A stretch of DNA of 64,000 nucleotides from an uncultured Enterobacterales bacterium (GTDB taxonomy: Bacteria; Myxococcota_A; UBA796; CAZKWG01), in NCBI GenBank assembly GCA_964615375.1, contig CAZTOW010000023.1, positions 43,866 through 107,865 on the forward strand. Reading direction: 5' to 3'. A program made the position numbers and the translations under genes. This document shows positions 1-64,000 of this stretch, piece by piece; the stretch's first letter is position 1; each line of letters opens with the position of its first letter. The notes under the pieces were generated by a model. It was not told where the DNA came from and searched no databases. It worked only from the letters and a program-made list of their open reading frames with translations.

Positions 1-426
1 AACGCGGGCGCGGCCTACCTCTTCTACGGTCCCATCACCACCGGGCCGGCGACCTCGGCCACCGTGCGCTTCCTGGGCGGATCCTCCGGCGACGCGCTGG
101 GCGTCAGCGGCGCGGCCAACGGCGACGCCGACGGCGACGGGAACCTGGACATCGTGCTGACCGCCACGGGCGCGGACGAGGGCGCCTCCGGCGCGGGCTC
201 GGCCTACCTCTTCCTGGGCCCGATCTCGGCGGGCGACATCAGCGCGACCGACGCCTACGCCACCATCTACGGTGACGACGTGGACGTCGGGCTGGGCACC
301 GCCGTGCAGTTCGGCGGCGCGCTGGGCGACGCGGTGGGGGATCGCATCTTCGTCTCGGCGCAGAGCGACGACCGGGCGGGCTCGGACGCGGGGGCGGTCT
401 TCGTGTTCGAGACGCTGGGGCTCTGA
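1..426 (+). CDS. FG-GAP (integrin-alpha-like) repeat protein, C-terminal part; the 5' end lies outside the window
   Basis: Frame 1 is open from nt 1 (NAGAAYLFYGP...). Repeated GDADGDGNLD, SGAGSAYLF and GAVFVF motifs are typical of FG-GAP propeller blades. Stop at 424-426. Confidence 0.75.
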   Translation, partial: NAGAAYLFYGPITTGPATSATVRFLGGSSGDALGVSGAANGDADGDGNLDIVLTATGADEGASGAGSAYLFLGPISAGDISATDAYATIYGDDVDVGLGTAVQFGGALGDAVGDRIFVSAQSDDRAGSDAGAVFVFETLGL

Positions 427-477
427 CCAGCTGGGCGCAGGGGGCTCCAGAACCCCGGCGACCACCGCGACGCGAGC

Positions 478-999
478 TCAGAACCCAGCGCCGAGGGAGA
501 GGTCCAGACGTGCGCCGGGCTCGGCGGGGTCCACGCTGAAGAGGGCGCCTCCGCGCAGGGTGAACAGGAGGAGCTGACCGCTGAGAGAGGGGCCGACGTA
601 GAGGCTCCCCAGGGGTAGGCTGTCGCCGTCTCTCCAGGGATGGAAGACGTTGATCGAGGCCTGCGCGCCGAACATCCCCGGCCCTCGAAAGACCCCCTCG
701 TAGCCGAGCGCGCCGCGGAGGCCGCCGAGTCCGGGCTCTCCCTCCAGGACGAAGCCGTTCCACATCGCCGCCCTGCAGGAGGTGCTGCCAGCGAGGCGCA
801 CCCGCAGCTTCAAGGCGAGGCTGAGGCGCTGGGGGACGCCGGCGTGGAGCTCGGCGCCGAAGCCGAGGATGGAACGGTACGGAGAGTCGCAGAGGATCCC
901 CAGGCAGTGGCCCATGTAGGCAGGTGGTGGCTCCTCCTCGGGGGTGGGCGCGGGCCCGTCCGCGAGGCTGGCGCCGAGGAGCAGGAGGGTCAGGAGCAT
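478..999 (-). CDS. Exported hypothetical protein, possible small outer-membrane beta-barrel
   Basis: ATG at 999 gives a signal-peptide-like MLLTLLLLGASLA. The body is Gly-rich with alternating hydrophobics, and the C-terminus ...LSLGAGF ends in Phe as in OMP barrels. No family recognised. Confidence 0.5.
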   Translation of the reverse strand: MLLTLLLLGASLADGPAPTPEEEPPPAYMGHCLGILCDSPYRSILGFGAELHAGVPQRLSLALKLRVRLAGSTSCRAAMWNGFVLEGEPGLGGLRGALGYEGVFRGPGMFGAQASINVFHPWRDGDSLPLGSLYVGPSLSGQLLLFTLRGGALFSVDPAEPGARLDLSLGAGF

Positions 1000-1084
1000 G
1001 GGGGCAGTGTAGGGGAGGGCGGGTTGGGTCGCCATTCCAAGAGGCCACCCAACAGCTTCTCCCACCCGGAGAAAGAAGGTCGAA

Positions 1085-1208
1085 CCGCCAAGGAGCCAAG
1101 GACGCCAAGGGTCCGAGAACCCACGTTCTGTCTGAGCGCGGCGCCGAGCCCTCTCCTCGCCCCAACCTCTCTCCGCGTTGCCCCTTGGCGCCCTTGGCCC
1201 CTTGGCGG
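1085..1208. repeat. Long inverted repeat: two 27-nt arms, each made of three CCAAGG-containing 9-mers, with a 70-nt spacer
   Basis: 1085-1111 CCGCCAAGGAGCCAAGGACGCCAAGGG is the reverse complement of 1182-1208 CCCTTGGCGCCCTTGGCCCCTTGGCGG, with 25/27 matches counted by hand. The right arm ends 1 nt from the stop codon of the minus-strand gene ending at 1210. Confidence 0.8.
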
Positions 1209-1209
1209 T

Positions 1210-3114
1210 TCACTCCCCCGCCCCCTCCGCCCCCTCCTTCTTCCCCCGCCGCTCCAGCACCACCCGCTCCACGAAGGCCTGCTCCTTCTTCGCCTTCAGC
1301 TTCAGGGTCAGCGCCGCGCGCTCCTTGCCCTCGCCGCCTTTGACCTCCAGGATCGTCGCCTTGCCCTCGGGCTCGCCCGTCACGGCGCCCTCCGCGATCA
1401 GCTTCACCCCGCCCGTGCCCTCCACCCGGACCTTGTAGCGCCCGGGCTTCAGCCGCACCCCCTCCAGCGTCCCGACCCCGCCCTCGGCCAGCGCGAGCCC
1501 GAAGCGCCCCTCCTCGTCCAGCGCCGCGACCGCCTCCTCCGACGAGCCGAACAGGTACCCGGGGATCGTGACGGTGCCGCCCTCCGTCTGTACACCCACC
1601 TTCGGGCTCTCCCGCCAGAACCAGATCTTGCCCACCGTCTCGACGGGATCGGTCCCGCGCACCATGACCCGCACATACTCCTTCTTGAAGCGAGGGTGCT
1701 TGGAGATCTGCCGGCCCGAGTCGAAGCAGATGTCCTTCTTGCCCACGATGTTGCAGAAGCTCATGAGATCGGGCTCCAGGCCCATCGTGTACTCGGCGTC
1801 GCCCAGCTCGTGGCCGATGAAGCCCTCGCCCAGGTTCTTGGGCGGGTGGGTGGCGAGGTAGCGGTCGTTGAGCCCGAGGATGTCGTGCGCGGGGAGCTTC
1901 GCCGCGTAGGGGAGCGCGCCCGCCGCCTGCGCCGCCAGGAGCGGCTGGGACTCGGAGAACGCCCGGCGGAGCACGTCGCCCAGGGAGAGCGCGTCGAACT
2001 CCCAGCGCTCGTCCAGGGCCCGGCGGTTCTCCTCCTGGCGGAGCTGCACGCCCAGCAGGATCGCCAGCAGCCCCGCGGAGAGCCCCAGGCCCAGGCGCAG
2101 GTCCCGACGGGCGAGCAGGACGGCGCCCTCTCCGGCCATCAGCGCGAGGCCCAGGATGGCGGGGAGCATCTGCCGCCAGCCGGGGAAGATGTCGCCGCCG
2201 ACGCCGATGATGTAGACGACCCAGGCCAGGGTGGCCGGGCCGATGACCAGCAGCCTCGCCCGCAGCGCGCGGTCTCCCCGCGCCCCCACCAGCGCCACCC
2301 CCGCCAGCGCCAGCAGCGGCAGGTGCCCCAGCGCCCAGGGCAGCGCGTACTCCAGGCCCGTGCGCACCCGCGCCGCCGTCCAGGCCACCTTGACGTGCGC
2401 CGTGTTGGGGACGTAGTCCCCATAGTAAAGTATTCTAAAGACCAGTTGACCAAGGACCGCCACCACCGAGGGCAGGGCCAGCCCCATCAGCGGCCGGAGG
2501 CGCTCGCGCGAGACCCCCTGCGCCAGCAGGGCCCCGATGCCCACCATGCCCACCAGCAGCGGGCTGTCCGGCCGCGTGAGGCAGGCGCCCGCCAGCAGGA
2601 GGCCGGGCGGCACCAGCGCGCGGGGCTCCACCCAGGGTTGATGAATGCTGCGTTGCAGCAGAACCACCGCCCACGCGAGCTGCGCCACCAGGAGAGGCTG
2701 CTCCAGCCCGCCGATGGCCCACACCGCCACCGGCCCCGACAGCGACAGCCCGAGCCCGGCCACCGCCGCCCCCAGCGGGGAGGGCTCCTCCCGGCTGCCG
2801 AAGGCCCAGCATGCCGCCGCCACCATCGCCCCGCAGCCCAGCACGCCCAGCAGGCGCGCGGCGCTCATCAGGTCCATCCCCAGGCCCAGGATCCCGGTCA
2901 GCAGCACCCACAGCAGGTTGGAGTAGCCCTCGGTCCGCTGGTCGTCCGACCAGGTCAGCCCGCTCCCGGCGATCCAGCGCTCCGAGTAGCGCAGCGAGAT
3001 GAAGGCGTCGTCGGAGATGAAGGGCCAGTAGTGGCTCAGGTGGGCCACCAGGACGGCGAGGGCGACGACGCCGATGAGGAGGGTGCGCTTCTGGGGCTCG
3101 CTCATGGGGGACAC
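1210..3114 (-). CDS. Polytopic membrane protein, GT-C-fold (ArnT/PMT/arabinosyltransferase-like) glycosyltransferase candidate with a soluble C-terminal domain
   Basis: 634-aa ORF with coding-like composition. The N-terminal motif WPFISDDAFISLRYSERW is followed by about 10 hydrophobic helices, the layout seen in GT-C membrane glycosyltransferases. The C-terminal ~200 aa are hydrophilic. Confidence 0.65.
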   Translation of the reverse strand: MSPMSEPQKRTLLIGVVALAVLVAHLSHYWPFISDDAFISLRYSERWIAGSGLTWSDDQRTEGYSNLLWVLLTGILGLGMDLMSAARLLGVLGCGAMVAAACWAFGSREEPSPLGAAVAGLGLSLSGPVAVWAIGGLEQPLLVAQLAWAVVLLQRSIHQPWVEPRALVPPGLLLAGACLTRPDSPLLVGMVGIGALLAQGVSRERLRPLMGLALPSVVAVLGQLVFRILYYGDYVPNTAHVKVAWTAARVRTGLEYALPWALGHLPLLALAGVALVGARGDRALRARLLVIGPATLAWVVYIIGVGGDIFPGWRQMLPAILGLALMAGEGAVLLARRDLRLGLGLSAGLLAILLGVQLRQEENRRALDERWEFDALSLGDVLRRAFSESQPLLAAQAAGALPYAAKLPAHDILGLNDRYLATHPPKNLGEGFIGHELGDAEYTMGLEPDLMSFCNIVGKKDICFDSGRQISKHPRFKKEYVRVMVRGTDPVETVGKIWFWRESPKVGVQTEGGTVTIPGYLFGSSEEAVAALDEEGRFGLALAEGGVGTLEGVRLKPGRYKVRVEGTGGVKLIAEGAVTGEPEGKATILEVKGGEGKERAALTLKLKAKKEQAFVERVVLERRGKKEGAEGAGE

Positions 3115-3210
3115 AGGTAACGCCGATCTCGTCGGCGCGGGCGCGCGCTGAGGTCAAGATGCTGGCGATTCCACGCGCTATAGTGCTCCTGTCCCCCATC
3201 GGAGCTCACC

Positions 3211-4404
3211 ATGCGCACCCTCCCCGTCCTCCTGCTCACCCTCGGCTGCACCGGCGTCGGCGCCGACAAGGACAAGGACGCCCAGATTGACGACAGCGGC
3301 GAGACCGGCACCCCCAGCGGCGAGGGCGAAGGGGAGGGCGAGGGCGAGGGCGAGGGCGAGACCGGGCTGGACACCTGGTGGGGCGAGGACGGCACCATCG
3401 AGGGCTACCGCCTCTGGGGCGAGGCCACCTGGACGCTCGCCTTCGACGAGGAGGGCGAGGCGAACGGCTACACCGACTGCACCTACAGCCGCTCCTACGA
3501 GGGCGTGCAGACCCTGGACCTGGACTACCTCTGCCCGGAGTGCGAGCTCATCACGCGCGGCGTCTCTACCATGACCGACGGGTCCGACTGCTACGCCTCG
3601 GTCTTCGGGGAGGAGGACACCGGGGACCGCGTGGAGATGTGGGGCGTGGACGAGGCGGGCGGCTTCTACCGCAGCGGGCGCGACCAGGGGGCGATGGGCC
3701 TGCTGACCGAGATCACGGCGGCGGAGGGCGAGGACATCGCGATCACCTGGGAGAGCGACTACACGCTGACCGTGGGCGGGGCGATGACGCTGACCGCGAA
3801 CGGGACCATGCGCTACGAGAAGGACCCCGAGGTCCTGCTCACCGACCCCTGGGCCCCCCGCACCGAGCCCTACGCCTGCGGCTGGCCGCAGAACGACCCG
3901 GGCACGCTCACGCTGGACTACACGCTGACCGAGGGCGGCACCTTCCCCAACGTGCGCCTGGAGGACCAGTGCGGGGATCAGCTCGCGTTGTGGGATCTGT
4001 ACGGTTCTTACCTGATCATCGACAGCTCCCAGCCCGACTGCGGCCCCTGCCGGAGCATGGCCAGCGAGGCGGAGGCGTTCACGGCCCAGATGGAGGAGGA
4101 GGGCATCCCCGTCTACGTGGTCTCGCTCCTGGGCAACGGGCTGGCTGACCCCACCAGCACGCCCGACGCCGACACCTTCGACGCCTGGGTGAGCAGCTAC
4201 GGCCTCACCGACCCCGTGCTCTACGACCGCGGCTTCGGCTACGCGCTCTTCCCGGAATTCTCCGAGGCGTTCACGGGTGAGGACTTCGGCTACCCGGTCT
4301 GGCTGGTGGTGGACCCGGAGATGAAGCTGATCTACGCCAACATCGGGTTCTCCAGCTGGGATCCGGTGGCCGAGCTCCTGCGCGAGGACTGGGAGTCGAG
4401 GTAG
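3211..4404 (+). CDS. Lipoprotein with a (Gly-Glu)n linker and a C-terminal thioredoxin-fold (TlpA/redoxin-like) domain
   Basis: Lipobox MRTLPVLLLTLGC. GEGEGEGEGEGEGE low-complexity tract. CGPC thioredoxin active-site motif in ...IIDSSQPDCGPCRSMA.... Confidence 0.8.
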   Translation: MRTLPVLLLTLGCTGVGADKDKDAQIDDSGETGTPSGEGEGEGEGEGEGETGLDTWWGEDGTIEGYRLWGEATWTLAFDEEGEANGYTDCTYSRSYEGVQTLDLDYLCPECELITRGVSTMTDGSDCYASVFGEEDTGDRVEMWGVDEAGGFYRSGRDQGAMGLLTEITAAEGEDIAITWESDYTLTVGGAMTLTANGTMRYEKDPEVLLTDPWAPRTEPYACGWPQNDPGTLTLDYTLTEGGTFPNVRLEDQCGDQLALWDLYGSYLIIDSSQPDCGPCRSMASEAEAFTAQMEEEGIPVYVVSLLGNGLADPTSTPDADTFDAWVSSYGLTDPVLYDRGFGYALFPEFSEAFTGEDFGYPVWLVVDPEMKLIYANIGFSSWDPVAELLREDWESR

Positions 4405-4448
4405 CGCGCGCGCTCTTTCGCGTTACCCAGGGGGGTCGCGGAGGCAGC

Positions 4449-5930
4449 ATGTCGGACACCTGGAGCGCGTTCAAGGAGCGGGTCGGCGATCTGGAGGCCC
4501 TCGCGGCGGCGATGGGCGTGCTGGAGTGGGACCAGCAGGTGATGATGCCGGCGGCGGGGGCCGAGCTTCGCGGCTCGAGCATGGCCCTGCTCTCGCGGGT
4601 CTACCACGAGCGCACGGTGGACCCCGCCCTGGGCGAGCTGGTCGCGACCCTGGAGCAGGACGCGGACCCGGTGCGCCAGGCCGCGGCCCGGGTGGTGGGG
4701 CGGCGGCACAGGAGGGCGACGCGCGTGCCGGGGGCGCTGGTGGGCGCCTTCGCCGAGGCGGGCAGCGCGGGCTTCGCCGCGTGGATGCGCGCGCGGGAGG
4801 AGCGGTCCTGGGCCAGCTTCGCCCCGGCCCTGAGCCGGCTGGTGACGCTCTCGCGCGAGATCTCGAGCTGCCACGGCCCGGCGGATCACCCCTACGATCA
4901 CCTGCTGGCCGAGTACGACCCGGGCTCGACCACGGCGGAGGTCAGCGCGATGTTCGGCCGGCTCGCGGGCGAGCTCAGCGGCTTCGTGCGCGCGCTCGAC
5001 GGGCGCCCCCACCCCGACGAGGTCCAGGTCCCCTGCACCGAGCAGGACACGCTGGACATCAGCCGGCAGGTGGCGGCGGCCCTGGGCTACCGCTTCGACC
5101 AGGGGCGGCTGGACGTCTCGCAGCACCCCTTCACCGTCGGCATCGGCCCGGGCGACGTGCGCATCACCACGCACCCCTACGCCAATGACCTCGCCGGCAC
5201 GCTGTGGGGCACCATCCACGAGACGGGGCACGCGCTCTACGAGCAGGGGCTCCCCGTCGAGCTGCGCGGGACCGGGCTCCGCGAGGCGGCCAGCACCGGC
5301 ATGCACGAGAGCCAGAGCCGCTTCTGGGAGAACTTCATCGGGCGCTCGCACGCCTTCGCCATCTGGCTCGCCCCGCTGCTGAACGAGCGCTTCCCCGGCC
5401 TGAACCTCAGCGCGGACGCGCTCTTCCGAGCCTCGAACCGGGTGAGGCCCTCCTTCATCCGCGTGCATGCGGATGAGGCGACCTACAACCTGCACATCCT
5501 CATCCGCTTCGAGCTGGAGCGCGATCTGGTCGCCGGTTTGATCGAGGTGGACGAGCTGCCCGATCGCTGGGACGCGGCCTACGAGCGCCTGCTGGGCATC
5601 CGGCCGCCGGACCTGCTCCAGGGCGTGCTGCAGGACGTCCACTGGTCCAGCGGGCTCTTCGGCTACTTCCCCAGCTACACCATGGGGAACCTCTACGCTG
5701 CCAGCCTCTCGCAGGCCCTCCGCCAGGCCATCCCCGACCTCTGGGAGCGGGTGGGCGGCGGCGACTTCGCGCCCGTGCTCGCCTGGCTGCGCGAGAAGAT
5801 CCACGCCCGCGGCAAGATCCTGGACGCCCCGGAGCTGCTCCGCGAGGCGGCGGGCGAACGCGACCCGGTGGCCGACTTCATGGCCAACCTCTACGAGCGC
5901 CAGGGGCGGGTCTACGGGATCGCGGGCTGA
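4449..5930 (+). CDS. Carboxypeptidase Taq-type metallopeptidase (family M32)
   Basis: 493 aa. HETGHALYEQG (HExxH), the HPF motif in DVSQHPFTVG, IRVHADEATYNLHI and the conserved C-terminal region are typical of M32. Confidence 0.9.
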   Translation: MSDTWSAFKERVGDLEALAAAMGVLEWDQQVMMPAAGAELRGSSMALLSRVYHERTVDPALGELVATLEQDADPVRQAAARVVGRRHRRATRVPGALVGAFAEAGSAGFAAWMRAREERSWASFAPALSRLVTLSREISSCHGPADHPYDHLLAEYDPGSTTAEVSAMFGRLAGELSGFVRALDGRPHPDEVQVPCTEQDTLDISRQVAAALGYRFDQGRLDVSQHPFTVGIGPGDVRITTHPYANDLAGTLWGTIHETGHALYEQGLPVELRGTGLREAASTGMHESQSRFWENFIGRSHAFAIWLAPLLNERFPGLNLSADALFRASNRVRPSFIRVHADEATYNLHILIRFELERDLVAGLIEVDELPDRWDAAYERLLGIRPPDLLQGVLQDVHWSSGLFGYFPSYTMGNLYAASLSQALRQAIPDLWERVGGGDFAPVLAWLREKIHARGKILDAPELLREAAGERDPVADFMANLYERQGRVYGIAG

Positions 5931-5971
5931 GGAGCGTTGTGCGGGTGCGCTGACACGTTAGTCAGGCTCCT

Positions 5972-7828
5972 ATGACGATTCTTCTGCTCTACATACCGAT
6001 CTCCTGTTCGGGTTCTGACAAGGGCCCGGGGGAGAGCTCGCCGGTGGGCGACACCGGCGCCATGGGCGAGGCCGACCTGGTCTTCGACGCGGGCGCGACC
6101 GGGCAGGCGGTGCTGGGCTTCGGCGCGCAGGTCTGGCCGGGAGACACCGCCTGGGAGGCGCCGCTGGCCGCGCTCGGGGCGCGCTTCGCGCGGATGGCGT
6201 TGAACCCGGGCTTCGGCTCGCTGGAGAGCGCGCCGCCCGAGGGCGCGAGCGCGGCTGAGATGGACGCCTGGGTCAGCGAGCACCTGGAGGACGCCTACCC
6301 CACCCTGCTCTCGACCTACCAGGAGACGTGGTTCACCCTCGAGGAGCAGAACATAACGACCGTTATGCACCTCTGGGAGGCGCCGCCCGCCTGGGAGTCG
6401 GACGGCGTGCTGGACAGCGCGCGGGTGGACGACTTCGCCCAGCTGTGGGCCAGCGTGCTGGTGGCGCTGGACGCCGAGGGGGTGCGCCCGCGCTGGGTCG
6501 AGCTGGTCAACGAGCCGGACGGGACCTGGAACACCTGCATCTGGCCCGACGACTACCGCGCCCTGGTCATCGCCACGCGGGCCGCGCTGGACGCCCGCGG
6601 GCTCGAGGACGTGGGCATCCTGGGGCCGGGGCGGGCCGTCATCGCCGGCTGGACGGGCACGCCCGAGGCGGACGACTGGGTGGCGGCCCTCGGCGAGGAG
6701 GGGGCCGCGGCGCTGGACGGCTTCTCCACCCACACCTGGGACGACTACGCGGAGGACGGGGAGGGGCTGGACTTCGTCGAGGCCCGCTGGCAGGCCTGGC
6801 GGGAGACGATGGACGCCGTGGACCCGGACAAGCCCGTCTTCGTCACCGAGCTGGGCAGCAAGGACATGGTCTTTGACGGCATCCCCTACCTGCTGGCCGA
6901 CACCGGGACCTGCGGGAACGCCGCGGCCACCGACGGCTACGCCCTGCGCGTGCTGGGCCACGCGCTCATCGCGGCGCGGCACGGGGTGGTGGCCCTCTCC
7001 TCCTGGCAGGCGGCGGATCAGAGCTGGGAGTGCAGCCGCTGGGGCCTGGTCGATCAGGAGGGGCAGCCGCGCCGCGCCCACGAGGCGCTCACGCTCCTGT
7101 GGTCCCGCGCGCCCGAGGACGCGGTCACGCTGGCGCCCGCGGGGGACGACGGCGGGATGGTCGCCCTCGGGCTGCTGGGGGCTGACCGGCTGGTTGTGGC
7201 CCTGGTCAACGACACCGGGGAGGCGATCACCCGGAGCCTGGGCTTCCCTGGTCTCGAGCTCGGCGCGCTCTCCGAGGTCGCGACCTTCGGGGTGGACGAG
7301 CGCCTGCTGGTGGACGAGCTCAACGACCTGAGCGCGCTCGAGGACGCGAGCGCGAGCCTCGGGATCGACAGCACGAACGTGAGCTATTTCGATGGGGACC
7401 CCGCGCGGCTCTACCGCACGGCGCGGGAGGACGCCAGCGCCGTCTGGAGTGTGCCCGGCGCGCTCACCGAGGCCACCCTGGTCGCCTGGCGCTGGCCCCA
7501 CGAGGACGCCCCCGACTACCGCCTGGAGGCGTCGGCGGACGGCGTGTCCTGGGAGGAGCTGAGCTTCTCCCTCAGCGAGGCGGAGGAGGATCCCAGCCTG
7601 TGGATCCGCGTGGAGCTGCGCCCGGAGACCCTCCCGGAGGGCAGCGCGCGCCTGCGGCTCACCCTGCTGGAGCACGGGGGGAACATCTGGAACCCGCAGA
7701 TCGGGGACGTCTGGCTGCGGTACGCGCCCGCGGCCACGGCCTCGCTGCCCGCGCCCGGCCCGGTGACCGGCCCGCAGGAGCTCACCCTCCCGTCGGGGGC
7801 CGCCGTGGTCCTGGTCTACGACCGGTAG
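5972..7828 (+). CDS. Secreted or lipoprotein glycoside hydrolase (clan GH-A, GH5/GH30-like) with a C-terminal beta-sandwich (CBM/discoidin-like) domain
   Basis: N-terminal MTILLLYIPISCSGS. WVELVNEPDG (acid/base NEP motif) and VFVTELGS (nucleophile Glu) have the spacing typical of clan GH-A (beta/alpha)8 hydrolases. Family assignment is tentative. Confidence 0.65.
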   Translation: MTILLLYIPISCSGSDKGPGESSPVGDTGAMGEADLVFDAGATGQAVLGFGAQVWPGDTAWEAPLAALGARFARMALNPGFGSLESAPPEGASAAEMDAWVSEHLEDAYPTLLSTYQETWFTLEEQNITTVMHLWEAPPAWESDGVLDSARVDDFAQLWASVLVALDAEGVRPRWVELVNEPDGTWNTCIWPDDYRALVIATRAALDARGLEDVGILGPGRAVIAGWTGTPEADDWVAALGEEGAAALDGFSTHTWDDYAEDGEGLDFVEARWQAWRETMDAVDPDKPVFVTELGSKDMVFDGIPYLLADTGTCGNAAATDGYALRVLGHALIAARHGVVALSSWQAADQSWECSRWGLVDQEGQPRRAHEALTLLWSRAPEDAVTLAPAGDDGGMVALGLLGADRLVVALVNDTGEAITRSLGFPGLELGALSEVATFGVDERLLVDELNDLSALEDASASLGIDSTNVSYFDGDPARLYRTAREDASAVWSVPGALTEATLVAWRWPHEDAPDYRLEASADGVSWEELSFSLSEAEEDPSLWIRVELRPETLPEGSARLRLTLLEHGGNIWNPQIGDVWLRYAPAATASLPAPGPVTGPQELTLPSGAAVVLVYDR

Positions 7829-7840
7829 GCGCGGCCGCGA

Positions 7841-8215
7841 TCAGCTCTCGTGCCCGATGGCGTGCGCCATCAGCGCGTCCAGGGGCACGATGTTCAGCGC
7901 GGACTGGTGCGTGCTCTCCAGCACCACCGGGCAGGCCTTGCCGGCGTGGAAGGCGTCGAACCAGCTGTAGGCCACCACGCACCACTGGTCGCCGGGGACC
8001 AGCCCGGGGAAGCCGTGCTCCGGCGCGGGCGTGATGAGATCGTTGCCGCGGGAGCGGAGGTGCTCCAGGAATTCAGCCGTCATCTGCGCGCAGATCGTGT
8101 GCGAGCCGCGGTCGCTGCTGTCGGTGTTGCAGCACCCGTCCCGGTACCAGCCGGTCTTCGGCTTGTGGGAGCAGGGGGCGAGGGGCTGGCCGAGCACGTT
8201 GAGCGAGCGGTACAT
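7841..8215 (-). CDS. DUF2237 family protein
   Basis: Start taken at ATG 8215 (MYRSLNVLGQPL...). The signature KTGWYRDGCCNTDSSDRGSHTICAQMTAEFLEHLRSRGNDL matches the conserved Cys-rich DUF2237 core. Confidence 0.8.
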   Translation of the reverse strand: MYRSLNVLGQPLAPCSHKPKTGWYRDGCCNTDSSDRGSHTICAQMTAEFLEHLRSRGNDLITPAPEHGFPGLVPGDQWCVVAYSWFDAFHAGKACPVVLESTHQSALNIVPLDALMAHAIGHES

Positions 8216-8269
8216 GCGTGGTCTCCGAGGTCGGTGTCTATCCGCCTCGGGGGGCCCGGTCACGCGCGC

Positions 8270-9514
8270 TCAGTTGTTGATGCCGAGGTGGTTCCACACG
8301 CCCTGGAAGCCGCCCCGATTGTAGTGGGGCAGCATCGTCCTGGCCGCGCCCGCGTCCACGCCAGGGTGGTACTCGACGTGCGGCAGGTCCTGGAAATTCC
8401 AGTCCCCACCCCACTCCAGCCCGTGGCCCTCGGCCTTGCGCCCGTAGCGCTGCCAGAGCTGGGCGTACTCGCCGCCGGTCTCCCAGTGCGGGGTGCCCTG
8501 CTCGTTCATGAAGGTGATGTCGGCGGCGACCCCGTAGTTGTGCCAGGACGATCCGCCGCGGGCGTTGGTGACCACCCGGCCCGGCCGCGTGCGGCCCTGG
8601 GCGTAGAGGTCGTTCTGCTCCTCGACGGTGCGCAGCCCGTCGGTGACGCGCATGTCCACGTTCTCCCGGCGCATGTCCTTGAGCGTGTCCGTGGCGCGGC
8701 TGACGAACTGGCCGTTCATGTTCGGGTTGCTCAGCCGGTTGCCGCGGTCGGCGTCGTGCAGGTTCAGCAGCGTGCGGGCCTGCTGACCCGTGCCCTCCTG
8801 CATGCGGATGCGGGAGTGGATGTCGTCGAAGATGCTGGTGCGACCCTCCTGGCCCGTGAGCTGGTAGGTGCCGTCCGTGCGGATGTTGCCCGCCACCTGC
8901 CCGTTCGCGCCGACCAGCTCGCCGTTGCGGATGGTGTAGTTCTGCCCGCCCACGCTGAAGTCGCCGCTGTCGGGGTTCAGCGCGTTCTGGTAGGTCTGGT
9001 AGCCCGCCTCCTTGTCCGTGTTCGAGTGATAGCCGGCGATACCCCGCAGGTACTGGCCGGTCATCTCGCTGGGCGAGCCCTGGAACTGCTGGAGGAGCGC
9101 GCCCTGCTGGGCGGCGGTGAGCGAGCTGAAGCTGGGGTCGGCGGTGAGCCGGTCGAGGGCGGCGATGGCGCGGGGGTTGTTGGTGAGCGCCGTGCGCACT
9201 GTGGTCGCCGTGACGTCCGTGTTCGAGCCCAGCGCGGGGACGTCGGGGTGGGGGTTGGTCTGGCCGCCGAGGGCGTTGGCCAGGCCCATGCCCGCCTGAG
9301 CGCCCAGCAGGCCCATGCCCGGGATCCCCGTCATCATCCCCGCCGCACCGCCGACCGCGCCGCCGATGCCCTGCAGCAGCGCCTGGTTGCCCAGGGCGCC
9401 CTGCATCCAGGAGAGCGGGTTCCCGAGCCCGGCGAGCGGGCTCTGCGGCTCCTGGGCGGGGGTCTGCTGATCGGTGGTCTGAGCGGTCTGGAGGCTCTGT
9501 CCGGCCACGCGCAC
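8270..9514 (-). CDS. Peptidoglycan hydrolase: C-terminal M15-family (CwlK / VanY-like) zinc peptidase with a long Gly/Met/Gln-rich N-terminal region
   Basis: C-terminal motifs DGLRTVEEQNDLY, SWHNYGVAADI (H..D zinc ligands), LEWGGDW and DLPHVEY (third His). The N-terminal ~250 aa have no signal peptide. GTG start at 9514, with an alternative GTG at 9508. Confidence 0.8.
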   Translation of the reverse strand: MRVAGQSLQTAQTTDQQTPAQEPQSPLAGLGNPLSWMQGALGNQALLQGIGGAVGGAAGMMTGIPGMGLLGAQAGMGLANALGGQTNPHPDVPALGSNTDVTATTVRTALTNNPRAIAALDRLTADPSFSSLTAAQQGALLQQFQGSPSEMTGQYLRGIAGYHSNTDKEAGYQTYQNALNPDSGDFSVGGQNYTIRNGELVGANGQVAGNIRTDGTYQLTGQEGRTSIFDDIHSRIRMQEGTGQQARTLLNLHDADRGNRLSNPNMNGQFVSRATDTLKDMRRENVDMRVTDGLRTVEEQNDLYAQGRTRPGRVVTNARGGSSWHNYGVAADITFMNEQGTPHWETGGEYAQLWQRYGRKAEGHGLEWGGDWNFQDLPHVEYHPGVDAGAARTMLPHYNRGGFQGVWNHLGINN

Positions 9515-9583
9515 CTCGGGGAGAATGCTCCAGTATGCGAGCGCGCGGGGCCTCCGATCAAGGGCCCTACGTTACGATCTGGT

Positions 9584-9610
9584 GACGATCGCGTCCTGGA
9601 CGCGATCGTC
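9584..9610. terminator. Perfect 13-bp/13-bp palindrome (GACGATCGCGTCC t GGACGCGATCGTC); terminator hairpin or operator
   Basis: Read directly from the sequence. It lies 10 nt downstream of the stop of the minus-strand gene ending at 9620 and upstream of the M15 gene start at 9514. No U-tract. Confidence 0.4.
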
Positions 9611-9619
9611 TGCGCTCGG

Positions 9620-10492
9620 TCAGGGGAGCTGCTCCACCATGGGGCCGTAGGTGTCGGGGCGCCGGTCGCGGAAGAACTGCCAGACCTGGCGGACCTCCTC
9701 GATCTGGTCCAGGTTGCAGTCGGCCACCACCAGCTCGTCCTCGGTCTCCGAGCCCGTCGCCAGGAACTGCCCGCGCGGGTTCACGATGTAGGAGGTCCCG
9801 TAGAAGTGCCCGATGTTCCAGGGCGCCTCCGAGCCGACGCGATTGGACGCGGCCACGAAGTAGCCGTTGGCGACGGCGTGCGCGGGCTGCTCCAGCTTCC
9901 AGAGGTACTGGGAGAGGCCGGCGACGGTGGCTGAGGGGTTGAAGACGATCTCGGCGCCGTTCAGGCCGAGGATGCGGGCGCCCTCGGGGAAGTGGCGGTC
10001 GTAGCAGATGTAGACGCCGATGCGCGCGTAGCGGGTCTGGAAGGTGGGATATCCCAGGTTCCCGGGCTTGAAGAAGTACTTCTCCCAGAATCCGGACGTG
10101 TGGGGGATGTGGTTCTTGCGGTAGATCCCCAGCGTGCTGCCGTCGGCGTCCAGGACGACCGCGGTGTTGTAGTAGACGCCGGCCATGGCGCGCTCGTAGA
10201 TGGGGACGACCATGGCCATGTGGTACTTCTGGCAGTAGGGGCGCAGGCGCTCGACCGTGGGCCCGTCGATGGGCTCGGCCGCGCCGTACCAGCGCTTGTC
10301 CTGGCCGGGGCAGAAGTAGGGACCGTTGAAGATCTCCTGGAGCCCGAGGATCTGGACGCCCTGCTCGCCGGCCCGCTCGATGAAGGGCAGGTGCTTCTGG
10401 AACATCGCCTCCTGGATGTCGGAGAGCGGGACGCTCTCGTCGTTCACGGGGTTGCTCGCCTGGATCAGGCCGACCTTGACGATGCGGGGCAT
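9620..10492 (-). CDS. Nitrilase-superfamily C-N hydrolase, beta-ureidopropionase / N-carbamoyl amidase-like
   Basis: ATG 10492 (MPRIVKVGLIQ). Glu-Lys-Cys triad context: LQEIFNGPYF, YRKNHIP, ICYDRHFPE. The upstream part of the 487-aa track ORF is Pro/Arg-rich and non-coding-like. Confidence 0.85.
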   Translation of the reverse strand: MPRIVKVGLIQASNPVNDESVPLSDIQEAMFQKHLPFIERAGEQGVQILGLQEIFNGPYFCPGQDKRWYGAAEPIDGPTVERLRPYCQKYHMAMVVPIYERAMAGVYYNTAVVLDADGSTLGIYRKNHIPHTSGFWEKYFFKPGNLGYPTFQTRYARIGVYICYDRHFPEGARILGLNGAEIVFNPSATVAGLSQYLWKLEQPAHAVANGYFVAASNRVGSEAPWNIGHFYGTSYIVNPRGQFLATGSETEDELVVADCNLDQIEEVRQVWQFFRDRRPDTYGPMVEQLP

Positions 10493-10502
10493 GGAGGGCT
10501 CC

Positions 10503-11981
10503 TCAGTAGATGTTGCTGGTGCGGCGGGCCGCGGTGTGGTTGATGTAGACGGTTTTGTCCTCGGCGTAGAAGCGCCAGGCCTCCGGGCCCATCTCCTTGG
10601 GGCCGGTGCCGGTGTTCTTGACGCCGCCGAAGGGCAGGTGCGCCTCGCCGCCCACGGTGGGGTTGTTGATGTGGGTGATGCCGGTGTCCAGGTGCTGGAT
10701 GACCTGGAAGGCGGCCCCGAGATCGCGCGTGAAGACCGAGCTGGTGAGCCCGTAGGGCACGGCGTTGGCGGCGGCGATGGCGTCCTCCACCGAGCGCACG
10801 CGCACGACCGAGAGCACCGGCCCGAAGATCTCCTCGGTCGCGATGCGGGCGTCGGGGGCGACGTGGTCGAAGACGGTGGGGGAGGGGAAGAAGCCCCGGG
10901 AGAGCGCGCCGTCCGTGGCCCGCGCGCCGCCGGTGACCAGGCGGGCCTCGCCGCGGCCGACCTCCATGTAGGAGAGGACCTTCTCCATCTGCCGGGCGCT
11001 GACGCTGGGGCCCATGGTGGCCTGGCTGTCCAGCGGGTGGCCGGGTCTGACCTTCGACGCGAGGGTGGCGAGCTGCTCGACATAGGCGTCGGCCACGCTC
11101 TCCAGCACGATGGCCCGGCTCGTGGCGGTGCAGCGCTGGCCGGTGGAGCCGAAGGCCCCGGCGGCGGTGGCGCCGGCGGCGAGCTCGAGATCAGCGTCCT
11201 CCAGCACGAGGATCGGGTTCTTCCCGCCCATCTCGCACTGCACGCGCTTGTGCAGGGCCCCGCAGCGGGCCTCGACGAGGAGGCCGACCTCGGTGCTGCC
11301 GGTGAACGAGATCGCGGCCACGTCGGGGTGATCGATGAGCGCCTTCGCCGGCTCGGCGTCGCCGTGGACGATGTTCACCACGCCCGCGGGGAAGCCCGCC
11401 TCCAGGCAGAGCTCGCCGATCAGCTGGGCGCTGGCGGGGGTCTCGGGCGCCGGCTTGAGGACCACGGTGTTGCCGGCGACCAGGGCGGGCGCCATCTTCC
11501 ACAGCGGGATGCAGACCGGGAAGTTCCAGGGCGTGATCAGCCCGACCACGCCGAGCGGGCGCCAGAGGGTGAGCGCGTGCGTGCCCGGGATCTCCGACGC
11601 GATGGACTGCCCGTTCATTCGACGGGCATCGCCGGCGGCGAACTCCACGTAGCGGATGGCCTTGAGCACCTCGCCGCGGGCCTCGCCGAGCAGCTTGCCC
11701 TCCTCCATCGCCAGCGTGCGGGCCAGCCTGTCCAGATCGCGCTCCAGCAGGCGCACGAGGTTGAAGAGGAGCTGCCCGCGGGCGGGGGCGGTGGTGTCCG
11801 CCCAGCGGCGCCGCGCGGCCTTCGCGGCCTCGATGGCGGCGTTCATCTCGTCAGCGCCAGAGACGGGGGCGCTGCCCACCACCTGGTCGGGGTCGGCGGG
11901 GCAGGTGTTCGGCGCCGTGCGCGCGCCGCCGTGGAAGACGCCGCCGATGAGGTTCTTCGCGTCGATGGTCTCGTAGGTCAA
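10503..11981 (-). CDS. NAD(P)-dependent aldehyde dehydrogenase
   Basis: ITPWNFP, VLKPAPETP, FTGSTEVG, catalytic ECGGKN-equivalent EMGGKNP, GQRCTA catalytic Cys, EEIFGPV. Start is uncertain: TTG 11981 (MTYETIDAKNLIGG, preceded by GGGAG) or ATG 12053, which would overlap the divergent gene start. Confidence 0.85.
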   Translation of the reverse strand: MTYETIDAKNLIGGVFHGGARTAPNTCPADPDQVVGSAPVSGADEMNAAIEAAKAARRRWADTTAPARGQLLFNLVRLLERDLDRLARTLAMEEGKLLGEARGEVLKAIRYVEFAAGDARRMNGQSIASEIPGTHALTLWRPLGVVGLITPWNFPVCIPLWKMAPALVAGNTVVLKPAPETPASAQLIGELCLEAGFPAGVVNIVHGDAEPAKALIDHPDVAAISFTGSTEVGLLVEARCGALHKRVQCEMGGKNPILVLEDADLELAAGATAAGAFGSTGQRCTATSRAIVLESVADAYVEQLATLASKVRPGHPLDSQATMGPSVSARQMEKVLSYMEVGRGEARLVTGGARATDGALSRGFFPSPTVFDHVAPDARIATEEIFGPVLSVVRVRSVEDAIAAANAVPYGLTSSVFTRDLGAAFQVIQHLDTGITHINNPTVGGEAHLPFGGVKNTGTGPKEMGPEAWRFYAEDKTVYINHTAARRTSNIY

Positions 11982-12051
11982 GTCCGTGCTCCCCGGGATG
12001 AAGGGGGATTCAAGACCAGGGGGCGGGGAGCTGTCAAGCGGGCTATCCAGC

Positions 12052-12420
12052 ATGCTCTCCCTCGGAGGCCCCGTGTCGCTCCCCGTCTGGGCGCAGGCCG
12101 CGCTGCTGCTCGCGCTCTCCAACGTCTTCATGACCTTCGCCTGGTACGCCCACCTCAAGGAGCTGAACGACAAGCCCTGGTGGATCGCCGCGCTTCTCAG
12201 CTGGGGGGTGGCCCTCTTCGAGTACCTGATCCAGGTGCCGGCCAACCGCATCGGCCACGCCGAGCTGAGCCTCCCGCAGCTCAAGATCATGCAGGAGGTC
12301 ATCACGCTCACCGTCTTCGTGCCCTTCGCCCTCTTCTACATGCACCAGCCGCTGAAGCTGGATTACCTGTGGGCCGCGCTGTGCATGCTCGGCGCCGTCT
12401 ACTTCATCTTCAGGAGCTAG
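12052..12420 (+). CDS. Small DMT-superfamily membrane protein (DUF486-like)
   Basis: About 122 aa with 4 predicted helices. NVFMTFAWYAHLK and LKIMQEVITL are motifs typical of DUF486/DMT small transporters. Confidence 0.7.
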   Translation: MLSLGGPVSLPVWAQAALLLALSNVFMTFAWYAHLKELNDKPWWIAALLSWGVALFEYLIQVPANRIGHAELSLPQLKIMQEVITLTVFVPFALFYMHQPLKLDYLWAALCMLGAVYFIFRS

Positions 12421-12421
12421 C

Positions 12422-13108
12422 GTGAGCGAGGAGACCGGGACGCTCCCACCCGAGCGCGTCAGGGCGATGTTCGACCGCATCGCCCCCGTCTATGACCGGA
12501 TGAACCGGGTGATGACCGCGGGGCTGGACCGCCGCTGGCGCCGGCGGGCCATCGGGCTGGTCGTGCGGCCGGGGGCGCGGCACCTGGACGCCTGCTGCGG
12601 GACCGGGGATCTGGCGGTGCTGGCCGAGGGCGCGGGGGCCGAGGTCACGGGCCTGGACTTCTCGGCGCGGATGCTGGACATCGCGCGGGGACGCTCGTCC
12701 GGCGTGGCCTGGCTCCAGGGGGACCTCATGGCGCTGCCCTTCGAGGACGCGAGCTTCGACAGCGCCACGGTGGGCTTCGGGATCCGCAACGTCTCCGGGC
12801 TGGAGCAGGCGCTGGGCGAGCTGCGCCGCGTGCTGCGGCCGGGCGGCACGCTGGGCATCCTGGAGATCACGCGGCCTCGCGGGGTCATCAAGCCCTTCTT
12901 CAGCCTGTGGTTCGACACGCTGGTCCCGGCCGTGGGGCGCCTGCTCCCGACGGGCGGGGCCTACACCTACCTGCCAGCCAGCGTGCGGCGCTTCCCCGGG
13001 GCGGAGGCCCTGGCGGCGCTGATGGAGCGGGCCGGCTTCGAGGATGTGCGCTTCGAGCTCATGGGCGGGACCATCGTGGCCCTGCACACCGGGCGACGCG
13101 CCGGCTGA
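12422..13108 (+). CDS. ubiE: Demethylmenaquinone / ubiquinone C-methyltransferase (UbiE/MenG)
   Basis: VRAMFDRIAPVYDRMNRVMTAGLDRRWRR, SAM motif LDACCGTGD, FGIRNV, YTYLPASVRRFP. GTG start 2 nt after the previous stop. Confidence 0.9.
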   Translation: MSEETGTLPPERVRAMFDRIAPVYDRMNRVMTAGLDRRWRRRAIGLVVRPGARHLDACCGTGDLAVLAEGAGAEVTGLDFSARMLDIARGRSSGVAWLQGDLMALPFEDASFDSATVGFGIRNVSGLEQALGELRRVLRPGGTLGILEITRPRGVIKPFFSLWFDTLVPAVGRLLPTGGAYTYLPASVRRFPGAEALAALMERAGFEDVRFELMGGTIVALHTGRRAG

Positions 13109-13109
13109 A

Positions 13110-14090
13110 TCAGCGCGCGCGAAGAAGCGTCTCCGCGTCCGGGGCCGTGAGCAGCTCGTCCGTCCAGGCGCCGATCTGGTCGAGATCCGCCGCCTGGATC
13201 CGCGCGAGCAGGACCTCGGAGAGCGGGCCGAAGCGCCGCTCCAGCAGCCGGGTCAGGAGCTGGCGCTGGCCGACGATCTGCCCTTCCTGGTGCCCTTCCT
13301 GGCGGCCTTCCTGGACCCCAATCTGGAAGCCCTCTTTGCGACCTTCGCGACGAAGCTGGCTGGCGTAGCTCATGAAGACCTCTCCTGGAGGATAACCTGC
13401 CTCCGCTGCAAGTTCACGCGCGAAGCCCGGAGGTGGGGGCTCGCGCGCTGTCTCCGCCGCGTACTCCAGGCAGAGCTCCAGGTGTCGGGCCTCCCCCCGG
13501 TCGAGGAGCAGGCGCACGAGGCTCGCCTCTCGGAGCAGGAGCGGCCAGGGCTCCCGGTCCGAGGCCGCGCCGAGCAGCAGCAGGCCGAGTCGCAGGCCCG
13601 GCTCCGCGGGGAGCGCATGCGGCGGCGTTCGCCGCAGATCGAGGAGCGCGTAAGGGAAGGTGGGGAGCAGCGCGGGGAGGGTCTCCCGCTGCGCGGGCAG
13701 GTCGGCGAAGCGTCGTCGCAGGTTCGTGGGCGTCGTCCAGGCCGGGCGGCCCGAGTAGACCAGCCCGGCCACGATGGGCGGGACAGGGCCTCGTTGCGCC
13801 TTCAGGCGGTCTCTGCACAGCGTGAGCGCCGTCTCCATCATGCGCAGGTCCATGCGCGGGTCCGGGCGCGCCTGGTGCTCGAGCACGAAGAGGACGCGCC
13901 CGCCGGCGGAGAGCGTGAGCTCGACGAGCCCGTCCGGGGTGCGCGCCCGCCGCGCCCCGCTGAGCGCCGTGTCCCGGTGGCGCGCCGAGGCTGCCGCGAG
14001 CTCCACCGGGAGCAGGACCCGAAGCAGGGCCAGCGCCCGCGCGGGCGGGCGGATCAGGGATTTGAAGAAGCGATCATGAGGCTGGGGCAA
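13110..14090 (-). CDS. Rpn-family recombination-promoting nuclease / YhgA-like putative transposase with a DUF4351-like tail
   Basis: N-terminal PHDRFFKSL signature plus VLFVLEHQARPD (PD-(D/E)xK core). C-terminal EGRKEG..QEGRQEGHQEG followed by LLTRLLERRFGPL.... Confidence 0.8.
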   Translation of the reverse strand: MPQPHDRFFKSLIRPPARALALLRVLLPVELAAASARHRDTALSGARRARTPDGLVELTLSAGGRVLFVLEHQARPDPRMDLRMMETALTLCRDRLKAQRGPVPPIVAGLVYSGRPAWTTPTNLRRRFADLPAQRETLPALLPTFPYALLDLRRTPPHALPAEPGLRLGLLLLGAASDREPWPLLLREASLVRLLLDRGEARHLELCLEYAAETAREPPPPGFARELAAEAGYPPGEVFMSYASQLRREGRKEGFQIGVQEGRQEGHQEGQIVGQRQLLTRLLERRFGPLSEVLLARIQAADLDQIGAWTDELLTAPDAETLLRAR

Positions 14091-15132
14091 GCGGACACCC
14101 GGAGCGGGGAGCTCCGCCCGCTTAGCCCTGGGGTGGAAGGGGGGCGAATTCGTGCGGACAGAAAATGTCCGCTTGGGTCGCAGGCCCTGATCGAGAGTTC
14201 AGATTCCTGCGCGCATCCTGCCCAGGAGCTCCGCCATGTCCTGCGGGAGCGGCGCGTCGACGACCAAAGGCCTGCCGCTGATCGGGTGCAGCACCCCCAG
14301 GCGCGCCGCGTGCAGCGCCTGGCGAGGGAAGGCCGGACCTCGCGGCTGCTCGGCCGAGCGGTAGAGGCGCTCGCCGACGATGGGGCAGCTCATCAACTGG
14401 CAGTGGAGCCGGATCTGGTTGCGCCGGCCGGTCTTCAGCCGCACCTCCAGGAGCGCGCCCCCCGCGAGGCGCTCCTGGACCCGCCAGTCGGCCTCGGCCA
14501 GCACGGCCTCCGGCGCCCCGGGCCGCGTCGGGCGCTGGACCCGGCGGGCGCGGTCCCAGGCCATCCAGTCGGCGAAATGACCCGATGTCCCTGGGATCTC
14601 CCCCGCCACCACCGCGAGGTAGACCCGCTCCGGGCGCTGGGCGTGGAGCTGCTGGTCCAGGCGCTGGGCGGCCTGAAGCGAGCGCGCGAAGAGCACGACG
14701 CCGGTGGTGTCGCGGTCGAGGCGGTGGACGACGTGGGCCTCGCCGCCGAGCAGGGCGCGGACGCGCTTGCGGAGCGTGTCCTCCTCGCGGCGCTGCTCCT
14801 CGCTTGCGGCGTCGGTGAGCAGGCCGGGCGGCTTGCTGACCGCGATCAGCGCCTCGTCCTGGTAGAGCACGGTCACGCCCGCCCGCGAGAGCGCCTCGCG
14901 CCCGCGGGAGCGCTCCAGGCTGGTCCCGGGTCGGTTCCACTGGACGGCCAGGCGGGCGCCCTCGGGGAGCGGCCGGGCGGCGTCCGCGGGCCCCACGGGC
15001 TGGTCGTCGAGCGTGATCTTGCCGCTCTCCAGCGCCTCCCGCGCGCGCTGCCGCGAGCCCACGCTGGGGATGGCGGCCACGAGGCGGTCCAGGCGCTGCC
15101 CGGCTCGCCCCGCGTCCACGCTCAGCGTGTCC

Positions 15133-18636
<3,504 letters not shown>

Positions 18637-18716
18637 GTGAACCCCCGTTCAGGGGGTGGAGTATACATGGCCCGGGGTGGAGGTCAGCGGCCCACCGATG
18701 AGATAGACCTGTTCGG

Positions 18717-19298
18717 ATGGATCTCCGCAGCCTACCGCGCCTCCCTCGCGCCTTCTACGAGGGCCACACCGTCGACGTGGCGCAGGCCCTGCTGGGCAAG
18801 CTGGTCGTGCGGGCCGGGCCCGAGGGGCTCCGGGCGGGGCGCGTCGTGGAGACCGAGGCCTACCACGGCCCGGAGGACAAGGCCTGCCACGCCGCGCGCG
18901 GGCTCACCCCCCGCACGGCCCCCATGTTCGGGCCCGCCGGCCGGGCCTACGTCTACCAGATCTACGGGATGTGGTTCTGCCTGAACACCGTGACCGGCTC
19001 CGAGGGCTTCCCCTGCGCCGTGCTCATCCGCGCGCTGGAGCCGGTGGGCGGCGTGTTCGGGCCCAAGGACGCCGCGGGCCCCGGCAAGCTCTGCCGCGCG
19101 CTGGATATCCAGCGTGGCTTGAACACCCACGACCTCGTGGGCGGCGACGCGCTGTGGCTGGCGGACGACGGGCACCGGGTCGAGCCCGAGCGGGTGCGTT
19201 GCGGCCCGCGGATCGGCGTGGACTACGCGGAGGAGTGGGCGCACACGCCCTGGCGCTTCTGGGTGGAGGGGAGCCGCTCGGTGTCGCGGGCGCGGTAG
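18717..19298 (+). CDS. mpg: DNA-3-methyladenine glycosylase (Mpg/AAG family)
   Basis: VAQALLGKLVVR, GRVVETEAYHGPEDKACHA, PRTAPMFGPAGRAYVYQIYGMWFCLNTV, GPGKLCRAL: the canonical Mpg family signature. Confidence 0.9.
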   Translation: MDLRSLPRLPRAFYEGHTVDVAQALLGKLVVRAGPEGLRAGRVVETEAYHGPEDKACHAARGLTPRTAPMFGPAGRAYVYQIYGMWFCLNTVTGSEGFPCAVLIRALEPVGGVFGPKDAAGPGKLCRALDIQRGLNTHDLVGGDALWLADDGHRVEPERVRCGPRIGVDYAEEWAHTPWRFWVEGSRSVSRAR

Positions 19299-19340
19299 CC
19301 ATCGGGCACCTCCGCCCTGTAAGCGCGATCGACACGCTCG

Positions 19341-19516
19341 CCCCGCCCCAGAGTCCTGGCCGCGTCGACCTCCGAGTTCTCAGTGTCTCTGTGGTGAATC
19401 CTTCGAAAGGTTTGATGCTATGCTGACTTTTTGGCTGGATTCTACAAGTTCTGAGACAGTCAACCACAGAGTGCGCAGAGGGCTCGGAGGTCGACGCGAG
19501 AGAGGTCGGGGCGGGG
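19341..19516. repeat. Imperfect long hairpin (9 + 16 + 9 bp complementary segments) enclosing an AT-rich ~65-nt centre
   Basis: CCCCGCCCC (19341-19349) and CGCGTCGACCTCCGAG (19361-19376) pair with CTCGGAGGTCGACGCG (19483-19498) and GGGGCGGGG (19508-19516). An inner CTCTGTGGT / ACCACAGAG pair is also present. The centre 19398-19465 is markedly AT-richer than the surroundings. Confidence 0.7.
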
Positions 19517-19644
19517 TGAGGGCTCATGGCCGCGCTCGATGTGGAGGGAGGGGGCTTCGCCGTCTGGGCCGGAGCTCGGTGGGGGCCTGGTCGGGCTCTC
19601 GGGGTGGACTTTGCGTTATCCTCTTCTACCTGCCCGGAGTCGCC

Positions 19645-20316
19645 ATGCCCCTCGCTGTCGTCCGCTCGCGCGTCGGTCCGCCCATCAACGGGCTGCTCTT
19701 CTCCTCGCCGGGCGAGCCCGCTGGGGCGGTGATCGTCCTGCACGAGTGGTGGGGCCTGAACGAGCAGATGAAGGGCTTCGCCACGCGGCTGGCGGGGGAG
19801 GGCTTCCTGACTCTGGCCCTGGATCTCTACGGGGGGCGGGTCGCGGCGGACGCGACGGAGGCTCGGGCGCTCTCTCAGGAGATGAAGACGCTGGAGGCGA
19901 TGGCCCAGGTACAAGCTGCGGTGGACTGGATCGCGGGGGAGCCGATCTGCAACGGCAAGGTGGGCGTCACCGGCTTCTGCCTGGGCGGCGGGCAGGCGCT
20001 GGCCGCGGCGTGCAATGTTGGGGGGCTCTCGGCGGTGGTTCCCTTTTATGGGCTGCCGCTGGCCCAGCATGCGGACTGGTCGCGGGTGACGGCGCCCATC
20101 CAGGGGCACTACGCGGAGCAGGACACCCACGTCAACATGGCCCGCCTGCCAGAGATCGAGGCGGCGCTGCAGGCCAGGAACGTTCCGGCGACCTTCTACC
20201 GATACCCGGCAGGGCACGCCTTCATGCGCGAGAACGATCCGACGGCGTACCACGCCGAGAGCGCCGCGCTGGCCTGGACGCGCATGCTCGGCTTCCTGCG
20301 CGAGCAGCTCGCCTGA
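19645..20316 (+). CDS. Dienelactone hydrolase family protein
   Basis: ATG 19645 (MPLAVV...). VIVLHEWWGLN, nucleophile motif GFCLGGG, final-His region YPAGHAF. The upstream part of the track ORF is Arg/Gly junk. Confidence 0.85.
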   Translation: MPLAVVRSRVGPPINGLLFSSPGEPAGAVIVLHEWWGLNEQMKGFATRLAGEGFLTLALDLYGGRVAADATEARALSQEMKTLEAMAQVQAAVDWIAGEPICNGKVGVTGFCLGGGQALAAACNVGGLSAVVPFYGLPLAQHADWSRVTAPIQGHYAEQDTHVNMARLPEIEAALQARNVPATFYRYPAGHAFMRENDPTAYHAESAALAWTRMLGFLREQLA

Positions 20317-21009
20317 TCAGCTGGTCCAGCCCGCGTAGAGCGGATCCTGGGCGATGCGCTCGGCGAGGCCGGGGGGAGGGCGGCGAAGGCCCGTCCGAAG
20401 GCGCTCGAGATCGTCGAGGAAGGTGCGGGCCAGCAGGGCCTTGGACCAGCTCGCCGGGAGCGGGAGGGCGAGCTCGATGCGCGTCAGCCGGCGGAGCCTG
20501 CACCCCTCGGGCAGGGCCGTGATCCGGTAGGCTGAGCAGAGGACGCGCCCGGCGACGGTCCCGGGCTCGGCCTGCTCGGCCTGGAAGCGCAGGGCCTCGG
20601 GGTGGGTGGCGTCGAAAGATGAGCTCTCGGCGTCCTCGCCTAGGATCAGCGCTTCGCGGGCGTCGCCGCCGTAGGTCTCCAGCACGCCGAAGGCGCGGTC
20701 GGAGAGGGGCCAGGGCAGGCGGCTGGTGTAGGAGATCAACTCCTGGTGGATGGACAGGCGGAAGACCCGCCAGCGCCGCAGCGCGCCGGCCAGCCCGCCC
20801 AGCTCGGCCTCGCGGATGAGGGCGGCGGTGTGCAGGAGCGCGCCGGGCAGGTGGCCCTCGGAGACGAAGGTGGGCGGCCCGTCGGGTTCCTCGCGGAGCC
20901 AGACCCGGTCCTCGCCGCGCGCGCGCTCGACCCAGGCCCCCTCGGGCGAGCCCTCCCCCGCCAGCGCGGGCCCGGCGCGCTCCCGCACCCGCGCCTCGGC
21001 CTCGGCCAT
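20317..21009 (-). CDS. START / SRPBCC lipid-binding domain protein
   Basis: ATG 21009, 9 nt after the P450 stop. The LPWPLSDRAF motif (the START PFPLSNRDF-type) and overall length of ~230 aa. Confidence 0.65.
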   Translation of the reverse strand: MAEAEARVRERAGPALAGEGSPEGAWVERARGEDRVWLREEPDGPPTFVSEGHLPGALLHTAALIREAELGGLAGALRRWRVFRLSIHQELISYTSRLPWPLSDRAFGVLETYGGDAREALILGEDAESSSFDATHPEALRFQAEQAEPGTVAGRVLCSAYRITALPEGCRLRRLTRIELALPLPASWSKALLARTFLDDLERLRTGLRRPPPGLAERIAQDPLYAGWTS

Positions 21010-21017
21010 GCTCAGGC

Positions 21018-22625
21018 TCAAGCCTGCTCCGCCCAGCGCTCCGCCCCCGTCGCGGGGCACTGCACGCGCTTGTAGGTCTTCCCGGTCACCGGGCAGGTGG
21101 AGACGGAGCCCACGGGGGCCGCGGGTCCGGCGTGCTCCCCCGCCTCGAAGAGGGCCTGCACGGCCTCGTCGGAGGCCAGGGGGCGCTCGTCGGGGCTCGC
21201 GGGCCGGGGCGGGGCCGGGCGCAGGCGGGCGCGCAGGGGGCGCGAGGGGTAGGTGAGGTGGACCCGGCTGATGCGCGCGGGGACCTCGTCCAGCAGCTCG
21301 AGCTCGTAGCGGTCCAGCAGGGCCTCCTGCACGCCCACCAGCGCCATCTTCACGAAGCGCTGGGCCACGCACCCGAAGGCCCCGCGGCCGAAGACCGGGG
21401 GGATGGGCTCGCCGCGGCTGTAGCGGAGGGGGTCGAACACGTCCGGGTCGGCGTAGGTCCGCGCGTCGTGGCAGAGCTGGTAGGGGAAGACCCCGAAGTA
21501 GCCGCGCGGCTGCACGGTGTAGCGCTGGCCGCCGTGCTCCAGCGTGACGGGCCGCGGCGGCGCGCGCACCAGGCTGGCCACCGGGTTGAGCCGCATGGTC
21601 TCCAGGAGCCCGTGGGTCAGCAGGCGCTGGCGGCGCTCGGGGCCGGCGCTGGCCAGCTCGCGCCGCAGGGTCGGGCTGGTGATCGTGTCCACCGTCGCCC
21701 AGAACCCGTAGGTGCCGGGGTAGATGAGCGCGTTCCAGATGGTGTACATCAGCATCCACGAGAGATCCGCGTCGGACAGCGGCTTCCCGTCGATCTCGAT
21801 GGCCGCGATGCGGTCCAGCATCGGGTCCACGCTCCTCTGGCGGTGCTCGGCCACCAGGCGGTCCAGCACCTTCCGCAGGCGGCGGGTGGCGTGGTACTCG
21901 GGCAGGAAGAGCTTCAGCGGCGTCACGGAGAGCGTGGTGTGGACGATGTCGATGCCGTTGACGATGGCGCGGTAGTGGCGCTCGACCTCGGGGCCCAGGC
22001 GCTCCCAGAGGCTCTCGCCCAGCACGCCGCGCCCGGCCACGTCGAAGTAGAGCGAGACCAGGGCCTGGGAGAGGTCCACCTCGGCGCCCCAGCGGTCGAG
22101 GTGGCGCGCCGCTGTGCGCTGGACCATGGAGGGCACCCCGCGCATGCGCTCCGGGCTCAGCGCCACGTCCCGCAGGAAGGCGCGCCCCGCCAGCAGGAGG
22201 GCCTGCAGAGAGGCCGGGTCGTCGCGCTCGCGCCCGTACCAGAAGCCCACCGTCGGCACGTTGGCCATCACCGGGCCCATCGGCGCGGTCTCCGGGGGCA
22301 GGTCCATCACGAAGCGGTAGCCCTCGCGGGACAGCACGTAGGTCAGGTCGAAATTGAAGGGGATGCGCACCGTGAACAGGTCGCCGTAGGCCCGCTGGTA
22401 GTCCACCACCATGCCGGTGGGATCCGTGATGATGGCCTTCAAGCGGTAGTAGATCCCCAGCAGGGGCCAGCGCTGGCGGCCCGTGAGCGCGAAGGGCGGC
22501 TCCGGGAGCTGGGCGTGCTCCTCGCGGCGCGCGCCGGTGAGCCAGCGGGCCAGCGCGTCACCCTCGCGCGCGAGCCCCCGGAGGACCTCCCACTCCGTGC
22601 GGAACATGTCGGTGAGCGTCATCAC
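21018..22625 (-). CDS. Cytochrome P450 with an atypical I-helix and a ~90-aa C-terminal extension
   Basis: ExxR in LLETMRLNP. Heme-thiolate loop FGRGAFGCVAQRF. No obvious A/G-G-x-D/E-T oxygen-activation motif in the expected I-helix region. C-terminal tail with CPVTGKTYKRVQCP. Confidence 0.85.
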   Translation of the reverse strand: MMTLTDMFRTEWEVLRGLAREGDALARWLTGARREEHAQLPEPPFALTGRQRWPLLGIYYRLKAIITDPTGMVVDYQRAYGDLFTVRIPFNFDLTYVLSREGYRFVMDLPPETAPMGPVMANVPTVGFWYGRERDDPASLQALLLAGRAFLRDVALSPERMRGVPSMVQRTAARHLDRWGAEVDLSQALVSLYFDVAGRGVLGESLWERLGPEVERHYRAIVNGIDIVHTTLSVTPLKLFLPEYHATRRLRKVLDRLVAEHRQRSVDPMLDRIAAIEIDGKPLSDADLSWMLMYTIWNALIYPGTYGFWATVDTITSPTLRRELASAGPERRQRLLTHGLLETMRLNPVASLVRAPPRPVTLEHGGQRYTVQPRGYFGVFPYQLCHDARTYADPDVFDPLRYSRGEPIPPVFGRGAFGCVAQRFVKMALVGVQEALLDRYELELLDEVPARISRVHLTYPSRPLRARLRPAPPRPASPDERPLASDEAVQALFEAGEHAGPAAPVGSVSTCPVTGKTYKRVQCPATGAERWAEQA

Positions 22626-22677
22626 GTGCGGCGTCCCTCCTCTGCTGTCTGGAAGCGAGGAGGGAATCTAACGCAAA

Positions 22678-25020
22678 TCAGGCCTGACGCGCCCGTCTCC
22701 TGCGAACAGCCAGCGCGAGCGCGAGGCCGAGGCCCAGGGAGCCGGCGGCGGAGCGGGGGGCGGCGCTGGCGCACTGACAGCCGCCGGGGACCTTGTAGTA
22801 GCCAGGGCTGGAGTCCTCGGCGGAGTCGGGGACGCCGCTGTCGCCTGAGTGGGCCGTCTCGCCCTCACCCTCGCCCTCGCCCGTCTCTGCAGTCTCGCCC
22901 TCGCCTTCGCCCTCGCCCTCGCCCTCGCCCGTCTCCTCGGGGACGGCCGTGTCCCAGGGGGCGTCGGCCCCGGCGGCGCAGTCGGCGTCGGCCTCGTCGC
23001 GGGTGTGGAGCGCCAGGACCACCATGCCCGCGCCGAAGCCCAGCATGGGGGCCGGGCCGGCGTACTCTGCGCTCTCCGGGTCGAACATCTCCGGCAGGGT
23101 CCAGCCGTTGGCGACGGCCTGCCCGATGACCCAGTCCTCCACCGCGGCGGCCTCCTCGCTCAGGCAGGCGCGGCGCAGGGCCTCGGCGTAGCGCAGGTCG
23201 ACCATGACCCACTCCTGCCGGTCGTAGGCGCTGCCGTCGTCGTTACGGTACAGGCCCGTCCCGCTCTCGACCTGAAGCTCCTCGCCCAGCCGGTCCAGCG
23301 TCTCCAGCGCCACCTCGCCCAGGTTGTCCAGCACGCCGGCGTTAAACGCGTCGAAGACCGCGGCGTCCAGCGCGTCGCCGTCAGCGATCTCCTCCAGGTT
23401 GCCCATCAGCACGCCGTCGTCCACCAGCTTTCGACGCAACGCGAGCCGGATGTCTTCCGCCGTCGCCGAGTACGTCTCTGCGCGCGCCGTGTCGCCCGCG
23501 GCGAGGGCCAGGTCGCTGGCCGCCCGCAGGCCCGCCACCGCCCAGACCTGCGTGTAGGTGAAGTGCTTCTGGTTCCCGTCCCAGTGCCGCTCCCAGATGG
23601 AGGAGTCGGCCGTGATCAGCCCGCTTGCCTCGCCGTCCGACTCCACCAGGGCCACGAGCACGTCGGCGACGCCGCCGAAGACCTCGTCGCCATACTCGGT
23701 GAGGAAGGCCGTGTCCCCGCTGGCGTCGATGTAGCCTTGCAGCGCCCAGAGGTACAAGCCGAAGTTGTCGAGCTCGATGTTGGGCCCCGTCCCGTCGTCG
23801 TCGCTCCACTCCGAGCCGTCCCCGTAGGTGCGGCACACGCTGAGCGCGTAGTCGTCCACCCCCAGCTCGCTGGCGTAGTCGCCGGCCTTGCCCTGCAGGA
23901 AGAAGGCGAGGGCGCCGCGGGCCTCCGCCGTGTAGCCCGCCGCGCTGAGCGCCCGGATGGCGTAGGCGCTGTCGCGCACCCAGGTGATGTTCCAGGTGTG
24001 CCCGAAGTCCTCGGACGGCCCGACCGCGGGGTAGGAGGCCACGATCTGGCCGTTGGGCGCGCCCTCCTCACGCACCTGCGCGCCGCGGAGCTGCACGAGG
24101 GCCTGCGAGAACACGGCCAGCTCGTCCTCGCTCAGGTCGCTGGGCCAGGTCCCGCGCTCCAGCCAGCTCTCCCACTCCAGGGCCTCGTCGCTGAAGATCT
24201 GGTTGGGGGCGCGCCCGCCCCACCAGAGGTCCAGCTCGCTGGCCACGGTCGTCGTGTCCCAGTCCTTGGAGAAGCCGCTCACGACGCCGATCCACGCGCT
24301 CTGGCCCGGCCCCATGTCCCCGAGATCCCACTGCCAGCCGCCCACCTGGTCGTCGAAGAGCCAGGGCTCGCTGGCGCTCCCGCAGCGGCTGTCCAGGTCC
24401 TCGGCCGCCAGCAGGGTGTCGTAGACCTGATCGCAGCTCCAGGCGTCCGGGCTCTCGAGCGGGAGCATGTGCATGATGAGGCCGGTGCTCTCGCCCTGCT
24501 CGGTCAACAGCCCGTCCTCGACCCAGATCTCCTCGTCCTCGTTGGCCGAGCCGTCCCCATCGTCGTCGCTGCCCAGGTGGAAATTGTGCAGGGAGTACAC
24601 GTTCACGTCCCGCACCGTGCTGGCGGACGTGTTCTGGACGTGCAGGAGCTGCACGAAGCCGGGGAGCGTGAGCGAGAACGGGGCGAGGTCGATCTCGGTG
24701 ATCGTCAGCCCCGAGCGCGATCGGTCCACCCGGATCGCGTTGCTGCCCAGCTCCGGCGCGTAGCTGTCGGCGTCGGACATCCACTCCGCGCTCGTGCCCA
24801 CCCGCAGCCCGAAGTAGGTGTCGTAGAGCAGGTCGCGCGTGTCGTCGTCGCTGGCCGAGGGCGTCTTGTAGAGGTGGTCGTAGAAGGCGTCCAGCACCGG
24901 GCCGTTGTCGTTGCCGCCGTCGAAGACGACGACCCCGTAGCCGTTGGCCGAGACGAGCTGCTCGAGGCTGGAGACGGGCTCGGCGGCGTACACGCTGGGC
25001 AGGAGCAGGGCGAGGAGCAC
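22678..25020 (-). CDS. Glycoside hydrolase family 15-like (glucoamylase/glucodextranase-type) surface protein with (GE)n linkers and a MYXO-CTERM-type sorting tail
   Basis: Signal peptide MLLALLLPSVYAA. GH15 motifs TWNITWVRDSAYAIRAL, IELDNFGLYLWAL, SSIWERHW. Tail GGCQCAS...LGLGLALALAVRRRRARQA (Cys motif, hydrophobic helix, Arg cluster). Confidence 0.8.
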   Translation of the reverse strand: MLLALLLPSVYAAEPVSSLEQLVSANGYGVVVFDGGNDNGPVLDAFYDHLYKTPSASDDDTRDLLYDTYFGLRVGTSAEWMSDADSYAPELGSNAIRVDRSRSGLTITEIDLAPFSLTLPGFVQLLHVQNTSASTVRDVNVYSLHNFHLGSDDDGDGSANEDEEIWVEDGLLTEQGESTGLIMHMLPLESPDAWSCDQVYDTLLAAEDLDSRCGSASEPWLFDDQVGGWQWDLGDMGPGQSAWIGVVSGFSKDWDTTTVASELDLWWGGRAPNQIFSDEALEWESWLERGTWPSDLSEDELAVFSQALVQLRGAQVREEGAPNGQIVASYPAVGPSEDFGHTWNITWVRDSAYAIRALSAAGYTAEARGALAFFLQGKAGDYASELGVDDYALSVCRTYGDGSEWSDDDGTGPNIELDNFGLYLWALQGYIDASGDTAFLTEYGDEVFGGVADVLVALVESDGEASGLITADSSIWERHWDGNQKHFTYTQVWAVAGLRAASDLALAAGDTARAETYSATAEDIRLALRRKLVDDGVLMGNLEEIADGDALDAAVFDAFNAGVLDNLGEVALETLDRLGEELQVESGTGLYRNDDGSAYDRQEWVMVDLRYAEALRRACLSEEAAAVEDWVIGQAVANGWTLPEMFDPESAEYAGPAPMLGFGAGMVVLALHTRDEADADCAAGADAPWDTAVPEETGEGEGEGEGEGETAETGEGEGEGETAHSGDSGVPDSAEDSSPGYYKVPGGCQCASAAPRSAAGSLGLGLALALAVRRRRARQA

Positions 25021-25051
25021 GCGGACCTCCGGCCCGATATCGTATACCTGT

Positions 25052-26293
25052 TCAGGGTGCGGCCGCCGCCTCTTCGCGCGCCGGCAGCGCGTTCACCGCG
25101 CCCTCCGCCCCGAGCCGCAGGAGCACGATCTCGCCGGCGATGCCCATGCGCGGCGGCAGGCCGGTGGTCCAGTTCCCCCGGTGCACGTAGAGCAGCGCGC
25201 GCCCCTTCTTCCAGAAGCCCTGGTCGTGGACCCCCAGCGGGCGGAGCACGCTCCAGGGGAGACCGAACATGTCGGTGCCCACCTGCCCGCCGTGGGTGTG
25301 ACCGGAGAGCACCAGGTCGAAACGATCCCCGGGCACCCAGCGGAAGAGGCGCGGGTCATGGGCCAGCAGCACGCGGGCGTGGACCCCGGGCGCGGGCGGC
25401 AGGCGATGGAGGGTCTCCAGCAGGCGGGCGCGGGCCTCGGTCCAGTGGAAGTTGACGCCGACCACCTCGACCCGGCGCCCGCCCACCTCGACGACCCGCG
25501 CCTCGTCCACCAGCAGGGGCGTTCCGACCTCGTCCAGCTCCTGCCGGAAGCGCTCCAGCACGGGCAGGTCGTGGTTCCCGGGACAGCACAGCACCGGGCT
25601 TCGCAGAGACCGGAGCTCGTCCAGCAGGAAGTCGTGGGCCTGCTCGGAGTAGGGCATGAGCAGGTCGCCCGTGATCACCACGAGGTCCGGGGACAGGGCG
25701 TTGGTCTGCTGGAAGAGGCGGCGAAGCTCCTGGCGCCGCATGGTGGGCCCGACGTGGAGGTCGGAGAGGTGGACCAGGCGCAGCTCGGATCCACCCAGGG
25801 TGGAGATCGGGATCCTGTGCTCGCGCACGATCTCGCCCTGGCTGTAGGTCCAGAAGGCTCCCCAGAGCGCGAGCCCCAGCGGCAGCAGCCCCCAGAGCCC
25901 CGGCCAGCACAGCGCAGCCAGCCCCCCGCCCGCGGCGAGCACGAGCGGCGCGCGCAGGATCAACAGCAGCCCCATCCACAGGGAGAAGGCGTAGGCCACC
26001 TGGCTCAGGCGGGCGAGCCCGATGAGCGCGCCCGGGTCTCGGCGCAGGTCCAGGACGTGGAAGAGCGCGTAGATCCCCAGCATCCCGGAGAGCAGCACCC
26101 CACCCAGCGCCCAGAGCGCGGGCCCCTGGATCCCGGAGCCCAGGGCCCCGCCCCACAGCACCGGGTAGACCGCCACGCAGCCGCTGACGACCGCCGCCAC
26201 CGCGTGGTCGTTCAGCGTGGTGCCGCCGCGGTAGACGCGGGCCACCGTCCCGGCCGCGACCAGCAGCGCGAGGGCGATGGCCCCGCCCAGCAT
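25052..26293 (-). CDS. Membrane-anchored metallophosphoesterase (YaeI-like)
   Basis: N-terminal ~5 TM helices, then LVHLSDLHVG, VITGDLL, CCPGNHD, LAHDP, SGHTHGGQ calcineurin-like motifs. Confidence 0.85.
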   Translation of the reverse strand: MLGGAIALALLVAAGTVARVYRGGTTLNDHAVAAVVSGCVAVYPVLWGGALGSGIQGPALWALGGVLLSGMLGIYALFHVLDLRRDPGALIGLARLSQVAYAFSLWMGLLLILRAPLVLAAGGGLAALCWPGLWGLLPLGLALWGAFWTYSQGEIVREHRIPISTLGGSELRLVHLSDLHVGPTMRRQELRRLFQQTNALSPDLVVITGDLLMPYSEQAHDFLLDELRSLRSPVLCCPGNHDLPVLERFRQELDEVGTPLLVDEARVVEVGGRRVEVVGVNFHWTEARARLLETLHRLPPAPGVHARVLLAHDPRLFRWVPGDRFDLVLSGHTHGGQVGTDMFGLPWSVLRPLGVHDQGFWKKGRALLYVHRGNWTTGLPPRMGIAGEIVLLRLGAEGAVNALPAREEAAAAP

Positions 26294-26297
26294 CCGT

Positions 26298-26702
26298 CTA
26301 CGCCGTGGCGCCGAGCACGTTGACGATGCGGACCTTGACGCCCTCGCCCAGCACGCCGGTCTGGCAGCCGAGCCGGTACTCGCCGGGCACGTTGTTCATC
26401 TTCTTCGTGTTCTTCTCGTGATCGGTCTCGGGCGTGAGCTGGTCGTGCGCGTGCAGCAGCTCGACCCGGCAGGTGCCGCAGGTCCCGTCAGCGCAGCCGG
26501 TCGCGATGGGCTGGGGGCCGCGGTTCGAGGACATGACCAGGGTGTCCCCTTCCTTGGCGCGCGCGCTGTATGAGCTGCCGTCGGGGAGCACGAAGTTCAC
26601 GGTGTAGTTCGGCACCTCGGGGGCCTTGGGGGCCTCCGACTTCGCCGTCTGGTCCATCCCCAGCAGGGACTTCAGCTTCTTGCGGATTCCAAAGGGGGTC
26701 AT
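26298..26702 (-). CDS. 2Fe-2S ferredoxin with an N-terminal Lys-rich extension
   Basis: CADGTCGTCRV ... LGCQ cysteine pattern of plant/vertebrate-type [2Fe-2S] ferredoxins. Confidence 0.8.
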   Translation of the reverse strand: MTPFGIRKKLKSLLGMDQTAKSEAPKAPEVPNYTVNFVLPDGSSYSARAKEGDTLVMSSNRGPQPIATGCADGTCGTCRVELLHAHDQLTPETDHEKNTKKMNNVPGEYRLGCQTGVLGEGVKVRIVNVLGATA

Positions 26703-26720
26703 GCGAGCCTCCGGGGGGTC

Positions 26721-27461
26721 TCAGGGCCTGGCCTTGTAGGCGAGCCAGTCGTACAGGAAGTTGGGGAGCAGCCGCGCCATCTTCATGAACAGGATGGTCG
26801 GCCAGGGGAAGTTGATCTCGGTGCGCCCGCGCTCGATGCCGTTCGCCACCAGGGTCGCGGCGCGCTCCGAGCTCATGAGCAGGGGCATCTGGAAGCGGTT
26901 CTTCGCCGTCATCTCCGTGGCGACGAAGCCCGGGTGGACCGTGGTGACGGTGAGCCCGCGGGGCTTGAGCTCGGTGCGGAAGCTCTCCATCAGGGCGGTG
27001 ACCGCCGCCTTGCTCGCCGAGTAGGGGCCGGATTTGGGGAGTCCGCGCCAGCCGGCCGGGCTGCTGACCGCGACGAGGTGGCCGCGCCCGCGCTCCAGCA
27101 TCCCCGGCAGCGCCGCCGCCACGCTGAAGAGCACGCCGTCGATGTTGACGCGCATCGTGCGAGCGGCCTCCAGCGCGTCCAGGCGCGTGGCGGAGGCGGG
27201 GGTGCCCACGCCCGCGTTCGCCACCAGCAGATCGCAGGGCCCCAGCCGCGCCTCCAGGGAGGCGAAGGCCGCCCGGGTCTGCTCCAGGTCGGCGACGTCC
27301 GCCGTGGCCCAGGCCGTGCGCTCGCCCAGCGTGGCCGCCAGCTTCTCCAGCAGGTCGCCCCGCCGCGCGACCAGCCCCACGGACCAGCCCCGCGCGTGGA
27401 GCTCGCGCGCCAGCGCCGCGCCGATGCCTGCAGATGCTCCCGTGATGATCGCGACGGACAT
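26721..27461 (-). CDS. Short-chain dehydrogenase/reductase (SDR)
   Basis: TGASAGIGAA Rossmann motif, NAG, and the S...YSASK catalytic motif. Confidence 0.9.
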   Translation of the reverse strand: MSVAIITGASAGIGAALARELHARGWSVGLVARRGDLLEKLAATLGERTAWATADVADLEQTRAAFASLEARLGPCDLLVANAGVGTPASATRLDALEAARTMRVNIDGVLFSVAAALPGMLERGRGHLVAVSSPAGWRGLPKSGPYSASKAAVTALMESFRTELKPRGLTVTTVHPGFVATEMTAKNRFQMPLLMSSERAATLVANGIERGRTEINFPWPTILFMKMARLLPNFLYDWLAYKARP

Positions 27462-27529
27462 CCCGGCGGCCTATCCTGTTTCCAGGAGGAGTGCCCACAG
27501 GAGGCCCCGCCGGGATAACCAGGGCCGCG

Positions 27530-28615
27530 ATGCCCTCCTGGTTCGCCGTGATCCCTCCTGGACTCGAGGCCGCGCTCGTGCGCGAGCTGGACAGCCTCGG
27601 TGTGCGCGCCCGCGGCGTGCCCGGCGGGGCCCGCTTCGAGGTCGGCCTGGAGCAGGGCGCCCGCCTGGTCGCCAGCCTGCGCACGCCCTCCAGCGTGCTG
27701 CTGGAGCTCGCCCGCTTCCGGGCGCCCAACCTCGATCAGCTCGCCGCCCGCGTGCGGGAGCTCGACTGGCGGCCTTATCTGGAATTTGATATACCAGTAA
27801 AAGTGGAGGCCACCCTCCAGCGCTCCCAGCTCCGCGTGCGCGAGACCGTTCAGGGCAAGGTGGAGCACGCCATCCGCGACGCGCTCCGCGGCCCCCGCCT
27901 GCCCACCCACCGCCCCGGGGGCCGCCCGGCCGAGCCCCAGATCGTGCGCGTCCGGGTCGAGGAGGACGAGGCGCTGATCTCCCTGGACGCCGGGGGCGAG
28001 CTCCTGCACCGCCGGGGCTGGCGCGAGGAGAGCGTCGGCGCGCCCATCCGCGAGAACCTCGGCGCCGCGCTGCTGATCGCCGCCGGCTGGGCCCCGGACG
28101 AGGTGCTGCTGGACCCCTTCTGTGGCTCGGGCACCCTGCCCATCGAGGCCGCCCTGATGGCCGCCGGCCGCCCGCCCTGGACGCGCCGCCACTTCGCCTG
28201 GCAGCGCTGGCCCGCTCTGGCCCGCAGCTCTCCGCCCGACCCCTGGAAAGGGAAGGGAGAGGCGCGGATCTACGGCTCCGACAAGGACACCCGCGCGCTG
28301 GGCGTCGCCCACGAGAACGCCCGCCGCGCCCGCGTCGAGATCGCCCTCCGCCAGCAGGACGTCGCCGACCTGGAGCCCCCCGCCCCGACCGGGCTGGTCG
28401 TGGCCAACCCGCCCTACGGCGAGCGCCTCGGCCAGAGCGTGGGCGGGGTCTACGTCGCCTTCGGCCGCTCCCTGCGCGAGCGCTTCCAGGGCTGGCGCGC
28501 CCTCTTCCTGGCGCCCGACCCGGAGCTGGCCCGCAAGGTCCACGTGGGCGCCGAGCGGATCACCAGCTTCAGCAACGGCGGGATCCGGGTGGGCGTCTGG
28601 GTGGTCGAGCTGTAG
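27530..28615 (+). CDS. THUMP-domain class I SAM-dependent RNA methyltransferase (RlmL-N / YpsC-like)
   Basis: Start at ATG 27530 (MPSWFAVIPPGLE). THUMP-like N-terminus, DPFCGSGT SAM motif and NPPYGERLG catalytic motif. Confidence 0.85.
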   Translation: MPSWFAVIPPGLEAALVRELDSLGVRARGVPGGARFEVGLEQGARLVASLRTPSSVLLELARFRAPNLDQLAARVRELDWRPYLEFDIPVKVEATLQRSQLRVRETVQGKVEHAIRDALRGPRLPTHRPGGRPAEPQIVRVRVEEDEALISLDAGGELLHRRGWREESVGAPIRENLGAALLIAAGWAPDEVLLDPFCGSGTLPIEAALMAAGRPPWTRRHFAWQRWPALARSSPPDPWKGKGEARIYGSDKDTRALGVAHENARRARVEIALRQQDVADLEPPAPTGLVVANPPYGERLGQSVGGVYVAFGRSLRERFQGWRALFLAPDPELARKVHVGAERITSFSNGGIRVGVWVVEL

Positions 28616-28618
28616 AGC

Positions 28619-29404
28619 TCAGCCGCCCAGCGCGCTCGCGCTGTCGTTGGCCGTGGCGGCGGAGCGGATCCAGCGCTGGAGCGTGTCTGCGTCCGCGGCC
28701 TCGAGGCGCGCGTCCTGCTCGGCCGAGAGGGCGAGGCCCCGCGCCTCGAGCACCGCGCGCAGGGAGCCGCGCAGGGACTCCACCTGACCCTCCTGCCGAC
28801 CCTCCTGCTTGACCTCGTCCAGGCTCTCGTAGCCGTGGCGCGCCAGGAGGTTGGCCAGCGCGGCCTCGCGCGCGAGCTCCCGGTCGAAGAGCGCGTCCAC
28901 CAGCACCGGACGCCGCAGGATCCCTGGCGCGCGAATCTGCTGTCCGGGCAGGTACATGGTGGCGGTCCCGTCCTGGCGCCACACCTCCACGCGCCGCGGC
29001 CCCACCAGGCGCACCACCCAGACCTCCAGCGTGCCGGCCTCCAGGAATTCCTGGACCTTGACCATCAGGTCCTTCTCATCCTGGCCGGTGTCCACCACCT
29101 CCAGGGCCAGCTTGGGCGCGCCCTGGACCCACCCCGGCCGGCTGGGGACGTTGCCCACGGCCACGTCCGGCGCGCGCAGCATGTCCTTGCGCGACGTGTA
29201 GCCCACGTCCATCCCGTACTCGTCCACGTCCGGGTCCGATCCCAGCACCATCGAGGAGGCGCTGGACGAGCCCGCGTGACCGCCGCCCGAGGGGGCGCAG
29301 TAGATCGGGTGCCCGTCGGAGAGCTCGTAACGGCTCCCTGGGTGAATCTCCTGGGCCTCGAGCCCGCCCGGCGCGCGCATCGTCTCGTAGGAGTAGCGAT
29401 TCAT
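28619..29404 (-). CDS. Uma2-family (DUF820, PD-(D/E)xK) endonuclease fused to a DUF4351-like C-terminal tail
   Basis: YELSDGHPI, APDVAV, PKLALEVVD...E, EVWVV core typical of Uma2. The extra C-terminal region KQEGRQEGQVESLRGSLRAVLEARG... resembles the tail of the Rpn protein at 13110-14090. Confidence 0.8.
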   Translation of the reverse strand: MNRYSYETMRAPGGLEAQEIHPGSRYELSDGHPIYCAPSGGGHAGSSSASSMVLGSDPDVDEYGMDVGYTSRKDMLRAPDVAVGNVPSRPGWVQGAPKLALEVVDTGQDEKDLMVKVQEFLEAGTLEVWVVRLVGPRRVEVWRQDGTATMYLPGQQIRAPGILRRPVLVDALFDRELAREAALANLLARHGYESLDEVKQEGRQEGQVESLRGSLRAVLEARGLALSAEQDARLEAADADTLQRWIRSAATANDSASALGG

Positions 29405-29509
29405 GTGAGGAGCATATCCTCGTGGCCCGGGTTTGAGAAGCCTAGAACCTCAGGACCTTACCCATAATTTCCCGGCGTTCCTCCATGAAGGCGTGTTTCA
29501 TGAAAAAGC

Positions 29510-29539
29510 AAGGCCCCCGGCGATCAATCCGGGGGCCTT
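29510..29539 (-). terminator. Rho-independent terminator for the minus-strand gene ending at 29564
   Basis: Perfect 11-bp stem AAGGCCCCCGG / CCGGGGGCCTT with an 8-nt loop. On the minus strand it is followed by GCTTTTTCA. Confidence 0.65.
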
Positions 29540-29563
29540 AAGTAGATCGACGTTACACCTGTG

Positions 29564-30055
29564 TTACTGGCGGCTGCCCGCCCCGACGACACGGAAGGTC
29601 GGGCGCCGCGCCGCCCGGTAGCCGCCCGCCTCCCCCACGGGGGCCCGCTCGGCGAGCGCCAGCGTCTCCAGGGCCACGCGCGCGGCGTCCCCGCCCGCCT
29701 CGACGGGCAGCGCCGAGGAGAGCACGGACGCCACCGACGCCACCACGAGGTCGATCACGTCCTCGGCGGGCTGGTCGGGGTGGGAGCGGAGCGCCCCGCC
29801 GATGGCGATCCCGCACAGCAGCGCGACGCGGGTCGCTACCGCCTCGCGCGCCGCCCAGGCGTCGGACACGCTGTCGGAGTAGTCGGCGTAGATCCGTCGC
29901 TGCTCGGAGGTCAGGGTGTTCTCCAAGGCGATGCGGGCGCGCTGCTGGGCGCGCTGGAAGGGGGCCATCTCCTCGCCCCCCACCATCTCGATCATGGCCT
30001 CATAGGCGGTGTGGTCGGTCCAGTCGTCGATCCGCCACTTGATCAGGGTCTTCAT
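29564..30055 (-). CDS. Hypothetical protein
   Basis: ATG 30055 (MKTLIKWRIDDW...) preceded by GGAGA. Coding-like composition; no recognisable family. Confidence 0.5.
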   Translation of the reverse strand: MKTLIKWRIDDWTDHTAYEAMIEMVGGEEMAPFQRAQQRARIALENTLTSEQRRIYADYSDSVSDAWAAREAVATRVALLCGIAIGGALRSHPDQPAEDVIDLVVASVASVLSSALPVEAGGDAARVALETLALAERAPVGEAGGYRAARRPTFRVVGAGSRQ

Positions 30056-30259
30056 GACGCACGTCTCCATGCCCGCCGGGGTTGACCGGCAGTCGGGCAA
30101 GCGGGCGAAAGCCAGCCTACCGGGCCAGCAGTCAGGAGACGGCGTAAATCCGTCGTTTGACACGGTGGAACCTGCGCGCATAGATGGGCGCAGGCCCGGG
30201 GGTGTAGTTCACTCCTACCTCCTGGGCTTAGGCCCGTCGGGGAGTTCGCACCTCCACGG

Positions 30260-31810
30260 CGGGCCGTTCTCGTTGTGCCTCCAGGGGTAGCACAGGGGGG
30301 CGACCCCTGTCCACCCCTCGCGGTCAGAGCGCTTCCTCGCCCCTACGATCTCCCCGTTCCCGCCGTCGTCCGGCGCGCCTCAACATCTCCCCCATCCCCC
30401 GGAAGACCCGATAGCGGGGATCGGGCGGGAGCTTCCCGAACGCCGACACCAGCGCGAGCACACGCTCCATGAGATCCCCGCCGGTCTCGCGGATCGTGGC
30501 CAGGAACGCATACAGGATGGTGGCGAGCAGGGCGATCCGCCGCACGCCGCGCAGGGTCAGCGCCCGCACGTCTTCGAGGTCCACGCCCCAGCCCCTGGAG
30601 TCCTTCATGGCCCGGGTCGCCTCCTCGCACTTCCAGCGCCGCCCGTAGGCGCGCGCCGCCTCCAGGATGGCCGCCTTCCCCTCCAGGTGCTCCGACGCCA
30701 GCAGGGCGAGGGGCTGCTTCCCGAAGCCCCAGACCACGATCAGGGTGCGCGCCTTCCCCTTCGGGCTCGGGTGGTTCTTCTGGTTGGAGAGGTAGACCTT
30801 CCGGGAGCCGACTTCGAGCGTGATCGTCTTCTTCCCCGCGCCCTTCGCCCGCTTCCGGCCCGCCTTGATCTCCATCTTGAAGCGGGGGATCACTTCGAGC
30901 GCGGCGTCCTCCACGCTCAGGCATCGGCCGTCCGCGGTGAAGACCTCGCGCTGGTTCTTCACCGCGTACTGAAGGCGGCAGATCCAGCGCAGGTTCAGGG
31001 CGTCGAGTCCGTCGAGGTAGCGGGTGTTGTCGAAGCCACGATCCGAGGTCCACCACGCGCGCGGCCCGATGGAGGGGGCGGCGATTCGGATCTGCTCCAG
31101 GAAGACGGAGGTCTGAGAGGACTTCGCGATCTCCTCGTAGCTGAACGGATGCAGGAGGACGGGGATCTGAAGCTCGCCGAGGTCGGCTTCGAGCTGCACC
31201 ACGGGGTAGCCGAGCCCGGTCTCCCCGTCCGAGCCGTTCCAGCACCGCGAGACCCCCTCCATGCCCCGCTCGGGGTCCGGGTTCGCCCAGGGCTTGGCCA
31301 GGTCGGTGTAGTCCACCGCCACCACCACGCCCTCGCCGTCGTCGCGGCGCGCGTGACGGGCCACCACGTCCAGGTGACGGGCCAGCAGGGCCGCGTCGTC
31401 CAGGCGATCCGAGTTCAGCCCCCGGCTCAGTCGCTTCTCCGTGTGGATGAGGCGACGGGGATCGCCGTCCTCGGCCTCCTCGTCCAGCGCGCGCCCGATC
31501 TCGGAGAGCATCGGCGACTTCGAGATCGCCATGCCCCGGAGCATATCGGCGATCCAGCGCTGGTTCGGGACGTACTGATCCTGTCCGACCTCCGCGCAGA
31601 AGTCGGCCAGGGCTCGCGTGATCGCAGCCACGGCGCACCCGTTTGCAGCCGGCGGGAGCGCGCGCTAAGCTGGGTGTGCGTGCCAAGCGCACCCGAGCCC
31701 ACGACCTCGCCGGGTTGGGGTTCTGGTTCCAGCGCCCGCGGTGTTCTCAGCACCGCGGGCGTTGTCGTTTCTGACCCCTTGATCTTAGCCGGTCGAACAC
31801 GAGAAATCAC
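30260..31810 (-). mobile_element. IS4-family insertion sequence (ends approximate and not confidently defined)
   Basis: Single DDE transposase ORF. An 11-bp perfect hairpin at 31733-31761 lies upstream of the transposase start. Only weak candidate terminal repeats were found (TTCTCGT at 30267-30273 and its complement near 31799-31805). Followed by a lower-GC islet. Confidence 0.45.
30324..31631 (-). CDS. IS4-family DDE transposase
   Basis: 435 aa, GTG start. Exact Y-(2)-R-(3)-E-(6)-K signature in AYGRRWKCEEATRAMK. Upstream DDE-like motifs VVAVDYTD and WWTSDRGF. Confidence 0.85.
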   Translation of the reverse strand: MAAITRALADFCAEVGQDQYVPNQRWIADMLRGMAISKSPMLSEIGRALDEEAEDGDPRRLIHTEKRLSRGLNSDRLDDAALLARHLDVVARHARRDDGEGVVVAVDYTDLAKPWANPDPERGMEGVSRCWNGSDGETGLGYPVVQLEADLGELQIPVLLHPFSYEEIAKSSQTSVFLEQIRIAAPSIGPRAWWTSDRGFDNTRYLDGLDALNLRWICRLQYAVKNQREVFTADGRCLSVEDAALEVIPRFKMEIKAGRKRAKGAGKKTITLEVGSRKVYLSNQKNHPSPKGKARTLIVVWGFGKQPLALLASEHLEGKAAILEAARAYGRRWKCEEATRAMKDSRGWGVDLEDVRALTLRGVRRIALLATILYAFLATIRETGGDLMERVLALVSAFGKLPPDPRYRVFRGMGEMLRRAGRRRERGDRRGEEAL

Positions 31811-32084
31811 GCTGCGAAGGCTTGATTTGGCTCGAATGCGGACAGAAGTTGTCCGCGCCGTTGGGCCCGCTGGCAGCCTCCGGGACGGGTGTCTCGGGCC
31901 GGGGGCCGCGAGACGGGTGTGCGGGCTCCGGCGCGTCGTGGCGGGGACGCAGCGCGGCGGGATGGGCATCGGCGATCAGGGATCGCCGGGGGTGGTACCG
32001 GGGCGCGGTGGCGGATCTGACTGGATCTACGCCGGTATCGAATTAGTGGCTGCTGCACTACACTCACAATGGAAGTACGCCATC

Positions 32085-32531
32085 ATGGACTACAAGAGCA
32101 CCCGAACAGCCGTAAAGGTCGATGACATTGCCGTTCTCGCGTCTTGGCTCATGGCCGCACGTCCCTCGATATCGTTCGACGACTGCGTGTTCGAGGCGCT
32201 GCACACTATCATCGACCTGAACCGACAGCCCCAGGCCCCGACATGGCGTTCTCCAGTGGTTCTGGAACTGGCCCGAACCCTGCTGCTCCGGGAGCCAAAC
32301 ACCCCGCTGCTGGATCACTTTAAGGAGGCCATTCGGCTCAAGACCGAGGGGTTGACTGCCACTCTCATGAGGGGAGGGAAGATCTCGGGCGCCGAAGGGG
32401 CGATCTACTATGTCGTTCGCAATGTGCATCGCGGGGAGGCAGACGTGACGCAGGTCATCGGAGATATCGAGCTATATGCCGAGCTTAACGACGAGAATTC
32501 CAGCTCAGTCGATCCGGTGGAGGGACGCTGA
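32085..32531 (+). CDS. Hypothetical protein in the lower-GC islet
   Basis: ATG 32085 (MDYKSTRTAVKVDD...), 148 aa, balanced amino-acid composition unlike the shadow ORFs. No family recognised. Confidence 0.5.
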   Translation: MDYKSTRTAVKVDDIAVLASWLMAARPSISFDDCVFEALHTIIDLNRQPQAPTWRSPVVLELARTLLLREPNTPLLDHFKEAIRLKTEGLTATLMRGGKISGAEGAIYYVVRNVHRGEADVTQVIGDIELYAELNDENSSSVDPVEGR

Positions 32532-32732
32532 AAGCTGCCCAAGGGGACCTGCTCCTTCCGCCAGAGAGATCGCTTCATATGCCAGCATGATCGACAGGGG
32601 TAAAGGAAGATTGGCCTGGAGCGCCCGTTGAACCTCCTCGGAAAGCTGAACGTAGAGATCGAACATAGCGCGCGCTGGGCGCTGGGTGCCGGTCTCGGTC
32701 GCCTCGGTGACGGTCTCGCGCAGCTCGGACAT
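32505..32732 (-). CDS. Small hypothetical protein (75 aa), convergent with and overlapping the previous gene by 27 nt
   Basis: ATG 32732 (MSELRETVTEATETG...). Helical-looking sequence; weak support. Confidence 0.3.
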   Translation of the reverse strand: MSELRETVTEATETGTQRPARAMFDLYVQLSEEVQRALQANLPLPLSIMLAYEAISLAEGAGPLGQLSASLHRID

Positions 32733-32865
32733 GGACACCTCCGGGTCGGGTGATACCCGCTCGACTGGTGCCATGTGGTGAGCCCTGTGCGACGGCTGAC
32801 GGATCGCGATAGAGGCCGCCATCAGGGACCGTGCTACTCGATGAACAAGCAGAGGGAGACCCACG

Positions 32866-33327
32866 ATGTCGATGAAACACCCGCTACTGAGCATCATCAG
32901 CCTGTTATCGGTCTTCGTACTCGCCTGTGCTGGCGACGACGCCGGCAAGGGCGAGTCAGGGGACACTGGAGAGGAGAATCAGGAAGCCGACTGGCTCGTT
33001 GCGGATCTCGCTCTGGTGCCAAATAGTCTGAACTATGCGGCCGTAACTGGCGTCGTGACCCTTCAGGGTGACCTTGCGGGCGCAGGGACGATGGCTGAGG
33101 TTCGCTACTACCAGGACGACTACACCACGCTCATCACCGACGCCTCTGAGATGATCGGCAGCGATCTCGAAGAGATCGGCACGACACAGGCGTTTGAGCT
33201 CACCCACTACACGGTCTACGTGCTGCCCGCTATCGGGGGATACGCCTATGTCTGCGCCAGCTTCCGCGCAGATGACTCGAACTATGAGGACTGGACGGAG
33301 GTAGGTTGCCTTGAAGGCGTTGAGTGA
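32866..33327 (+). CDS. Hypothetical lipoprotein (lower-GC islet)
   Basis: Signal plus lipobox MSMKHPLLSIISLLSVFVLAC, then an acidic linker GDDAGKGESGDTGEE. No family recognised. Confidence 0.6.
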   Translation: MSMKHPLLSIISLLSVFVLACAGDDAGKGESGDTGEENQEADWLVADLALVPNSLNYAAVTGVVTLQGDLAGAGTMAEVRYYQDDYTTLITDASEMIGSDLEEIGTTQAFELTHYTVYVLPAIGGYAYVCASFRADDSNYEDWTEVGCLEGVE

Positions 33328-33406
33328 AAGTCGGCGCCGAACGCCGATTCCCGACAACTTCAGCGCCCATCTGAAAAGTCGTCGTTTTCCTGGCCTTCAC
33401 CCGGGA

Positions 33407-34762
33407 TTATTTTGTGGGTAAGGTCCTGTAGAACCTCCCCATCGCCAGCGCGAGGTCGATCGCCGCCAGGTCCCGGTTCGCCCGCTCCTGGAGCGTCGCC
33501 ATCTCCGCGGCCAGCAGGCCCAGGCGCGCGTCGTCCACGTCCAGCCAGGTCACGCCGCCGTGCTGGAGGGCGATCTCGGCCAGGCGCAGGTTCTCGGTGG
33601 CCAGCGCCCGCTCCCGCTCGGCGCTGGTCAGGGCGGCGCTGGCCCGCTGGTGGCGCTCCCAGGCGGTGCGCACCCCGGTCTCGGCGTCCAGGCTGGCCTG
33701 GCGGGCCAGCAGATCGGCCTGGCGGGCCTGGCTCTGCGCCTCACGGGCCTGCCCGATGCGCGCGCCGCCGTCCCACAGCAGCCACTTGCCCTCGAAGACC
33801 ACCATCCACATGGTCTTGTCGTCGGTGAAGCCCGTGTTCTCCGTGTAGACCCAGGTGTAGCGCCCGTTCAGCGTGGGCAGCCAGGTGAGCTGGCGCGCGG
33901 TGACCGCCAGATCGGCCGCCCGCGCCTGATCCAGCGCGCTCTCGATGGCCGGGTGCCCCTCGTGCGCGGCCTCCAGGGCCTCCTCCAGCGAGGCGGGCAC
34001 GCCCACCGGGGTCTCCGGGAGGCTCACCTCCACCGTCGTCGGCAGCCCGGTCAGGCTGGCGAAGGCCTGCCCGGCCATCACCACGCCCTCCTCCGCGCTC
34101 TTGAGGTCGCGCTCGGCCCGGGCCACCGCCAGCTCCGCCTGGAGCCGCGCCCGCTCGGGGGCCAGGCCCAGGTCCACCTGCTGGTCCACCAGCTTCTCGT
34201 GGCTGCGCGCCGCGTCCACGGCCTTGGACGCCAGCTCCCGCATCCCGCGAGCCACCGCCAGCCCGTAGTAGGCCTTCGCCGCCCCCGCCCGCACCTGCTG
34301 GCGGGCGGACTCCACGCTGCTCTGGGCCGAGTCCACGTTGTAGAAGGCCCCGCGCAGCAGCGGCAGGCTGGACGCGTCGAAGAGGGGCTGGCTGATGGTC
34401 GCGTCGGCCCCCCAGGCCGTCTTCTGCTGCAGCGTGATGGGCTGGCTCTCCAGGCCCAGCAGCTCCTTGTACTCGTCGGGGATCGACTCGGTGAAGTCGA
34501 CGGTGATCTCCTTGTCGTTGATCGTGTACGAGCCGTTGGCGATCACCTTCGGCGAGATGAGCGCGAAGGCCTGGCTGCGCAGCGCGCGCGCCTGGATCTC
34601 CTGCTCGCGGGCGAGCCCGAGGCCGGTGCTGTTCTGCTCGGCGGCGGAGAGCGCCTCCTCCAGGCTGAGGGCGCTCGCCGGGAGCGGCGCCAGCGCGAGG
34701 AGCAGGGCGGCCAGGGGGCGGCCGATGAAGGAGAGGAGCGTGTGGGGGGGGCGCTGCGTCAC
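33407..34762 (-). CDS. TolC-family outer-membrane efflux protein
   Basis: Signal peptide then LSLEEALSAAEQNSTGL. Two internally repeated coiled-coil/beta halves with the Gln/Ala/Arg-rich helices typical of TolC/OprM-like OMFs. GTG start. Confidence 0.85.
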   Translation of the reverse strand: MTQRPPHTLLSFIGRPLAALLLALAPLPASALSLEEALSAAEQNSTGLGLAREQEIQARALRSQAFALISPKVIANGSYTINDKEITVDFTESIPDEYKELLGLESQPITLQQKTAWGADATISQPLFDASSLPLLRGAFYNVDSAQSSVESARQQVRAGAAKAYYGLAVARGMRELASKAVDAARSHEKLVDQQVDLGLAPERARLQAELAVARAERDLKSAEEGVVMAGQAFASLTGLPTTVEVSLPETPVGVPASLEEALEAAHEGHPAIESALDQARAADLAVTARQLTWLPTLNGRYTWVYTENTGFTDDKTMWMVVFEGKWLLWDGGARIGQAREAQSQARQADLLARQASLDAETGVRTAWERHQRASAALTSAERERALATENLRLAEIALQHGGVTWLDVDDARLGLLAAEMATLQERANRDLAAIDLALAMGRFYRTLPTK

Positions 34763-34868
34763 GGTGGACCTCGGCCCAAGAGGCTATCCGAGAGGCGGGC
34801 CGCCCGCCCGTGCCGGCTGTCTGGCGGAGCCCCCCCGCGTCCGCTACGATGTGCCTCGGAGTGCCACG

Positions 34869-36929
34869 ATGCCGGGTTTCGGATGGCTGCACCTCACCGA
34901 CCTGCACGCCCCCGGCGTCGGCGGCTTCCGCACGCTCTGGCCGAACGTGGAGGAGCAGCTCTACGAGGACCTGGGGCGCATGCACGACCGCTCGGGGCCC
35001 TGGGATCTGGTGCTGTTCACCGGTGATCTGACGCAGCGCGGCTCGGCCTCCGAGTTCGCCGCCCTCGACGAGCTGCTCGGCGCCCTCTGGGAGCACCTGC
35101 GCGCGCTCGGCTCCGACCCCGCCCTCTTCGCCGTCCCCGGCAACCACGACCTGGCCCGCCCCGACCCGCGCCGCCCCGAGGTGCGCCTGCTGGCCCGCTG
35201 GGAGGACAACCCGGACGTGCAGCGCGAGCTCTGGGCCGACCCGCTGAGCCCCTACCGGCGCCTGCTGGAGGAGAGCTTCTCGGCGTACTCCAGCTGGTCC
35301 TCGGCCCCGAAGATCCGGGCGCCGGGCGAGCTGCTGAGCGGGATGCTGCCCGGGGACCGCAGCGCCGTGCTGGAGAAGGAGGGCGCCCGCCTCGGGCTGC
35401 TGGGGCTGAACACAGCCTTCCTCCAGCTCGGGGACGGGGCCTGGCAGGGGAGGCTGGCCCTGGACACGGCCCAGTTTCACGCCGCCACGGGCGGGGACGG
35501 GGCGCGCTGGGCCCGGGGCTGCGACGCCGCCCTCCTGCTCACCCACCACGGCCCCCACTGGCTGGACAAGCTCAGCAACGAAGCGCTCAACGGCGAGATC
35601 GCGCCCCCCGGTCGCTTCCTGGCCCACCTCTACGGCCACATGCACGAGCCCGCCGCCCAGCAGCTCGCCGTGGGCGGCGCCCAGCCCTGGCGGCGCTGGC
35701 AGGGGGCGAGCCTGTTCGGGCTGGAGGGTTGGGGCGCCAGCCAGGACCGCAGCCACGGATACAGCGCTGCCCGGCTGGAGATCGACGGCCAGGGCCAGGG
35801 GCGGCTGCGCCTCTTCCCCCGCGCCGCGGTCAAGCACCAGGCCGGCTTCTGGCACCTCGGCGCCGACCGCAGCTACGTGCTCGAGGACGACGGCGGCACC
35901 ACCCCCGAGACCGTCCCCCTGCGCCGCCGCCGCCCCCGGGTGGGCGGGCTCCAGCCCGGCCAGGACATCATCACGCTCCCCATCCCCGAGCCCCCGCTCC
36001 CGCCGGAGAGCTGCGAGGCCCTGCTGGCCCTGGCCGACGGGGTCCACGACGAGGACGTCGAGCGGGTGAGCAAGATGATGGGCCGCGGCGAGTACGTGGC
36101 CCTCCTGGCCCCCGCCGGCTTCCGCCTCCCGCTGGCCATGCGCGCCCTGGCCGAGCGCCTGGCGAAGCGCAAGGACATGGTCGCCTTCCGCGTGACGCCG
36201 CTCACCCTCGCCGAGACCATGGACGACTGGCTGGACCACCTCCTGCGCGAGCTCGGCGCCCGGGTGGGCGGCCTCCAGGTCAGCGCGCGCGGCAACCGCC
36301 TGCTGGCCCTGCTGTACGCGCTCCAGGACGCGGCCCGGGCGCTCACCGATCGCGGCGCGCGCCTGATGGTGCTGGTCGATCCGGTGGAGAGCTTCGCGGG
36401 CGAGCACCGCGAGCGCGTCGTGCGCCTGCTGCAGGTGCTGGCCCAGCTCTCCGAGGAGCGCACCAACGATCCCAGCCTGGAGAGCGTGGGCGTGGCCATG
36501 TCCGGGGGCGAGGAGCTCCAGCGCATCCTGGCCGGGCGGGTGGTGGTCAGCGCGGACCTGTCCCCGGTGCGGGCCAGCATGCAGACCGTGCTGGGCCCGG
36601 TGCTGCCGCCCCAGGGCGCCGACCCCGCCGTCCGCGCCGTGGTCGAGGCCGTGGGCGGCCACCCCGAGCTGGTGCGCTGGGCGGCCAACCGCGGCGGGCG
36701 CTTCCTGGGTCGGCCCGAGGACGAGCTCCCCCTCCTGGCGCGCCAGGTCGAGCGCTTCCGCGCCGGCCTCTTCCGCGACCAGCTCCAGCGCCTCCTGGCG
36801 GGCGAGACCGCCGCCTGGAAGGACCCCGATCCCGCCCTCCGCTGGAGCGGCTGGCTGCGCCTGGACACCCCCGGCTGGCTGGGCCCCGTGCTGGAGGAGC
36901 TCGCGCGAAGGGCGGCGGGCCCCGGATGA
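34869..36929 (+). CDS. Cytoplasmic calcineurin-like metallophosphoesterase fused to a degenerate (P-loop-dead) NTPase-like domain
   Basis: No signal peptide. MPE motifs in canonical order: HLTDLH (34890-34907), GDLTQRG, GNHD (35139-35150), LLTHHGP, YGHMH. The C-terminal ~330 aa have an NTPase-like layout, but the Walker A position reads LLAPAGFRLP (36093-36131) and the Walker B position MVLVDPVE (36360-36395). Stop overlaps the next start (ATGA). Confidence 0.85.
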   Translation: MPGFGWLHLTDLHAPGVGGFRTLWPNVEEQLYEDLGRMHDRSGPWDLVLFTGDLTQRGSASEFAALDELLGALWEHLRALGSDPALFAVPGNHDLARPDPRRPEVRLLARWEDNPDVQRELWADPLSPYRRLLEESFSAYSSWSSAPKIRAPGELLSGMLPGDRSAVLEKEGARLGLLGLNTAFLQLGDGAWQGRLALDTAQFHAATGGDGARWARGCDAALLLTHHGPHWLDKLSNEALNGEIAPPGRFLAHLYGHMHEPAAQQLAVGGAQPWRRWQGASLFGLEGWGASQDRSHGYSAARLEIDGQGQGRLRLFPRAAVKHQAGFWHLGADRSYVLEDDGGTTPETVPLRRRRPRVGGLQPGQDIITLPIPEPPLPPESCEALLALADGVHDEDVERVSKMMGRGEYVALLAPAGFRLPLAMRALAERLAKRKDMVAFRVTPLTLAETMDDWLDHLLRELGARVGGLQVSARGNRLLALLYALQDAARALTDRGARLMVLVDPVESFAGEHRERVVRLLQVLAQLSEERTNDPSLESVGVAMSGGEELQRILAGRVVVSADLSPVRASMQTVLGPVLPPQGADPAVRAVVEAVGGHPELVRWAANRGGRFLGRPEDELPLLARQVERFRAGLFRDQLQRLLAGETAAWKDPDPALRWSGWLRLDTPGWLGPVLEELARRAAGPG

Positions 36930-39900
36930 GCGCGCGCCTCCCCCTCCTCGCGCTGCTCCTCGGCCTCACCGTGCAGGCCGCGAAGGACGTGCGCGAGGTG
37001 CTCCGCGCCACCGCCCTGCGCCTCCCCTCCGACCCCGAGGGCCAGGACCCCTGGGCCGGCGGCCGGGTGGAGGTCTGTTGGAGCGCGCCCGGCGCGGATC
37101 CCACCCTGGCCGTGCGCGTCTACGCGGGCTCGCTGGACGAGCCGATGAGCGCCTGGGAGCCGGTCGCCGGCCCGCTCCTGGGGCGGAGCTGCTGGCGGGG
37201 CCCCTGGGAGCCCGACCGCGCCTGGGCCGTGGCGCCCGTCCGAGACGGGGTGGAGGGCGAGCGGGCGCTGGCCCGGGGCACGGCGCTGCGGGCGCGGTCC
37301 CGGGTCCCTGTCGAGGCGCGCCTGGAGGGCGATCAGGTCACGGCCATCGCCGAGGGCGGGGGACGGCTCTGGTTCGCCACCGACGGCGGCGGGCTCAGCG
37401 CCGCGCCGCTCTCCGGCGACCTCGCCCCCTGGGAGGCGCCCTGGACCACCTGGCGACAGGCCGACGGGCCCGGCGCCGACCGGCTGGGGGCTGTGCTCTA
37501 CGAGGCCGCCGCCTCCCGCGTGTGGGTGGGGGCGCGCGGGCGCGTGGCGGCGCTCAACCTCCAGGACGGGACCTGGCGGGCCTACGGCGTCCGCGACGGC
37601 CTGCCCGAGGGCCTGATCACCACCCTCCTGGTGCCCGAGCTCGGATCCGTGGTCGCCGCGGCCGAGGGCGGTCAGATCGTCCAGTTCGATCCTCGCTCCG
37701 AGCGCTGGGTGACCCTGGCGGAACTCGAGACGCAGGATCCTGGCGCCCGCGTGCTGGGCGCGGACGGGGACGGTCGCTTCTGGATCTCGACGTCCGAGGG
37801 CCTCCGTTCATTCAACCCGCGCGACGATCGCTGGGCGCGGCTCGCCTGCCCCGGGCGCGTCACGGCCATGCTGCACGACGCCGCGGGCCAGCTCTGGTTC
37901 GGCACCGAGGACGCCGGGCTGATGGTGGTCCGCGAGGGGCGCTGCGAGCCCGTCTCGGCGCCCCCGGACGGCGCCTGGCCCGCCATCCGCGCCCTCCTGG
38001 ACGGGGAGCGCGGCCCGCTGGTCGGCGCCGATCGCGGCCTGCTCCGCTGGGTCAGCGCCGAGGGCCGCTGGGAGAGCGGGGCCTCCGATCCCTCCCTCGC
38101 CGGCCTGGCGGGTCTGCCGATCACCGGCCTCCACCGCGACGAGCGCGGCGCGCTGTGGGTGGCGGTCCGGCACGAGGGCCTGCGGCGCGTGGACCCCGAC
38201 GGGGCGGTCAGCGCGGCCCGGCCGGCGAGCGTGCTGCGGGCGGGCCCGGTGGGCGTCGTCATCACCACCAACGGCCAGGTCTGGTTCGGCTCGGAGGGTG
38301 GGATCAGCCGGCTCACCCTGGGGACGGGGGCGTGGAGCTGGTGGCGCTCGCCCAGCGTCGGCGTCACCGGGGGCGTCAGCGCGCTGGCCGTGGGCGGGGC
38401 GGGCGAGCTCCAGACCCTCTGGGCGGGGGGCCAGGGCGCCGTGGCCCGCTTCCTCCCCACCATGGAGCGCTGGGACAGCTTCGCCCTCCCGCGCCCCGAG
38501 TCCCGGGTCCTCTCCATCCTCGTGGACGAGCCCGCCCTCTGGGTGGGCACCGACGCGGGGCTGCTGCGCTTCGATCTGGCCAGCGGCGCCTGGGACGAGC
38601 CCTTCCGCGGCGGCTGGCTGGAGCGCGCGCGCGTCCAGGCCCTCCTGCGGGACAGCGCCGGGGGCCTCTGGGTCGGCACCCCCCAGGGCGCGCTGCGGCT
38701 CGAGGCCAGCGAGGGCCTGGAGCTCCTGCCCGCGGGCGGGGCCCTCAGCGGCCTGGACGTGGCGGCCATCGAGCAGGACGGCAGCGGGGCGCTGTGGTTC
38801 TCGTCCACCCGGGGCGATCTGGTCCAGCTCCTCCCCGCCAGCGGGGACACGCGGCGCGTGCAGCTCGACCCGGGCGACGCGATCACGGGGATGGCGCTGA
38901 ATTACGACCGGCTGTGGTTCGCCTCGGAGCGGGGCCTCTCGGTGCGGGAGAGCGCGCGCTTCGACGGGGGCCTCCAGCAGCGGGTCGAGGCGCGCGGCAC
39001 CCGCGGGGTGGCGGTGGACAGCGGCGGGCGGGTCTGGCTGGCCACGGCGCGCGGCGCGCTGCGCTGGGACCCGGAGACGGGGATCTCCCGCCGCTATCCG
39101 GCGGCCCTCGGCGAGCCCGAGGACGAGGCGCGGGTGCGGGCCTCGGTCACCGCGGGGGGCGGGCGGGTCTGGCTGGGCACCGAGGCGGGCAGCGTGCTGC
39201 TGGTGGACGCCCAGGGCGTCGTCCGCGACCGCCTGGACGGCGAAGACGGGCTCCCCGGCGCGCCGGTGCGGGCCCTCTACTGGGACGAGGTCGGTGAGCT
39301 GTGGATCGGGACGGAGGGGGGCGGGCTCGTGCGCGTGAAGGTCGCCGCGAGCGGCGTGGGCGCGCCTGAGGCCATGCAGATCTACCGGGCGGCCGACGGG
39401 CTGGGGAGCGATCAGGTCCTGGCCCTGACCAGCCGGGTGTCGGGCGAGCTGAGCGTGCTCACCGACCGCGGCGCCGTCCTCTTCGAGAAGGCCAGCGGCT
39501 TCCGGCCCCTCAGCCTGCCCAGCGGGCTGCGGGGCGCGCTGCGCAGCTTCGCCTGGCGCGGGCTCGACGAGCTGTGGGTGGGCACGGGCGAGGCCGTCGG
39601 CTGGCGCGTCCAGCCCTCGGGGCAGGCGCCGATCCGGGTGCGGGAGCCCGCCCCGGGCGCGAGCTGGGCCACGGGCGTCAACGTCTTCTTCAAGGACCAG
39701 GACGGGAACCTCTGGCTCGGGCTGGAGGGCGGCGGCCTCGGCCGGAAGGGGGAGCAGGGCGTGGAGCCCGTCACGGTGGACGGCGCGGGGCCCGGCCTCG
39801 AGGTGCGCGCCATCCGCGAGGCCGCCGGGCGCATCTGGCTGGCGACGAACCAGGGCGCCTTCTGGCGTCCGGTGGGGAGCCCGCAGGGCTACGAGCAGAC

Positions 39901-42799
39901 CAACGCCCCCCTGGACACCCAGGGGCTGCCCGAGCGGCGCTGGACGCGCGCGGACGCCCTGGACCTGGGCCCCGGGACGCAGGAGATCTGGGACTTGAGC
40001 CCGGACGCCTCCGAGGGGATGTGGTTCGCCACCGACGCGGGCGCCCTCCGCCTGGATCTCGGCGTCGGGACGGCTCTCCGCGTGGACCCCGCCGCCCCGC
40101 CCCAGGCGGGCCCCGCCCTGCTCTCCGGGGAGCCCGTGGGTGTCGCCCTGCGCGGCGTCGCCGCCTTCGTGCGCGGGGACCGGCTGCTGGGCGAGCCCTC
40201 CGCCCCCGGGGCCGTGCGCGCGGCGGTCTCGGCCTGCGGCGAGTCCGATCTGCTCCTGGACAACGGCGAGATCCTGCGGGTGCTGGGCCAGGGCCTCTCC
40301 CGCGAGGTCGTCCACGCTCCGCTGGCGACGCCCCGCGCCCTGGCCGTGCTCTGTTCGGAGGGCGCGCTCTCGGGCGCCTCCAGCCTCTGCGTAGGCGGGG
40401 ACGGGCTCTGGTGCCGGGGGATGGCGGGCCAGTGGACGGCGCTCTCTCTGCCCCTCCAGGATCCAGGCGCCGCGATCACCGCGCTCTACGCCCACGGCGC
40501 GGAGCTCTGGGCGGGTCACGAGGACGGGGAGGTCTGCCGCGCGGCGACCGGCGCGGCCTCCAGCGTCGCCTGCGTCACGCCCACCCCCTCCCTGGGCCCC
40601 GTGCGCGCCCTGGTGGAGGACGGGGCGGGCGGGGTCTGGGTGGGCGGCGACCGCGGCCTCGGGCGCCTGGTCCTGGGAGCGACGGGCGAGCTGACCGTGG
40701 TGGAGCCCCCGCGCCCGCTGCGCGCCCAGGGCGACGGCGAGCTCCAGTCGGGCATGAGCCTGGACCTCGCCGGCGCGGCGGTGAGCGGGCTCGACTTCGA
40801 CCGCGCCACCGGGACCCTCTGGGTCACCATGCCCGATCGCGGCGTCGTGCGCGTCGGCCAGCCCGCGCGCCGCTCCTTCTTCCGCAAGGCCGTCTCCCCC
40901 GTCGAGCGCACCGAGCCCGCCCCAAGCCTGGGTGGATCGGAGCGCCTCGAGGGGGTGGTCGTGGACGCCGCCTCCCGGGTCTGGGTGAGCGAGGGCGGCG
41001 GCCTCTACGAGCTCGACGGGCGCGCGCCGCCCACGTCCACGATGTGGGTGTTGACCCTGGCGATCGGGGGCGGGCTCACGGTCTTCGCGCTGGTCTGGGG
41101 CAGCATCCACTTCAGCCCGGTGGTGCGCGGGTGGCGCCGCGATCCCAGCTCGGTGGAGCGGGTTGGGCTAGATAATCTAGCTCCAGCCCTGCGCGTGCTC
41201 CGCCTCTACGCCCCCGGCTTTGCCCGGGCGTCCATCGGCTTCACGCGGCTGGGCGCGCTGGAGCGGCTGGCGCGGGTGTGGGGAGGCGCGCCCGAGCGGG
41301 TGCTCCCCGCGGCGGCCGAGGTGCTGGGTCTGGAGCCCGAGGGCGAGATCAAGGAGGCGTCTCTGCAGGTTCAGCTCTCGCTGGGGCTGGCGCTCAAGCG
41401 CAGGGACACGCTGCTGGTGCTGCTGCCGCAGGAGGGCGACCCCGACGCCTTCCTGCGCGAGCGCCTGGAGGCCCGCGCCTTCCACGAGCTCACCCCGGCC
41501 CTGGCCATCTGGCCCGGGGACGAGCCGCCCTTCCTGCACGGCGCCGTCTCGCTCACCGAGGCCGATCTGCGCGCGGTGGGCTGGTCGCGGCAGCCGAAGC
41601 GGGCGCTGGCCGGGCTGGTCTGGCAGCGCTCGGACATGCAGGGGCTCTCGCCCTACCAGGCGCACGGGGCCGTGCAGGACCCCCGGATGTTCTTCGGGCG
41701 GGACGCCGTCCTGCGCGAGCTCACCGCCGCCGGGCGTCGCCGGGCGCTCCTGGTCATCGGGCCCCGCCGCGTGGGCAAGACCAGCGTGCTGTTGCGTGCC
41801 GCCGCCGAGCTCGAGCGCCGCGGCGCCCGCACCGTCTACGTCACCCTGCGGGCCACCGTCGCCGGGCCCTACGATCTGGCCGTCGCGCTGGCCCGCGCCG
41901 CCCGCCTGCCCCTGCCGGATCCCCCGTCGGAGGAGAGCTCGGGGGCGGAGGCGGCGGGCCTGGGCGCCTGGATCCGGGCCAACCTGAGCGGGGCCAACCT
42001 CCTGCTGGACGAGGCCGACGCCTTTCTGCGCAATGACCGCGCGCGGGGCAGCCAGACCTCGGAGGAGCTGCGCTCGCTCATCCAGGAGGGCGTCTGCGCG
42101 CTGGCCCTGGCCGGCTACGGCACGCTCTACCGCGCCGCGCTCTCCCAGGCGGAGACCGCCTACAACCTGGGCGAGCCGCTCTTCCTCGGCAGCCTGGAGC
42201 GCGAGGCCGCCCTGCGTCTCGCCACCGAGCCCATGGAGCGGGTGGGCATCCAGTGGGCGGACCCGGAGCTGGCCGAGCGCCTGGTGGCGACGCTGGGCAT
42301 GTTGCCCCACCTGATTCAGGAGGCCTGCAGGCGCCTGCTGCTGCGCGTGCGCGGCTTCCGCGAGCCCGTGTTGAACTCCGCCGATCTGTACGCGGTGCTG
42401 GGCGACTGGCGTCCCGAGGGCGAGCCGTCCAGCCTGCGCGAGTTGCTTGTCATCAACGTGGAGACCAACCTGAAGGGCCCGGCCCAGGCCGCCGTCTGGC
42501 TGCTGGCGGACGAGCTGAGCGTCGGGTTTTCGCTCTCCGAGCTGGGTGACGCGCTGCACGGCGCGGGCTTCGTGGATCTGGACACCGAGCGTGTGTTGGA
42601 GATCGGGCTCGCGTTGCAGGTAGCCGGCGTGTGTCAGCGCGGGGCGGACCACCACCGCTTCCTGGTGCCCCTGCTGGGCGAGGCGGTGAGCCACCTGGAC
42701 GTCGGCTACCGGGTGGCCGGGCTGCGGGACGCCTGGAAGGCGATGGAGCCTGGGGCCCGGCGGGGCTTCAAGTTCTGGGGCGGGGAGGGGGAGGGGTGA
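36926..42799 (+). CDS. 1,957-aa membrane sensor: signal peptide, extracytoplasmic multi-beta-propeller (two-component-regulator-propeller-type blades), one TM helix, cytoplasmic AAA+/STAND-type P-loop NTPase
   Basis: ATG 36926. Signal peptide MSARLPLLALLLGLTVQAA. More than 20 copies of G-x-(L/V/I)-W-(F/V/I)-(G/A)-(T/S)-x-x-G-(L/A), e.g. GRLWFATDGGGL, GQLWFGTEDAGL, GELWIGTEGGGL. TM helix MWVLTLAIGGGLTVFALVWGSIHF (41042-41113). FFGRD...LLVIGPRRVGKTS Walker A (41759-41785). NLLLDEAD Walker B (41996-42019). Confidence 0.85.
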   Translation: MSARLPLLALLLGLTVQAAKDVREVLRATALRLPSDPEGQDPWAGGRVEVCWSAPGADPTLAVRVYAGSLDEPMSAWEPVAGPLLGRSCWRGPWEPDRAWAVAPVRDGVEGERALARGTALRARSRVPVEARLEGDQVTAIAEGGGRLWFATDGGGLSAAPLSGDLAPWEAPWTTWRQADGPGADRLGAVLYEAAASRVWVGARGRVAALNLQDGTWRAYGVRDGLPEGLITTLLVPELGSVVAAAEGGQIVQFDPRSERWVTLAELETQDPGARVLGADGDGRFWISTSEGLRSFNPRDDRWARLACPGRVTAMLHDAAGQLWFGTEDAGLMVVREGRCEPVSAPPDGAWPAIRALLDGERGPLVGADRGLLRWVSAEGRWESGASDPSLAGLAGLPITGLHRDERGALWVAVRHEGLRRVDPDGAVSAARPASVLRAGPVGVVITTNGQVWFGSEGGISRLTLGTGAWSWWRSPSVGVTGGVSALAVGGAGELQTLWAGGQGAVARFLPTMERWDSFALPRPESRVLSILVDEPALWVGTDAGLLRFDLASGAWDEPFRGGWLERARVQALLRDSAGGLWVGTPQGALRLEASEGLELLPAGGALSGLDVAAIEQDGSGALWFSSTRGDLVQLLPASGDTRRVQLDPGDAITGMALNYDRLWFASERGLSVRESARFDGGLQQRVEARGTRGVAVDSGGRVWLATARGALRWDPETGISRRYPAALGEPEDEARVRASVTAGGGRVWLGTEAGSVLLVDAQGVVRDRLDGEDGLPGAPVRALYWDEVGELWIGTEGGGLVRVKVAASGVGAPEAMQIYRAADGLGSDQVLALTSRVSGELSVLTDRGAVLFEKASGFRPLSLPSGLRGALRSFAWRGLDELWVGTGEAVGWRVQPSGQAPIRVREPAPGASWATGVNVFFKDQDGNLWLGLEGGGLGRKGEQGVEPVTVDGAGPGLEVRAIREAAGRIWLATNQGAFWRPVGSPQGYEQTNAPLDTQGLPERRWTRADALDLGPGTQEIWDLSPDASEGMWFATDAGALRLDLGVGTALRVDPAAPPQAGPALLSGEPVGVALRGVAAFVRGDRLLGEPSAPGAVRAAVSACGESDLLLDNGEILRVLGQGLSREVVHAPLATPRALAVLCSEGALSGASSLCVGGDGLWCRGMAGQWTALSLPLQDPGAAITALYAHGAELWAGHEDGEVCRAATGAASSVACVTPTPSLGPVRALVEDGAGGVWVGGDRGLGRLVLGATGELTVVEPPRPLRAQGDGELQSGMSLDLAGAAVSGLDFDRATGTLWVTMPDRGVVRVGQPARRSFFRKAVSPVERTEPAPSLGGSERLEGVVVDAASRVWVSEGGGLYELDGRAPPTSTMWVLTLAIGGGLTVFALVWGSIHFSPVVRGWRRDPSSVERVGLDNLAPALRVLRLYAPGFARASIGFTRLGALERLARVWGGAPERVLPAAAEVLGLEPEGEIKEASLQVQLSLGLALKRRDTLLVLLPQEGDPDAFLRERLEARAFHELTPALAIWPGDEPPFLHGAVSLTEADLRAVGWSRQPKRALAGLVWQRSDMQGLSPYQAHGAVQDPRMFFGRDAVLRELTAAGRRRALLVIGPRRVGKTSVLLRAAAELERRGARTVYVTLRATVAGPYDLAVALARAARLPLPDPPSEESSGAEAAGLGAWIRANLSGANLLLDEADAFLRNDRARGSQTSEELRSLIQEGVCALALAGYGTLYRAALSQAETAYNLGEPLFLGSLEREAALRLATEPMERVGIQWADPELAERLVATLGMLPHLIQEACRRLLLRVRGFREPVLNSADLYAVLGDWRPEGEPSSLRELLVINVETNLKGPAQAAVWLLADELSVGFSLSELGDALHGAGFVDLDTERVLEIGLALQVAGVCQRGADHHRFLVPLLGEAVSHLDVGYRVAGLRDAWKAMEPGARRGFKFWGGEGEG

Positions 42800-42999
42800 T
42801 GTCGCCTGTCCCAGGCGGGGCCATCGTTGGCCAGGCGGGTCTGGCTGCCGGTGTCGTGTTGGCGGGGATCCGGCCCTGGCTGAGGGACACCGCGTTTCGG
42901 GGCCGCGTCCAATACGTCGGCGCCACGGACGGCGAGGACGCAGAGCGCTGCGACGGGTACTGGCTGTTCACGGCCTCCTGGGCTGGAGAGCTCCCATGA
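42799..42999 (+). pseudogene. 5'-truncated relic of a cassette lipoprotein gene (could be expressed as a 66-aa chimeric ORF)
   Basis: ATG 42799 overlaps the stop of the sensor gene (TGATG). The last ~40 codons (WLRDTAFRGRVQYVGATDGEDAERCDGYWLFTASWAGELP) are near-identical to the 3' end of the gene at 43115-43636. The N-terminal 25 aa are unrelated and hydrophobic. Confidence 0.5.
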
Positions 43000-43125
43000 T
43001 CGGCGCGGCTGTGCGGAGGGTCAGCCTCTCTGCGGCGGGGGCGGTGGTGCGCACCCACGTGAGCCGAGGGCCCTTCATTCTCCTCTCGCCGACCGAGCTC
43101 TCGTGGGTGATACTATGACCTGCCA
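42876..43125 (+). repeat. Direct repeat copy 1 (~250 bp): cassette gene 3' end + intergenic spacer + next start codon region
   Basis: Aligns base-for-base with 43513-43762 (offset 637 nt). I counted only about 6 mismatches before similarity decays after the ATG, and roughly 140 bp are identical. Confidence 0.9.
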
Positions 43126-43636
43126 GATCCGTTGCCCTGGCGGGAAGCCGAATGCCCGGCGCCAATCCCCATCGCTGATAGGATGCATGGTATGGATGAG
43201 TCTTTCAGGGTGTTCTAGTGAACTGGTCCCTCAGAATGGTGGCTATCTGTTTGATGGTGTTGCATATGTGCAGGACTGCGCGGGTGGTGATGATACAGGA
43301 GGTTGGCCGCTGCTAGAGTACGACCTTCAGCATGCGTCGAGCGCGCGGATCCGAGATGTTCGTGGGCGAGACTTTCAGTTTGCCACTATCATCTCGTCTC
43401 GTGTAGTCAACGTGCTCACCCTCGACTGTAGCATCACAGACGCCGACGCCCACACCTTCGAATGCTCCCCCTACACCGACGGGCAGGGGAACTCCTGGTC
43501 CGCGACCGGCGTCTGGCTGAGCGACACCGTGTTTCGGGGCCGCGTCCAATACGTCGGCGCCACGGACGGCGAGGACGCAGAGCGCTGCGACGGGTACTGG
43601 CTGTTCACGGCCTCCTGGGCTGGAGAGCTCCCATGA
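43115..43636 (+). CDS. Small Cys-containing lipoprotein, cassette paralogue 1
   Basis: Lipobox MSLSGC (ATG 43115; GTG 43103 also possible). Visibly lower-GC body. Conserved family motifs GGY.F, DC, LDC, AHTFEC, GVWLSDT, GYWLF. Confidence 0.7.
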   Translation: MTCQIRCPGGKPNARRQSPSLIGCMVWMSLSGCSSELVPQNGGYLFDGVAYVQDCAGGDDTGGWPLLEYDLQHASSARIRDVRGRDFQFATIISSRVVNVLTLDCSITDADAHTFECSPYTDGQGNSWSATGVWLSDTVFRGRVQYVGATDGEDAERCDGYWLFTASWAGELP

Positions 43637-43762
43637 TCGGCGCGGCTGTGCGGAGGGTCAGCCTCTCTGCAGCGGGGGCGGTGGTGCGCACCTACGTGAG
43701 CCGAGGGCCTTTCATTCTCCTCTCGCCGACCGAGCTCTCGTGGGTGATCCTATGACATGCCT
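43513..43762 (+). repeat. Direct repeat copy 2 (~250 bp)
   Basis: See copy 1 at 42876-43125. Confidence 0.9.
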
Positions 43763-44276
43763 GACCAGTTCTCTCAGGATTCGATGGAATGCCCGGCGCT
43801 TGCCCCTCCTGCTGGTTTCGTGCCTGATGCTGCCTGACTTGTTCGGGTGTTCCGATGAATGGACGCCTCTGGAGGGAGGGTACTGGTTCGACGACGTCAC
43901 GTACGTACCGGACTGCGCGGCCGCTGACGATACGGGTGGATGGCCGCTGACGAAGTACAGTAATCTAGAGGGGGGGGGATTGGGGATTGATGACGTTCAC
44001 GAGGCAGCCTTTCATCTTACAATGTCTGCCCTTTACACTTCTTGGTTCAACACCCTTTCTATGGATTGTCACCTCACAGATACAGACGCCCACACCTTCG
44101 AATGCTCCACCTACGCCGACAGTCAAGGGAATTCCTGGACCTCGAGCGGCGTCTGGCTCAGCGACACCAATTTGCGTGGCCGCAATGAGTATGTTGGCGT
44201 CACAGACACCGATGACGCGGATCCCTGCAAAGGTTACTGGCTGTTTTCGGCTTACTGGGTTGGTCCGCCCCTATGA
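43752..44276 (+). CDS. Small Cys-containing lipoprotein, cassette paralogue 2
   Basis: Signal plus lipobox RRLPLLLVSCLMLPDLFGC. Shares GGYWF, DC, MDC, DAHTFEC, GNSW, GVWLSDT, GYWLF with paralogue 1, roughly half the residues by eye. Lower-GC body. Confidence 0.7.
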   Translation: MTCLTSSLRIRWNARRLPLLLVSCLMLPDLFGCSDEWTPLEGGYWFDDVTYVPDCAAADDTGGWPLTKYSNLEGGGLGIDDVHEAAFHLTMSALYTSWFNTLSMDCHLTDTDAHTFECSTYADSQGNSWTSSGVWLSDTNLRGRNEYVGVTDTDDADPCKGYWLFSAYWVGPPL

Positions 44277-44348
44277 TCGGCGACCGCCTGCCGCGACCGA
44301 CGGGATTCGCCCTGTCCCTCCAACCCTACACGACACACGGAGAGCCCC

Positions 44349-44705
44349 ATGGCCACACAGTCCCGCCGTATCCTGGACCGTCAGACGCTCGTCACCGGCG
44401 ACGCGATGGATCTCACCGAGGCGACGGACCTCGCGGAGTACAGCACGCTGGAGATCGTGATCACGGTGCACACGGCGGACACGCCCGAGGCGGGCGCGAG
44501 CGCCGCGGAGCTGGTGGTGCGGCACGCGCCCGTGGCAGAGGAGGACGGCTGGCTGGACTTCGAGACCGCCGTGACCGTGGATCTGAGCGTGGCGGGGAAG
44601 ACCTGGCGTCACATCTCGTCGTTCACGCGCTTCCTCGGGTGGTCGGTCTCGGGGAGCCTGGCGTCCTCGGCCGTGGTGACGCTCGACGTCGTGGCGAAGG
44701 ACTGA
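44349..44705 (+). CDS. Small acidic cytoplasmic hypothetical protein (118 aa) embedded in the lipoprotein array
   Basis: ATG 44349 preceded by GGAGAG. No signal peptide. Beta-strand-like pattern (TLEIVITVHT, ELVVRHAP, AVTVDLSV, AVVTLDVV). Stop is 4 nt before the next start. Confidence 0.55.
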   Translation: MATQSRRILDRQTLVTGDAMDLTEATDLAEYSTLEIVITVHTADTPEAGASAAELVVRHAPVAEEDGWLDFETAVTVDLSVAGKTWRHISSFTRFLGWSVSGSLASSAVVTLDVVAKD

Positions 44706-44709
44706 GCCG

Positions 44710-45198
44710 ATGGCGCCGACCCCGGGTCGCGTTCATCGGGTCCTGATCGGGCACACGCCCCTGGTCCTCTCCCTGCTCACGAGCTGTGGATTCCGCCCGG
44801 AGGAGGGCACCTACGCCGTCACCGACGTGATCGGTCGGCTGGAGTGCTGGCAGACCGGGGAGACGGTCACGACGATCGAGGACGAGGGTGGCGAGCTGGT
44901 CGTGAGCGGCGTGGACCGGGAGCTCTTCAACCTCCACCTCGGGAGCTGCCCTGGCGGGATGTGCACCACGCTCGACGTCTCGTGCGTGCTGGGCGAGGTC
45001 GGCGAGCTCGCGTTCGCATGCGATCCGATCATCGACGCCGACGATCAGATGTGGGGCGTGAGCGGGGTGTGGCTCTCGACGACGGCCTTGCAGGCGCAGC
45101 TCACCTACGACTCCTGCTCGGAGGGGCGGTGGTACGGGGACTGCGCGTGCCTGGGGGACTGGTTCTTCGACGCCGCGCTGGCGGGGGTGGAGGGCTGA
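44710..45198 (+). CDS. Small Cys-rich lipoprotein, distant cassette paralogue 3
   Basis: Lipobox LVLSLLTSC. Retains GTY...V, FACD, MWGVSGVWLSTT and GDWFFDA equivalents of the family motifs, with extra cysteines. High GC like the host. Confidence 0.65.
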   Translation: MAPTPGRVHRVLIGHTPLVLSLLTSCGFRPEEGTYAVTDVIGRLECWQTGETVTTIEDEGGELVVSGVDRELFNLHLGSCPGGMCTTLDVSCVLGEVGELAFACDPIIDADDQMWGVSGVWLSTTALQAQLTYDSCSEGRWYGDCACLGDWFFDAALAGVEG

Positions 45199-45213
45199 TC
45201 ATCCGAGAGCGGC

Positions 45214-45237
45214 CCCCTCGGCCCCTGCGCCGAGGGG
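45214..45237. terminator. GC-rich hairpin between convergent genes (9-bp stem CCCCTCGGC / GCCGAGGGG, 6-nt loop)
   Basis: Read directly. It lies between the stop at 45198 (+) and the stop at 45247 (-). No U-tract. Confidence 0.45.
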
Positions 45238-45246
45238 CTCCAGCCC

Positions 45247-46413
45247 TCAATCGTCGTACGCCGGGGGCCAGACCCCCCGGTCCAGGAGCGGCAGGACCCG
45301 GAGCTCCACCTCGCCCGCGGGCAGGCCGGCGGGGAGGGCGAGCGCCTCGGGCAGGGGGAGCACGGGCCGACCCAGGATCCAGCGCGCGCCGAGGCCGCTG
45401 ACCCGAGGGCGGGCGCCGACCACCCAGGACGTCCCCACGGCGGGCTGGGCGAGGACCACGCAGGAGGCGCCCTCGCAGCGCTCCCGCCAGGCGACGATCT
45501 CCTGGATGTGGATGGAGCTGCTGCGCTCGCCGGCGCGCAGCTCGAGGAAGCCATCCGGGCTCAGGCTCACCTGGTCGGGGACGCGGATCTCGGCCGGCGG
45601 CGCGGGGGCGGGCGTGGCGGGCCGGGTGGTGCGGGGGCCACCACTCCCCAGCACGGGCAGCTCCCCGAAGCGGTCGACGAGCCCGTCCAGGCCGCGCGTG
45701 AACGTTCCCCAGGGCACGTCGTCGTCGATCGTGAACACCAGGAAGGGCGAGGTGTCGAGGCCGCTCGTGGCGGCCAGGAGCTCGTCCACGGTCGGCCAGG
45801 GGTCTCCGCCGGGCGGGAGCGGCGCGCGCACGAAGAGCGTGTCCGTGTATCCGGCGCCGATCTCGTCGGAGCGGAGGTGGACGGTCAGCGGCGGCCTCCC
45901 GATGGCCGCGCCGATCCCAACCTCCCGCCCGACCGCGGTGGGGACGGCCCAGCCGCGCGTGGCGTCGGGGGCCTCCTCCAGGTCCCAGTGGGTGTAGCCC
46001 AGGGTCTCGAGGGTGTAGAGGGCGGGGCGGATCTCGCCGAAGGTGCGCGTCGGAGCGACCCAGATCCGGGCCCGGCACTCGCCGGGGAGCCCCTCGCCGA
46101 CGGACAGGCAGGGCCCGCCGAGGGCCTCCTCCAGGGCGGGGATCGTCCTGGTCTGCGGATCCTCCGAGGGGTCGAGCCGTGTGCGCCCGAGGCACAGCAC
46201 GCCGTCGGCGTCCATCACGAGCCGCGCCGAGCCCTCGGGCAGCGGGCCGGTCGCGCGCGCCCACTCGGGCGACGGGGGCGCGCAGGCGGCGAGGCAGGCC
46301 GCCGCGAAGAGGCCGCTGAGCCAGCACCTCGCTCCGATCACCGCGCCTCCTCCTTCTGGTCGACCATAGCGGACGCCAGGGGTTCCCGCTGAGGCTTGAC
46401 GTTCGCGGGGCAT
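45247..46413 (-). CDS. Hypothetical lipoprotein
   Basis: Lipobox-like LFAAACLAAC after an Arg-rich N-terminus (an internal start is possible). Coding-like composition; no confident family. Confidence 0.6.
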   Translation of the reverse strand: MPRERQASAGTPGVRYGRPEGGGAVIGARCWLSGLFAAACLAACAPPSPEWARATGPLPEGSARLVMDADGVLCLGRTRLDPSEDPQTRTIPALEEALGGPCLSVGEGLPGECRARIWVAPTRTFGEIRPALYTLETLGYTHWDLEEAPDATRGWAVPTAVGREVGIGAAIGRPPLTVHLRSDEIGAGYTDTLFVRAPLPPGGDPWPTVDELLAATSGLDTSPFLVFTIDDDVPWGTFTRGLDGLVDRFGELPVLGSGGPRTTRPATPAPAPPAEIRVPDQVSLSPDGFLELRAGERSSSIHIQEIVAWRERCEGASCVVLAQPAVGTSWVVGARPRVSGLGARWILGRPVLPLPEALALPAGLPAGEVELRVLPLLDRGVWPPAYDD

Positions 46414-46458
46414 CGGTCACCATGGTGTCCATCCCGTCCTCTCGCAGGAGCACGCCTC

Positions 46459-47469
46459 ATGCGCCTCGACCACGTCGTCCACGCCGCCCTCTTCTCCAGC
46501 CTGGGCACGCTCGGTGCGGGGTGTGCGTTCTGCCCCCCGCGGGACGTGGACGAGGATTTCGACGAGCGCCGGTCGATCTCGCAGATGGACGTGGACTCCT
46601 ATGTGGCCCTCCACGGAGCGCCGCCATCGAGCTGCGAGGAGCTGTGTGAGCTGGCCTTGGAACGGATCTTCTACGATGACATCGAGGAGCTGGACGTCCG
46701 CTCCTGCGCCACGGACATCGAGCTTCCCCTGGAGACAGGCTCCGACACGGGCGACACGGCGACGGCTCCTGACCAGGGTGAGCTCGGGGAGGTCCACTGC
46801 GCTGGCCACATCGTCGGTGTCTACGCTCCCCATTGCAAGGGCCGCCGGCCCCTCGGCCACCGCGCGCGGCGCTCCGCGGGCGCCGACGAAGCCGGCCTCG
46901 CGCTGGCGGAGATCGCGACCCTGGAGGGCGCGTCCGTCCTGGCCTTCGAGGAGCTGGCAGGGTGGCTCGCCGCGCGGGGGGCTCCCGACGACCTCATCGC
47001 GCGTTGCCGTGCCGCCGCGGTCGACGAGCGCCGCCACGCCCGAATCTTCGTGGCGCACGCGCGCGCGCAGGGCGGAAGGCCGGCGCGGCCCGTGCGAGAT
47101 CCAGTGGAGGTGGATCTGCTGGGCGTGGCCCTCCACAACGCCGTCGAGGGATGCGTCCACGAGAGCTGGGCTGCGGTGGAGGCCCACTGGCAGGCCGTCC
47201 ACGCGGAGCCCGAGCTGCGTCCGGCCTTCGCTCGGGTCGCCGCGGACGAGACTCGGCACGGCCAGCTCGCCTGGGATCTGCAGGCCTGGCTCCTGAGCGG
47301 CCTGAGCGAGGAGCAGCGCGCGACGGTGCTCGCCGCGCAGGGGCGCGCCCTCGACGCGCTCCCCGGCGCCGTCGGGCTCCGGTCCGGGCAGCTCGGCGAG
47401 CCCGCGGGCGGCTCGGGCCGGGCGCTCGCTGAGCGCTTCGTGGCGGGGATCAGATGTGAACAGATGTAG
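46459..47469 (+). CDS. Lipoprotein with a C-terminal ferritin-like (di-iron ExxH) domain
   Basis: ATG 46459, lipobox LGTLGAGC. Paired ExxH motifs VDERRHARIF and ADETRHGQLAW, with additional Glu residues (LAFEEL, VEGCVHESW). Confidence 0.7.
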   Translation: MRLDHVVHAALFSSLGTLGAGCAFCPPRDVDEDFDERRSISQMDVDSYVALHGAPPSSCEELCELALERIFYDDIEELDVRSCATDIELPLETGSDTGDTATAPDQGELGEVHCAGHIVGVYAPHCKGRRPLGHRARRSAGADEAGLALAEIATLEGASVLAFEELAGWLAARGAPDDLIARCRAAAVDERRHARIFVAHARAQGGRPARPVRDPVEVDLLGVALHNAVEGCVHESWAAVEAHWQAVHAEPELRPAFARVAADETRHGQLAWDLQAWLLSGLSEEQRATVLAAQGRALDALPGAVGLRSGQLGEPAGGSGRALAERFVAGIRCEQM

Positions 47470-47565
47470 TCTATCTGTGATTCATGCGGATAATAGATGA
47501 GCACTTCGCGCCCCGCGGTCGAGGTTCGGATTCCGGAGCTGAATAATTCGAGGTAATATCCGGCG

Positions 47566-47603
47566 AATCAAACAAAATATATAAATATATTAAATTGTAA
47601 TTG
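47566..47603. promoter_or_regulatory. Extreme AT-rich patch containing the palindrome AATATAT-AA-ATATATT
   Basis: AATCAAACAAAATATATAAATATATTAAATTGTAATT sits in otherwise ~70% GC DNA. The palindrome is at 47576-47591, 150-190 nt upstream of the gene starting at 47753. Confidence 0.4.
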
Positions 47604-47752
47604 CCGATCGGTTGCAATCTCGTCCTGCTGGTATACGCTCTCGGTGTGGGTCAGATTCCCGGGGGACACGAACAGATCCCCGGCGGCCCACCGGGCGGCG
47701 TGCGTCGGCACGGCGCCCCGAGCTCGCGTCTCACCCCCGAAGGAGGTCCACC

Positions 47753-48811
47753 ATGCCTCGTCTTCCCTCGCTCGCCATCGCGCTGATCGTCGGCCTCTCC
47801 AGCGGCGCTCAGGCCGCGCCCATCGCGCCCACCCCGTTCTCGGGGTTCGGGTACGACGTGAACTACTGTGACCTGAACGGTCTGTGGAACGAGTACGCGG
47901 ACAACACCTTCCCCGGAGCGGGCCTGGACTGGTACAGCACGCCCATCTCCGCCCCCGGCAACCCCTGGCAGCAGGTCAGCATCGCCGCGAGCTCCGGGAA
48001 CTGGGAGCGCAACGGCAACGAGTGCTCCTTCGGCTGGACGACCTTCCCCTGGGACGCCCTGACCCTGGACACCTACGGGCCGATCACGCCGATCACCTAC
48101 ACCCCGCAGGGCGGATTCGTGGGCGAGGACGGATCGTCCACGCTCTGGCGGGCCGGCGATCTGCGCGTCTACAAGCACGAGTACTGGGGGGCGGCCGATC
48201 GCGGCGACTACAGCGATGGCCTCGCGCTGAGCAGCGACAGCCAGTCCCTCATCATCGACATCACGATCACGAACATGGGCTGCGAGGACCAGAAGGTCTA
48301 CTTCATGCACGGCGTGGACCCTGACCAGGACGTCTCCTCGGCGGGGGAGTACCGCACCTGCAACGACACCACGCCGTCGGGCAACTTCGTGTTCAGCGAG
48401 GGTCTGAGGACGGGCATCGTGACCGCCTATGGCCGCTGCGACGAGGCCAATGACCGGCTGGGCCACACGGTGTGGAGCACGGACGCGACCGGCGCCTTCT
48501 TCAACGACGAGGGCTACACCTACAACGACTACACGCAGCACATCAACCACTTCGCCGTGGTGCCGGCCCTGGACAGCGTGACCTTCACCTTCATCTTCGT
48601 GACGGCGGTGACCAAGGAGGACGCGCTGAAGCGCTACTACGCGACCCGCGAGGAGGTCTGCTGCGACCCGGACTGGGACGACTACGAGCGCGACCGGAAG
48701 TACCTGGCGGGCCTGGGCGAGTGCCGGTCCGCCACGGACACGGGGGCCACCGCGTCGAAGGCCGCCGCGGGCTGGCTCTCTCCGAACGAGGAGAGTGACA
48801 GCACGCGCTGA
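47753..48811 (+). CDS. Secreted hypothetical protein
   Basis: Strong RBS AGGAGG 7 nt upstream of ATG 47753. Signal peptide MPRLPSLAIALIVGLSSGAQA. Trp/Tyr/Asp-rich mature protein; no family recognised. Confidence 0.75.
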   Translation: MPRLPSLAIALIVGLSSGAQAAPIAPTPFSGFGYDVNYCDLNGLWNEYADNTFPGAGLDWYSTPISAPGNPWQQVSIAASSGNWERNGNECSFGWTTFPWDALTLDTYGPITPITYTPQGGFVGEDGSSTLWRAGDLRVYKHEYWGAADRGDYSDGLALSSDSQSLIIDITITNMGCEDQKVYFMHGVDPDQDVSSAGEYRTCNDTTPSGNFVFSEGLRTGIVTAYGRCDEANDRLGHTVWSTDATGAFFNDEGYTYNDYTQHINHFAVVPALDSVTFTFIFVTAVTKEDALKRYYATREEVCCDPDWDDYERDRKYLAGLGECRSATDTGATASKAAAGWLSPNEESDSTR

Positions 48812-49160
48812 GCGTTGGAGGGGCTCGGGCAGCGTCGTGCTGAGGGCGCTGCTCGAGCCTTCTCGTTGAGGGGTGGGGCTGGTGGCCTCAGTCTGGGGAG
48901 CCAGCTCTGCTTCTCCAGGCGGAGTCGACGCGAGCGTGGGAGTGGCGGGACGAGGTCTCATCGCCGCGCGTGAAGGAAGAGGAGAATGCGAGTGTCACCT
49001 GCCCCGTGAATGGGAGAAGAGGCAGTATAAAGGGCTCCCTTTTGTGATTGACAAACAGCGTTACGGCTGCCCAGGCGCCCGTCTGCATAATCTGGCAATG
49101 CGATTGACAATCTATGCAGGCCACGTAGAAGTATCCTTCTATGGCCAGTTTTCCACGACA

Positions 49161-51446
49161 CTAAAAGCTCTGCTCGAACCGCAGCACCAGCCGTGGCGCT
49201 CCGCCCAGCAGCGACCGGCTCCCCCACAGCGGCTGCGCGGCCCACACGCCCATGAGCGTGGGGCGCGCGCCCAGGATGTCCCAGACGGTGGCGACGCCGG
49301 CGGTCCAGCCGGCGGCCTGGAGGGGGTCGGGCTCGGCGCGGAGCCAGCCGCCCTCCAGCCCCGCGGAGAGCTGGACGTCGGAGAGCCAGGCGACGCCGGC
49401 GGGGAAGCTGCGGTTCTTGAGCGCGAGCCAGCGCAGCTCGAGCTCGCCGCCGGCCTGCCGGTCGCCCAGCGCGACCCCCGGCTCCAGCCCGGCGAGGCCG
49501 AGCCCGAGCTGGCGGTGGGGCAGCAGGCTCTCCGCCGCCCCCGCCCCGCCGCGCGTCGCCAGCACGAGGCGGCCCCCCACGGGCAGGAGGCCGGTGGCGC
49601 CCGCGCCGATGGAGCGCCAGGCGAAGCTGTCCCCGCTGAGCCCCGCCCCGCCGCTGAGCCTCAGCCGCAGGCCGTGGCGCGGCAGCAGCAGGTCGTCCCG
49701 GGTCTCGTAGACCGCCCAGAGGAGCCCGTCCCAGACCAGGGCCCCCGCGTCGGTGGAGCTGTACTCCGGGTCCAGCAGGGAGGGGCCGAAGGCTACGCCC
49801 AGGCGAAACGGGCGGGCGCGCCGGTCCAGGAGCGGGCCCCAGTAGGTGAGCGCGTAGGCCTGCACGCTGGCGAGGTCGCGCGCGTCGGTCTCGGCCGAGA
49901 CGCCCCACAGCCAGCGCGTGTTGTACTGCTGGCGGAAGGTGAGGTCGGCGAAGCCCGAGATCCTCCCGGAGTTGAGGTCGAGCTCATAGATCCACGCGCT
50001 GACGATGGTGCCCCAGCGGGCGGGCCAGGTGTCGCCGCGGACGCTCTCCTGGTGGGCCAGGCCCTGGGGGTCGAGGGCGACCCGGTTGGGGCGCACGGGC
50101 CAGCGCCAGGTGTGGCGGGAGGGGCCGGGGGGCGCGTCCCAGGAGAGCCGCGCGCCGTCCACCTCCAGCACGACCAGCTCGGGGGGCGCGTCGGCCGGGG
50201 CCTCCCGGGTCACCTCGAGGATCGTGGAGCCGTCCTCCTCGTCGGGGTGCACCGTGAGCTTCAGGTCCTGGTCAGGGCAGGGTGCCTCCCAGGCCAGGAG
50301 ATCCGAGGCGGGGACGCCGTTCTGCTCGGCGGCCTCGGCCAGCGTGCTCCCCTGGACCAGGGCCTCGGCCAGGGCGAGGGCGCGCTCCTCGCCCACCCGC
50401 GCCTCGATCTTGCGCGCGGCGGCGGCGGGCGGCCCGCGGGGGACCAGGATCTCCAGGAGATCGTCCTCCACCGGATCGCCCGGGTGGGACTCGTCGAAGA
50501 GCTCGGAGTAGTAGGGCAGGTTCCCGTCGTAGAGCAGCTCGTCGATCTGCGGGATCCAGGCGAACCAGCCCAGGAGCTCGCGGGGGTTGGCCTCGGTGCG
50601 GCGCGCGTCGGAGAGGATGTCGGCGGCGATGGCGCGGGCCCAGGGGTCGTCCACTGGGAGCGTGGCCTCCAGCATGGCCTGGCGGGTGGCGGCGGCATGC
50701 AGGCGCCAGAGCCCGTCGGTGAGGCGCAGCGCGTGGTCGGAGAGGAAGAGCTGGTCGGGCCCGGCGCGGTAGAGGCGCCGGTACATGGGCGTCTCCACGA
50801 CGACGAGCTGGGCGGCCTCGGAGAGCGGCCAGGCCTCCTCGAAGAGCTCGCCCAGGCGCTCCTCCCAGCGGCGGCGGCGCGGACCGGTCTCCAGGATGAC
50901 CAGCTCGCCCACGGGGAGGGGCTGGCGCACGACGTGGCCCCGCGGCAGCACGGCCAGGGAGAGGCGCTCGGAGCGCCCGGTCCAGCGGAGCTCGTCGCGG
51001 CCGACGGTGCCGTTGAGCGCCCCCAGCGCCCCGGGCGGGAGTGTGAGCACCACGTCCCAGTCCACCGGGACCAGCGCCCCGCCGCGCAGGGGCTGAGGGT
51101 GCCAGAGCCCGTTCAGGAAGAGCCCGCGCCCGGGGACCAGCCCGGCGGCCCCGTAGCGGCGGGGGATGATCGCCGTGAAACGCCAGGTCTCCGGGTCCTC
51201 GGGCGAGCGCTCCAGGTGCAGGCTGCCGCGCTCCGGGCGGGCGGGCCAGGTGCGCCGCGCCGACAGGTCGTCGTCGGGCATGGGCAGGCGGGAGAGCGCC
51301 TCGGTCCAGCCCAGCCCCGGCCCGCGCACGGTGCCCTCGATGAGGCCGAGGCTCGGGTCCACCGTGGCCCGCAGCACGACCTCCTCCGCCCAGGCGCCGC
51401 GGCCGAGCAGGAGGATCAGGGCCGTGAGGAGCGGGAGCAGACTCAG
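49161..51446 (-). CDS. Large outer-membrane protein candidate (C-terminal beta-barrel ending in Phe); start codon unresolved
   Basis: The C-terminal ~300 aa are Gly/aromatic-rich with alternating pattern and end ...LVLRFEQSF. The first canonical start (GTG 51377) lacks a signal peptide. The 23 in-frame codons upstream encode LSLLPLLTALILLLGRGAWA-EE but contain only CTG candidates (51446, 51440). Confidence 0.6.
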   Translation of the reverse strand: MSLLPLLTALILLLGRGAWAEEVVLRATVDPSLGLIEGTVRGPGLGWTEALSRLPMPDDDLSARRTWPARPERGSLHLERSPEDPETWRFTAIIPRRYGAAGLVPGRGLFLNGLWHPQPLRGGALVPVDWDVVLTLPPGALGALNGTVGRDELRWTGRSERLSLAVLPRGHVVRQPLPVGELVILETGPRRRRWEERLGELFEEAWPLSEAAQLVVVETPMYRRLYRAGPDQLFLSDHALRLTDGLWRLHAAATRQAMLEATLPVDDPWARAIAADILSDARRTEANPRELLGWFAWIPQIDELLYDGNLPYYSELFDESHPGDPVEDDLLEILVPRGPPAAAARKIEARVGEERALALAEALVQGSTLAEAAEQNGVPASDLLAWEAPCPDQDLKLTVHPDEEDGSTILEVTREAPADAPPELVVLEVDGARLSWDAPPGPSRHTWRWPVRPNRVALDPQGLAHQESVRGDTWPARWGTIVSAWIYELDLNSGRISGFADLTFRQQYNTRWLWGVSAETDARDLASVQAYALTYWGPLLDRRARPFRLGVAFGPSLLDPEYSSTDAGALVWDGLLWAVYETRDDLLLPRHGLRLRLSGGAGLSGDSFAWRSIGAGATGLLPVGGRLVLATRGGAGAAESLLPHRQLGLGLAGLEPGVALGDRQAGGELELRWLALKNRSFPAGVAWLSDVQLSAGLEGGWLRAEPDPLQAAGWTAGVATVWDILGARPTLMGVWAAQPLWGSRSLLGGAPRLVLRFEQSF

Positions 51447-52306
51447 TAGGCGACGCCCAGCGCGAACGAGGTCGTGGGCAGCATCCCCGGCGTCCAGGCC
51501 CCGCCCAGCCGCGCGTAGACGTCGTTGCTCTGCACCTGGATGCCGAGGCTCATCGCCAGCTTCGTCCAGCCCTCGTCGCAGACCTCAGCCCCGTCGTCGT
51601 TCTGGAAGCAGGGCTCCGAGTGGATGCCCAGCGAGTCCTGCTCGAAGTCGGAGAGTCGCAGGGTGGAGCTGACCCGGTTCATGCCCACGCCCAGGAAGGG
51701 CGAGAAGGTCCCGTGGTTGATCCCCGCGAGCTGGCTGATGCCGAGCGTGTACCCGATGGTGGCGGAGGCGTCCATCACGCCCACCTGCAGCTCGTCGTTG
51801 CCCACGTACTTCGTGTAGCCCAGCTGGATGGCCAGATCCGGCGCGTAGCTGCGGTAGCCCTCGATCAGCGCCCAGCGGCCGTAGCCGCCCACCACCGTCT
51901 GGCGGGAGAAGGCCAGATAGCCCACGCTGCCGCCCACCTCCAGCGAGAACGGCAGGCCCTTGCGCACGTTCAGGCTGGGCACCCAGATGACCCGCGTGGG
52001 GTCGCCGTCGGTGCTGACGCGCTGCCAGGACGTCGGGTCGTCCGCGTCATAGGCGCGGATGAAGGTCGCGTTGTTGGTGAGGCCGACATCGAAGCCCGTG
52101 ACCCCGAGCGTCTCCGCGGGCAGCAGCGCCTTGTTGGCGATGGCCACGCCGAGCGTCTTGACCACCTCCTGATAGGCGCCGCTGGTCAGCTCGGTGTCGG
52201 AGACGGCCTCGCCGTCCCATGTGCCGAGCTGGCTGATGGTGATGTCGTCCAGGTCGCCCGCGAGAGCGGTGCTCGACCAGAGCAGGGCGAGCGTGAACAC
52301 GCGCAT
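51443..52306 (-). CDS. Outer-membrane beta-barrel protein (porin-like), hypothetical
   Basis: ATG 52306 gives the signal peptide MRVFTLALLWSSTALA. Alternating beta-strand pattern and a C-terminal ...SFALGVAY aromatic end. Confidence 0.7.
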   Translation of the reverse strand: MRVFTLALLWSSTALAGDLDDITISQLGTWDGEAVSDTELTSGAYQEVVKTLGVAIANKALLPAETLGVTGFDVGLTNNATFIRAYDADDPTSWQRVSTDGDPTRVIWVPSLNVRKGLPFSLEVGGSVGYLAFSRQTVVGGYGRWALIEGYRSYAPDLAIQLGYTKYVGNDELQVGVMDASATIGYTLGISQLAGINHGTFSPFLGVGMNRVSSTLRLSDFEQDSLGIHSEPCFQNDDGAEVCDEGWTKLAMSLGIQVQSNDVYARLGGAWTPGMLPTTSFALGVAY

Positions 52307-52370
52307 CGAGAACCTCTCCTGTGGACGAATGCTATACGGCGACGGGCATTCGGACAAGGGCGCCGGGCGC

Positions 52371-53357
52371 CTATCCGCCGATCCCGGTCATCACGCCCTG
52401 AAAGACGGTGCCGCCCTCCACCTGGCAGTCGTGCCCGGATGGCTTGCCATAGACCATGAGCCGGACGGCGCGGGCGAGCTCCTCGTCGGAGGCGCCGCCG
52501 CGGAGGAGGTCGCGGAGCGAGGGGGTGTCCTCGTGCGCGAGGCAGGTGCGCAGGTGGCCGTCGGCCATGAGGCGCAGGCGGTTGCAGGTGGCGCAGAAGT
52601 GCTCGGACAGGGGCGCGATGAAGCCCACCTGGAGCCCGCTCTCGGCGATGCGCCAGTAGCGCGCTGGCCCCATGCCCACGGTGGAGCGGTCCGGGATCAG
52701 CGTGTAGCGCTCCTCCAGCCGGGCGCGGAGCTCGCGGGAGGGCACGCTCTGGTGCCAGCGCTCCTCGAACGGCATGTACTCGATGAAGCGCAGCACGGTG
52801 TCGCGCGCGTGCTGGGCGCTCCACTGCACGAGCTCGTCGAGCTCGTCGTCGTTCTCGCCGCGCAGGACGACGACGTTGAGCTTGATGGGCGTGAGCCCGA
52901 CCTCCCGGCAGCGCTCGATCCCGGCCAGCACGCGCGCCAGGTCACCCCCGCGGGTGATGCGCGCGAAGCGCTCCGGCCGCAGCGAGTCGATGGAGATGTT
53001 GACCCGGGTGAGCCCCGCCTCCTTGAGCCGCGGGGCCAGGGCGGCGAGCGTGTGGCCGTTCGTGGTGATCGCGATGTCGCGGAGCCCGAGCCCGCTGAGC
53101 CCGGACACCAGCCGCACGAGGTCCCGGCGCACGGTGGGCTCGCCCCCGGTCAGCCGCACGCGCTCCAGGCCCATCTCCACGAAGACCGACACGATGCGCA
53201 CGATCTCCTCGTAGCGCAGCAGCTCGGCCCGCGGCGTCCAGACCATGCCCTCTTCCGGCAGGCAGTACACGCACCGGTAGTTGCAGCGGTCGGTGACGCT
53301 GATCCGGAGGTAGGTGTGGACGCGCCCGTAGCCGTCCGTCAGCGGGATGTGGCCCAT
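52371..53357 (-). CDS. moaA: GTP 3',8-cyclase (molybdenum cofactor biosynthesis protein A)
   Basis: YLRISVTDRCNYRCVYCLP radical-SAM CxxxCxxC, LTGGEPT, and the C-terminal CATCNRLRLMADGHLRTC second cluster motif. Confidence 0.95.
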   Translation of the reverse strand: MGHIPLTDGYGRVHTYLRISVTDRCNYRCVYCLPEEGMVWTPRAELLRYEEIVRIVSVFVEMGLERVRLTGGEPTVRRDLVRLVSGLSGLGLRDIAITTNGHTLAALAPRLKEAGLTRVNISIDSLRPERFARITRGGDLARVLAGIERCREVGLTPIKLNVVVLRGENDDELDELVQWSAQHARDTVLRFIEYMPFEERWHQSVPSRELRARLEERYTLIPDRSTVGMGPARYWRIAESGLQVGFIAPLSEHFCATCNRLRLMADGHLRTCLAHEDTPSLRDLLRGGASDEELARAVRLMVYGKPSGHDCQVEGGTVFQGVMTGIGG

Positions 53358-53387
53358 GAGCCCTTCTAGCCCGACCGAGGAGCCCCG

Positions 53388-54566
<1,179 letters not shown>

Positions 54567-54619
54567 GGCGGTGCTCCGATGGAGCTTCGCTCTAACCGAC
54601 CCAGGCGCCCCGAGAAGGG

Positions 54620-56791
54620 TCAAGCCTCCGCGCGGCTGCGCACGGCGCGGAGCATGGTGCGGCGCACGGCGATGGCGAAGCGCTCGCCGGTGAACGGCTT
54701 CTCCAGGCGGCCCCAGGCGGGGTCGAGGGCGGGCTCGTTCTCGGGGATGAAGCCGCTGACCACGAGGACGGCGAGGCTGGGGCGGCGGGCGATGAGCGTG
54801 CGGGCGAGCTCGATGCCGGAGCGCCCGGGGAGCATGACGTCGGTGACCAGGAGATCGAAGGCCCCGCCGGCCTCGTCGAAGGCGCGCTCGGCGTCCTCGG
54901 CGGCGCCCACGGCCACGACCTCGCAGCCGCGGGTGGTCAGCTCGGCGCGCATGTGCTCCCGGACGTCGGGGTCGTCGTCCACCAGCAGCGTGCGGGCCGT
55001 GACGCGGCTGCTGCCCGTGGACAGCGTGCCCGTGTTCTCCGCGGGCGGGAGCAGGATCTCGAAGCGCGCGCCGCGCCCGGTCCGCGCCGCGCCCACCTCC
55101 GCCGCCCCGCCGTGCTCGCGCGCCACCCGGGCCACCACGCTCAGCCCGAGCCCGGTGCCACGCCCGGGGCTCTTGGTGGTGAAGAAGGGCTCCCAGATGC
55201 GCTTGACCAGGGCCGGGCTCACGCCGGGGCCGTCGTCCTCCACCACGAGGCTGGCGCCGCCGGAGTAGGGGCCGCTCACCACCCGGCTGGCCTGGAGCCG
55301 GATCACGCCGCCCTCGGGCATGGCGTCGCGCGCGTTCAACAGGAGGTTGAGGAGCGCGTGCTCGAGCTCGCTGGGGTTGCCCAGCACCCGCGGCAGATCC
55401 GCGGCCACCTCCACCTCCAGGTTGATCTCCGGGGGCAGCATGGAGCGCACGAGGTCCACCGCGCTGCTGATGGTCTCGTCCAGCAGCATGGGCGAGCGCT
55501 CGGTCTCCCCGCCGCGCACCGCGCTGACCAGGCGCCGCGTCATCACGGAGGCGCGCCGGATCACGGCCTCCATGCGGTCCAGGCGGCGGCCGGTCGCCTC
55601 GTCGGCGCGGGCGCGCAGCAGCTCGACGTTGCCCAGCAGCGCGCCCATGGCGTTGTTGAAGTCGTGGGCGATCCCGCCGGCCAGGATGGCGGCGGTCTCG
55701 GCGCGGGCGGCCTCAATCAGGCTGGCCTCGAGCTGGCGGCGCGAGGTGATGTCGCGCATGACCAGCAGCGTGCGCTCCTCGGGGAGCGAGGAGGCGAGGC
55801 TCTCGACGTGGAGCGTGCGGCCGGGCTTGGGCTCGATGCGCATCTCGGCGCGGCGGCTGCGCTCGGCGCTCTCCAGGTGCTGGGCGGCCTGGGCGCGGTC
55901 CTCGGCGACCACGAGCGAGAGCAGGTCCAGGCGCTCCAGGGGGCGCTCCAGCAGAGCGAGGGCGGCGGGGTTGCCCACCTGGACGTGGCCGTCGCGTCCC
56001 ACCACCAGGATGGCGTCGCGGCCCTGCTCGATGACCTCCTCGTACCACTCGGAGGTCTCCACGAGCTGCAGCGTGAGCGCCAGGGTGATGGAGATGGCGT
56101 AGACCATCAGCCCGCCCGTGATCAGCGCGCCGCCCTGGAAGCCCGGCCGGAAGAGGTCGATCAGCACCGTCACCGAGAACATCGCCGTCGCCAGCGCCAC
56201 GGCCCCGATGGAGGGGACGTTGTCGCGCAGCCCGCGGTAGTAGAGCCGCCCGGCGACCAGGATGGCCAGCACCGTCAGCGCCTGGTTCAGCGGCTCGAGC
56301 CAGGGCGTCTCCGCGAGCGGCAGCACCAGCGCCAGCAGCGCCGTGATCCCGCACATCGTCACCAGGGCCCGGACCTCGTGCCGCGCCTGTTGGCGGGCCA
56401 TGTGGGCGGTGAACAGGAGGCTGGCCCCGAGGGTGCTGGGGATGAGCACGCTCCACCAGGGCGCCAGGGCGGGGCTCGGCGCGTTGATGCTCAGCGGCAG
56501 CCCGCCCAGGTGCTGCACCTGCATCCCGAAGAGCGCCATGACGACGCCGAACCACAGGAAGTCTCGCCGCCGCGGGCGCAGGGCCGCCATCCCCGCCGTC
56601 AGCGCGCTGCACATCATCAGCGCCGTGATCAGCGTGCCCTGCTCGCGGGCCACGACGGCCTCGCCGTGCAGGGGAGCGGCGCCCCAGGGCATCCCGCGCA
56701 GGTTCCACAGCACCAGCACCACCGCCGTCCCCACGGTCAGCAGGGCCAGCACCTGGGCGAGACGGTCACCGTCGGGAGGCCGTGGGCGCAT
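54620..56791 (-). CDS. Hybrid sensor histidine kinase / response regulator with a multi-TM N-terminal sensor and a PAS domain
   Basis: About 7 N-terminal TM helices. H-box GGIAHDFNNAMGAL. N/G boxes LNLLLNARDAM and GTGLGLS. C-terminal receiver LLVDDDPDVRE...DLLVTDVMLPGRSG. Confidence 0.9.
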   Translation of the reverse strand: MRPRPPDGDRLAQVLALLTVGTAVVLVLWNLRGMPWGAAPLHGEAVVAREQGTLITALMMCSALTAGMAALRPRRRDFLWFGVVMALFGMQVQHLGGLPLSINAPSPALAPWWSVLIPSTLGASLLFTAHMARQQARHEVRALVTMCGITALLALVLPLAETPWLEPLNQALTVLAILVAGRLYYRGLRDNVPSIGAVALATAMFSVTVLIDLFRPGFQGGALITGGLMVYAISITLALTLQLVETSEWYEEVIEQGRDAILVVGRDGHVQVGNPAALALLERPLERLDLLSLVVAEDRAQAAQHLESAERSRRAEMRIEPKPGRTLHVESLASSLPEERTLLVMRDITSRRQLEASLIEAARAETAAILAGGIAHDFNNAMGALLGNVELLRARADEATGRRLDRMEAVIRRASVMTRRLVSAVRGGETERSPMLLDETISSAVDLVRSMLPPEINLEVEVAADLPRVLGNPSELEHALLNLLLNARDAMPEGGVIRLQASRVVSGPYSGGASLVVEDDGPGVSPALVKRIWEPFFTTKSPGRGTGLGLSVVARVAREHGGAAEVGAARTGRGARFEILLPPAENTGTLSTGSSRVTARTLLVDDDPDVREHMRAELTTRGCEVVAVGAAEDAERAFDEAGGAFDLLVTDVMLPGRSGIELARTLIARRPSLAVLVVSGFIPENEPALDPAWGRLEKPFTGERFAIAVRRTMLRAVRSRAEA

Positions 56792-56800
56792 CCCGCGAGT

Positions 56801-58765
56801 CTACATCGGCTGCGTCGCCGTCGCGCTCTTCGCCGCGGGGACGGGCTCCACCGGCCGCTCCAGCACGCCGTCCAGCACCCGCAGCACCGCCTTGTAGCTC
56901 CCGAAGGGCGGGTAGACGTAGGTGCCGTTGATGCGCGGGTGCCGCATGACCTCCAACAGGGTCTCGCGCGCGACCTGGATCCCGACCTCGCGCTGGCCGT
57001 CCTTGGTGGTAGGGGCCTTGATCGCGCGCAGCACGGCGTCGGGGATCTGCATCCCGGGCACCTCGTTGTGCAGGAACTCGGCGTTGCGGGCGGAGACCAG
57101 CGGCATGATGCCGACCAGGAAGGGCACGCGCTTGCAGCTCTGAGTCTTCTCCAGGAAGCGATAGAGCAGGTCCTGATCGAAGACGGGCTGGCTGAAGAAG
57201 AATTCCGCCCCTGCTTCTACCTTGCGGGCGAAGCGCTCAGCCTCCAGGTCCATGTCCACCGCGCCCGGGTTGCAGCCGGCGCCCACGAAGAGGGCCGTCT
57301 GGCCGCCGATGGGCCGACCGGAGAAGTCCAGGCCCCGGTTGAGCTGCTGGATGAAGTGGATGAGGCCGATGGAGTCGATGTCGAAGACCGCCGTGGCGTT
57401 GGGGTAGGTCCCCATCTTGGGCGGGTCGCCCGTGACGGCCAGGATGTTGCGCAGGCCCGTCGCGTGGCTGCCGATGAGGTCCATCTGCATGCCCAGCAGG
57501 TTGCGGTCCCGGCAGCAGTAGTGGACCACGGTCTCCATGTCGGGCGTGCGGCGGCGCACGAGGTGGGAGAGGGCGGACGGCCCCATGCGGGCCACGGCGC
57601 GCGGGCCGTCGGCGATGTTGACCACGTCCACCCCGGCGCGGTGGAGCATGGCGGCGCCCTCCACGGCGTGCCCGGGGTCGATGCCGCGGGGCGGGTCGAG
57701 CTCGACGGACACGCAGAACTTCCCGCTGTAGAGCCGCTTCGCCAGCTCGCTCCGCTGCTCCACCGGCACCGGCGGGAGCTCCTCCTCGCAGCGCTCCGGC
57801 TTCTTGCGAGCGCTGGCGCTCACGAAGACCCGGCTGGGGATGCCCGGCGAGATCGACCGCAGGAAGGTCCGCATCTCCTTGATCATCGCCGGGGTCGTGC
57901 CGCAGCAGCCGCCCACCACCCGCGCCCCGCTCTGGGCGAGCCGGCGGGCGTACTCCGCCATGTACTCGGCGTTGGCCAGGTAGAGCGTGCGGCCCTCCAC
58001 CGTCTGGGGGAGCCCGGCGTTGGGCATGGCCACCAGCGGCGCCTGCGAGACCTTGGCCATGCGGGCCAGGATGTCCAGGATGCCCCGCGGCCCGTTGGCG
58101 CAGTTGGTCCCGATGACGTCCACCTTCCAGGAGCCCATGGTGGAGGCCGCCTGCTCCGGGCTCGGGCCCTCGAGCTGCGTCTGATCCGGCCCGGTCATCG
58201 GGAAGCTCATGCAGGCCACGATGGGCAGGTCCGAGATCGAGCGCACCGCGCGCACCGCCTGCCACAGCTCGCCGATCTGTGAGAACGTCTCCAGCACGAA
58301 GAGATCGGCGCCCGCCTCGGCCAGCACGGTCGCCTGCTCGCGGAAGGTCGCGTAGGCCTCGCCCGGGGTCAGCTTGCCCACCGGCCCCAGCGCCGCCCCC
58401 AGCGGCCCCATGCTCGCCGCCACCCAGGCCTGGCCCTCCGCCGCCTCCTTCGCCAGCCGCACCCCGGCCGCGTTGATGTCGTCGTGCCGGTCGGCCAGCC
58501 CGAAGGGCGCGAGGCGCAGCCGGTTGGCCCCGAAGGTGTTGGTGGTGATGACGTCGGCGCCCGCGGCCAGGTAGCTCTGGTGGATCTCGGTGACGATGTC
58601 GGGGTTGGTGAGGTTGACCTCGTCGTAGGAGCGGTTGATGAACACGCCCCGGGCGTAGATCTCGGTCCCCATCGCGCCGTCGAAGAGAATTGTCCGCTCG
58701 GTCAGCGCTTCACGAAAGGGCTGCACGTCGCCTCCATCCGAATAGAAATACCGCAGGCCGGGCAC
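56801..58765 (-). CDS. Bifunctional homocysteine S-methyltransferase domain / 5,10-methylenetetrahydrofolate reductase (YitJ-type)
   Basis: N-terminal Hcy-binding domain (ILFDGAMGTE, TNTFGAN, GGCCGTTP zinc-Cys motif) fused to a MetF-like C-terminal half (SVELDPPRG, LAVTGDPP). Confidence 0.9.
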   Translation of the reverse strand: MPGLRYFYSDGGDVQPFREALTERTILFDGAMGTEIYARGVFINRSYDEVNLTNPDIVTEIHQSYLAAGADVITTNTFGANRLRLAPFGLADRHDDINAAGVRLAKEAAEGQAWVAASMGPLGAALGPVGKLTPGEAYATFREQATVLAEAGADLFVLETFSQIGELWQAVRAVRSISDLPIVACMSFPMTGPDQTQLEGPSPEQAASTMGSWKVDVIGTNCANGPRGILDILARMAKVSQAPLVAMPNAGLPQTVEGRTLYLANAEYMAEYARRLAQSGARVVGGCCGTTPAMIKEMRTFLRSISPGIPSRVFVSASARKKPERCEEELPPVPVEQRSELAKRLYSGKFCVSVELDPPRGIDPGHAVEGAAMLHRAGVDVVNIADGPRAVARMGPSALSHLVRRRTPDMETVVHYCCRDRNLLGMQMDLIGSHATGLRNILAVTGDPPKMGTYPNATAVFDIDSIGLIHFIQQLNRGLDFSGRPIGGQTALFVGAGCNPGAVDMDLEAERFARKVEAGAEFFFSQPVFDQDLLYRFLEKTQSCKRVPFLVGIMPLVSARNAEFLHNEVPGMQIPDAVLRAIKAPTTKDGQREVGIQVARETLLEVMRHPRINGTYVYPPFGSYKAVLRVLDGVLERPVEPVPAAKSATATQPM

Positions 58766-58846
58766 CGTGGTCTATGGCAGGGGTGGGTCCGAGACAGAAA
58801 ACGACGATGGGTCGCTTCGGTGACAGCGGGGTTAAGGAGGGGGCTC

Positions 58847-59653
58847 ATGCCCCACACCCGCTCCTCTCCCAGCCTCGCCTACGCGCTCAGCGGCCCCGCC
58901 GACGCGCCCGCCGTCGTGCTCATCGGCGGGCTCGGCAGCGCGCAGGCCGCCTGGATGCTGCAGGTCCGCGCCCTCGCCCCCCAGCTCCGCGTGCTCACCT
59001 ACGATCACCGCGGAACCGGCGACTCCGAGCTCTGGGACGAGCCCGCCACCATGCTGGACTTCGCCGGAGACCTGCTGCGCCTGATGGACGAGCTCGAGCT
59101 CTCCCGGGCGAGCCTCGTGGGGCTGTCCTTCGGGGGGCGCGTGGCGATGACCGCGGCGCTGGAGCGGCCCGAGCGCGTGGACCGCCTGGTCCTGGGCGGG
59201 ACCTCCTGCGGCGGCTACCAGGACGGCGAGGTCTCCGGCAGCATCGACGATCTGCGCGCCGCGCCGCTGACCGACCCCGAGGCCGAGCAGGCCCGCTGGG
59301 AGCAGCACATCCTGCCCGCCCTCTTCGGCCGCTCCTACCGTGAGCGCTACCCCGAGCGGGTCCGCAACCTGGCCCGCTGGCGCGCCCGCCGCCCCACCGA
59401 CGCCCGCGGCCTGGCTCGGCAGTGGGAGGCGCTGCAGGGCTTCGACGTCTGCGGGCGGCTGGGCGAGATCGGCGCGCCGACGCTCATCCTCCACGGGGAC
59501 GAGGACGCCCTGGCGCCGCTGGCCAACGCGCGCCGGCTGGCGGCCGGCATCCCCGGGGCCCGGCTGGAGATCCTGGCCGGCGTGGGGCACTCGCCCAACG
59601 TCGAGGCGCCCGAGCGCATGAACGCTCTGCTGCTGGAGCACCTGCTGTCGTGA
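58847..59653 (+). CDS. Alpha/beta-fold hydrolase
   Basis: RBS AAGGAGG before ATG 58847. VVLIGGLG, YDHRGTGDS, nucleophile elbow GLSFGG, C-terminal GVGHSPNVE. Confidence 0.85.
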   Translation: MPHTRSSPSLAYALSGPADAPAVVLIGGLGSAQAAWMLQVRALAPQLRVLTYDHRGTGDSELWDEPATMLDFAGDLLRLMDELELSRASLVGLSFGGRVAMTAALERPERVDRLVLGGTSCGGYQDGEVSGSIDDLRAAPLTDPEAEQARWEQHILPALFGRSYRERYPERVRNLARWRARRPTDARGLARQWEALQGFDVCGRLGEIGAPTLILHGDEDALAPLANARRLAAGIPGARLEILAGVGHSPNVEAPERMNALLLEHLLS

Positions 59654-60240
59654 GCAGAACCCTGTTCGTCGGCGACGTCCACGGCTGCGCGGGCGAGCTC
59701 CGCGCCCTGCTCGCGCTCGCCCGACCCGAGCGCCTCGTCCTGGTGGGCGACCTCTTCACCAAGGGCCCCGACCCGCAGGGGGTGTGGGACATCGTGCGGG
59801 AGTGGAACGCAGACGCCGTGCTGGGCAACCACGACGTCGCCGTGCTGGAGCGCTGGCGGCCCGGCGAGCGCCTGCCGCTGGCGGCCTTCGACTGGCTGGC
59901 GGCCCGGCCGCTGTGGCTCACGGGCCCCGGCTGGCGCTGTGTGCATGCCGGCATCAGCCCCGTGGGCCTGGAGGCGACCCGCCGGGACGAGCTGCTGAAC
60001 CTCCGCCGCTGGCCGGACGGGGGGGAGGGCTCCAAGAACCCCTTCTGGTGGGAGCTGGTCCGGGGGCCGCCGCTGACGATCTACGGCCACGACGCGCGGC
60101 GGGGGCTGAACGATCGTCGGCCGCACACGCTGGGTCTGGACAGCGGCTGCGTGTACGGGGGGCGTCTTACAGGGTATATGTTAGAAGAGGGTCGGGTGCT
60201 GTCGGTGCCGGCGGAGCGGGTGTGGAAGGCGGTGGGGTGA
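59650..60240 (+). CDS. Metallophosphoesterase, ApaH/PrpE-like (diadenosine tetraphosphatase / Ser-Thr phosphatase family)
   Basis: GTG 59650 overlaps the upstream stop (GTGA). FVGDVHGC, LVGDLFTKGP, GNHD, VHAG, IYGHD motifs. Confidence 0.8.
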   Translation: MSRTLFVGDVHGCAGELRALLALARPERLVLVGDLFTKGPDPQGVWDIVREWNADAVLGNHDVAVLERWRPGERLPLAAFDWLAARPLWLTGPGWRCVHAGISPVGLEATRRDELLNLRRWPDGGEGSKNPFWWELVRGPPLTIYGHDARRGLNDRRPHTLGLDSGCVYGGRLTGYMLEEGRVLSVPAERVWKAVG

Positions 60241-60808
60241 GGCCCTCCGGCTCGTCCTCCTGGCGGGCTCCCGGGCCCTGACCCACCCACTCCAGCCCCA
60301 CTCCCAAGGCCGCGTCCACGGTGGTGGACCCGCCCGTCACCAGGCTGGCGCCCAGGGAGGCTCGCCCGCTCAGCCACAGCGGGCCCACGCGCCCGCGCAG
60401 GGCGGCCTCGAGGTGCAGCGGCGCGCGCAGCACCCGCTGGGGCGCGACCTCGAAGGCCAGCGGGACCAGGGCGCGGCCCTCCAGGCCCACACGATCACCC
60501 TCTCGGCGGGCGCGCAGGCCGGCGGTGGCGCTCAGCGTCAGGGCGGGGTCCATCCAGGGCAGCAGCAGTCCGCCGGCCAGCAGGGCCTCGCCCTTCCATC
60601 GACCGGCGGGCTCGCCCAGCGGCAGGTCCCGACCGAGCTGAAGCTCTGGGCTCCAGCCGGCGGGGTGGGCGGCGAGGCCCAGCCGCCAGGTCTCGGACAG
60701 CGGCGCCGCGACCGAGAGGGCTTCCTGGCCGAGGTCCAAGGTCAGGCCCTGGCCGCGCAGGGCGGGGACCTCGGCCAGCGCGACGGAGAGGGCGAGCAGG
60801 CCCAGCAT
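60167..60808 (-). CDS. Exported hypothetical protein (possible small beta-barrel) with a Pro-rich C-terminus
   Basis: Signal-like MLGLLALSVALAEV. Start overlaps the upstream stop (TGATG). The 3' end overlaps the convergent gene by 74 nt, which lowers confidence. Confidence 0.45.
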   Translation of the reverse strand: MLGLLALSVALAEVPALRGQGLTLDLGQEALSVAAPLSETWRLGLAAHPAGWSPELQLGRDLPLGEPAGRWKGEALLAGGLLLPWMDPALTLSATAGLRARREGDRVGLEGRALVPLAFEVAPQRVLRAPLHLEAALRGRVGPLWLSGRASLGASLVTGGSTTVDAALGVGLEWVGQGPGARQEDEPEGLTPPPSTPAPPAPTAPDPLLTYTL

Positions 60809-61692
60809 CAGCGCAGCTCCACGCCGTCGAATTCGCCCACCTCCAGGCGCGCGGCGGCCGTCGGGTCGTCGCGGAGGCTGGCGTCCAGGAAGGTGTCCAG
60901 CACGTCGAGCGCGGAGCTCCGCACGTCCTCGAGCTCGCCCAGGACCTCGCCGTCCGAGCTCAGCTCGCGCTCGGTGGCCTCGTCGGTCCAGGCGTAGTGG
61001 TTCATACCCTCGACCACGCCCAGCCAGAAGGGCTCCTCGAAGCCGGTGATCTGGGCCTCAATGGTCTCGATGGGGGCCCTCGGGTCGGCGCCGCCGGCCA
61101 GCGCCAGGGCCGGGCTGCCCGCGCGCGCGGCGACGTCGGCGGAGGCCGCGGGGTAGCCGGCCAGCATCGCCAGCGCGCCCAGCTCCTCGTGGTCGGCCCA
61201 CAGCCCGGCCGAGACCACCGCGCCCAGCGAGTGACCCGCCACGCCAGCGGGCCCGTCGGGCGCGATCACCCCCTTCAGCGTGCCGGCCTCCTGGGCAAGC
61301 TCCCGCAGCCGATCCCAGACCCATATGCCGTCGTCCGGCTGGAAGAAGGCCAGGTCTCGGGGGTGATCCGCCAGCACGCCGACGTAGCCGCGGGTGGCGA
61401 GGTGGGCCAGCAGCCAGCCGTAGCGCTCCGCGTCCACCGCGCCCCCCTGCACGAAGATCAGCGTCGGGGCGGGCAGCGCCTCGGGCGCGGGCCAGCCCTG
61501 CTCGTCGGAGGGGAAGTAGATCCTGGCCGGCACGACGTCCGTGGCGCGGGCCAGCACGCTCAGCTCCACCGAGGCGGCGCCGTAGGGCCCGTCCAGGCCC
61601 AGCGCCCCGTCACGGCCCGGGTCGGGCGCGGTCCACAGCTGGCCAGCCTCGGTGGGGCCGGTCTGGCAGGCGAGCAGGAGCAGCGGCAGCAT
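60808..61692 (-). CDS. Lipoprotein alpha/beta hydrolase (chlorophyllase / PAF-acetylhydrolase-like)
   Basis: Lipobox MLPLLLLAC. LIFVQGG, nucleophile elbow GHSLGA, C-terminal MNHYAW. Confidence 0.8.
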   Translation of the reverse strand: MLPLLLLACQTGPTEAGQLWTAPDPGRDGALGLDGPYGAASVELSVLARATDVVPARIYFPSDEQGWPAPEALPAPTLIFVQGGAVDAERYGWLLAHLATRGYVGVLADHPRDLAFFQPDDGIWVWDRLRELAQEAGTLKGVIAPDGPAGVAGHSLGAVVSAGLWADHEELGALAMLAGYPAASADVAARAGSPALALAGGADPRAPIETIEAQITGFEEPFWLGVVEGMNHYAWTDEATERELSSDGEVLGELEDVRSSALDVLDTFLDASLRDDPTAAARLEVGEFDGVELR

Positions 61693-61726
61693 GGGGAGCT
61701 CTAACCTGGGAGAGCGGCCATGCGCG

Positions 61727-62482
61727 TCAGGGGCTCGTCCTCACGCAGTCTGGCAGCTCCCGATACACGAGGTCGTCCCGCCACCCGTACTTCGGCACCT
61801 CCTCGCGGGTGAATCCGGTCCACTCCGCGACGCCGCCGAAGGGCCCCAGCAGCGGGGCGCTGAGCCCCCGCCGCTCCCACATCTCCACGATCCAGCGCCG
61901 ATCGACCCCAGGGTCCGCGGCCTCCGCGTAGAGCTGAATCGTCCCGGGCCCGCGCTTCAGCTCCATGTCCAGGCTGCTCTTCGAGTGGATCCGGTCCTCT
62001 GTGAGCGACGCGGGCTGCGCGCGGAGGTTGGCCCCGATGTCCATGGAACGGCAGGACTCCACCTCCAGCACCACGCTGTAGGCCGGGTGCCCCATCTGCT
62101 CCGTCGCCGAGACCTGACAGGAGCGCACCTCCAGGCAGTCGGCGAAGCGCTGATCCTCGAGCCGGTCCCAGCGCTCCTCCAGCGTGGGCCAGGCCAGCGG
62201 GGTGCCGACGGCCAGCGGCAAGGAGACCAGGTGGACGCCCAGGACCGTCCACCCGCCCGCCCCCGGGCGGAGCCGGCGGATCACCACGAGGGCCAGCGTG
62301 CTGATGAGCGCGTTCAGCAGCGCCACGCCCACCGCGAGGAAGGCCGCCCCGACCGCCAGCATCGCGCCGATGGAGGTCCCCGGATCGCTCATCAGCCAGA
62401 GCGCCAACACGGTCGCGGCGCCGAGGGAGAGCCCGCAGACCCAGCGGTGAACGCGCCAGAAGCCGGAGCCCTCCGCGCTCAC
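61727..62482 (-). CDS. Hypothetical membrane protein (3-4 TM helices plus a soluble C-terminal domain)
   Basis: GTG 62482 overlaps the GNAT stop (GTGA). Hydrophobic helices LSLGAATVLALWL, AMLAVGAAFLAVGVALLNALISTLALVVI, VLGVHLVSLPLAV. The upstream part of the track ORF is Arg/Gly shadow. Confidence 0.6.
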   Translation of the reverse strand: MSAEGSGFWRVHRWVCGLSLGAATVLALWLMSDPGTSIGAMLAVGAAFLAVGVALLNALISTLALVVIRRLRPGAGGWTVLGVHLVSLPLAVGTPLAWPTLEERWDRLEDQRFADCLEVRSCQVSATEQMGHPAYSVVLEVESCRSMDIGANLRAQPASLTEDRIHSKSSLDMELKRGPGTIQLYAEAADPGVDRRWIVEMWERRGLSAPLLGPFGGVAEWTGFTREEVPKYGWRDDLVYRELPDCVRTSP

Positions 62483-62970
62483 GAGCCCTCGCCCACGTCG
62501 CTCCGCCGGAGCCTCAGCTTGATCGGCTGGTAGCTGAGCGCCTCGTAGAAGGCGAGCGCGCTCGGGTTGGCCGCCCGCACCTCGAGCTCGACGTCGGACA
62601 GACCGCGCTCCCTGGCCACGCCCTGGACGTGCTCCATGAGCGCCCGGCCCACCCCCTGGCGGCGCTCGGAGACCCCGAGCTGATCGACCAGGAGGAAGCT
62701 GCGGGCGCGGGTGAAGGCGTTGGCCTCGCGCCGGACCTCGTTGAAGATCAGGTAGCCCACGGCCCGGCCGCCGCGCTCGGCGATCAGGATCTCGTGGGTC
62801 GACATCACCTTCTGCATCCACGCGGCGACGGCCTCGGGGTCGGGCTCGCGGTAGATCTCCGGCTCCGCGTCGATGTGGTGCTGCTGGACGTCGGCGTTCA
62901 GCCTCACGAGCTCAGGGATGTCGGCCACGGTAGCGACGCGGATGACCAGACCGGGGGGGGCGGTGGACAT
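62479..62970 (-). CDS. GNAT-family N-acetyltransferase
   Basis: Acetyl-CoA binding motif RRQGVGRALMEHV and overall length (163 aa) with the beta4-alpha3 pattern typical of GNATs. Confidence 0.9.
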   Translation of the reverse strand: MSTAPPGLVIRVATVADIPELVRLNADVQQHHIDAEPEIYREPDPEAVAAWMQKVMSTHEILIAERGGRAVGYLIFNEVRREANAFTRARSFLLVDQLGVSERRQGVGRALMEHVQGVARERGLSDVELEVRAANPSALAFYEALSYQPIKLRLRRSDVGEGS

Positions 62971-62979
62971 GCGCTCTGC

Positions 62980-64000
62980 CTACTCCGCGGAGGCCTCTCG
63001 CACCACCACCTTGTCCATCTTCTCCCCCACCTCTCTCGGCCGGTACATCTCCCAGGCCGCGCGCCCCGGTCCGGCGTCCCCACAGGGGCTCGGGTCGCCC
63101 CAGGGGGCGAAGACGGTGATGTCGGGGTCCACGTAGACGGGTCTGCCCAGCAGGGCCGTGAGCCGGCGGAGCAGGACGCCCGTGTGCTCGGTGGCGGCGC
63201 TGTCGATGCGCGTGCTCCCGCCGCTCAGGTAGAGCCGGTGCTGCACCACGACGTAGCGGTAGCCCAGCGCGTGGATCGCCTCGCTGTCCGCGGCCTCGAT
63301 GCTGCCTTCGGCGCGCGGGTTCTTCCCCAGCGCCAGCAGCAGGGACAGGAAGCGGTTGTCGGCGATGAGCGCCCGCTGCTCGGCCGGCGTGAACACCGGG
63401 TTGTCCTCGACCATGCCGCCGAGGATGGGGCGGCCGTGGGCGGTCTGGTAGTAGAGGTGCGACTGCGACTTGCTGTAGGGGAGCTCGATGAGCGCGCCGG
63501 GCTCGCCCTCGGCCAGGCAGCGGTAACCGGGGGGGATGGTGGCGTCCCAGGTGGGGAAGGGGGCGTAGCCCTCCCGGCGCAGCTCAAAACCAAAAATGCC
63601 TAGTGAAAAAACGCCCACCACCACCCCGGCGAGCGCCCCGCGGCGCCGCGTGACCTCCCCGATGCCCGCCGCCGCCAGCACGCCGATGAGCAGGGCCGCC
63701 AGCGCGATGGCCCGCCCCGGCCACCACAGCCGCCGCATGAAGGGCACCAGCTTGACCGCGAGCACGTAGAGCGGGTTGGGGAGCGCGCCGTCGCCCAGCC
63801 AGATGACGTGGCCGAAGGCGAGGATCATCGCGGCGCCCAGCATGGAGCCCAGCACCCAGCGGTGGCGGCTGAGCGCGAGGCCCAGCGCCGCCAGCCCCAC
63901 CTGCGCCAGCGTGAGCACCACCCCGGCCGGCGAGAAGATCTCGGTGCCGTCGGGCCGGTCGGTCAGGAAGCCGTTGGCCAGCAGCAGCGGCTGGAAGAGG
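62980..64000 (-). CDS. Polytopic membrane protein with a C-terminal periplasmic domain; N-terminus lies beyond the window end
   Basis: The frame stays open upstream of the track start (…LFQPLLLANGFLTDRPDGTEIFSPAGVVLTLAQ…) to nt 64000. Several TM helices followed by a soluble ~190-aa region. Possibly GT-C/YfhO-like, but not assigned. Confidence 0.65.
   Translation of the reverse strand, partial: LFQPLLLANGFLTDRPDGTEIFSPAGVVLTLAQVGLAALGLALSRHRWVLGSMLGAAMILAFGHVIWLGDGALPNPLYVLAVKLVPFMRRLWWPGRAIALAALLIGVLAAAGIGEVTRRRGALAGVVVGVFSLGIFGFELRREGYAPFPTWDATIPPGYRCLAEGEPGALIELPYSKSQSHLYYQTAHGRPILGGMVEDNPVFTPAEQRALIADNRFLSLLLALGKNPRAEGSIEAADSEAIHALGYRYVVVQHRLYLSGGSTRIDSAATEHTGVLLRRLTALLGRPVYVDPDITVFAPWGDPSPCGDAGPGRAAWEMYRPREVGEKMDKVVVREASAE

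Follow-up and report, generated by a model that had tools for sequence, protein, structure and literature searches.

Paired STAND NTPases and metallophosphoesterase (MPE) effectors under STAND control have both been described in bacteria. In the text passages of Kaur, Iyer, Burroughs & Aravind (eLife 2021, PMC8195603), predicted operons combine an active STAND protein with an eroded STAND protein that carries variable effectors, and the two are proposed to form a hetero-toroid. The anti-phage system DS-8 (metallophosphatase-NACHT; DefensePredictor, Science 2026, PMC13092281) needs both MPE catalysis and its NTPase, and DS-9 is an anti-phage system of the same study (PMC13092281). For multi-TM bNACHT proteins, the sensing of signals from the membrane or periplasm has been no more than a suggestion (Kibby et al., bioRxiv 2022.07.19.500537).

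We analysed a window of 64,000 nucleotides, the whole stretch of DNA under study, in which two overlapping genes, A and B, probably encode a two-gene STAND conflict module (immunity or regulated cell death) with a periplasm-facing sensor, in which A would dock on B via paired ATPase modules. To our knowledge, ligand sensing is cytoplasmic in every bacterial STAND, Avs or bNACHT receptor that has been characterised by experiment. Because the characterised receptors sense inside the cell, an envelope-facing NLR-like receptor would matter. Like the nSTAND2 operons in the text passages of PMC8195603, the locus has two adjacent STAND genes, one with eroded NTP motifs and variable effectors. Unlike in those operons, the active NTPase is nSTAND1/MNS-like and the inactive one AAA_35-derived, the effectors are MPE, TIR and trypsin instead of GT4 and HEPN, and the active partner is a predicted type-I membrane protein in which a huge propeller sensor on the periplasmic side precedes the NOD, a receptor type that the text passages of that paper, figures apart, do not mention. 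Adjacent STAND genes and an eroded module with variable effectors were found; nSTAND2 membership was not, since Pfam gave no nSTAND2 match in gene B. The features of the locus, in window positions, are as follows.

34869-36929, + strand: gene A, 686 aa, ATG start at 34869 and stop ending at 36929; predicted cytoplasmic effector-adaptor composed of an MPE domain and an inactive STAND module.
34869-35903, + strand: A aa 1-345, calcineurin-like/SMPDL3A-like MPE domain (Pfam PF00149, invariant catalytic residues, Foldseek, weak NCBIfam/PADLOC matches).
35904-36023, + strand: A aa 346-385, low-confidence Pro/Arg-rich linker (pLDDT <50 at aa 357-372), the least conserved part of A.
36024-36926, + strand: A aa 386-686, inactive STAND (iSTAND) module from AAA_35 (alignment, fold, hhalign); predicted B-docking module.
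36093-36128, + strand: A aa 409-420, VALLAPAGFRLP, eroded Walker A with RLP in place of GK[ST] (alignments with relatives).
36654-36665, + strand: A aa 596-599, GGHP, GxP-type motif from the helical/winged-helix region of STAND proteins, conserved and invariant in the alignments compared.
36926-36929, + strand: ATGA, overlap of the A stop and the B start, read as translational coupling.
36926-42799, + strand: gene B, 1957 aa, putative type-I membrane receptor with a STAND NTPase at its C-terminus.
36926-36982, + strand: B aa 1-19, putative Sec-type signal peptide (N-terminal sequence MSARLPLLALLLGLTVQAA).
37328-41005, + strand: B aa 135-1360, ~23 Reg_prop-type beta-propeller blades (roughly 3 propellers), predicted periplasmic and fast-evolving (Pfam, repeat HMM, dN/dS).
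41042-41113, + strand: B aa 1373-1396, single TM helix (hydropathy), followed by the basic stretch RGWRRD.
41114-41635, + strand: B aa 1397-1570, conserved alpha/beta juxtamembrane domain of ~175 aa with HPxV...LPxAxRxL (family conservation, AF2).
41636-42796, + strand: B aa 1571-1957, STAND NOD (P-loop, helical and winged-helix parts), nSTAND1/MNS-clade-like (Pfam, PDB match, Foldseek).
41690-41704, + strand: B aa 1589-1593, FFGRD, hhGR[DE] motif before the P-loop; F1589, G1591 and R1592 invariant in 31 homologues.
41759-41785, + strand: B aa 1612-1620, Walker A GPRRVGKTS; R1614, G1617, K1618 and S1620 invariant in 31 homologues.
41999-42019, + strand: B aa 1692-1698, Walker B LLLDEAD; D1695, E1696 and D1698 invariant in 31 homologues.
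42296-42307, + strand: B aa 1791-1794, GMLP, GxP-type motif; G395 and P398 (cytoplasmic numbering) invariant in the alignment.

Both genes, their ATGA overlap and the motifs listed in the earlier note, which had been made from the sequence alone, were present in the sequence where that note had placed them. The two ORFs have a GC3 of 0.97 or typical coding bias and orthologues exist for both, which indicates that A and B are real genes rather than chance reading frames of the kind that a genome with 72% GC produces. The 4-nt overlap between A-type and B-type genes is also kept in the related loci L001, L004, L006, L009 and L061. No defence island was recognisable around the locus; its chromosomal neighbourhood is conserved, with OEP, Uma2, RlmL and SDR genes as neighbours, and comparison with close orthologues showed vertical inheritance within a syntenic chromosomal region.

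Gene A carries an intact phosphoesterase. Pfam Metallophos (PF00149) matched A aa 7-261 (E 8.8e-12; 46.3 bits against a cut-off of 21.5), and the catalytic motifs D11-x-H13, G52-D53, G91-N92-H93-D94, H226 and G256-H257-x-H259 showed no variation across 53 homologues. The DxH, GD, GNH[DE], H and GHxH motifs and the fold of calcineurin-like enzymes were all found in gene A, which is without an N-terminal hydrophobic segment, in agreement with the earlier claim that A has every motif of this family and no signal peptide. The active site is intact and under purifying selection (dN/dS 0.20-0.27). In the AF2 model of the whole protein (pLDDT 88), Foldseek matched the MPE domain to YydB, SMPDL3A, Rv0805, PAP, GpdQ and Mre11. 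Like DS-8, A has an SMPDL3A-like metallophosphatase with intact catalytic residues, predicted to act under a STAND-type NTPase; DS-8, however, is one cytoplasmic chain whose NACHT is active and whose sensor is also cytoplasmic, whereas in A a dead AAA_35-like module bears the effector and a separate transmembrane receptor would do the sensing. The MPE domain gave weak partial matches to NCBIfam DS8 and DS9_1, and against DS8 (NF053861) A scored 29.8 bits with a cut-off of 790, the MPE region alone aligning. PADLOC gave weak, domain-level matches for gene A (PDC-S60, 2.9e-8; generic effector, 5.9e-7) and gene B (mad8, 0.011), and no PADLOC system model, including Avs, matched A or B. The expectation that PADLOC would find nothing was borne out at the level of systems, but not at that of weak partial MPE matches in PADLOC and NCBIfam (PDC-S60, DS8, DS9_1).

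These results bear on a non-immune alternative, which we consider unlikely, in which B senses an envelope or environmental cue (e.g. a glycan) and its NTPase switch regulates A as a (cyclic-)nucleotide phosphodiesterase controlling second messengers, for example in myxobacterial development. It would fit the lack of a PADLOC system-level match, the vertical inheritance in a syntenic chromosomal region, and the structural neighbours of the MPE, which include cNMP/nucleotide phosphodiesterases (Rv0805, SMPDL3A, GpdQ) rather than nucleases. However, the same MPE family is also found fused to NACHT, NB-ARC, TIR, EADs, SAVED and CHAT, and it has been validated in the anti-phage systems DS-8 and DS-9, both of which count against this alternative.

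The nature of the C-terminal half of gene A had escaped the earlier note, which identified the MPE domain and overlooked that this half is an AAA_35-derived dead STAND module. This half aligns to the AAA_35 of MPE-AAA_35 proteins; at the position of the eroded Walker A the active relatives have APLHFGKT or GPDKFGKT, whereas in A-like modules GK[ST] is changed to RLP, RLS or RLG or is deleted. GK[ST] was gone from all adaptor proteins aligned (MPE, TIR and trypsin partners), and the A-type dead module is common to the TIR and trypsin partner proteins. The fold of the module is Cdc6/ORC/MalT/Dark-like (AF2 model and Foldseek). An hhalign comparison of the C-terminal half of A with the B NOD (88% probability, E 3e-6, ~250 columns) placed Walker A, Walker B and GxP in register, with GGHP of A opposite GMLP of B. 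The inactivated STAND module of A is likely the physical link to B.

The inactive NOD of A could just as well inhibit or cap B as serve as a recruited effector carrier. We judge it quite improbable that A is a negative regulator or decoy, its dead NOD capping or poisoning the B oligomer (dominant-negative) or sequestering the MPE until B is activated, or that B has an A-independent output. Inactive NTPase paralogues are frequently inhibitors, and dominant-negative roles of inactive domains were stressed for such systems by Kaur et al. 2020; the adaptors of L062 (387 aa) and L063 (358 aa) have dead modules without a recognisable effector, and the MPE-like domain of P0121 is catalytically dead. 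Against this, the MPE active site of A is intact at a dN/dS of 0.20-0.27, the exchanges for TIR and trypsin point to an enzymatic output on the adaptor, and B is without another output domain.

A motif of the hhGR[DE] type on the segment preceding the P-loop strand is a feature of STAND NTPases, and a C-terminal repeat sensor is typical of STAND proteins, although not strictly defining. In gene B, FFGRD, GPRRVGKTS and LLLDEAD were all confirmed, with a spacer from FFGRD to the P-loop of 18 residues and not 17 as first reported. Pfam nSTAND1 matched at 31.6 bits (cut-off 27.1), AAA_22 and AAA_16 also matched, and the best PDB sequence match of the NTPase was 2fna (SSO1545). With an AF2 model of the cytoplasmic part (pLDDT 84.9), Foldseek aligned the NOD to 2fna (TMt 0.62), 2qen, ORC/Cdc6 and the wheat resistosome 9h2l. 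The Walker A and B motifs, hhGR[DE], a NOD with GxP and a curated-model match, by which STAND proteins are recognised (Leipe et al. 2004), were thus found in B; a C-terminal repeat sensor in the compartment of the NOD was not, the repeats of B being N-terminal and, by the predicted signal peptide and TM topology, separated from the NOD. The description of this NTPase as STAND-like is supported by the nSTAND1 threshold passed and the fold resembling SSO1545, ORC and NLR modules. Comparison directly supports a B NTPase that is predicted to be catalytically competent.

The sensor part of B is predicted to lie outside the cytoplasm. The signal peptide and topology were assigned solely from hydropathy and the positive-inside rule, and hydropathy agrees with the Sec signal peptide and the one TM helix (41042-41113) proposed earlier. 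Pfam Reg_prop (PF07494) matched gene B at 126.6 bits, and a repeat HMM built from its own blades detected 16 strong and ~7 weaker repeats over aa 135-1360, so that the more than 20 blades first counted hold only when degenerate blades are included, with 16 being strong. The juxtamembrane domain (aa 1397-1570) is folded in the AF2 model and had no Pfam match. No Y_Y_Y, HisKA, HATPase_c, REC or HTH domain was detected in gene B (Pfam, E<=0.1), consistent with the absence of kinase or receiver output claimed at the outset, and the Pfam scan found no further output domain besides the STAND NTPase. Comparison directly supports B as a predicted type-I inner-membrane receptor with a ~1,350-aa multi-propeller ectodomain as the variable ligand-binding part.

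The same plan was recovered across a large family. The B NTPase family comprises 2173 representative clusters (845 at E<1e-10), whose members are mainly built as a large ectodomain at the N-terminus followed by one TM helix and then the NTPase at the C-terminus. Among the best 148 members, 88 have >450 aa ahead of Walker A; in 63 of these 88 a TM helix lies 150-330 aa before it, a position equivalent to that in B, and 41 of the 63 have a signal-peptide-like N-terminus. The ectodomains include WD40 (17 of 31 scanned), Reg_prop, BNR/Y_Y_Y and dCache-HAMP-GAF types. The family forms hundreds of 50%-identity clusters, spread over Myxococcota, Chloroflexota, Thiodictyon and further lineages whose lifestyles are complex, and public databases label B-like proteins only as 'two-component regulator propeller domain-containing protein' or 'ligand-binding sensor domain-containing protein'. 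Between B and its orthologues, the ectodomain showed a dN/dS of 0.70-0.71 and 50% amino acid identity, compared with 0.15-0.22 and 84-88% for the NTPase, at a similar dS. The ectodomain thus appears to evolve like a sensor in an arms race or under relaxed constraint, the latter being possible because a dN/dS of 0.7 is high yet below 1. For the non-immune alternative, it counts that Reg_prop blades are the sensor type of hybrid two-component systems (HTCS) and that Y_Y_Y and dCache-HAMP-GAF inputs of relatives are classic environmental-signalling modules; that the ectodomain diverges several-fold faster than the remainder of the A and B proteins counts against it.

Gene order in relatives ties the two genes together. 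Upstream of a B-like gene, the dead module carries an MPE in the window and L001-L006, a TIR in L009, L038 and L061 (Sorangium sp. So ce834), and Trypsin_2 in L014, L017 and L018. The dead-module gene lies on the same strand directly 5' of the B-like gene, with a 4-nt overlap in most cases, and a giant Reg_prop...AAA_22/nSTAND1 gene directly followed the adaptor homologue in 3 of 3 contexts examined. In P0121 (831 aa), a degenerate, catalytically dead MPE-like domain is fused to a B-type juxtamembrane and NTPase module, its match to B also covering part of the juxtamembrane domain (query residues 63 onwards). Among soluble relatives, an MPE-AAA_35 gene overlaps an AAA_35-WD40 gene in Plesiocystis and Nannocystis; in Chloroflexota, the receptor gene is followed by NTPase-kinase or nSTAND1-CHAT partners, nSTAND2 occurring only in the kinase partners. 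Paired NTPase genes were found at at least 21 of 51 genome loci. No adjacent partner of the B-like gene was found at L012, where an IS481 transposase fragment and housekeeping genes lie nearby, nor at L015, where an asparaginase is upstream.

Comparison directly supports that A and B are co-inherited, with the effector on the adaptor swapped between lineages, and gene order, module homology and effector swapping suggest that A and B interact. Close orthologues alone are no proof of functional linkage because the wider synteny is also shared, as it would be if A were a housekeeping phosphatase and B an unrelated structural or adhesion protein of the surface or periplasm that ends in an ATPase. 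This reading is disfavoured and very improbable, since homologous NOD modules occur in A and B, the overlap of start and stop is conserved, P0121 is a direct fusion, and the pairing recurs in Myxococcota, Polyangia, Sorangium and Thiodictyon with differing flanks and effectors. The earlier proposal that the A phosphoesterase is functionally coupled to B gains support from the recurrent pairing, the effector swaps and this fusion. Exchange of the effector slot for TIR, trypsin-like peptidase, CHAT or kinase also argues against non-immune signalling, because it is the signature of a conflict system and not of one metabolic output.

Under the favoured reading, a conflict module with a periplasm-facing sensor, binding of a periplasmic or envelope ligand would activate B by relieving autoinhibition of its NOD, which would then exchange or bind NTP and oligomerise at the membrane. 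The dead NOD of A and the NOD of B would form a hetero-oligomer, a step modelled on the prediction for other active/inactive STAND pairs, in which the MPE domains would be clustered and activated. The phosphodiester that the MPE would hydrolyse may be nucleic acid or a nucleotide in cyclic or linear form, and the outcome may be growth arrest, cell death, or destruction of a signal of the invader or competitor. Candidate opponents are a phage, a predator, and kin or non-kin cells.

More tentatively, and as a proposal that may well not hold, bacteria could own widespread surface-type innate immune receptors, namely type-I membrane STANDs with rapidly diversifying periplasmic ectodomains, which form a membrane-bound hetero-resistosome with an inactive-STAND MPE, TIR or protease adaptor. 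If so, the ectodomains (Reg_prop/WD40 propellers, BNR, Cache) would detect invader or competitor molecules before or independently of cytoplasmic events, with phage tail or ejection proteins, predator or T6SS/OME-delivered proteins and cell-wall damage as candidate triggers, and the whole would constitute a prokaryotic counterpart of TLR/receptor-like-protein immunity on an NLR engine. NLR-like immunity or regulated cell death would reach out to the cell envelope if a STAND receptor had an exported sensor, and B would offer a testable case of how a single TM helix relays the binding of a ligand to a NOD. The dead-NOD adaptor, constant while its effectors are exchanged, would give geneticists a simple handle and allow a new type of system to be defined in defence-finder tools; were the function non-immune, the STAND NTPase would be a new output class for classical extracytoplasmic sensor modules.

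Compared with known systems, the nearest sequence relatives of A are the soluble MPE-AAA_35 and AAA_35-WD40 pairs of Nannocystis and Plesiocystis (L007, L008; 35-40% identity over >90% of the length), which are likewise translationally coupled two-NOD pairs whose second protein bears a beta-propeller sensor, but in which both NODs keep GK[ST] and the WD40 sensor is C-terminal and cytoplasmic, without a signal peptide or TM helix. Avs, bNACHT and NLR receptors share the effector-NOD-repeat sensor logic, swappable effectors (TIR, protease, nuclease, phosphoesterase) and a fast-evolving sensor; their sensor is C-terminal and cytoplasmic, with effector and NOD on one chain, whereas here it is N-terminal and predicted to be exported, a TM helix precedes the NOD and the effector is on a second chain. 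Hybrid two-component sensors (Reg_prop-Y_Y_Y-TM-HK-REC-HTH, e.g. the Bacteroides BT4663 type) also join a periplasmic Reg_prop propeller through a membrane helix to a cytoplasmic output, which in B is a STAND NTPase, without Y_Y_Y, HisKA, HATPase, REC or HTH. Eukaryotic Toll-like receptors and plant receptor-like proteins, in which one TM helix connects a repeat ectodomain to a cytoplasmic assembly domain for recruiting effectors or adaptors, offer an analogy of topology only; the TIR on the recruited partner in L009 and L061 recalls Toll-like receptors, although ectodomain and cytoplasmic engine are not homologous. The initial view that the architecture was undescribed is too strong given the active/eroded pairs in the text passages of Kaur et al. 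2021 (PMC8195603), DS-8 (PMC13092281) and TM-containing bNACHTs: the logic of active/inactive STAND pairs and MPE-STAND effectors are known, and what is new is the predicted transmembrane, periplasm-facing topology.

The window, whose GC content is ~72%, carries two ORFs with strong coding bias and a GC3 of 0.97, arranged as an effector-adaptor gene (A) and a receptor gene (B) that overlap by the sequence ATGA. Their features are as follows:
34869-36929, plus strand: gene A, 686 aa
A, aa 7-261: Metallophos domain (Pfam)
36926-42799, plus strand: gene B, 1957 aa
B, N-terminus: Sec-like
B, aa 135-1360: Reg_prop repeats (126.6 bits), 16 strong and ~7 weaker blades resolved
B, aa 1373-1396: single hydrophobic helix, followed by basic residues
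B, cytoplasmic region: motifs MFFGRD, GPRRVGKTS and LLLDEAD

The metal-binding motifs of the metallophosphoesterase (MPE) domain of A were all retained (D11-x-H13, GD53, GNHD91-94, H226 and GH257-x-H259) and were invariant among 53 homologues. The cytoplasmic region of B matched Pfam nSTAND1 at 31.6 against a gathering threshold of 27.1, and also matched AAA_22 and AAA_16, while the Pfam scan of B revealed no kinase, receiver or HTH domain. These results confirm the ORFs, ATGA overlap, MPE motifs, blades, TM helix and Walker motifs described in an earlier note, and bear out its statement that B lacks a kinase or receiver output. FFGRD and the P-loop were separated by 18 residues rather than the 17 it had given, and its count of more than 20 blades holds when degenerate blades are included, and not otherwise. 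A hybrid two-component sensor was rejected for B, which has neither kinase nor receiver. Promoter and terminator scans at both ends of the operon found none, a result that is uninformative at 72% GC.

The surroundings of the operon were compared with two close orthologous loci, L001 and L004, and contain the following features:
25052-26395, minus strand: second, unrelated calcineurin-like phosphoesterase gene, 447 aa (Metallophos and Metallophos_2)
28619-29404, minus strand: Uma2-family (PF05685) putative restriction-endonuclease-like gene
29450-33400 (~4 kb): segment missing from L001 and L004
30324-31631, minus strand: weak DDE_Tnp_1 transposase ORF within that segment
42800-49160 (~6.3 kb): segment between gene B and the 738-aa gene, missing from L001 and L004
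49161-51377, minus strand: conserved 738-aa gene, immediately downstream of A-B in L001 and L004
51443-52387, minus strand: conserved 314-aa gene, immediately downstream of A-B in L001 and L004

The phosphoesterase gene at 25052-26395 has no STAND module, is retained in L001 (421 aa) inside the syntenic block and is presumably housekeeping. In L001 and L002 the Uma2 gene stays next to OEP, and it directly abuts OEP in the otherwise collinear L001 and L004. Small ORFs matching no family lie in a low-GC part (0.64) of the intervening 4-kb segment, which probably represents an IS or mobile insertion beside the operon. The 6.3-kb segment, with ~7 ORFs (43103-48811) and a lower GC of 0.67-0.70, is a variable cargo region directly downstream of the A-B system. 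Apart from the weak DDE transposase, the ORFs of both insertions had no PADLOC, NCBIfam or Pfam match, and no model from these three collections matched the 738-aa or 314-aa gene.

An AlphaFold2 (AF2) model of B aa 1397-1957 (pLDDT 84.9, pTM 0.82) contained an alpha/beta juxtamembrane domain of ~175 aa, without a Pfam match, and after it a STAND module (NOD) made up of P-loop, helical and winged-helix parts. By sequence and fold, the best solved relatives were the archaeal STAND-like ATPases SSO1545 (2fna, TMt 0.62) and PAB2304 (2qen), ORC/Cdc6, RuvB and a plant NLR resistosome. The modelled fold agrees with the P-loop NTPase of STAND type proposed for B in the earlier note, and by both sequence and fold B qualifies as a STAND NTPase.

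The same note had called A a phosphoesterase, which stood, and had overlooked a second STAND module in its C-terminal half. In alignments with MPE-AAA_35 proteins of Nannocystis, Plesiocystis, Pseudenhygromyxa and Sorangium, this half was 35-40% identical to their AAA_35 module; the APLHFGKT or GPDKFGKT of these proteins is replaced in A and its orthologues by APAGFRLP, -RLS, -RLG or a deletion, and the GGHP motif is kept. The AF2 model of A (pLDDT 88) had two domains, an MPE domain resembling YydB, SMPDL3A, Rv0805, purple acid phosphatase, GpdQ and Mre11, and an AAA+ fold similar to Cdc6/ORC/MalT/Dark. Direct BLASTP of the C-terminal half of A against the NOD of B gave no significant match, and the homology of the two modules came from profile-profile comparison and folds alone: the profile alignment spanned ~250 columns (88% probability, E 3e-6) and placed the eroded P-loop, Walker B and GxP motif of A in register with the NTPase of B. 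On the AAA_35 alignment, the fold and this in-register match, gene A therefore encodes an 'effector-iSTAND' protein.

Searching with A returned more than 1000 proteins with the same N-terminal MPE domain at ~50% identity, in which it was joined to AAA_35, NACHT, NB-ARC, TIR, effector-associated domains, SAVED, CHAT or kinase+FGE, the set of partners that makes up NTP-dependent conflict systems. The MPE domain also matched NCBIfam DS8 and DS9_1 partially, and PADLOC, from which no match had been expected, returned a partial match to PDC-S60. DS-8, a metallophosphatase-NACHT protein homologous to SMPDL3A, shields E. coli against phage and needs both its MPE catalytic residues and its NTPase (PMC13092281). 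Membership of A/B in DS-8 or Avs was rejected, the scores being far below the cut-offs.

The pair is retained in the close orthologues L001-L005, but these prove little about the pairing because wider synteny is also kept. In a UBA796 Myxococcota MAG (L006), A-B was kept with a different left neighbour. The 1964-aa Reg_prop-TM-nSTAND1 protein P0124 shares 55% identity with B in its cytoplasmic domain. Just upstream of it, overlapping by 4 nt, lies the gene for a 575-aa TIR protein whose C-terminal half is the dead module (YVALLAPSGFGV, GGHPEL and C-terminal W...W motifs). The upstream partner was Trypsin_2 plus dead module in three Myxococcales MAGs (L014, L017 and L018) and TIR plus dead module in a Thiodictyon MAG (L038). 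A word-indexed search with a profile of the adaptor module gave just 9 matches, so that the effector census is incomplete; among them were a TIR protein of Sorangium sp. So ce834 and two proteins without a recognised effector, and in all three adaptor homologues looked up (3/3) the next gene was a Reg_prop...AAA_22/nSTAND1 giant. The A-B pairing, whose co-occurrence the earlier note had proposed to check, thus recurs outside close synteny with its effector swapped. In addition, the soluble 831-aa protein P0121 fuses an MPE-like domain, whose catalytic residues are lost (DxH to DLR, GD to GH, GNHD to GRLD), directly to a B-type juxtamembrane and NTPase module. A stand-alone housekeeping phosphatase was rejected for A on the conserved dead-NOD adaptor, the recurring pairing and this fusion, and it is unlikely that A and B are independent of one another. 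Among soluble relatives, MPE-AAA_35 is translationally coupled to AAA_35-WD40, so that two cooperating NODs, one with an effector and one with a sensor, form the ancestral logic of the gene family.

Several variants of the arrangement were also observed. P0129 (1993 aa) carries two tandem juxtamembrane and NTPase units behind an ectodomain and TM helix, an in-chain two-NOD version. In L063 (10611-16743), the B-like gene that follows the adaptor P0279 is broken up into numerous short ORFs (Reg_prop fragments ... AAA_22), reflecting either a pseudogene or long-read frameshift errors. In a proteobacterial MAG (L012, 5980-6612), an IS481-family transposase fragment occupies the adaptor/effector position upstream of a B-like receptor, and insertion may have cost this locus its partner gene. 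In L015 (1993-5124), a 1044-aa protein lies upstream of a B-like gene that lacks a partner; with its two P-loop regions, AAA_16/NACHT-like and HerA/DUF87-like, it may be part of another conflict system.

An exhaustive HMMER search with the cytoplasmic region of B found 2173 representative clusters, 845 of them at E<1e-10. Among the best 148 homologues, 88 had >450 residues before Walker A, and a TM helix was predicted 150-330 residues upstream of Walker A in 63 of these 88; in TM-bearing homologues the median ectodomain was 840 aa and Walker A lay ~315 aa from the C-terminus. The ectodomain was WD40 in 17 of 31 scanned, with Reg_prop, Reg_prop+BNR+Y_Y_Y and dCache-HAMP-GAF among the rest. Among the 51 genome loci recovered with a 4-sequence alignment biased to the 'GPRRVGK' clade, at least 21 carried paired NTPase genes. 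In Chloroflexota, NTPase-Ser/Thr-kinase or nSTAND1-CHAT genes follow the receptor gene. Family members are publicly annotated as 'two-component regulator propeller domain-containing protein' or 'ligand-binding sensor domain-containing protein', and B belongs to a large, unnamed receptor family. In the Chloroflexota loci L039 (6147-9995) and L044 (3505-9978), dCache_1-HAMP-GAF or Reg_prop+BNR+Y_Y_Y sensors sit on the same C-terminal NTPase, and Chloroflexota partners (L021 and L023) lie downstream of the receptor with the effector C-terminal. The closest genome-collection match to the cytoplasmic domain of B (L010, CAZKWG010000305.1, 84% identity) lies on a contig labelled 'uncultured Enterobacterales bacterium'; for a gene so rich in GC and so like those of Myxococcota this label is implausible, and the contig was probably mis-binned.

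Amino acid identity and dN/dS of A and B segments, window versus L001 and L004
B ectodomain: 50%; dN/dS 0.70-0.71
B TM and juxtamembrane: 69-73%; dN/dS 0.31-0.41
B NTPase: 84-88%; dN/dS 0.15-0.22
A MPE: 77-82%; dN/dS 0.20-0.27
A dead NOD: 75-80%; dN/dS 0.33-0.34

Since dS was similar over all segments (~0.44-0.66) and dN/dS was higher in the ectodomain, the sensor part of B diversifies several-fold faster than the NTPase and the effector of A, a pattern resembling that of immune receptors; relaxed constraint could also account for it. This rate asymmetry, together with the TIR, protease, CHAT and kinase swaps, argues against the main rival explanation, a non-immune envelope or environment signalling pathway controlling nucleotide second messengers, which draws support from the classic sensor modules in the family of B, the syntenic chromosomal location of the locus and the absence of a defence-island context around it.

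On computational evidence, the A/B system would work like a STAND/NLR receptor-effector system. The ectodomain of B would be exported, ligand and NTP would drive oligomerisation of B at the membrane, and A would co-assemble through NOD-NOD contacts, so that its MPE might be activated by proximity and hydrolyse phosphodiesters of a nucleotide, cyclic or otherwise, or of nucleic acid. Growth would then stop, the cell would die or a signal would be destroyed. As a second rival to this adaptor role, the dead NOD of A may act as an inhibitor or decoy. The proposed mechanism leans on DS-8 and on Kaur et al. 2021 (PMC8195603), which predicted hetero-toroids for operons of an active STAND and an eroded STAND with variable effectors.

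The two-STAND operon logic had already been predicted, and the earlier note's view that the architecture is undescribed appears to hold for its type-I topology within the literature searched. A text search with partial coverage, including Kaur 2020, Kaur 2021, Kibby 2022, Doré 2024 and a 2026 STAND survey, found no specific description of a transmembrane or periplasm-sensing STAND receptor with a propeller ectodomain. Within that coverage, three things appear to be undescribed: the type-I topology, in which one TM helix and a juxtamembrane domain join an exported N-terminal sensor to a C-terminal NOD; a dead-NOD adaptor of AAA_35 origin; and the size of the receptor family of B. A/B lacks defining features of nSTAND2 two-gene systems, DS-8, Avs and hybrid two-component sensors, and therefore lies outside all of them. 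The nearest statement in these papers is the suggestion that bNACHTs with several TM segments may be sensors of signals from the membrane or periplasm (Kibby 2022, bioRxiv 2022.07.19.500537); the A/B system, if the proposed reading is true, would move NLR-like sensing to the bacterial envelope.

Follow-up and report, generated by a model that had tools for sequence, protein, structure and literature searches.

What is the string of small lipoprotein genes that lies 3' to the metallophosphoesterase/propeller-STAND operon (genes A and B), how does it change, and does it belong to that operon? In the stretch of 64,000 nucleotides analyzed here (the window), a sequence-only reading had placed three full paralogues (P1, P2 and P3) and a truncated relic behind gene B. 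All three paralogues were found where they had been placed (Table 1). P1 and P2 are 50% identical (E 7e-60), and P1 and P3 are 30% identical over 74 amino acids (E 1e-9); no further copies were detected in the window by an HMM scan of all six frames. The proposed lipoboxes are real, and the residues at +2 are S, S and G in P1, P2 and P3, so that none has Lys at this position. Of the scaffold motifs, G-x-Y, F-x-C, GVWLSxT and C-x-G-x-W-x-F are present throughout, but the DC element is EC in P3. Behind the lipobox signal peptide, the mature protein has about 140 residues; its four conserved cysteines, not counting the lipid-bearing one, are probably paired in two disulfides. P1 and P2 are, as had been noticed, AT-richer (GC 0.61 and 0.56, GC3 0.68 and 0.65) than the neighbouring genes, with GC3 of 0.93-0.97, and cassettes of the P1/P2 type have a GC3 of 0.64-0.68 in every lineage, versus 0.94 in host genes.

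Table 1. Features of the lipoprotein array and its borders (positions in the window)
Feature	Position	Strand	Remarks
Lead-in of 66-codon ORF	42799..42875	+	not cassette-derived
3' stub ("relic")	42876..42999	+	41 codons, begins within GVWLS motif
Junction repeat R, copy 1	42876..43133	+	258 nt, 96% identity, spacing 637
sORF 1	42996..43118	+	40 codons; ATGA overlaps with stub stop and P1 start
P1	43115..43636	+	lipoprotein paralogue, lipobox LSGC; body type only in window
Junction repeat R, copy 2	43513..43770	+	258 nt; flanks variable bodies with copy 1
sORF 2	43633..43755	+	40 codons; ATGA overlaps with P1 stop and P2 start
P2	43752..44276	+	lipoprotein paralogue, lipobox LFGC
ORF118	44349..44705	+	118 codons, between P2 and P3
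P3	44710..45198	+	divergent lipoprotein paralogue, lipobox LTSC, host-like composition
GC-rich hairpin	45214..45237	.	between convergent P3 and 388-codon minus-strand gene

In a profile search that covered 1.84 billion proteins, the family appeared in the window's own lineage, in a sister lineage (contigs L001, L003 and L010) and on one distant contig (L011). There were six matches among the 1.84e9 representatives, of which the window's own P3 and stub account for two, and a single locus among 185,579 species genomes. Outside its lineage, P3 is closest to the gene that ends the L011 array, at 38% identity. We regard it as very probable that the locus is a strain-variable tandem array of an unnamed, very rare and lineage-restricted family of small exported lipoproteins. 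The family fold is predicted to be a disulfide-bonded meander β-barrel of 8-9 strands: P1 was modelled as a β-barrel (pLDDT 71.7) and P3 as a 9-strand barrel (pLDDT 79.6, pTM 0.73). The two models are independent, and both are all-β. Their best Foldseek matches were lipocalins, avidins, PsbO and designed barrels, all of them weak (E ≥ 1.7e-3, TM ≤ 0.5), and no specific structural relative emerged; the matches give no indication of what the proteins bind, which we count against the protective function proposed below.

The relic at the left edge proved to be of two parts. The stop of gene B does overlap the start of a 66-codon ORF (42799-42999) in the sequence TGATG, and the ORF does end in a cassette 3' stub, but only its last 41 codons are cassette-derived. 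Its first 77 nt resemble none of the cassettes (a local alignment score of 9 compares with a shuffle mean of 10) and are best read as intergenic DNA 3' of gene B, which ends as its 53%-identical homologue does (FKFWGGEGEG and FNFWGGDD, each followed by the stop). The stub has 2 mismatches to the 3' end of P1; its HMM match is confined to profile positions 117-156, and it cannot encode a complete barrel. Since the cassette-derived part begins at 42876, the relic is the left copy of the 258-nt repeat R. The two copies differ by 10 mismatches, which are not adenine-specific; each runs from the last 124 nt of a cassette coding sequence through a 115-nt spacer into the next coding sequence, of which it takes in the first 19 nt. 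Each spacer holds a 40-codon sORF that would be translationally coupled. sORF 1 is conserved in L010 and L004, with 9 of its 14 variable columns at codon position 3 (p = 0.017) and a composition of GC3 > GC1 > GC2. Between P2 and P3 lies ORF118, which, like the spacer sORFs, the sequence-only reading had overlooked. This ORF has host-like coding composition (GC3 0.93) and is also predicted by gene callers in the independent assemblies L005-L008; it gave no family, PDB or plasmid match, and no signal peptide was seen by eye. Its counterpart in the sister lineage has an internal deletion and is joined to P3, and it is degraded in L001 and L010.

The features expected of a cassette array, namely conserved junctions, divergent bodies, a stub, differences in copy number and order between close relatives, and a statistically clear mosaic gene, were all found. 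Between flanks with 96-97% identity, the number of cassettes is two in L010 and L003 and one in L001. The single L001 cassette is a mosaic, with 110 and 22 informative sites for parents a and b 5' of nt 407, and 0 and 22 on its 3' side (Fisher p = 8.6e-15, uncorrected for some 144 breakpoints). P2 is 96.9% identical in nucleotides to the cassette that comes first in L010 and L003, and is nearer to its L010 counterpart, L010a (dS 0.097), than the adjacent P3 is to its own (dS 0.355; Fisher p = 2e-4), which we count as evidence for cassette exchange. Among the paralogues, dS is 1.5-2.0 (saturated) in the bodies and 0.07-0.5 in the 3' block; the bodies therefore look like old alleles, joined by a homogenised junction, and most 3' ends and spacers appear, from their sequences, to have been homogenised. 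Taken together, these observations make a strong case that the array evolves by homologous recombination at the 258-nt junction repeat. Such recombination would add and delete copies, make mosaic genes, swap whole bodies between lineages and leave the 3' stub over at the left edge of the array.

Diversifying selection, which the sequence-only reading had put forward for checking, left no sign in pairwise comparisons: dN/dS is 0.1-0.5 overall and 0.23-0.38 in the variable bodies of the paralogues. For P2 and L010a, dN is 0.013 and dN/dS 0.13, with 0 non-synonymous changes in the 72-codon body. The cassette bodies would thus be old alleles under purifying selection and not hypermutating. These results bear on the view that the proteins are variable surface or outer-membrane lipoproteins, toxin-free, whose diversity serves evasion or recognition (as phage or predator receptors, or as kin-recognition cargo) and whose display is changed by recombination. 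Lipoboxes that lack +2 Lys, which in M. xanthus go with sorting away from the inner membrane (PMC3222651), agree with such a role, as do cassette turnover, exchange between lineages and a host that is probably a member of the Myxococcota (it has a MYXO-CTERM-like tag). However, there is no non-synonymous excess; the stub has no variable sequence and therefore cannot act as a silent donor; and all copies look expressible, so that no division into one expression site and a set of silent cassettes is seen. We consider this role unlikely.

The internal order of the array rests on a single assembly, and the contigs of short-read assemblies from this organism are interrupted within the repeat. Three such contigs (L006-L008, from Logan) begin 30 nt before the mismatch at 43749, consistent with an assembly-graph branch at what would be k = 31. 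These breaks, the low GC3 of P1 and P2 in a genome with GC3 of 0.95, the presence of the stub and the degradation of ORF118 in relatives could all suggest that the array is decaying, horizontally acquired DNA without a current function, or an artefact of assembling a strain mixture. We hold this to be very improbable: reading frames are intact in every lineage, with cysteines and motifs conserved, the P2 orthologues are constrained as described above, three-gene arrays persist in two very distant lineages, and the breaks, in independent samples, fit two real copies of the spacer.

The hairpin that had been proposed as the end of a common transcription unit was confirmed as a perfect 9-bp GC stem (z = -2.96), missed by the terminator scan because it has no T-run. 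That scan showed no terminator-like site before 45214, and the only promoter-like hexamer pair lies inside P2. Under one rival explanation, the array would be co-transcribed with A and B as one unit, and its lipoproteins would serve as polymorphic ligands, co-sensors or identity tags that the periplasmic propellers of gene B read. This is favoured by the lack of a terminator-like site, by the overlap of the gene B stop with the ATG of the stub ORF and by L011, in which an ATPase gene with matches to AAA_22, AAA_16 and AAA_35 is followed, 1 nt later, by a three-gene array; gene B likewise matches AAA_22 and AAA_16, and also nSTAND1. The array thus directly follows a P-loop NTPase gene (AAA_22 plus AAA_16) in two of three contexts, which may not be chance and counts against its independence from gene B. 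On the other side, BLASTP detected no homology between the L011 ATPase and gene B, the overlapping ATG falls in codons that are not cassette-derived, and what abuts the operon, across 77 nt of unrelated DNA, is a stub and no whole barrel. Linkage to A/B is not conserved in the relatives examined. In the DNA available, B-like genes elsewhere have no family member beside them, neither in L012 (about 230 nt visible downstream) nor in L013-L016, where a TIR gene and a gene for an 86-aa secreted protein lie upstream. In the sister lineage the array occurs without A/B, behind a divergent intergenic region, and therefore probably has its own promoter there. Judged from these few contexts, the array seems not to be integral to the operon, and a role as propeller ligands is improbable.

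The divergent neighbour in the sister lineage is a CHAP-like gene below the Pfam cut-off (E 3.7e-4), followed by a co-oriented LRR lipoprotein gene; this adjacency was seen in one lineage only. Its sub-cut-off match, its divergent transcription and the LRR lipoprotein already downstream were counted against a protective function of the array.

Stated as one, our explanation of identity, evolution and function is a tentative one: a rare lipoprotein family whose array is reshaped at its junction repeat and whose products guard the envelope. The last part is offered more cautiously still. The proteins are possibly binding proteins of the periplasm or outer membrane with a protective role for the envelope; as inhibitors or immunity proteins, they would counter proteins that act on the envelope, whether made by competitors or by the cell itself. 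The array would then keep several divergent specificities in parallel, as the esaG and tipC arrays do. It counts against this function that none of the window genes scanned was recognisable as a toxin or secretion-system gene.

Among known proteins, the predicted barrels are most readily compared with those of the calycin type, of which Blc and MliC are lipoproteins. Bacterial lipocalin Blc, avidins and the MliC/PliC lysozyme inhibitors likewise have up-and-down barrels of 8-9 strands and about 140 residues, but the present family has no sequence match to them, the P1 and P3 models lack a C-terminal helix, and from our reading of the alignments the N-terminal G-x-W motif of lipocalins is absent. 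For the array, the sequence-only reading had drawn an analogy to Rhs/CDI orphans. In both, the junction is conserved, the cassettes are divergent and one edge of the array carries a truncated copy. Those orphans are toxin C-terminal fragments, each with an immunity gene, downstream of a full-length toxin. The analogy fails at this point: here the stub comes from the lipoprotein gene itself rather than from a toxin C-terminus with an immunity gene behind it, all units belong with it to one family of small lipoproteins, and the search for toxin domains found none.

The lpl proteins are surface lipoproteins of Gram-positive bacteria. Their S. aureus cluster (νSaα island; PMC9484751) also consists of tandem lipoprotein paralogues in strain-variable number, which changes as copies recombine at a conserved block of about 130 nt (PMC9484751); that block is central, whereas ours comprises the 3' end and spacer, and the protein families are unrelated. 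Myxobacterial outer-membrane-exchange cargo and the polymorphic SitA lipoprotein toxins (PMC5562445, PMC3325183) resemble our family in having a lipoprotein signal that lacks +2 Lys and in differing between strains, but neither a toxin domain nor sitB/sitI-like partners were recognised here, and the exchange argument rests on the sorting rules of Myxococcus xanthus (PMC3222651), while our host is only probably of the Myxococcota. The T7SS immunity arrays, esaG of S. aureus and tipC of streptococci (Garrett et al. 2022, PMC9484751), differ in phylum and protein family; the present array has no linked toxin or secretion system in the window, a putative neutralising role, a 40-codon spacer sORF and strongly atypical cassette GC3. 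Like it, they are strings of non-identical paralogues, with a homology block made up of the gene 3' end and the downstream intergenic region, and TipC has a predicted lipoprotein signal peptide. Recombination at this block gives deletions, expansions and mosaic genes between close strains, and hence changes in copy number, in such immunity and lipoprotein arrays (PMC9484751). The dynamics of the P1-P3 array resemble those known for the esaG, tipC and lpl arrays.

The array of small lipoprotein genes behind the sensor operon lies in a very GC-rich window, in which host genes have GC3 values of 0.85-0.98. The three full paralogues recognized by the sequence-only reading are indeed related: P1 and P2 share 50% identity (E 7e-60), P1 and P3 share 30% over 74 residues (E 1e-9), and the motifs listed for the family are common to all three. 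The lipoboxes were also confirmed as LSGC in P1, LFGC in P2 and LTSC in P3, with S, S and G at position +2, and the hairpin 3' to P3 was borne out. A profile scan in six frames detected no further family copy in the 64 kb. Two features had been overlooked. The gap between P2 and P3 contains ORF118, for which there is a gene call in each of four independent assemblies, and the spacers between cassettes each contain a short ORF (sORF).

Positions of the array features, their neighbors and their counterparts in related loci
Feature	Locus	Position	Description
GH15-family protein	window	22681-25092 (-)	MYXO-CTERM-like tag at end
Uma2-family endonuclease gene	window	28619-29449 (-)	
IS701/IS4-like DDE transposase	window	30324-31664 (-)	
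Upstream small lipoprotein gene	window	32866-33327	GC3 0.72
Gene A	window	34869-36929	calcineurin-like phosphoesterase
Gene B	window	36926-42799	Reg_prop propeller repeats; STAND-type NTPase near C-terminus matching nSTAND1, AAA_22, AAA_16
66-codon ORF	window	42799-42999	ATG overlapped by gene B TGA
258-nt direct repeat	window	42876-43133 and 43513-43770	96% identity, period 637 nt
Spacer sORFs	window	42996-43118 and 43633-43755	40 codons each, ATGA overlap at either end
P1	window	43115-43636	full lipoprotein gene, GC3 0.68
P2	window	43752-44276	full lipoprotein gene, GC3 0.65
ORF118	window	44349-44705	118 codons, GC3 0.93 (host-like coding composition)
P3	window	44710-45198	full lipoprotein gene, GC3 0.93
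Hairpin	window	45214-45237	9 perfect pairs, z = -2.96
Spacer sORF	L010	6064-6186	
Spacer sORF	L004	302-424	
ORF118 counterpart	L010	about 6698-6955	
ORF118 counterpart	L001	4178-4430	
CHAP-like gene and the LRR lipoprotein gene following it	L010	3084-5217 (-)	
CHAP-like gene and the LRR lipoprotein gene following it	L001	1199-3272	
Distant family context	L011 (JAMHTB010002039.1)	149-3131	three overlapping paralogues 1 nt after ATPase gene
B-like locus	L016	3687-8754	C-terminal STAND homologue

A long direct repeat, with one copy at the start of the array and one at the P1-P2 junction, is the element around which the array is organized. Each copy begins with the final 124 nt of one cassette's coding sequence, continues through the 115-nt spacer and ends 19 nt into the coding sequence that follows. 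The 66-codon ORF after gene B, previously interpreted as a truncated relic of a lipoprotein gene, does carry the 3' piece of a cassette, but this piece is the left-hand copy of the repeat and only 41 of the 66 codons are cassette-derived. The first 25 codons were ruled out as a cassette homologue: no resemblance to any cassette could be detected in the 77 nt from the gene B stop to position 42876. From the sequence, the overlap of this ORF with the gene B stop codon is probably incidental. The end of gene B is intact, and its single close homologue stops at the same place; word-indexed searching returned at least one homologue of the gene B C-terminus. This calls for caution in annotation: what looks like a 66-codon "gene" attached to the sensor operon is a stub of the repeat.

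Comparison with related contigs showed that the number and order of cassettes change between close strains. The window has the order stub, P1, P2, ORF118, P3. In the sister-lineage loci L010 and L003, cassette a, a spacer, cassette b and an ORF118 remnant follow one another; this remnant is fused to a P3-like gene in L010, and L003 ends there. L001 and L002 have a single cassette followed by an ORF118 remnant fused to a P3-like gene, and L004, a further relative, has a partial cassette of another type followed by cassette b. The single cassette of L001 is a mosaic. At sites that distinguish a from b, it matches a and b at 110 and 22 positions, respectively, 5' to alignment nucleotide 407, and on the 3' side the counts are 0 and 22 (Fisher p = 8.6e-15, uncorrected for about 144 breakpoints). 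This breakpoint lies a few bases from the 5' edge of the repeat found in the window. The earlier proposal of a cassette array thus stands, in the form of a real recombining tandem array.

At least four body types were counted. Because their divergence is high (dS 1.5-2.0) and dN/dS is 0.23-0.38, the bodies look like old, constrained alleles; the diversifying selection that had been anticipated was not seen in pairwise dN/dS comparisons, which gave no excess. In the 3' block dS is 0.07-0.5. Since the junctions are more alike at silent sites as well, their similarity suggests gene conversion, not constraint on the protein. The 3' end of P2 is the least homogenized, with 75% identity to the repeat. 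P2 and cassette a of L010 are 96.9% identical (dS 0.097, dN 0.013), whereas in the P3 pair next to them dS is 0.355 and dN is 0.189 (Fisher p = 2e-4 for the synonymous contrast). This suggests that P2 was swapped between the lineages after their split, plausibly by recombination within the shared junctions. A neighbor-joining tree places P3 beside the final gene of the distant L011 array (38% identity), and the P1/P2-type cassettes form a lineage-specific clade, so that an old two-type array may lie beneath a recent expansion. GC3 is 0.64-0.68 in all P1/P2-type cassettes and 0.94 in their hosts; the corresponding values for the L011 paralogues and their host are 0.68-0.78 and 0.90, the latter being also the GC3 of the L011 ATPase gene.

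Two other sources of variation were considered and rejected. A diversity-generating retroelement (DGR) target was ruled out, as the two copies of the repeat differ at 10 positions (G/C, C/T, G/A, C/T, C/T, A/C, C/A, A/T, T/C and C/A) with no specificity for adenine; the coding part of the repeat is nearly identical. Silent-cassette variation of the pilS/vls kind was discarded because the only partial copy, which differs from P1 at 2 positions, holds nothing beyond the conserved 3' block, and each full cassette has a start codon and a lipobox, contrary to a scheme of one expression site plus promoterless partial cassettes with variable sequence. A single assembly supports the internal order of the array, as look-ups of the exact P1 product with three alternative starts found no independent record. 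Short-read contigs of the window organism begin 30 nt ahead of the repeat mismatch at 43749, as a k = 31 assembly graph would behave if both spacer copies were present in those samples, k and this reading both being inferred.

The sORF in the spacers has the sequence MIGAAVRRVSLSAAGAVVRT[H/Y]VSRGPFILLSPTELSWVIL, and ATGA overlaps tie it to the cassettes on both sides, to the stop of the one before it and the start of the one after it. It is kept in relatives, and of the 14 variable columns 9 are third codon positions (p = 0.017). An identical MIGD start also occurs after the last cassette and runs into the ORF118 region. The spacer RNA matched no Rfam family and had a folding z of -0.38. ORF118 has a host-like codon bias and no detectable relatives. 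Its counterparts in the sister lineage have internal deletions and an in-frame fusion to the P3-like gene, and they include a PDT-coding microsatellite with a one-unit difference in length between L001 and L010. Neither ORF118 nor P2 had a match in plasmids (tblastn), and hhalign found both ORF118 and the upstream low-GC lipoprotein to be unrelated to the array family.

The family itself is extremely narrow. In a word-indexed search of 5.8 billion proteins, P2 gave 3 matches and P3 only the protein of the window. When 1.84 billion cluster representatives were searched exhaustively with a profile, there were 6 matches: P3 of the window, the stub ORF, the P2 cluster representative, and three proteins on the 3.4-kb contig L011. 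Among 185,579 species, with one genome for each, the single locus was L010; its metagenome-assembled genome has a GC content of 71% and shares 96-97% identity with the Logan contigs L001 and L002. The L010 contig (CAZKWG010000077.1) is labelled 'uncultured Enterobacterales' and is probably mis-binned. The array proteins had no match in Pfam, NCBIfam, PADLOC or PHROGs, and PDB sequence searches returned nothing below E 0.2. No member was found in viral contigs scanned with the family profile, unfiltered tblastx gave noise only, the window has no tRNA, and literature searches by accession number found no mention.

By eye, the proteins have the basic n-region, hydrophobic h-region and lipobox ([LVI][ASTVI][GAS]C) of predicted bacterial lipoproteins, the substrates of Lgt and LspA. 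Up to the lipobox cysteine, the signals read ...RR...LIGCMVWMSLSG in P1, ...RR LPLLLVSCLML PDLFG in P2, in which F at -2 is atypical, and ...R..R VLIGHTPLVLSLLTS in P3; the L011 members have LKGC, LLGC and LGAC. Four non-lipid cysteines are invariant in P1, P2, P3 and two relatives, and two disulfides would be expected in the exported protein. AlphaFold2 models of the mature proteins (P1, pLDDT 71.7; P3, pLDDT 79.6 and pTM 0.73) contain only β structure, in 8-9 long antiparallel strands. The best PDB matches of both in Foldseek were lipocalins, avidins, PsbO, FABP-like proteins and designed barrels, all with weak scores (E 1.7e-3 to 0.05, TM <= 0.5), and viral models gave nothing better, only generic barrels. 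The lipocalin C-terminal α-helix is absent from both models, which have no helix of 4 or more residues; the G-x-W signature is also absent, the conserved N-terminal motif being E-G-x-Y, and there was no Pfam lipocalin match. No known housekeeping lipoprotein fold was matched, as the sequence-only reading would require. Judging from the models, a new family of small β-barrel lipoproteins with calycin-like topology is the most fitting description of the proteins. An unannotated family of predicted disulfide-bonded β-barrel lipoproteins is thereby defined.

Three genomic contexts are known, a tiny sample for judging linkage to genes A and B. In the window the array begins 77 nt downstream of the propeller-STAND gene B. 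On L011, the sole distant occurrence, the paralogues have neither spacers nor sORFs, and the preceding ATPase has AAA_22, AAA_16 and AAA_35 matches and a NucS_C-like nuclease domain at its end; homology between this ATPase and gene B was looked for with BLASTP, and none was detectable. In the sister lineage (L001, L003 and L010), A and B are absent and the array is divergent from a gene for a 457-residue CHAP-like protein; nothing besides the array in these contigs matches the window. The CHAP match is below the Pfam cut-off (E 3.7e-4), with a Cys/His motif; the protein has no signal peptide by eye, and an RNI-type LRR lipoprotein is encoded downstream in the same orientation. These two could be a toxin-immunity pair.

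The proposed linkage of the family to A and B did not hold in this small sample: the family occurs without A/B in L001, L003, L010 and L011, and B-like genes occur without the family in L012-L016. L013-L016, which are metagenomic, encode homologues of the C-terminal STAND region of B (35-36% identity) that have an N-terminal membrane segment and no propellers, and that are preceded by a TIR-looking gene (by eye) and a gene for an 86-residue secreted protein, with no family lipoprotein. This suggests that A/B is a member of an effector-plus-STAND class of conflict systems. Gene A also has weak matches to anti-phage families in its phosphoesterase domain. The idea that the lipoproteins are ligands of the sensor is unsupported by the known contexts, and the array should not serve to infer the sensor's ligand. 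A different connection, which we consider improbable, would make the lipoprotein-plus-sORF units functional partners of conflict systems built on membrane or cytoplasmic STAND/AAA NTPases. Support comes only from two of the three contexts, in which the array directly follows an NTPase gene with AAA_22 and AAA_16 matches, at 77 nt in the window and 1 nt in L011. The B propellers might then watch the units as periplasmic baits, guarded proteins or co-sensors, and cassette polymorphism would mirror an arms race with invaders or competitors. If true, this would be a trans-envelope guard-type immune sensor in Myxococcota.

A myxobacterial host is suggested by the GH15-family protein, whose terminal tag has a GC motif, a hydrophobic stretch and RRRR, and which has weak NCBIfam matches to myxosortase-dependent families. 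The Myxococcus lipoprotein sorting rule invoked earlier is documented (PMC3222651) and would plausibly apply here. Transposase and Uma2 genes lie upstream of a TolC-like gene and A/B, and the same region holds another small lipoprotein gene of atypically low GC3; this stretch (28619-33327) may be an accessory island.

The earlier analogy with Rhs/CDI orphans failed. Those loci have a full-length toxin gene followed by 5'-truncated toxin-CT/immunity pairs, a pattern not present in the array; neither A and B nor any of the array genes has a toxin domain, and the stub is a piece of a lipoprotein gene. No toxin or secretion-system gene linked to the array was recognized among the scanned genes of the window. 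The sub-threshold CHAP-like gene divergently upstream of the array was seen in one lineage and has another candidate immunity gene downstream of it. The array is more like the esaG and tipC immunity arrays, with which it shares non-identical tandem paralogues, homology blocks, mosaics and copy-number change between close strains. In those arrays the homology block covers the gene 3' end and the intergenic region, and comparable behavior of the S. aureus lpl lipoproteins has been summarized by the same authors (Garrett et al., PMC9484751). Given this analogy, the export signals and the barrel fold, we tentatively propose that the lipoproteins may be periplasmic or outer-membrane binding or neutralizing proteins, although we hold this to be somewhat doubtful. 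If a protective role were shown, it would reveal an unrecognized envelope-targeting antagonism in such bacteria. Homology-block recombination, known from Firmicute immunity and lipoprotein arrays, appears to shape the array in a genome that is very GC-rich and probably myxobacterial, and there it is unusually visible because the cassettes hold a foreign-looking GC3 (0.65 versus 0.95). The phenomenon is known from these other arrays; the lipoprotein family is new.
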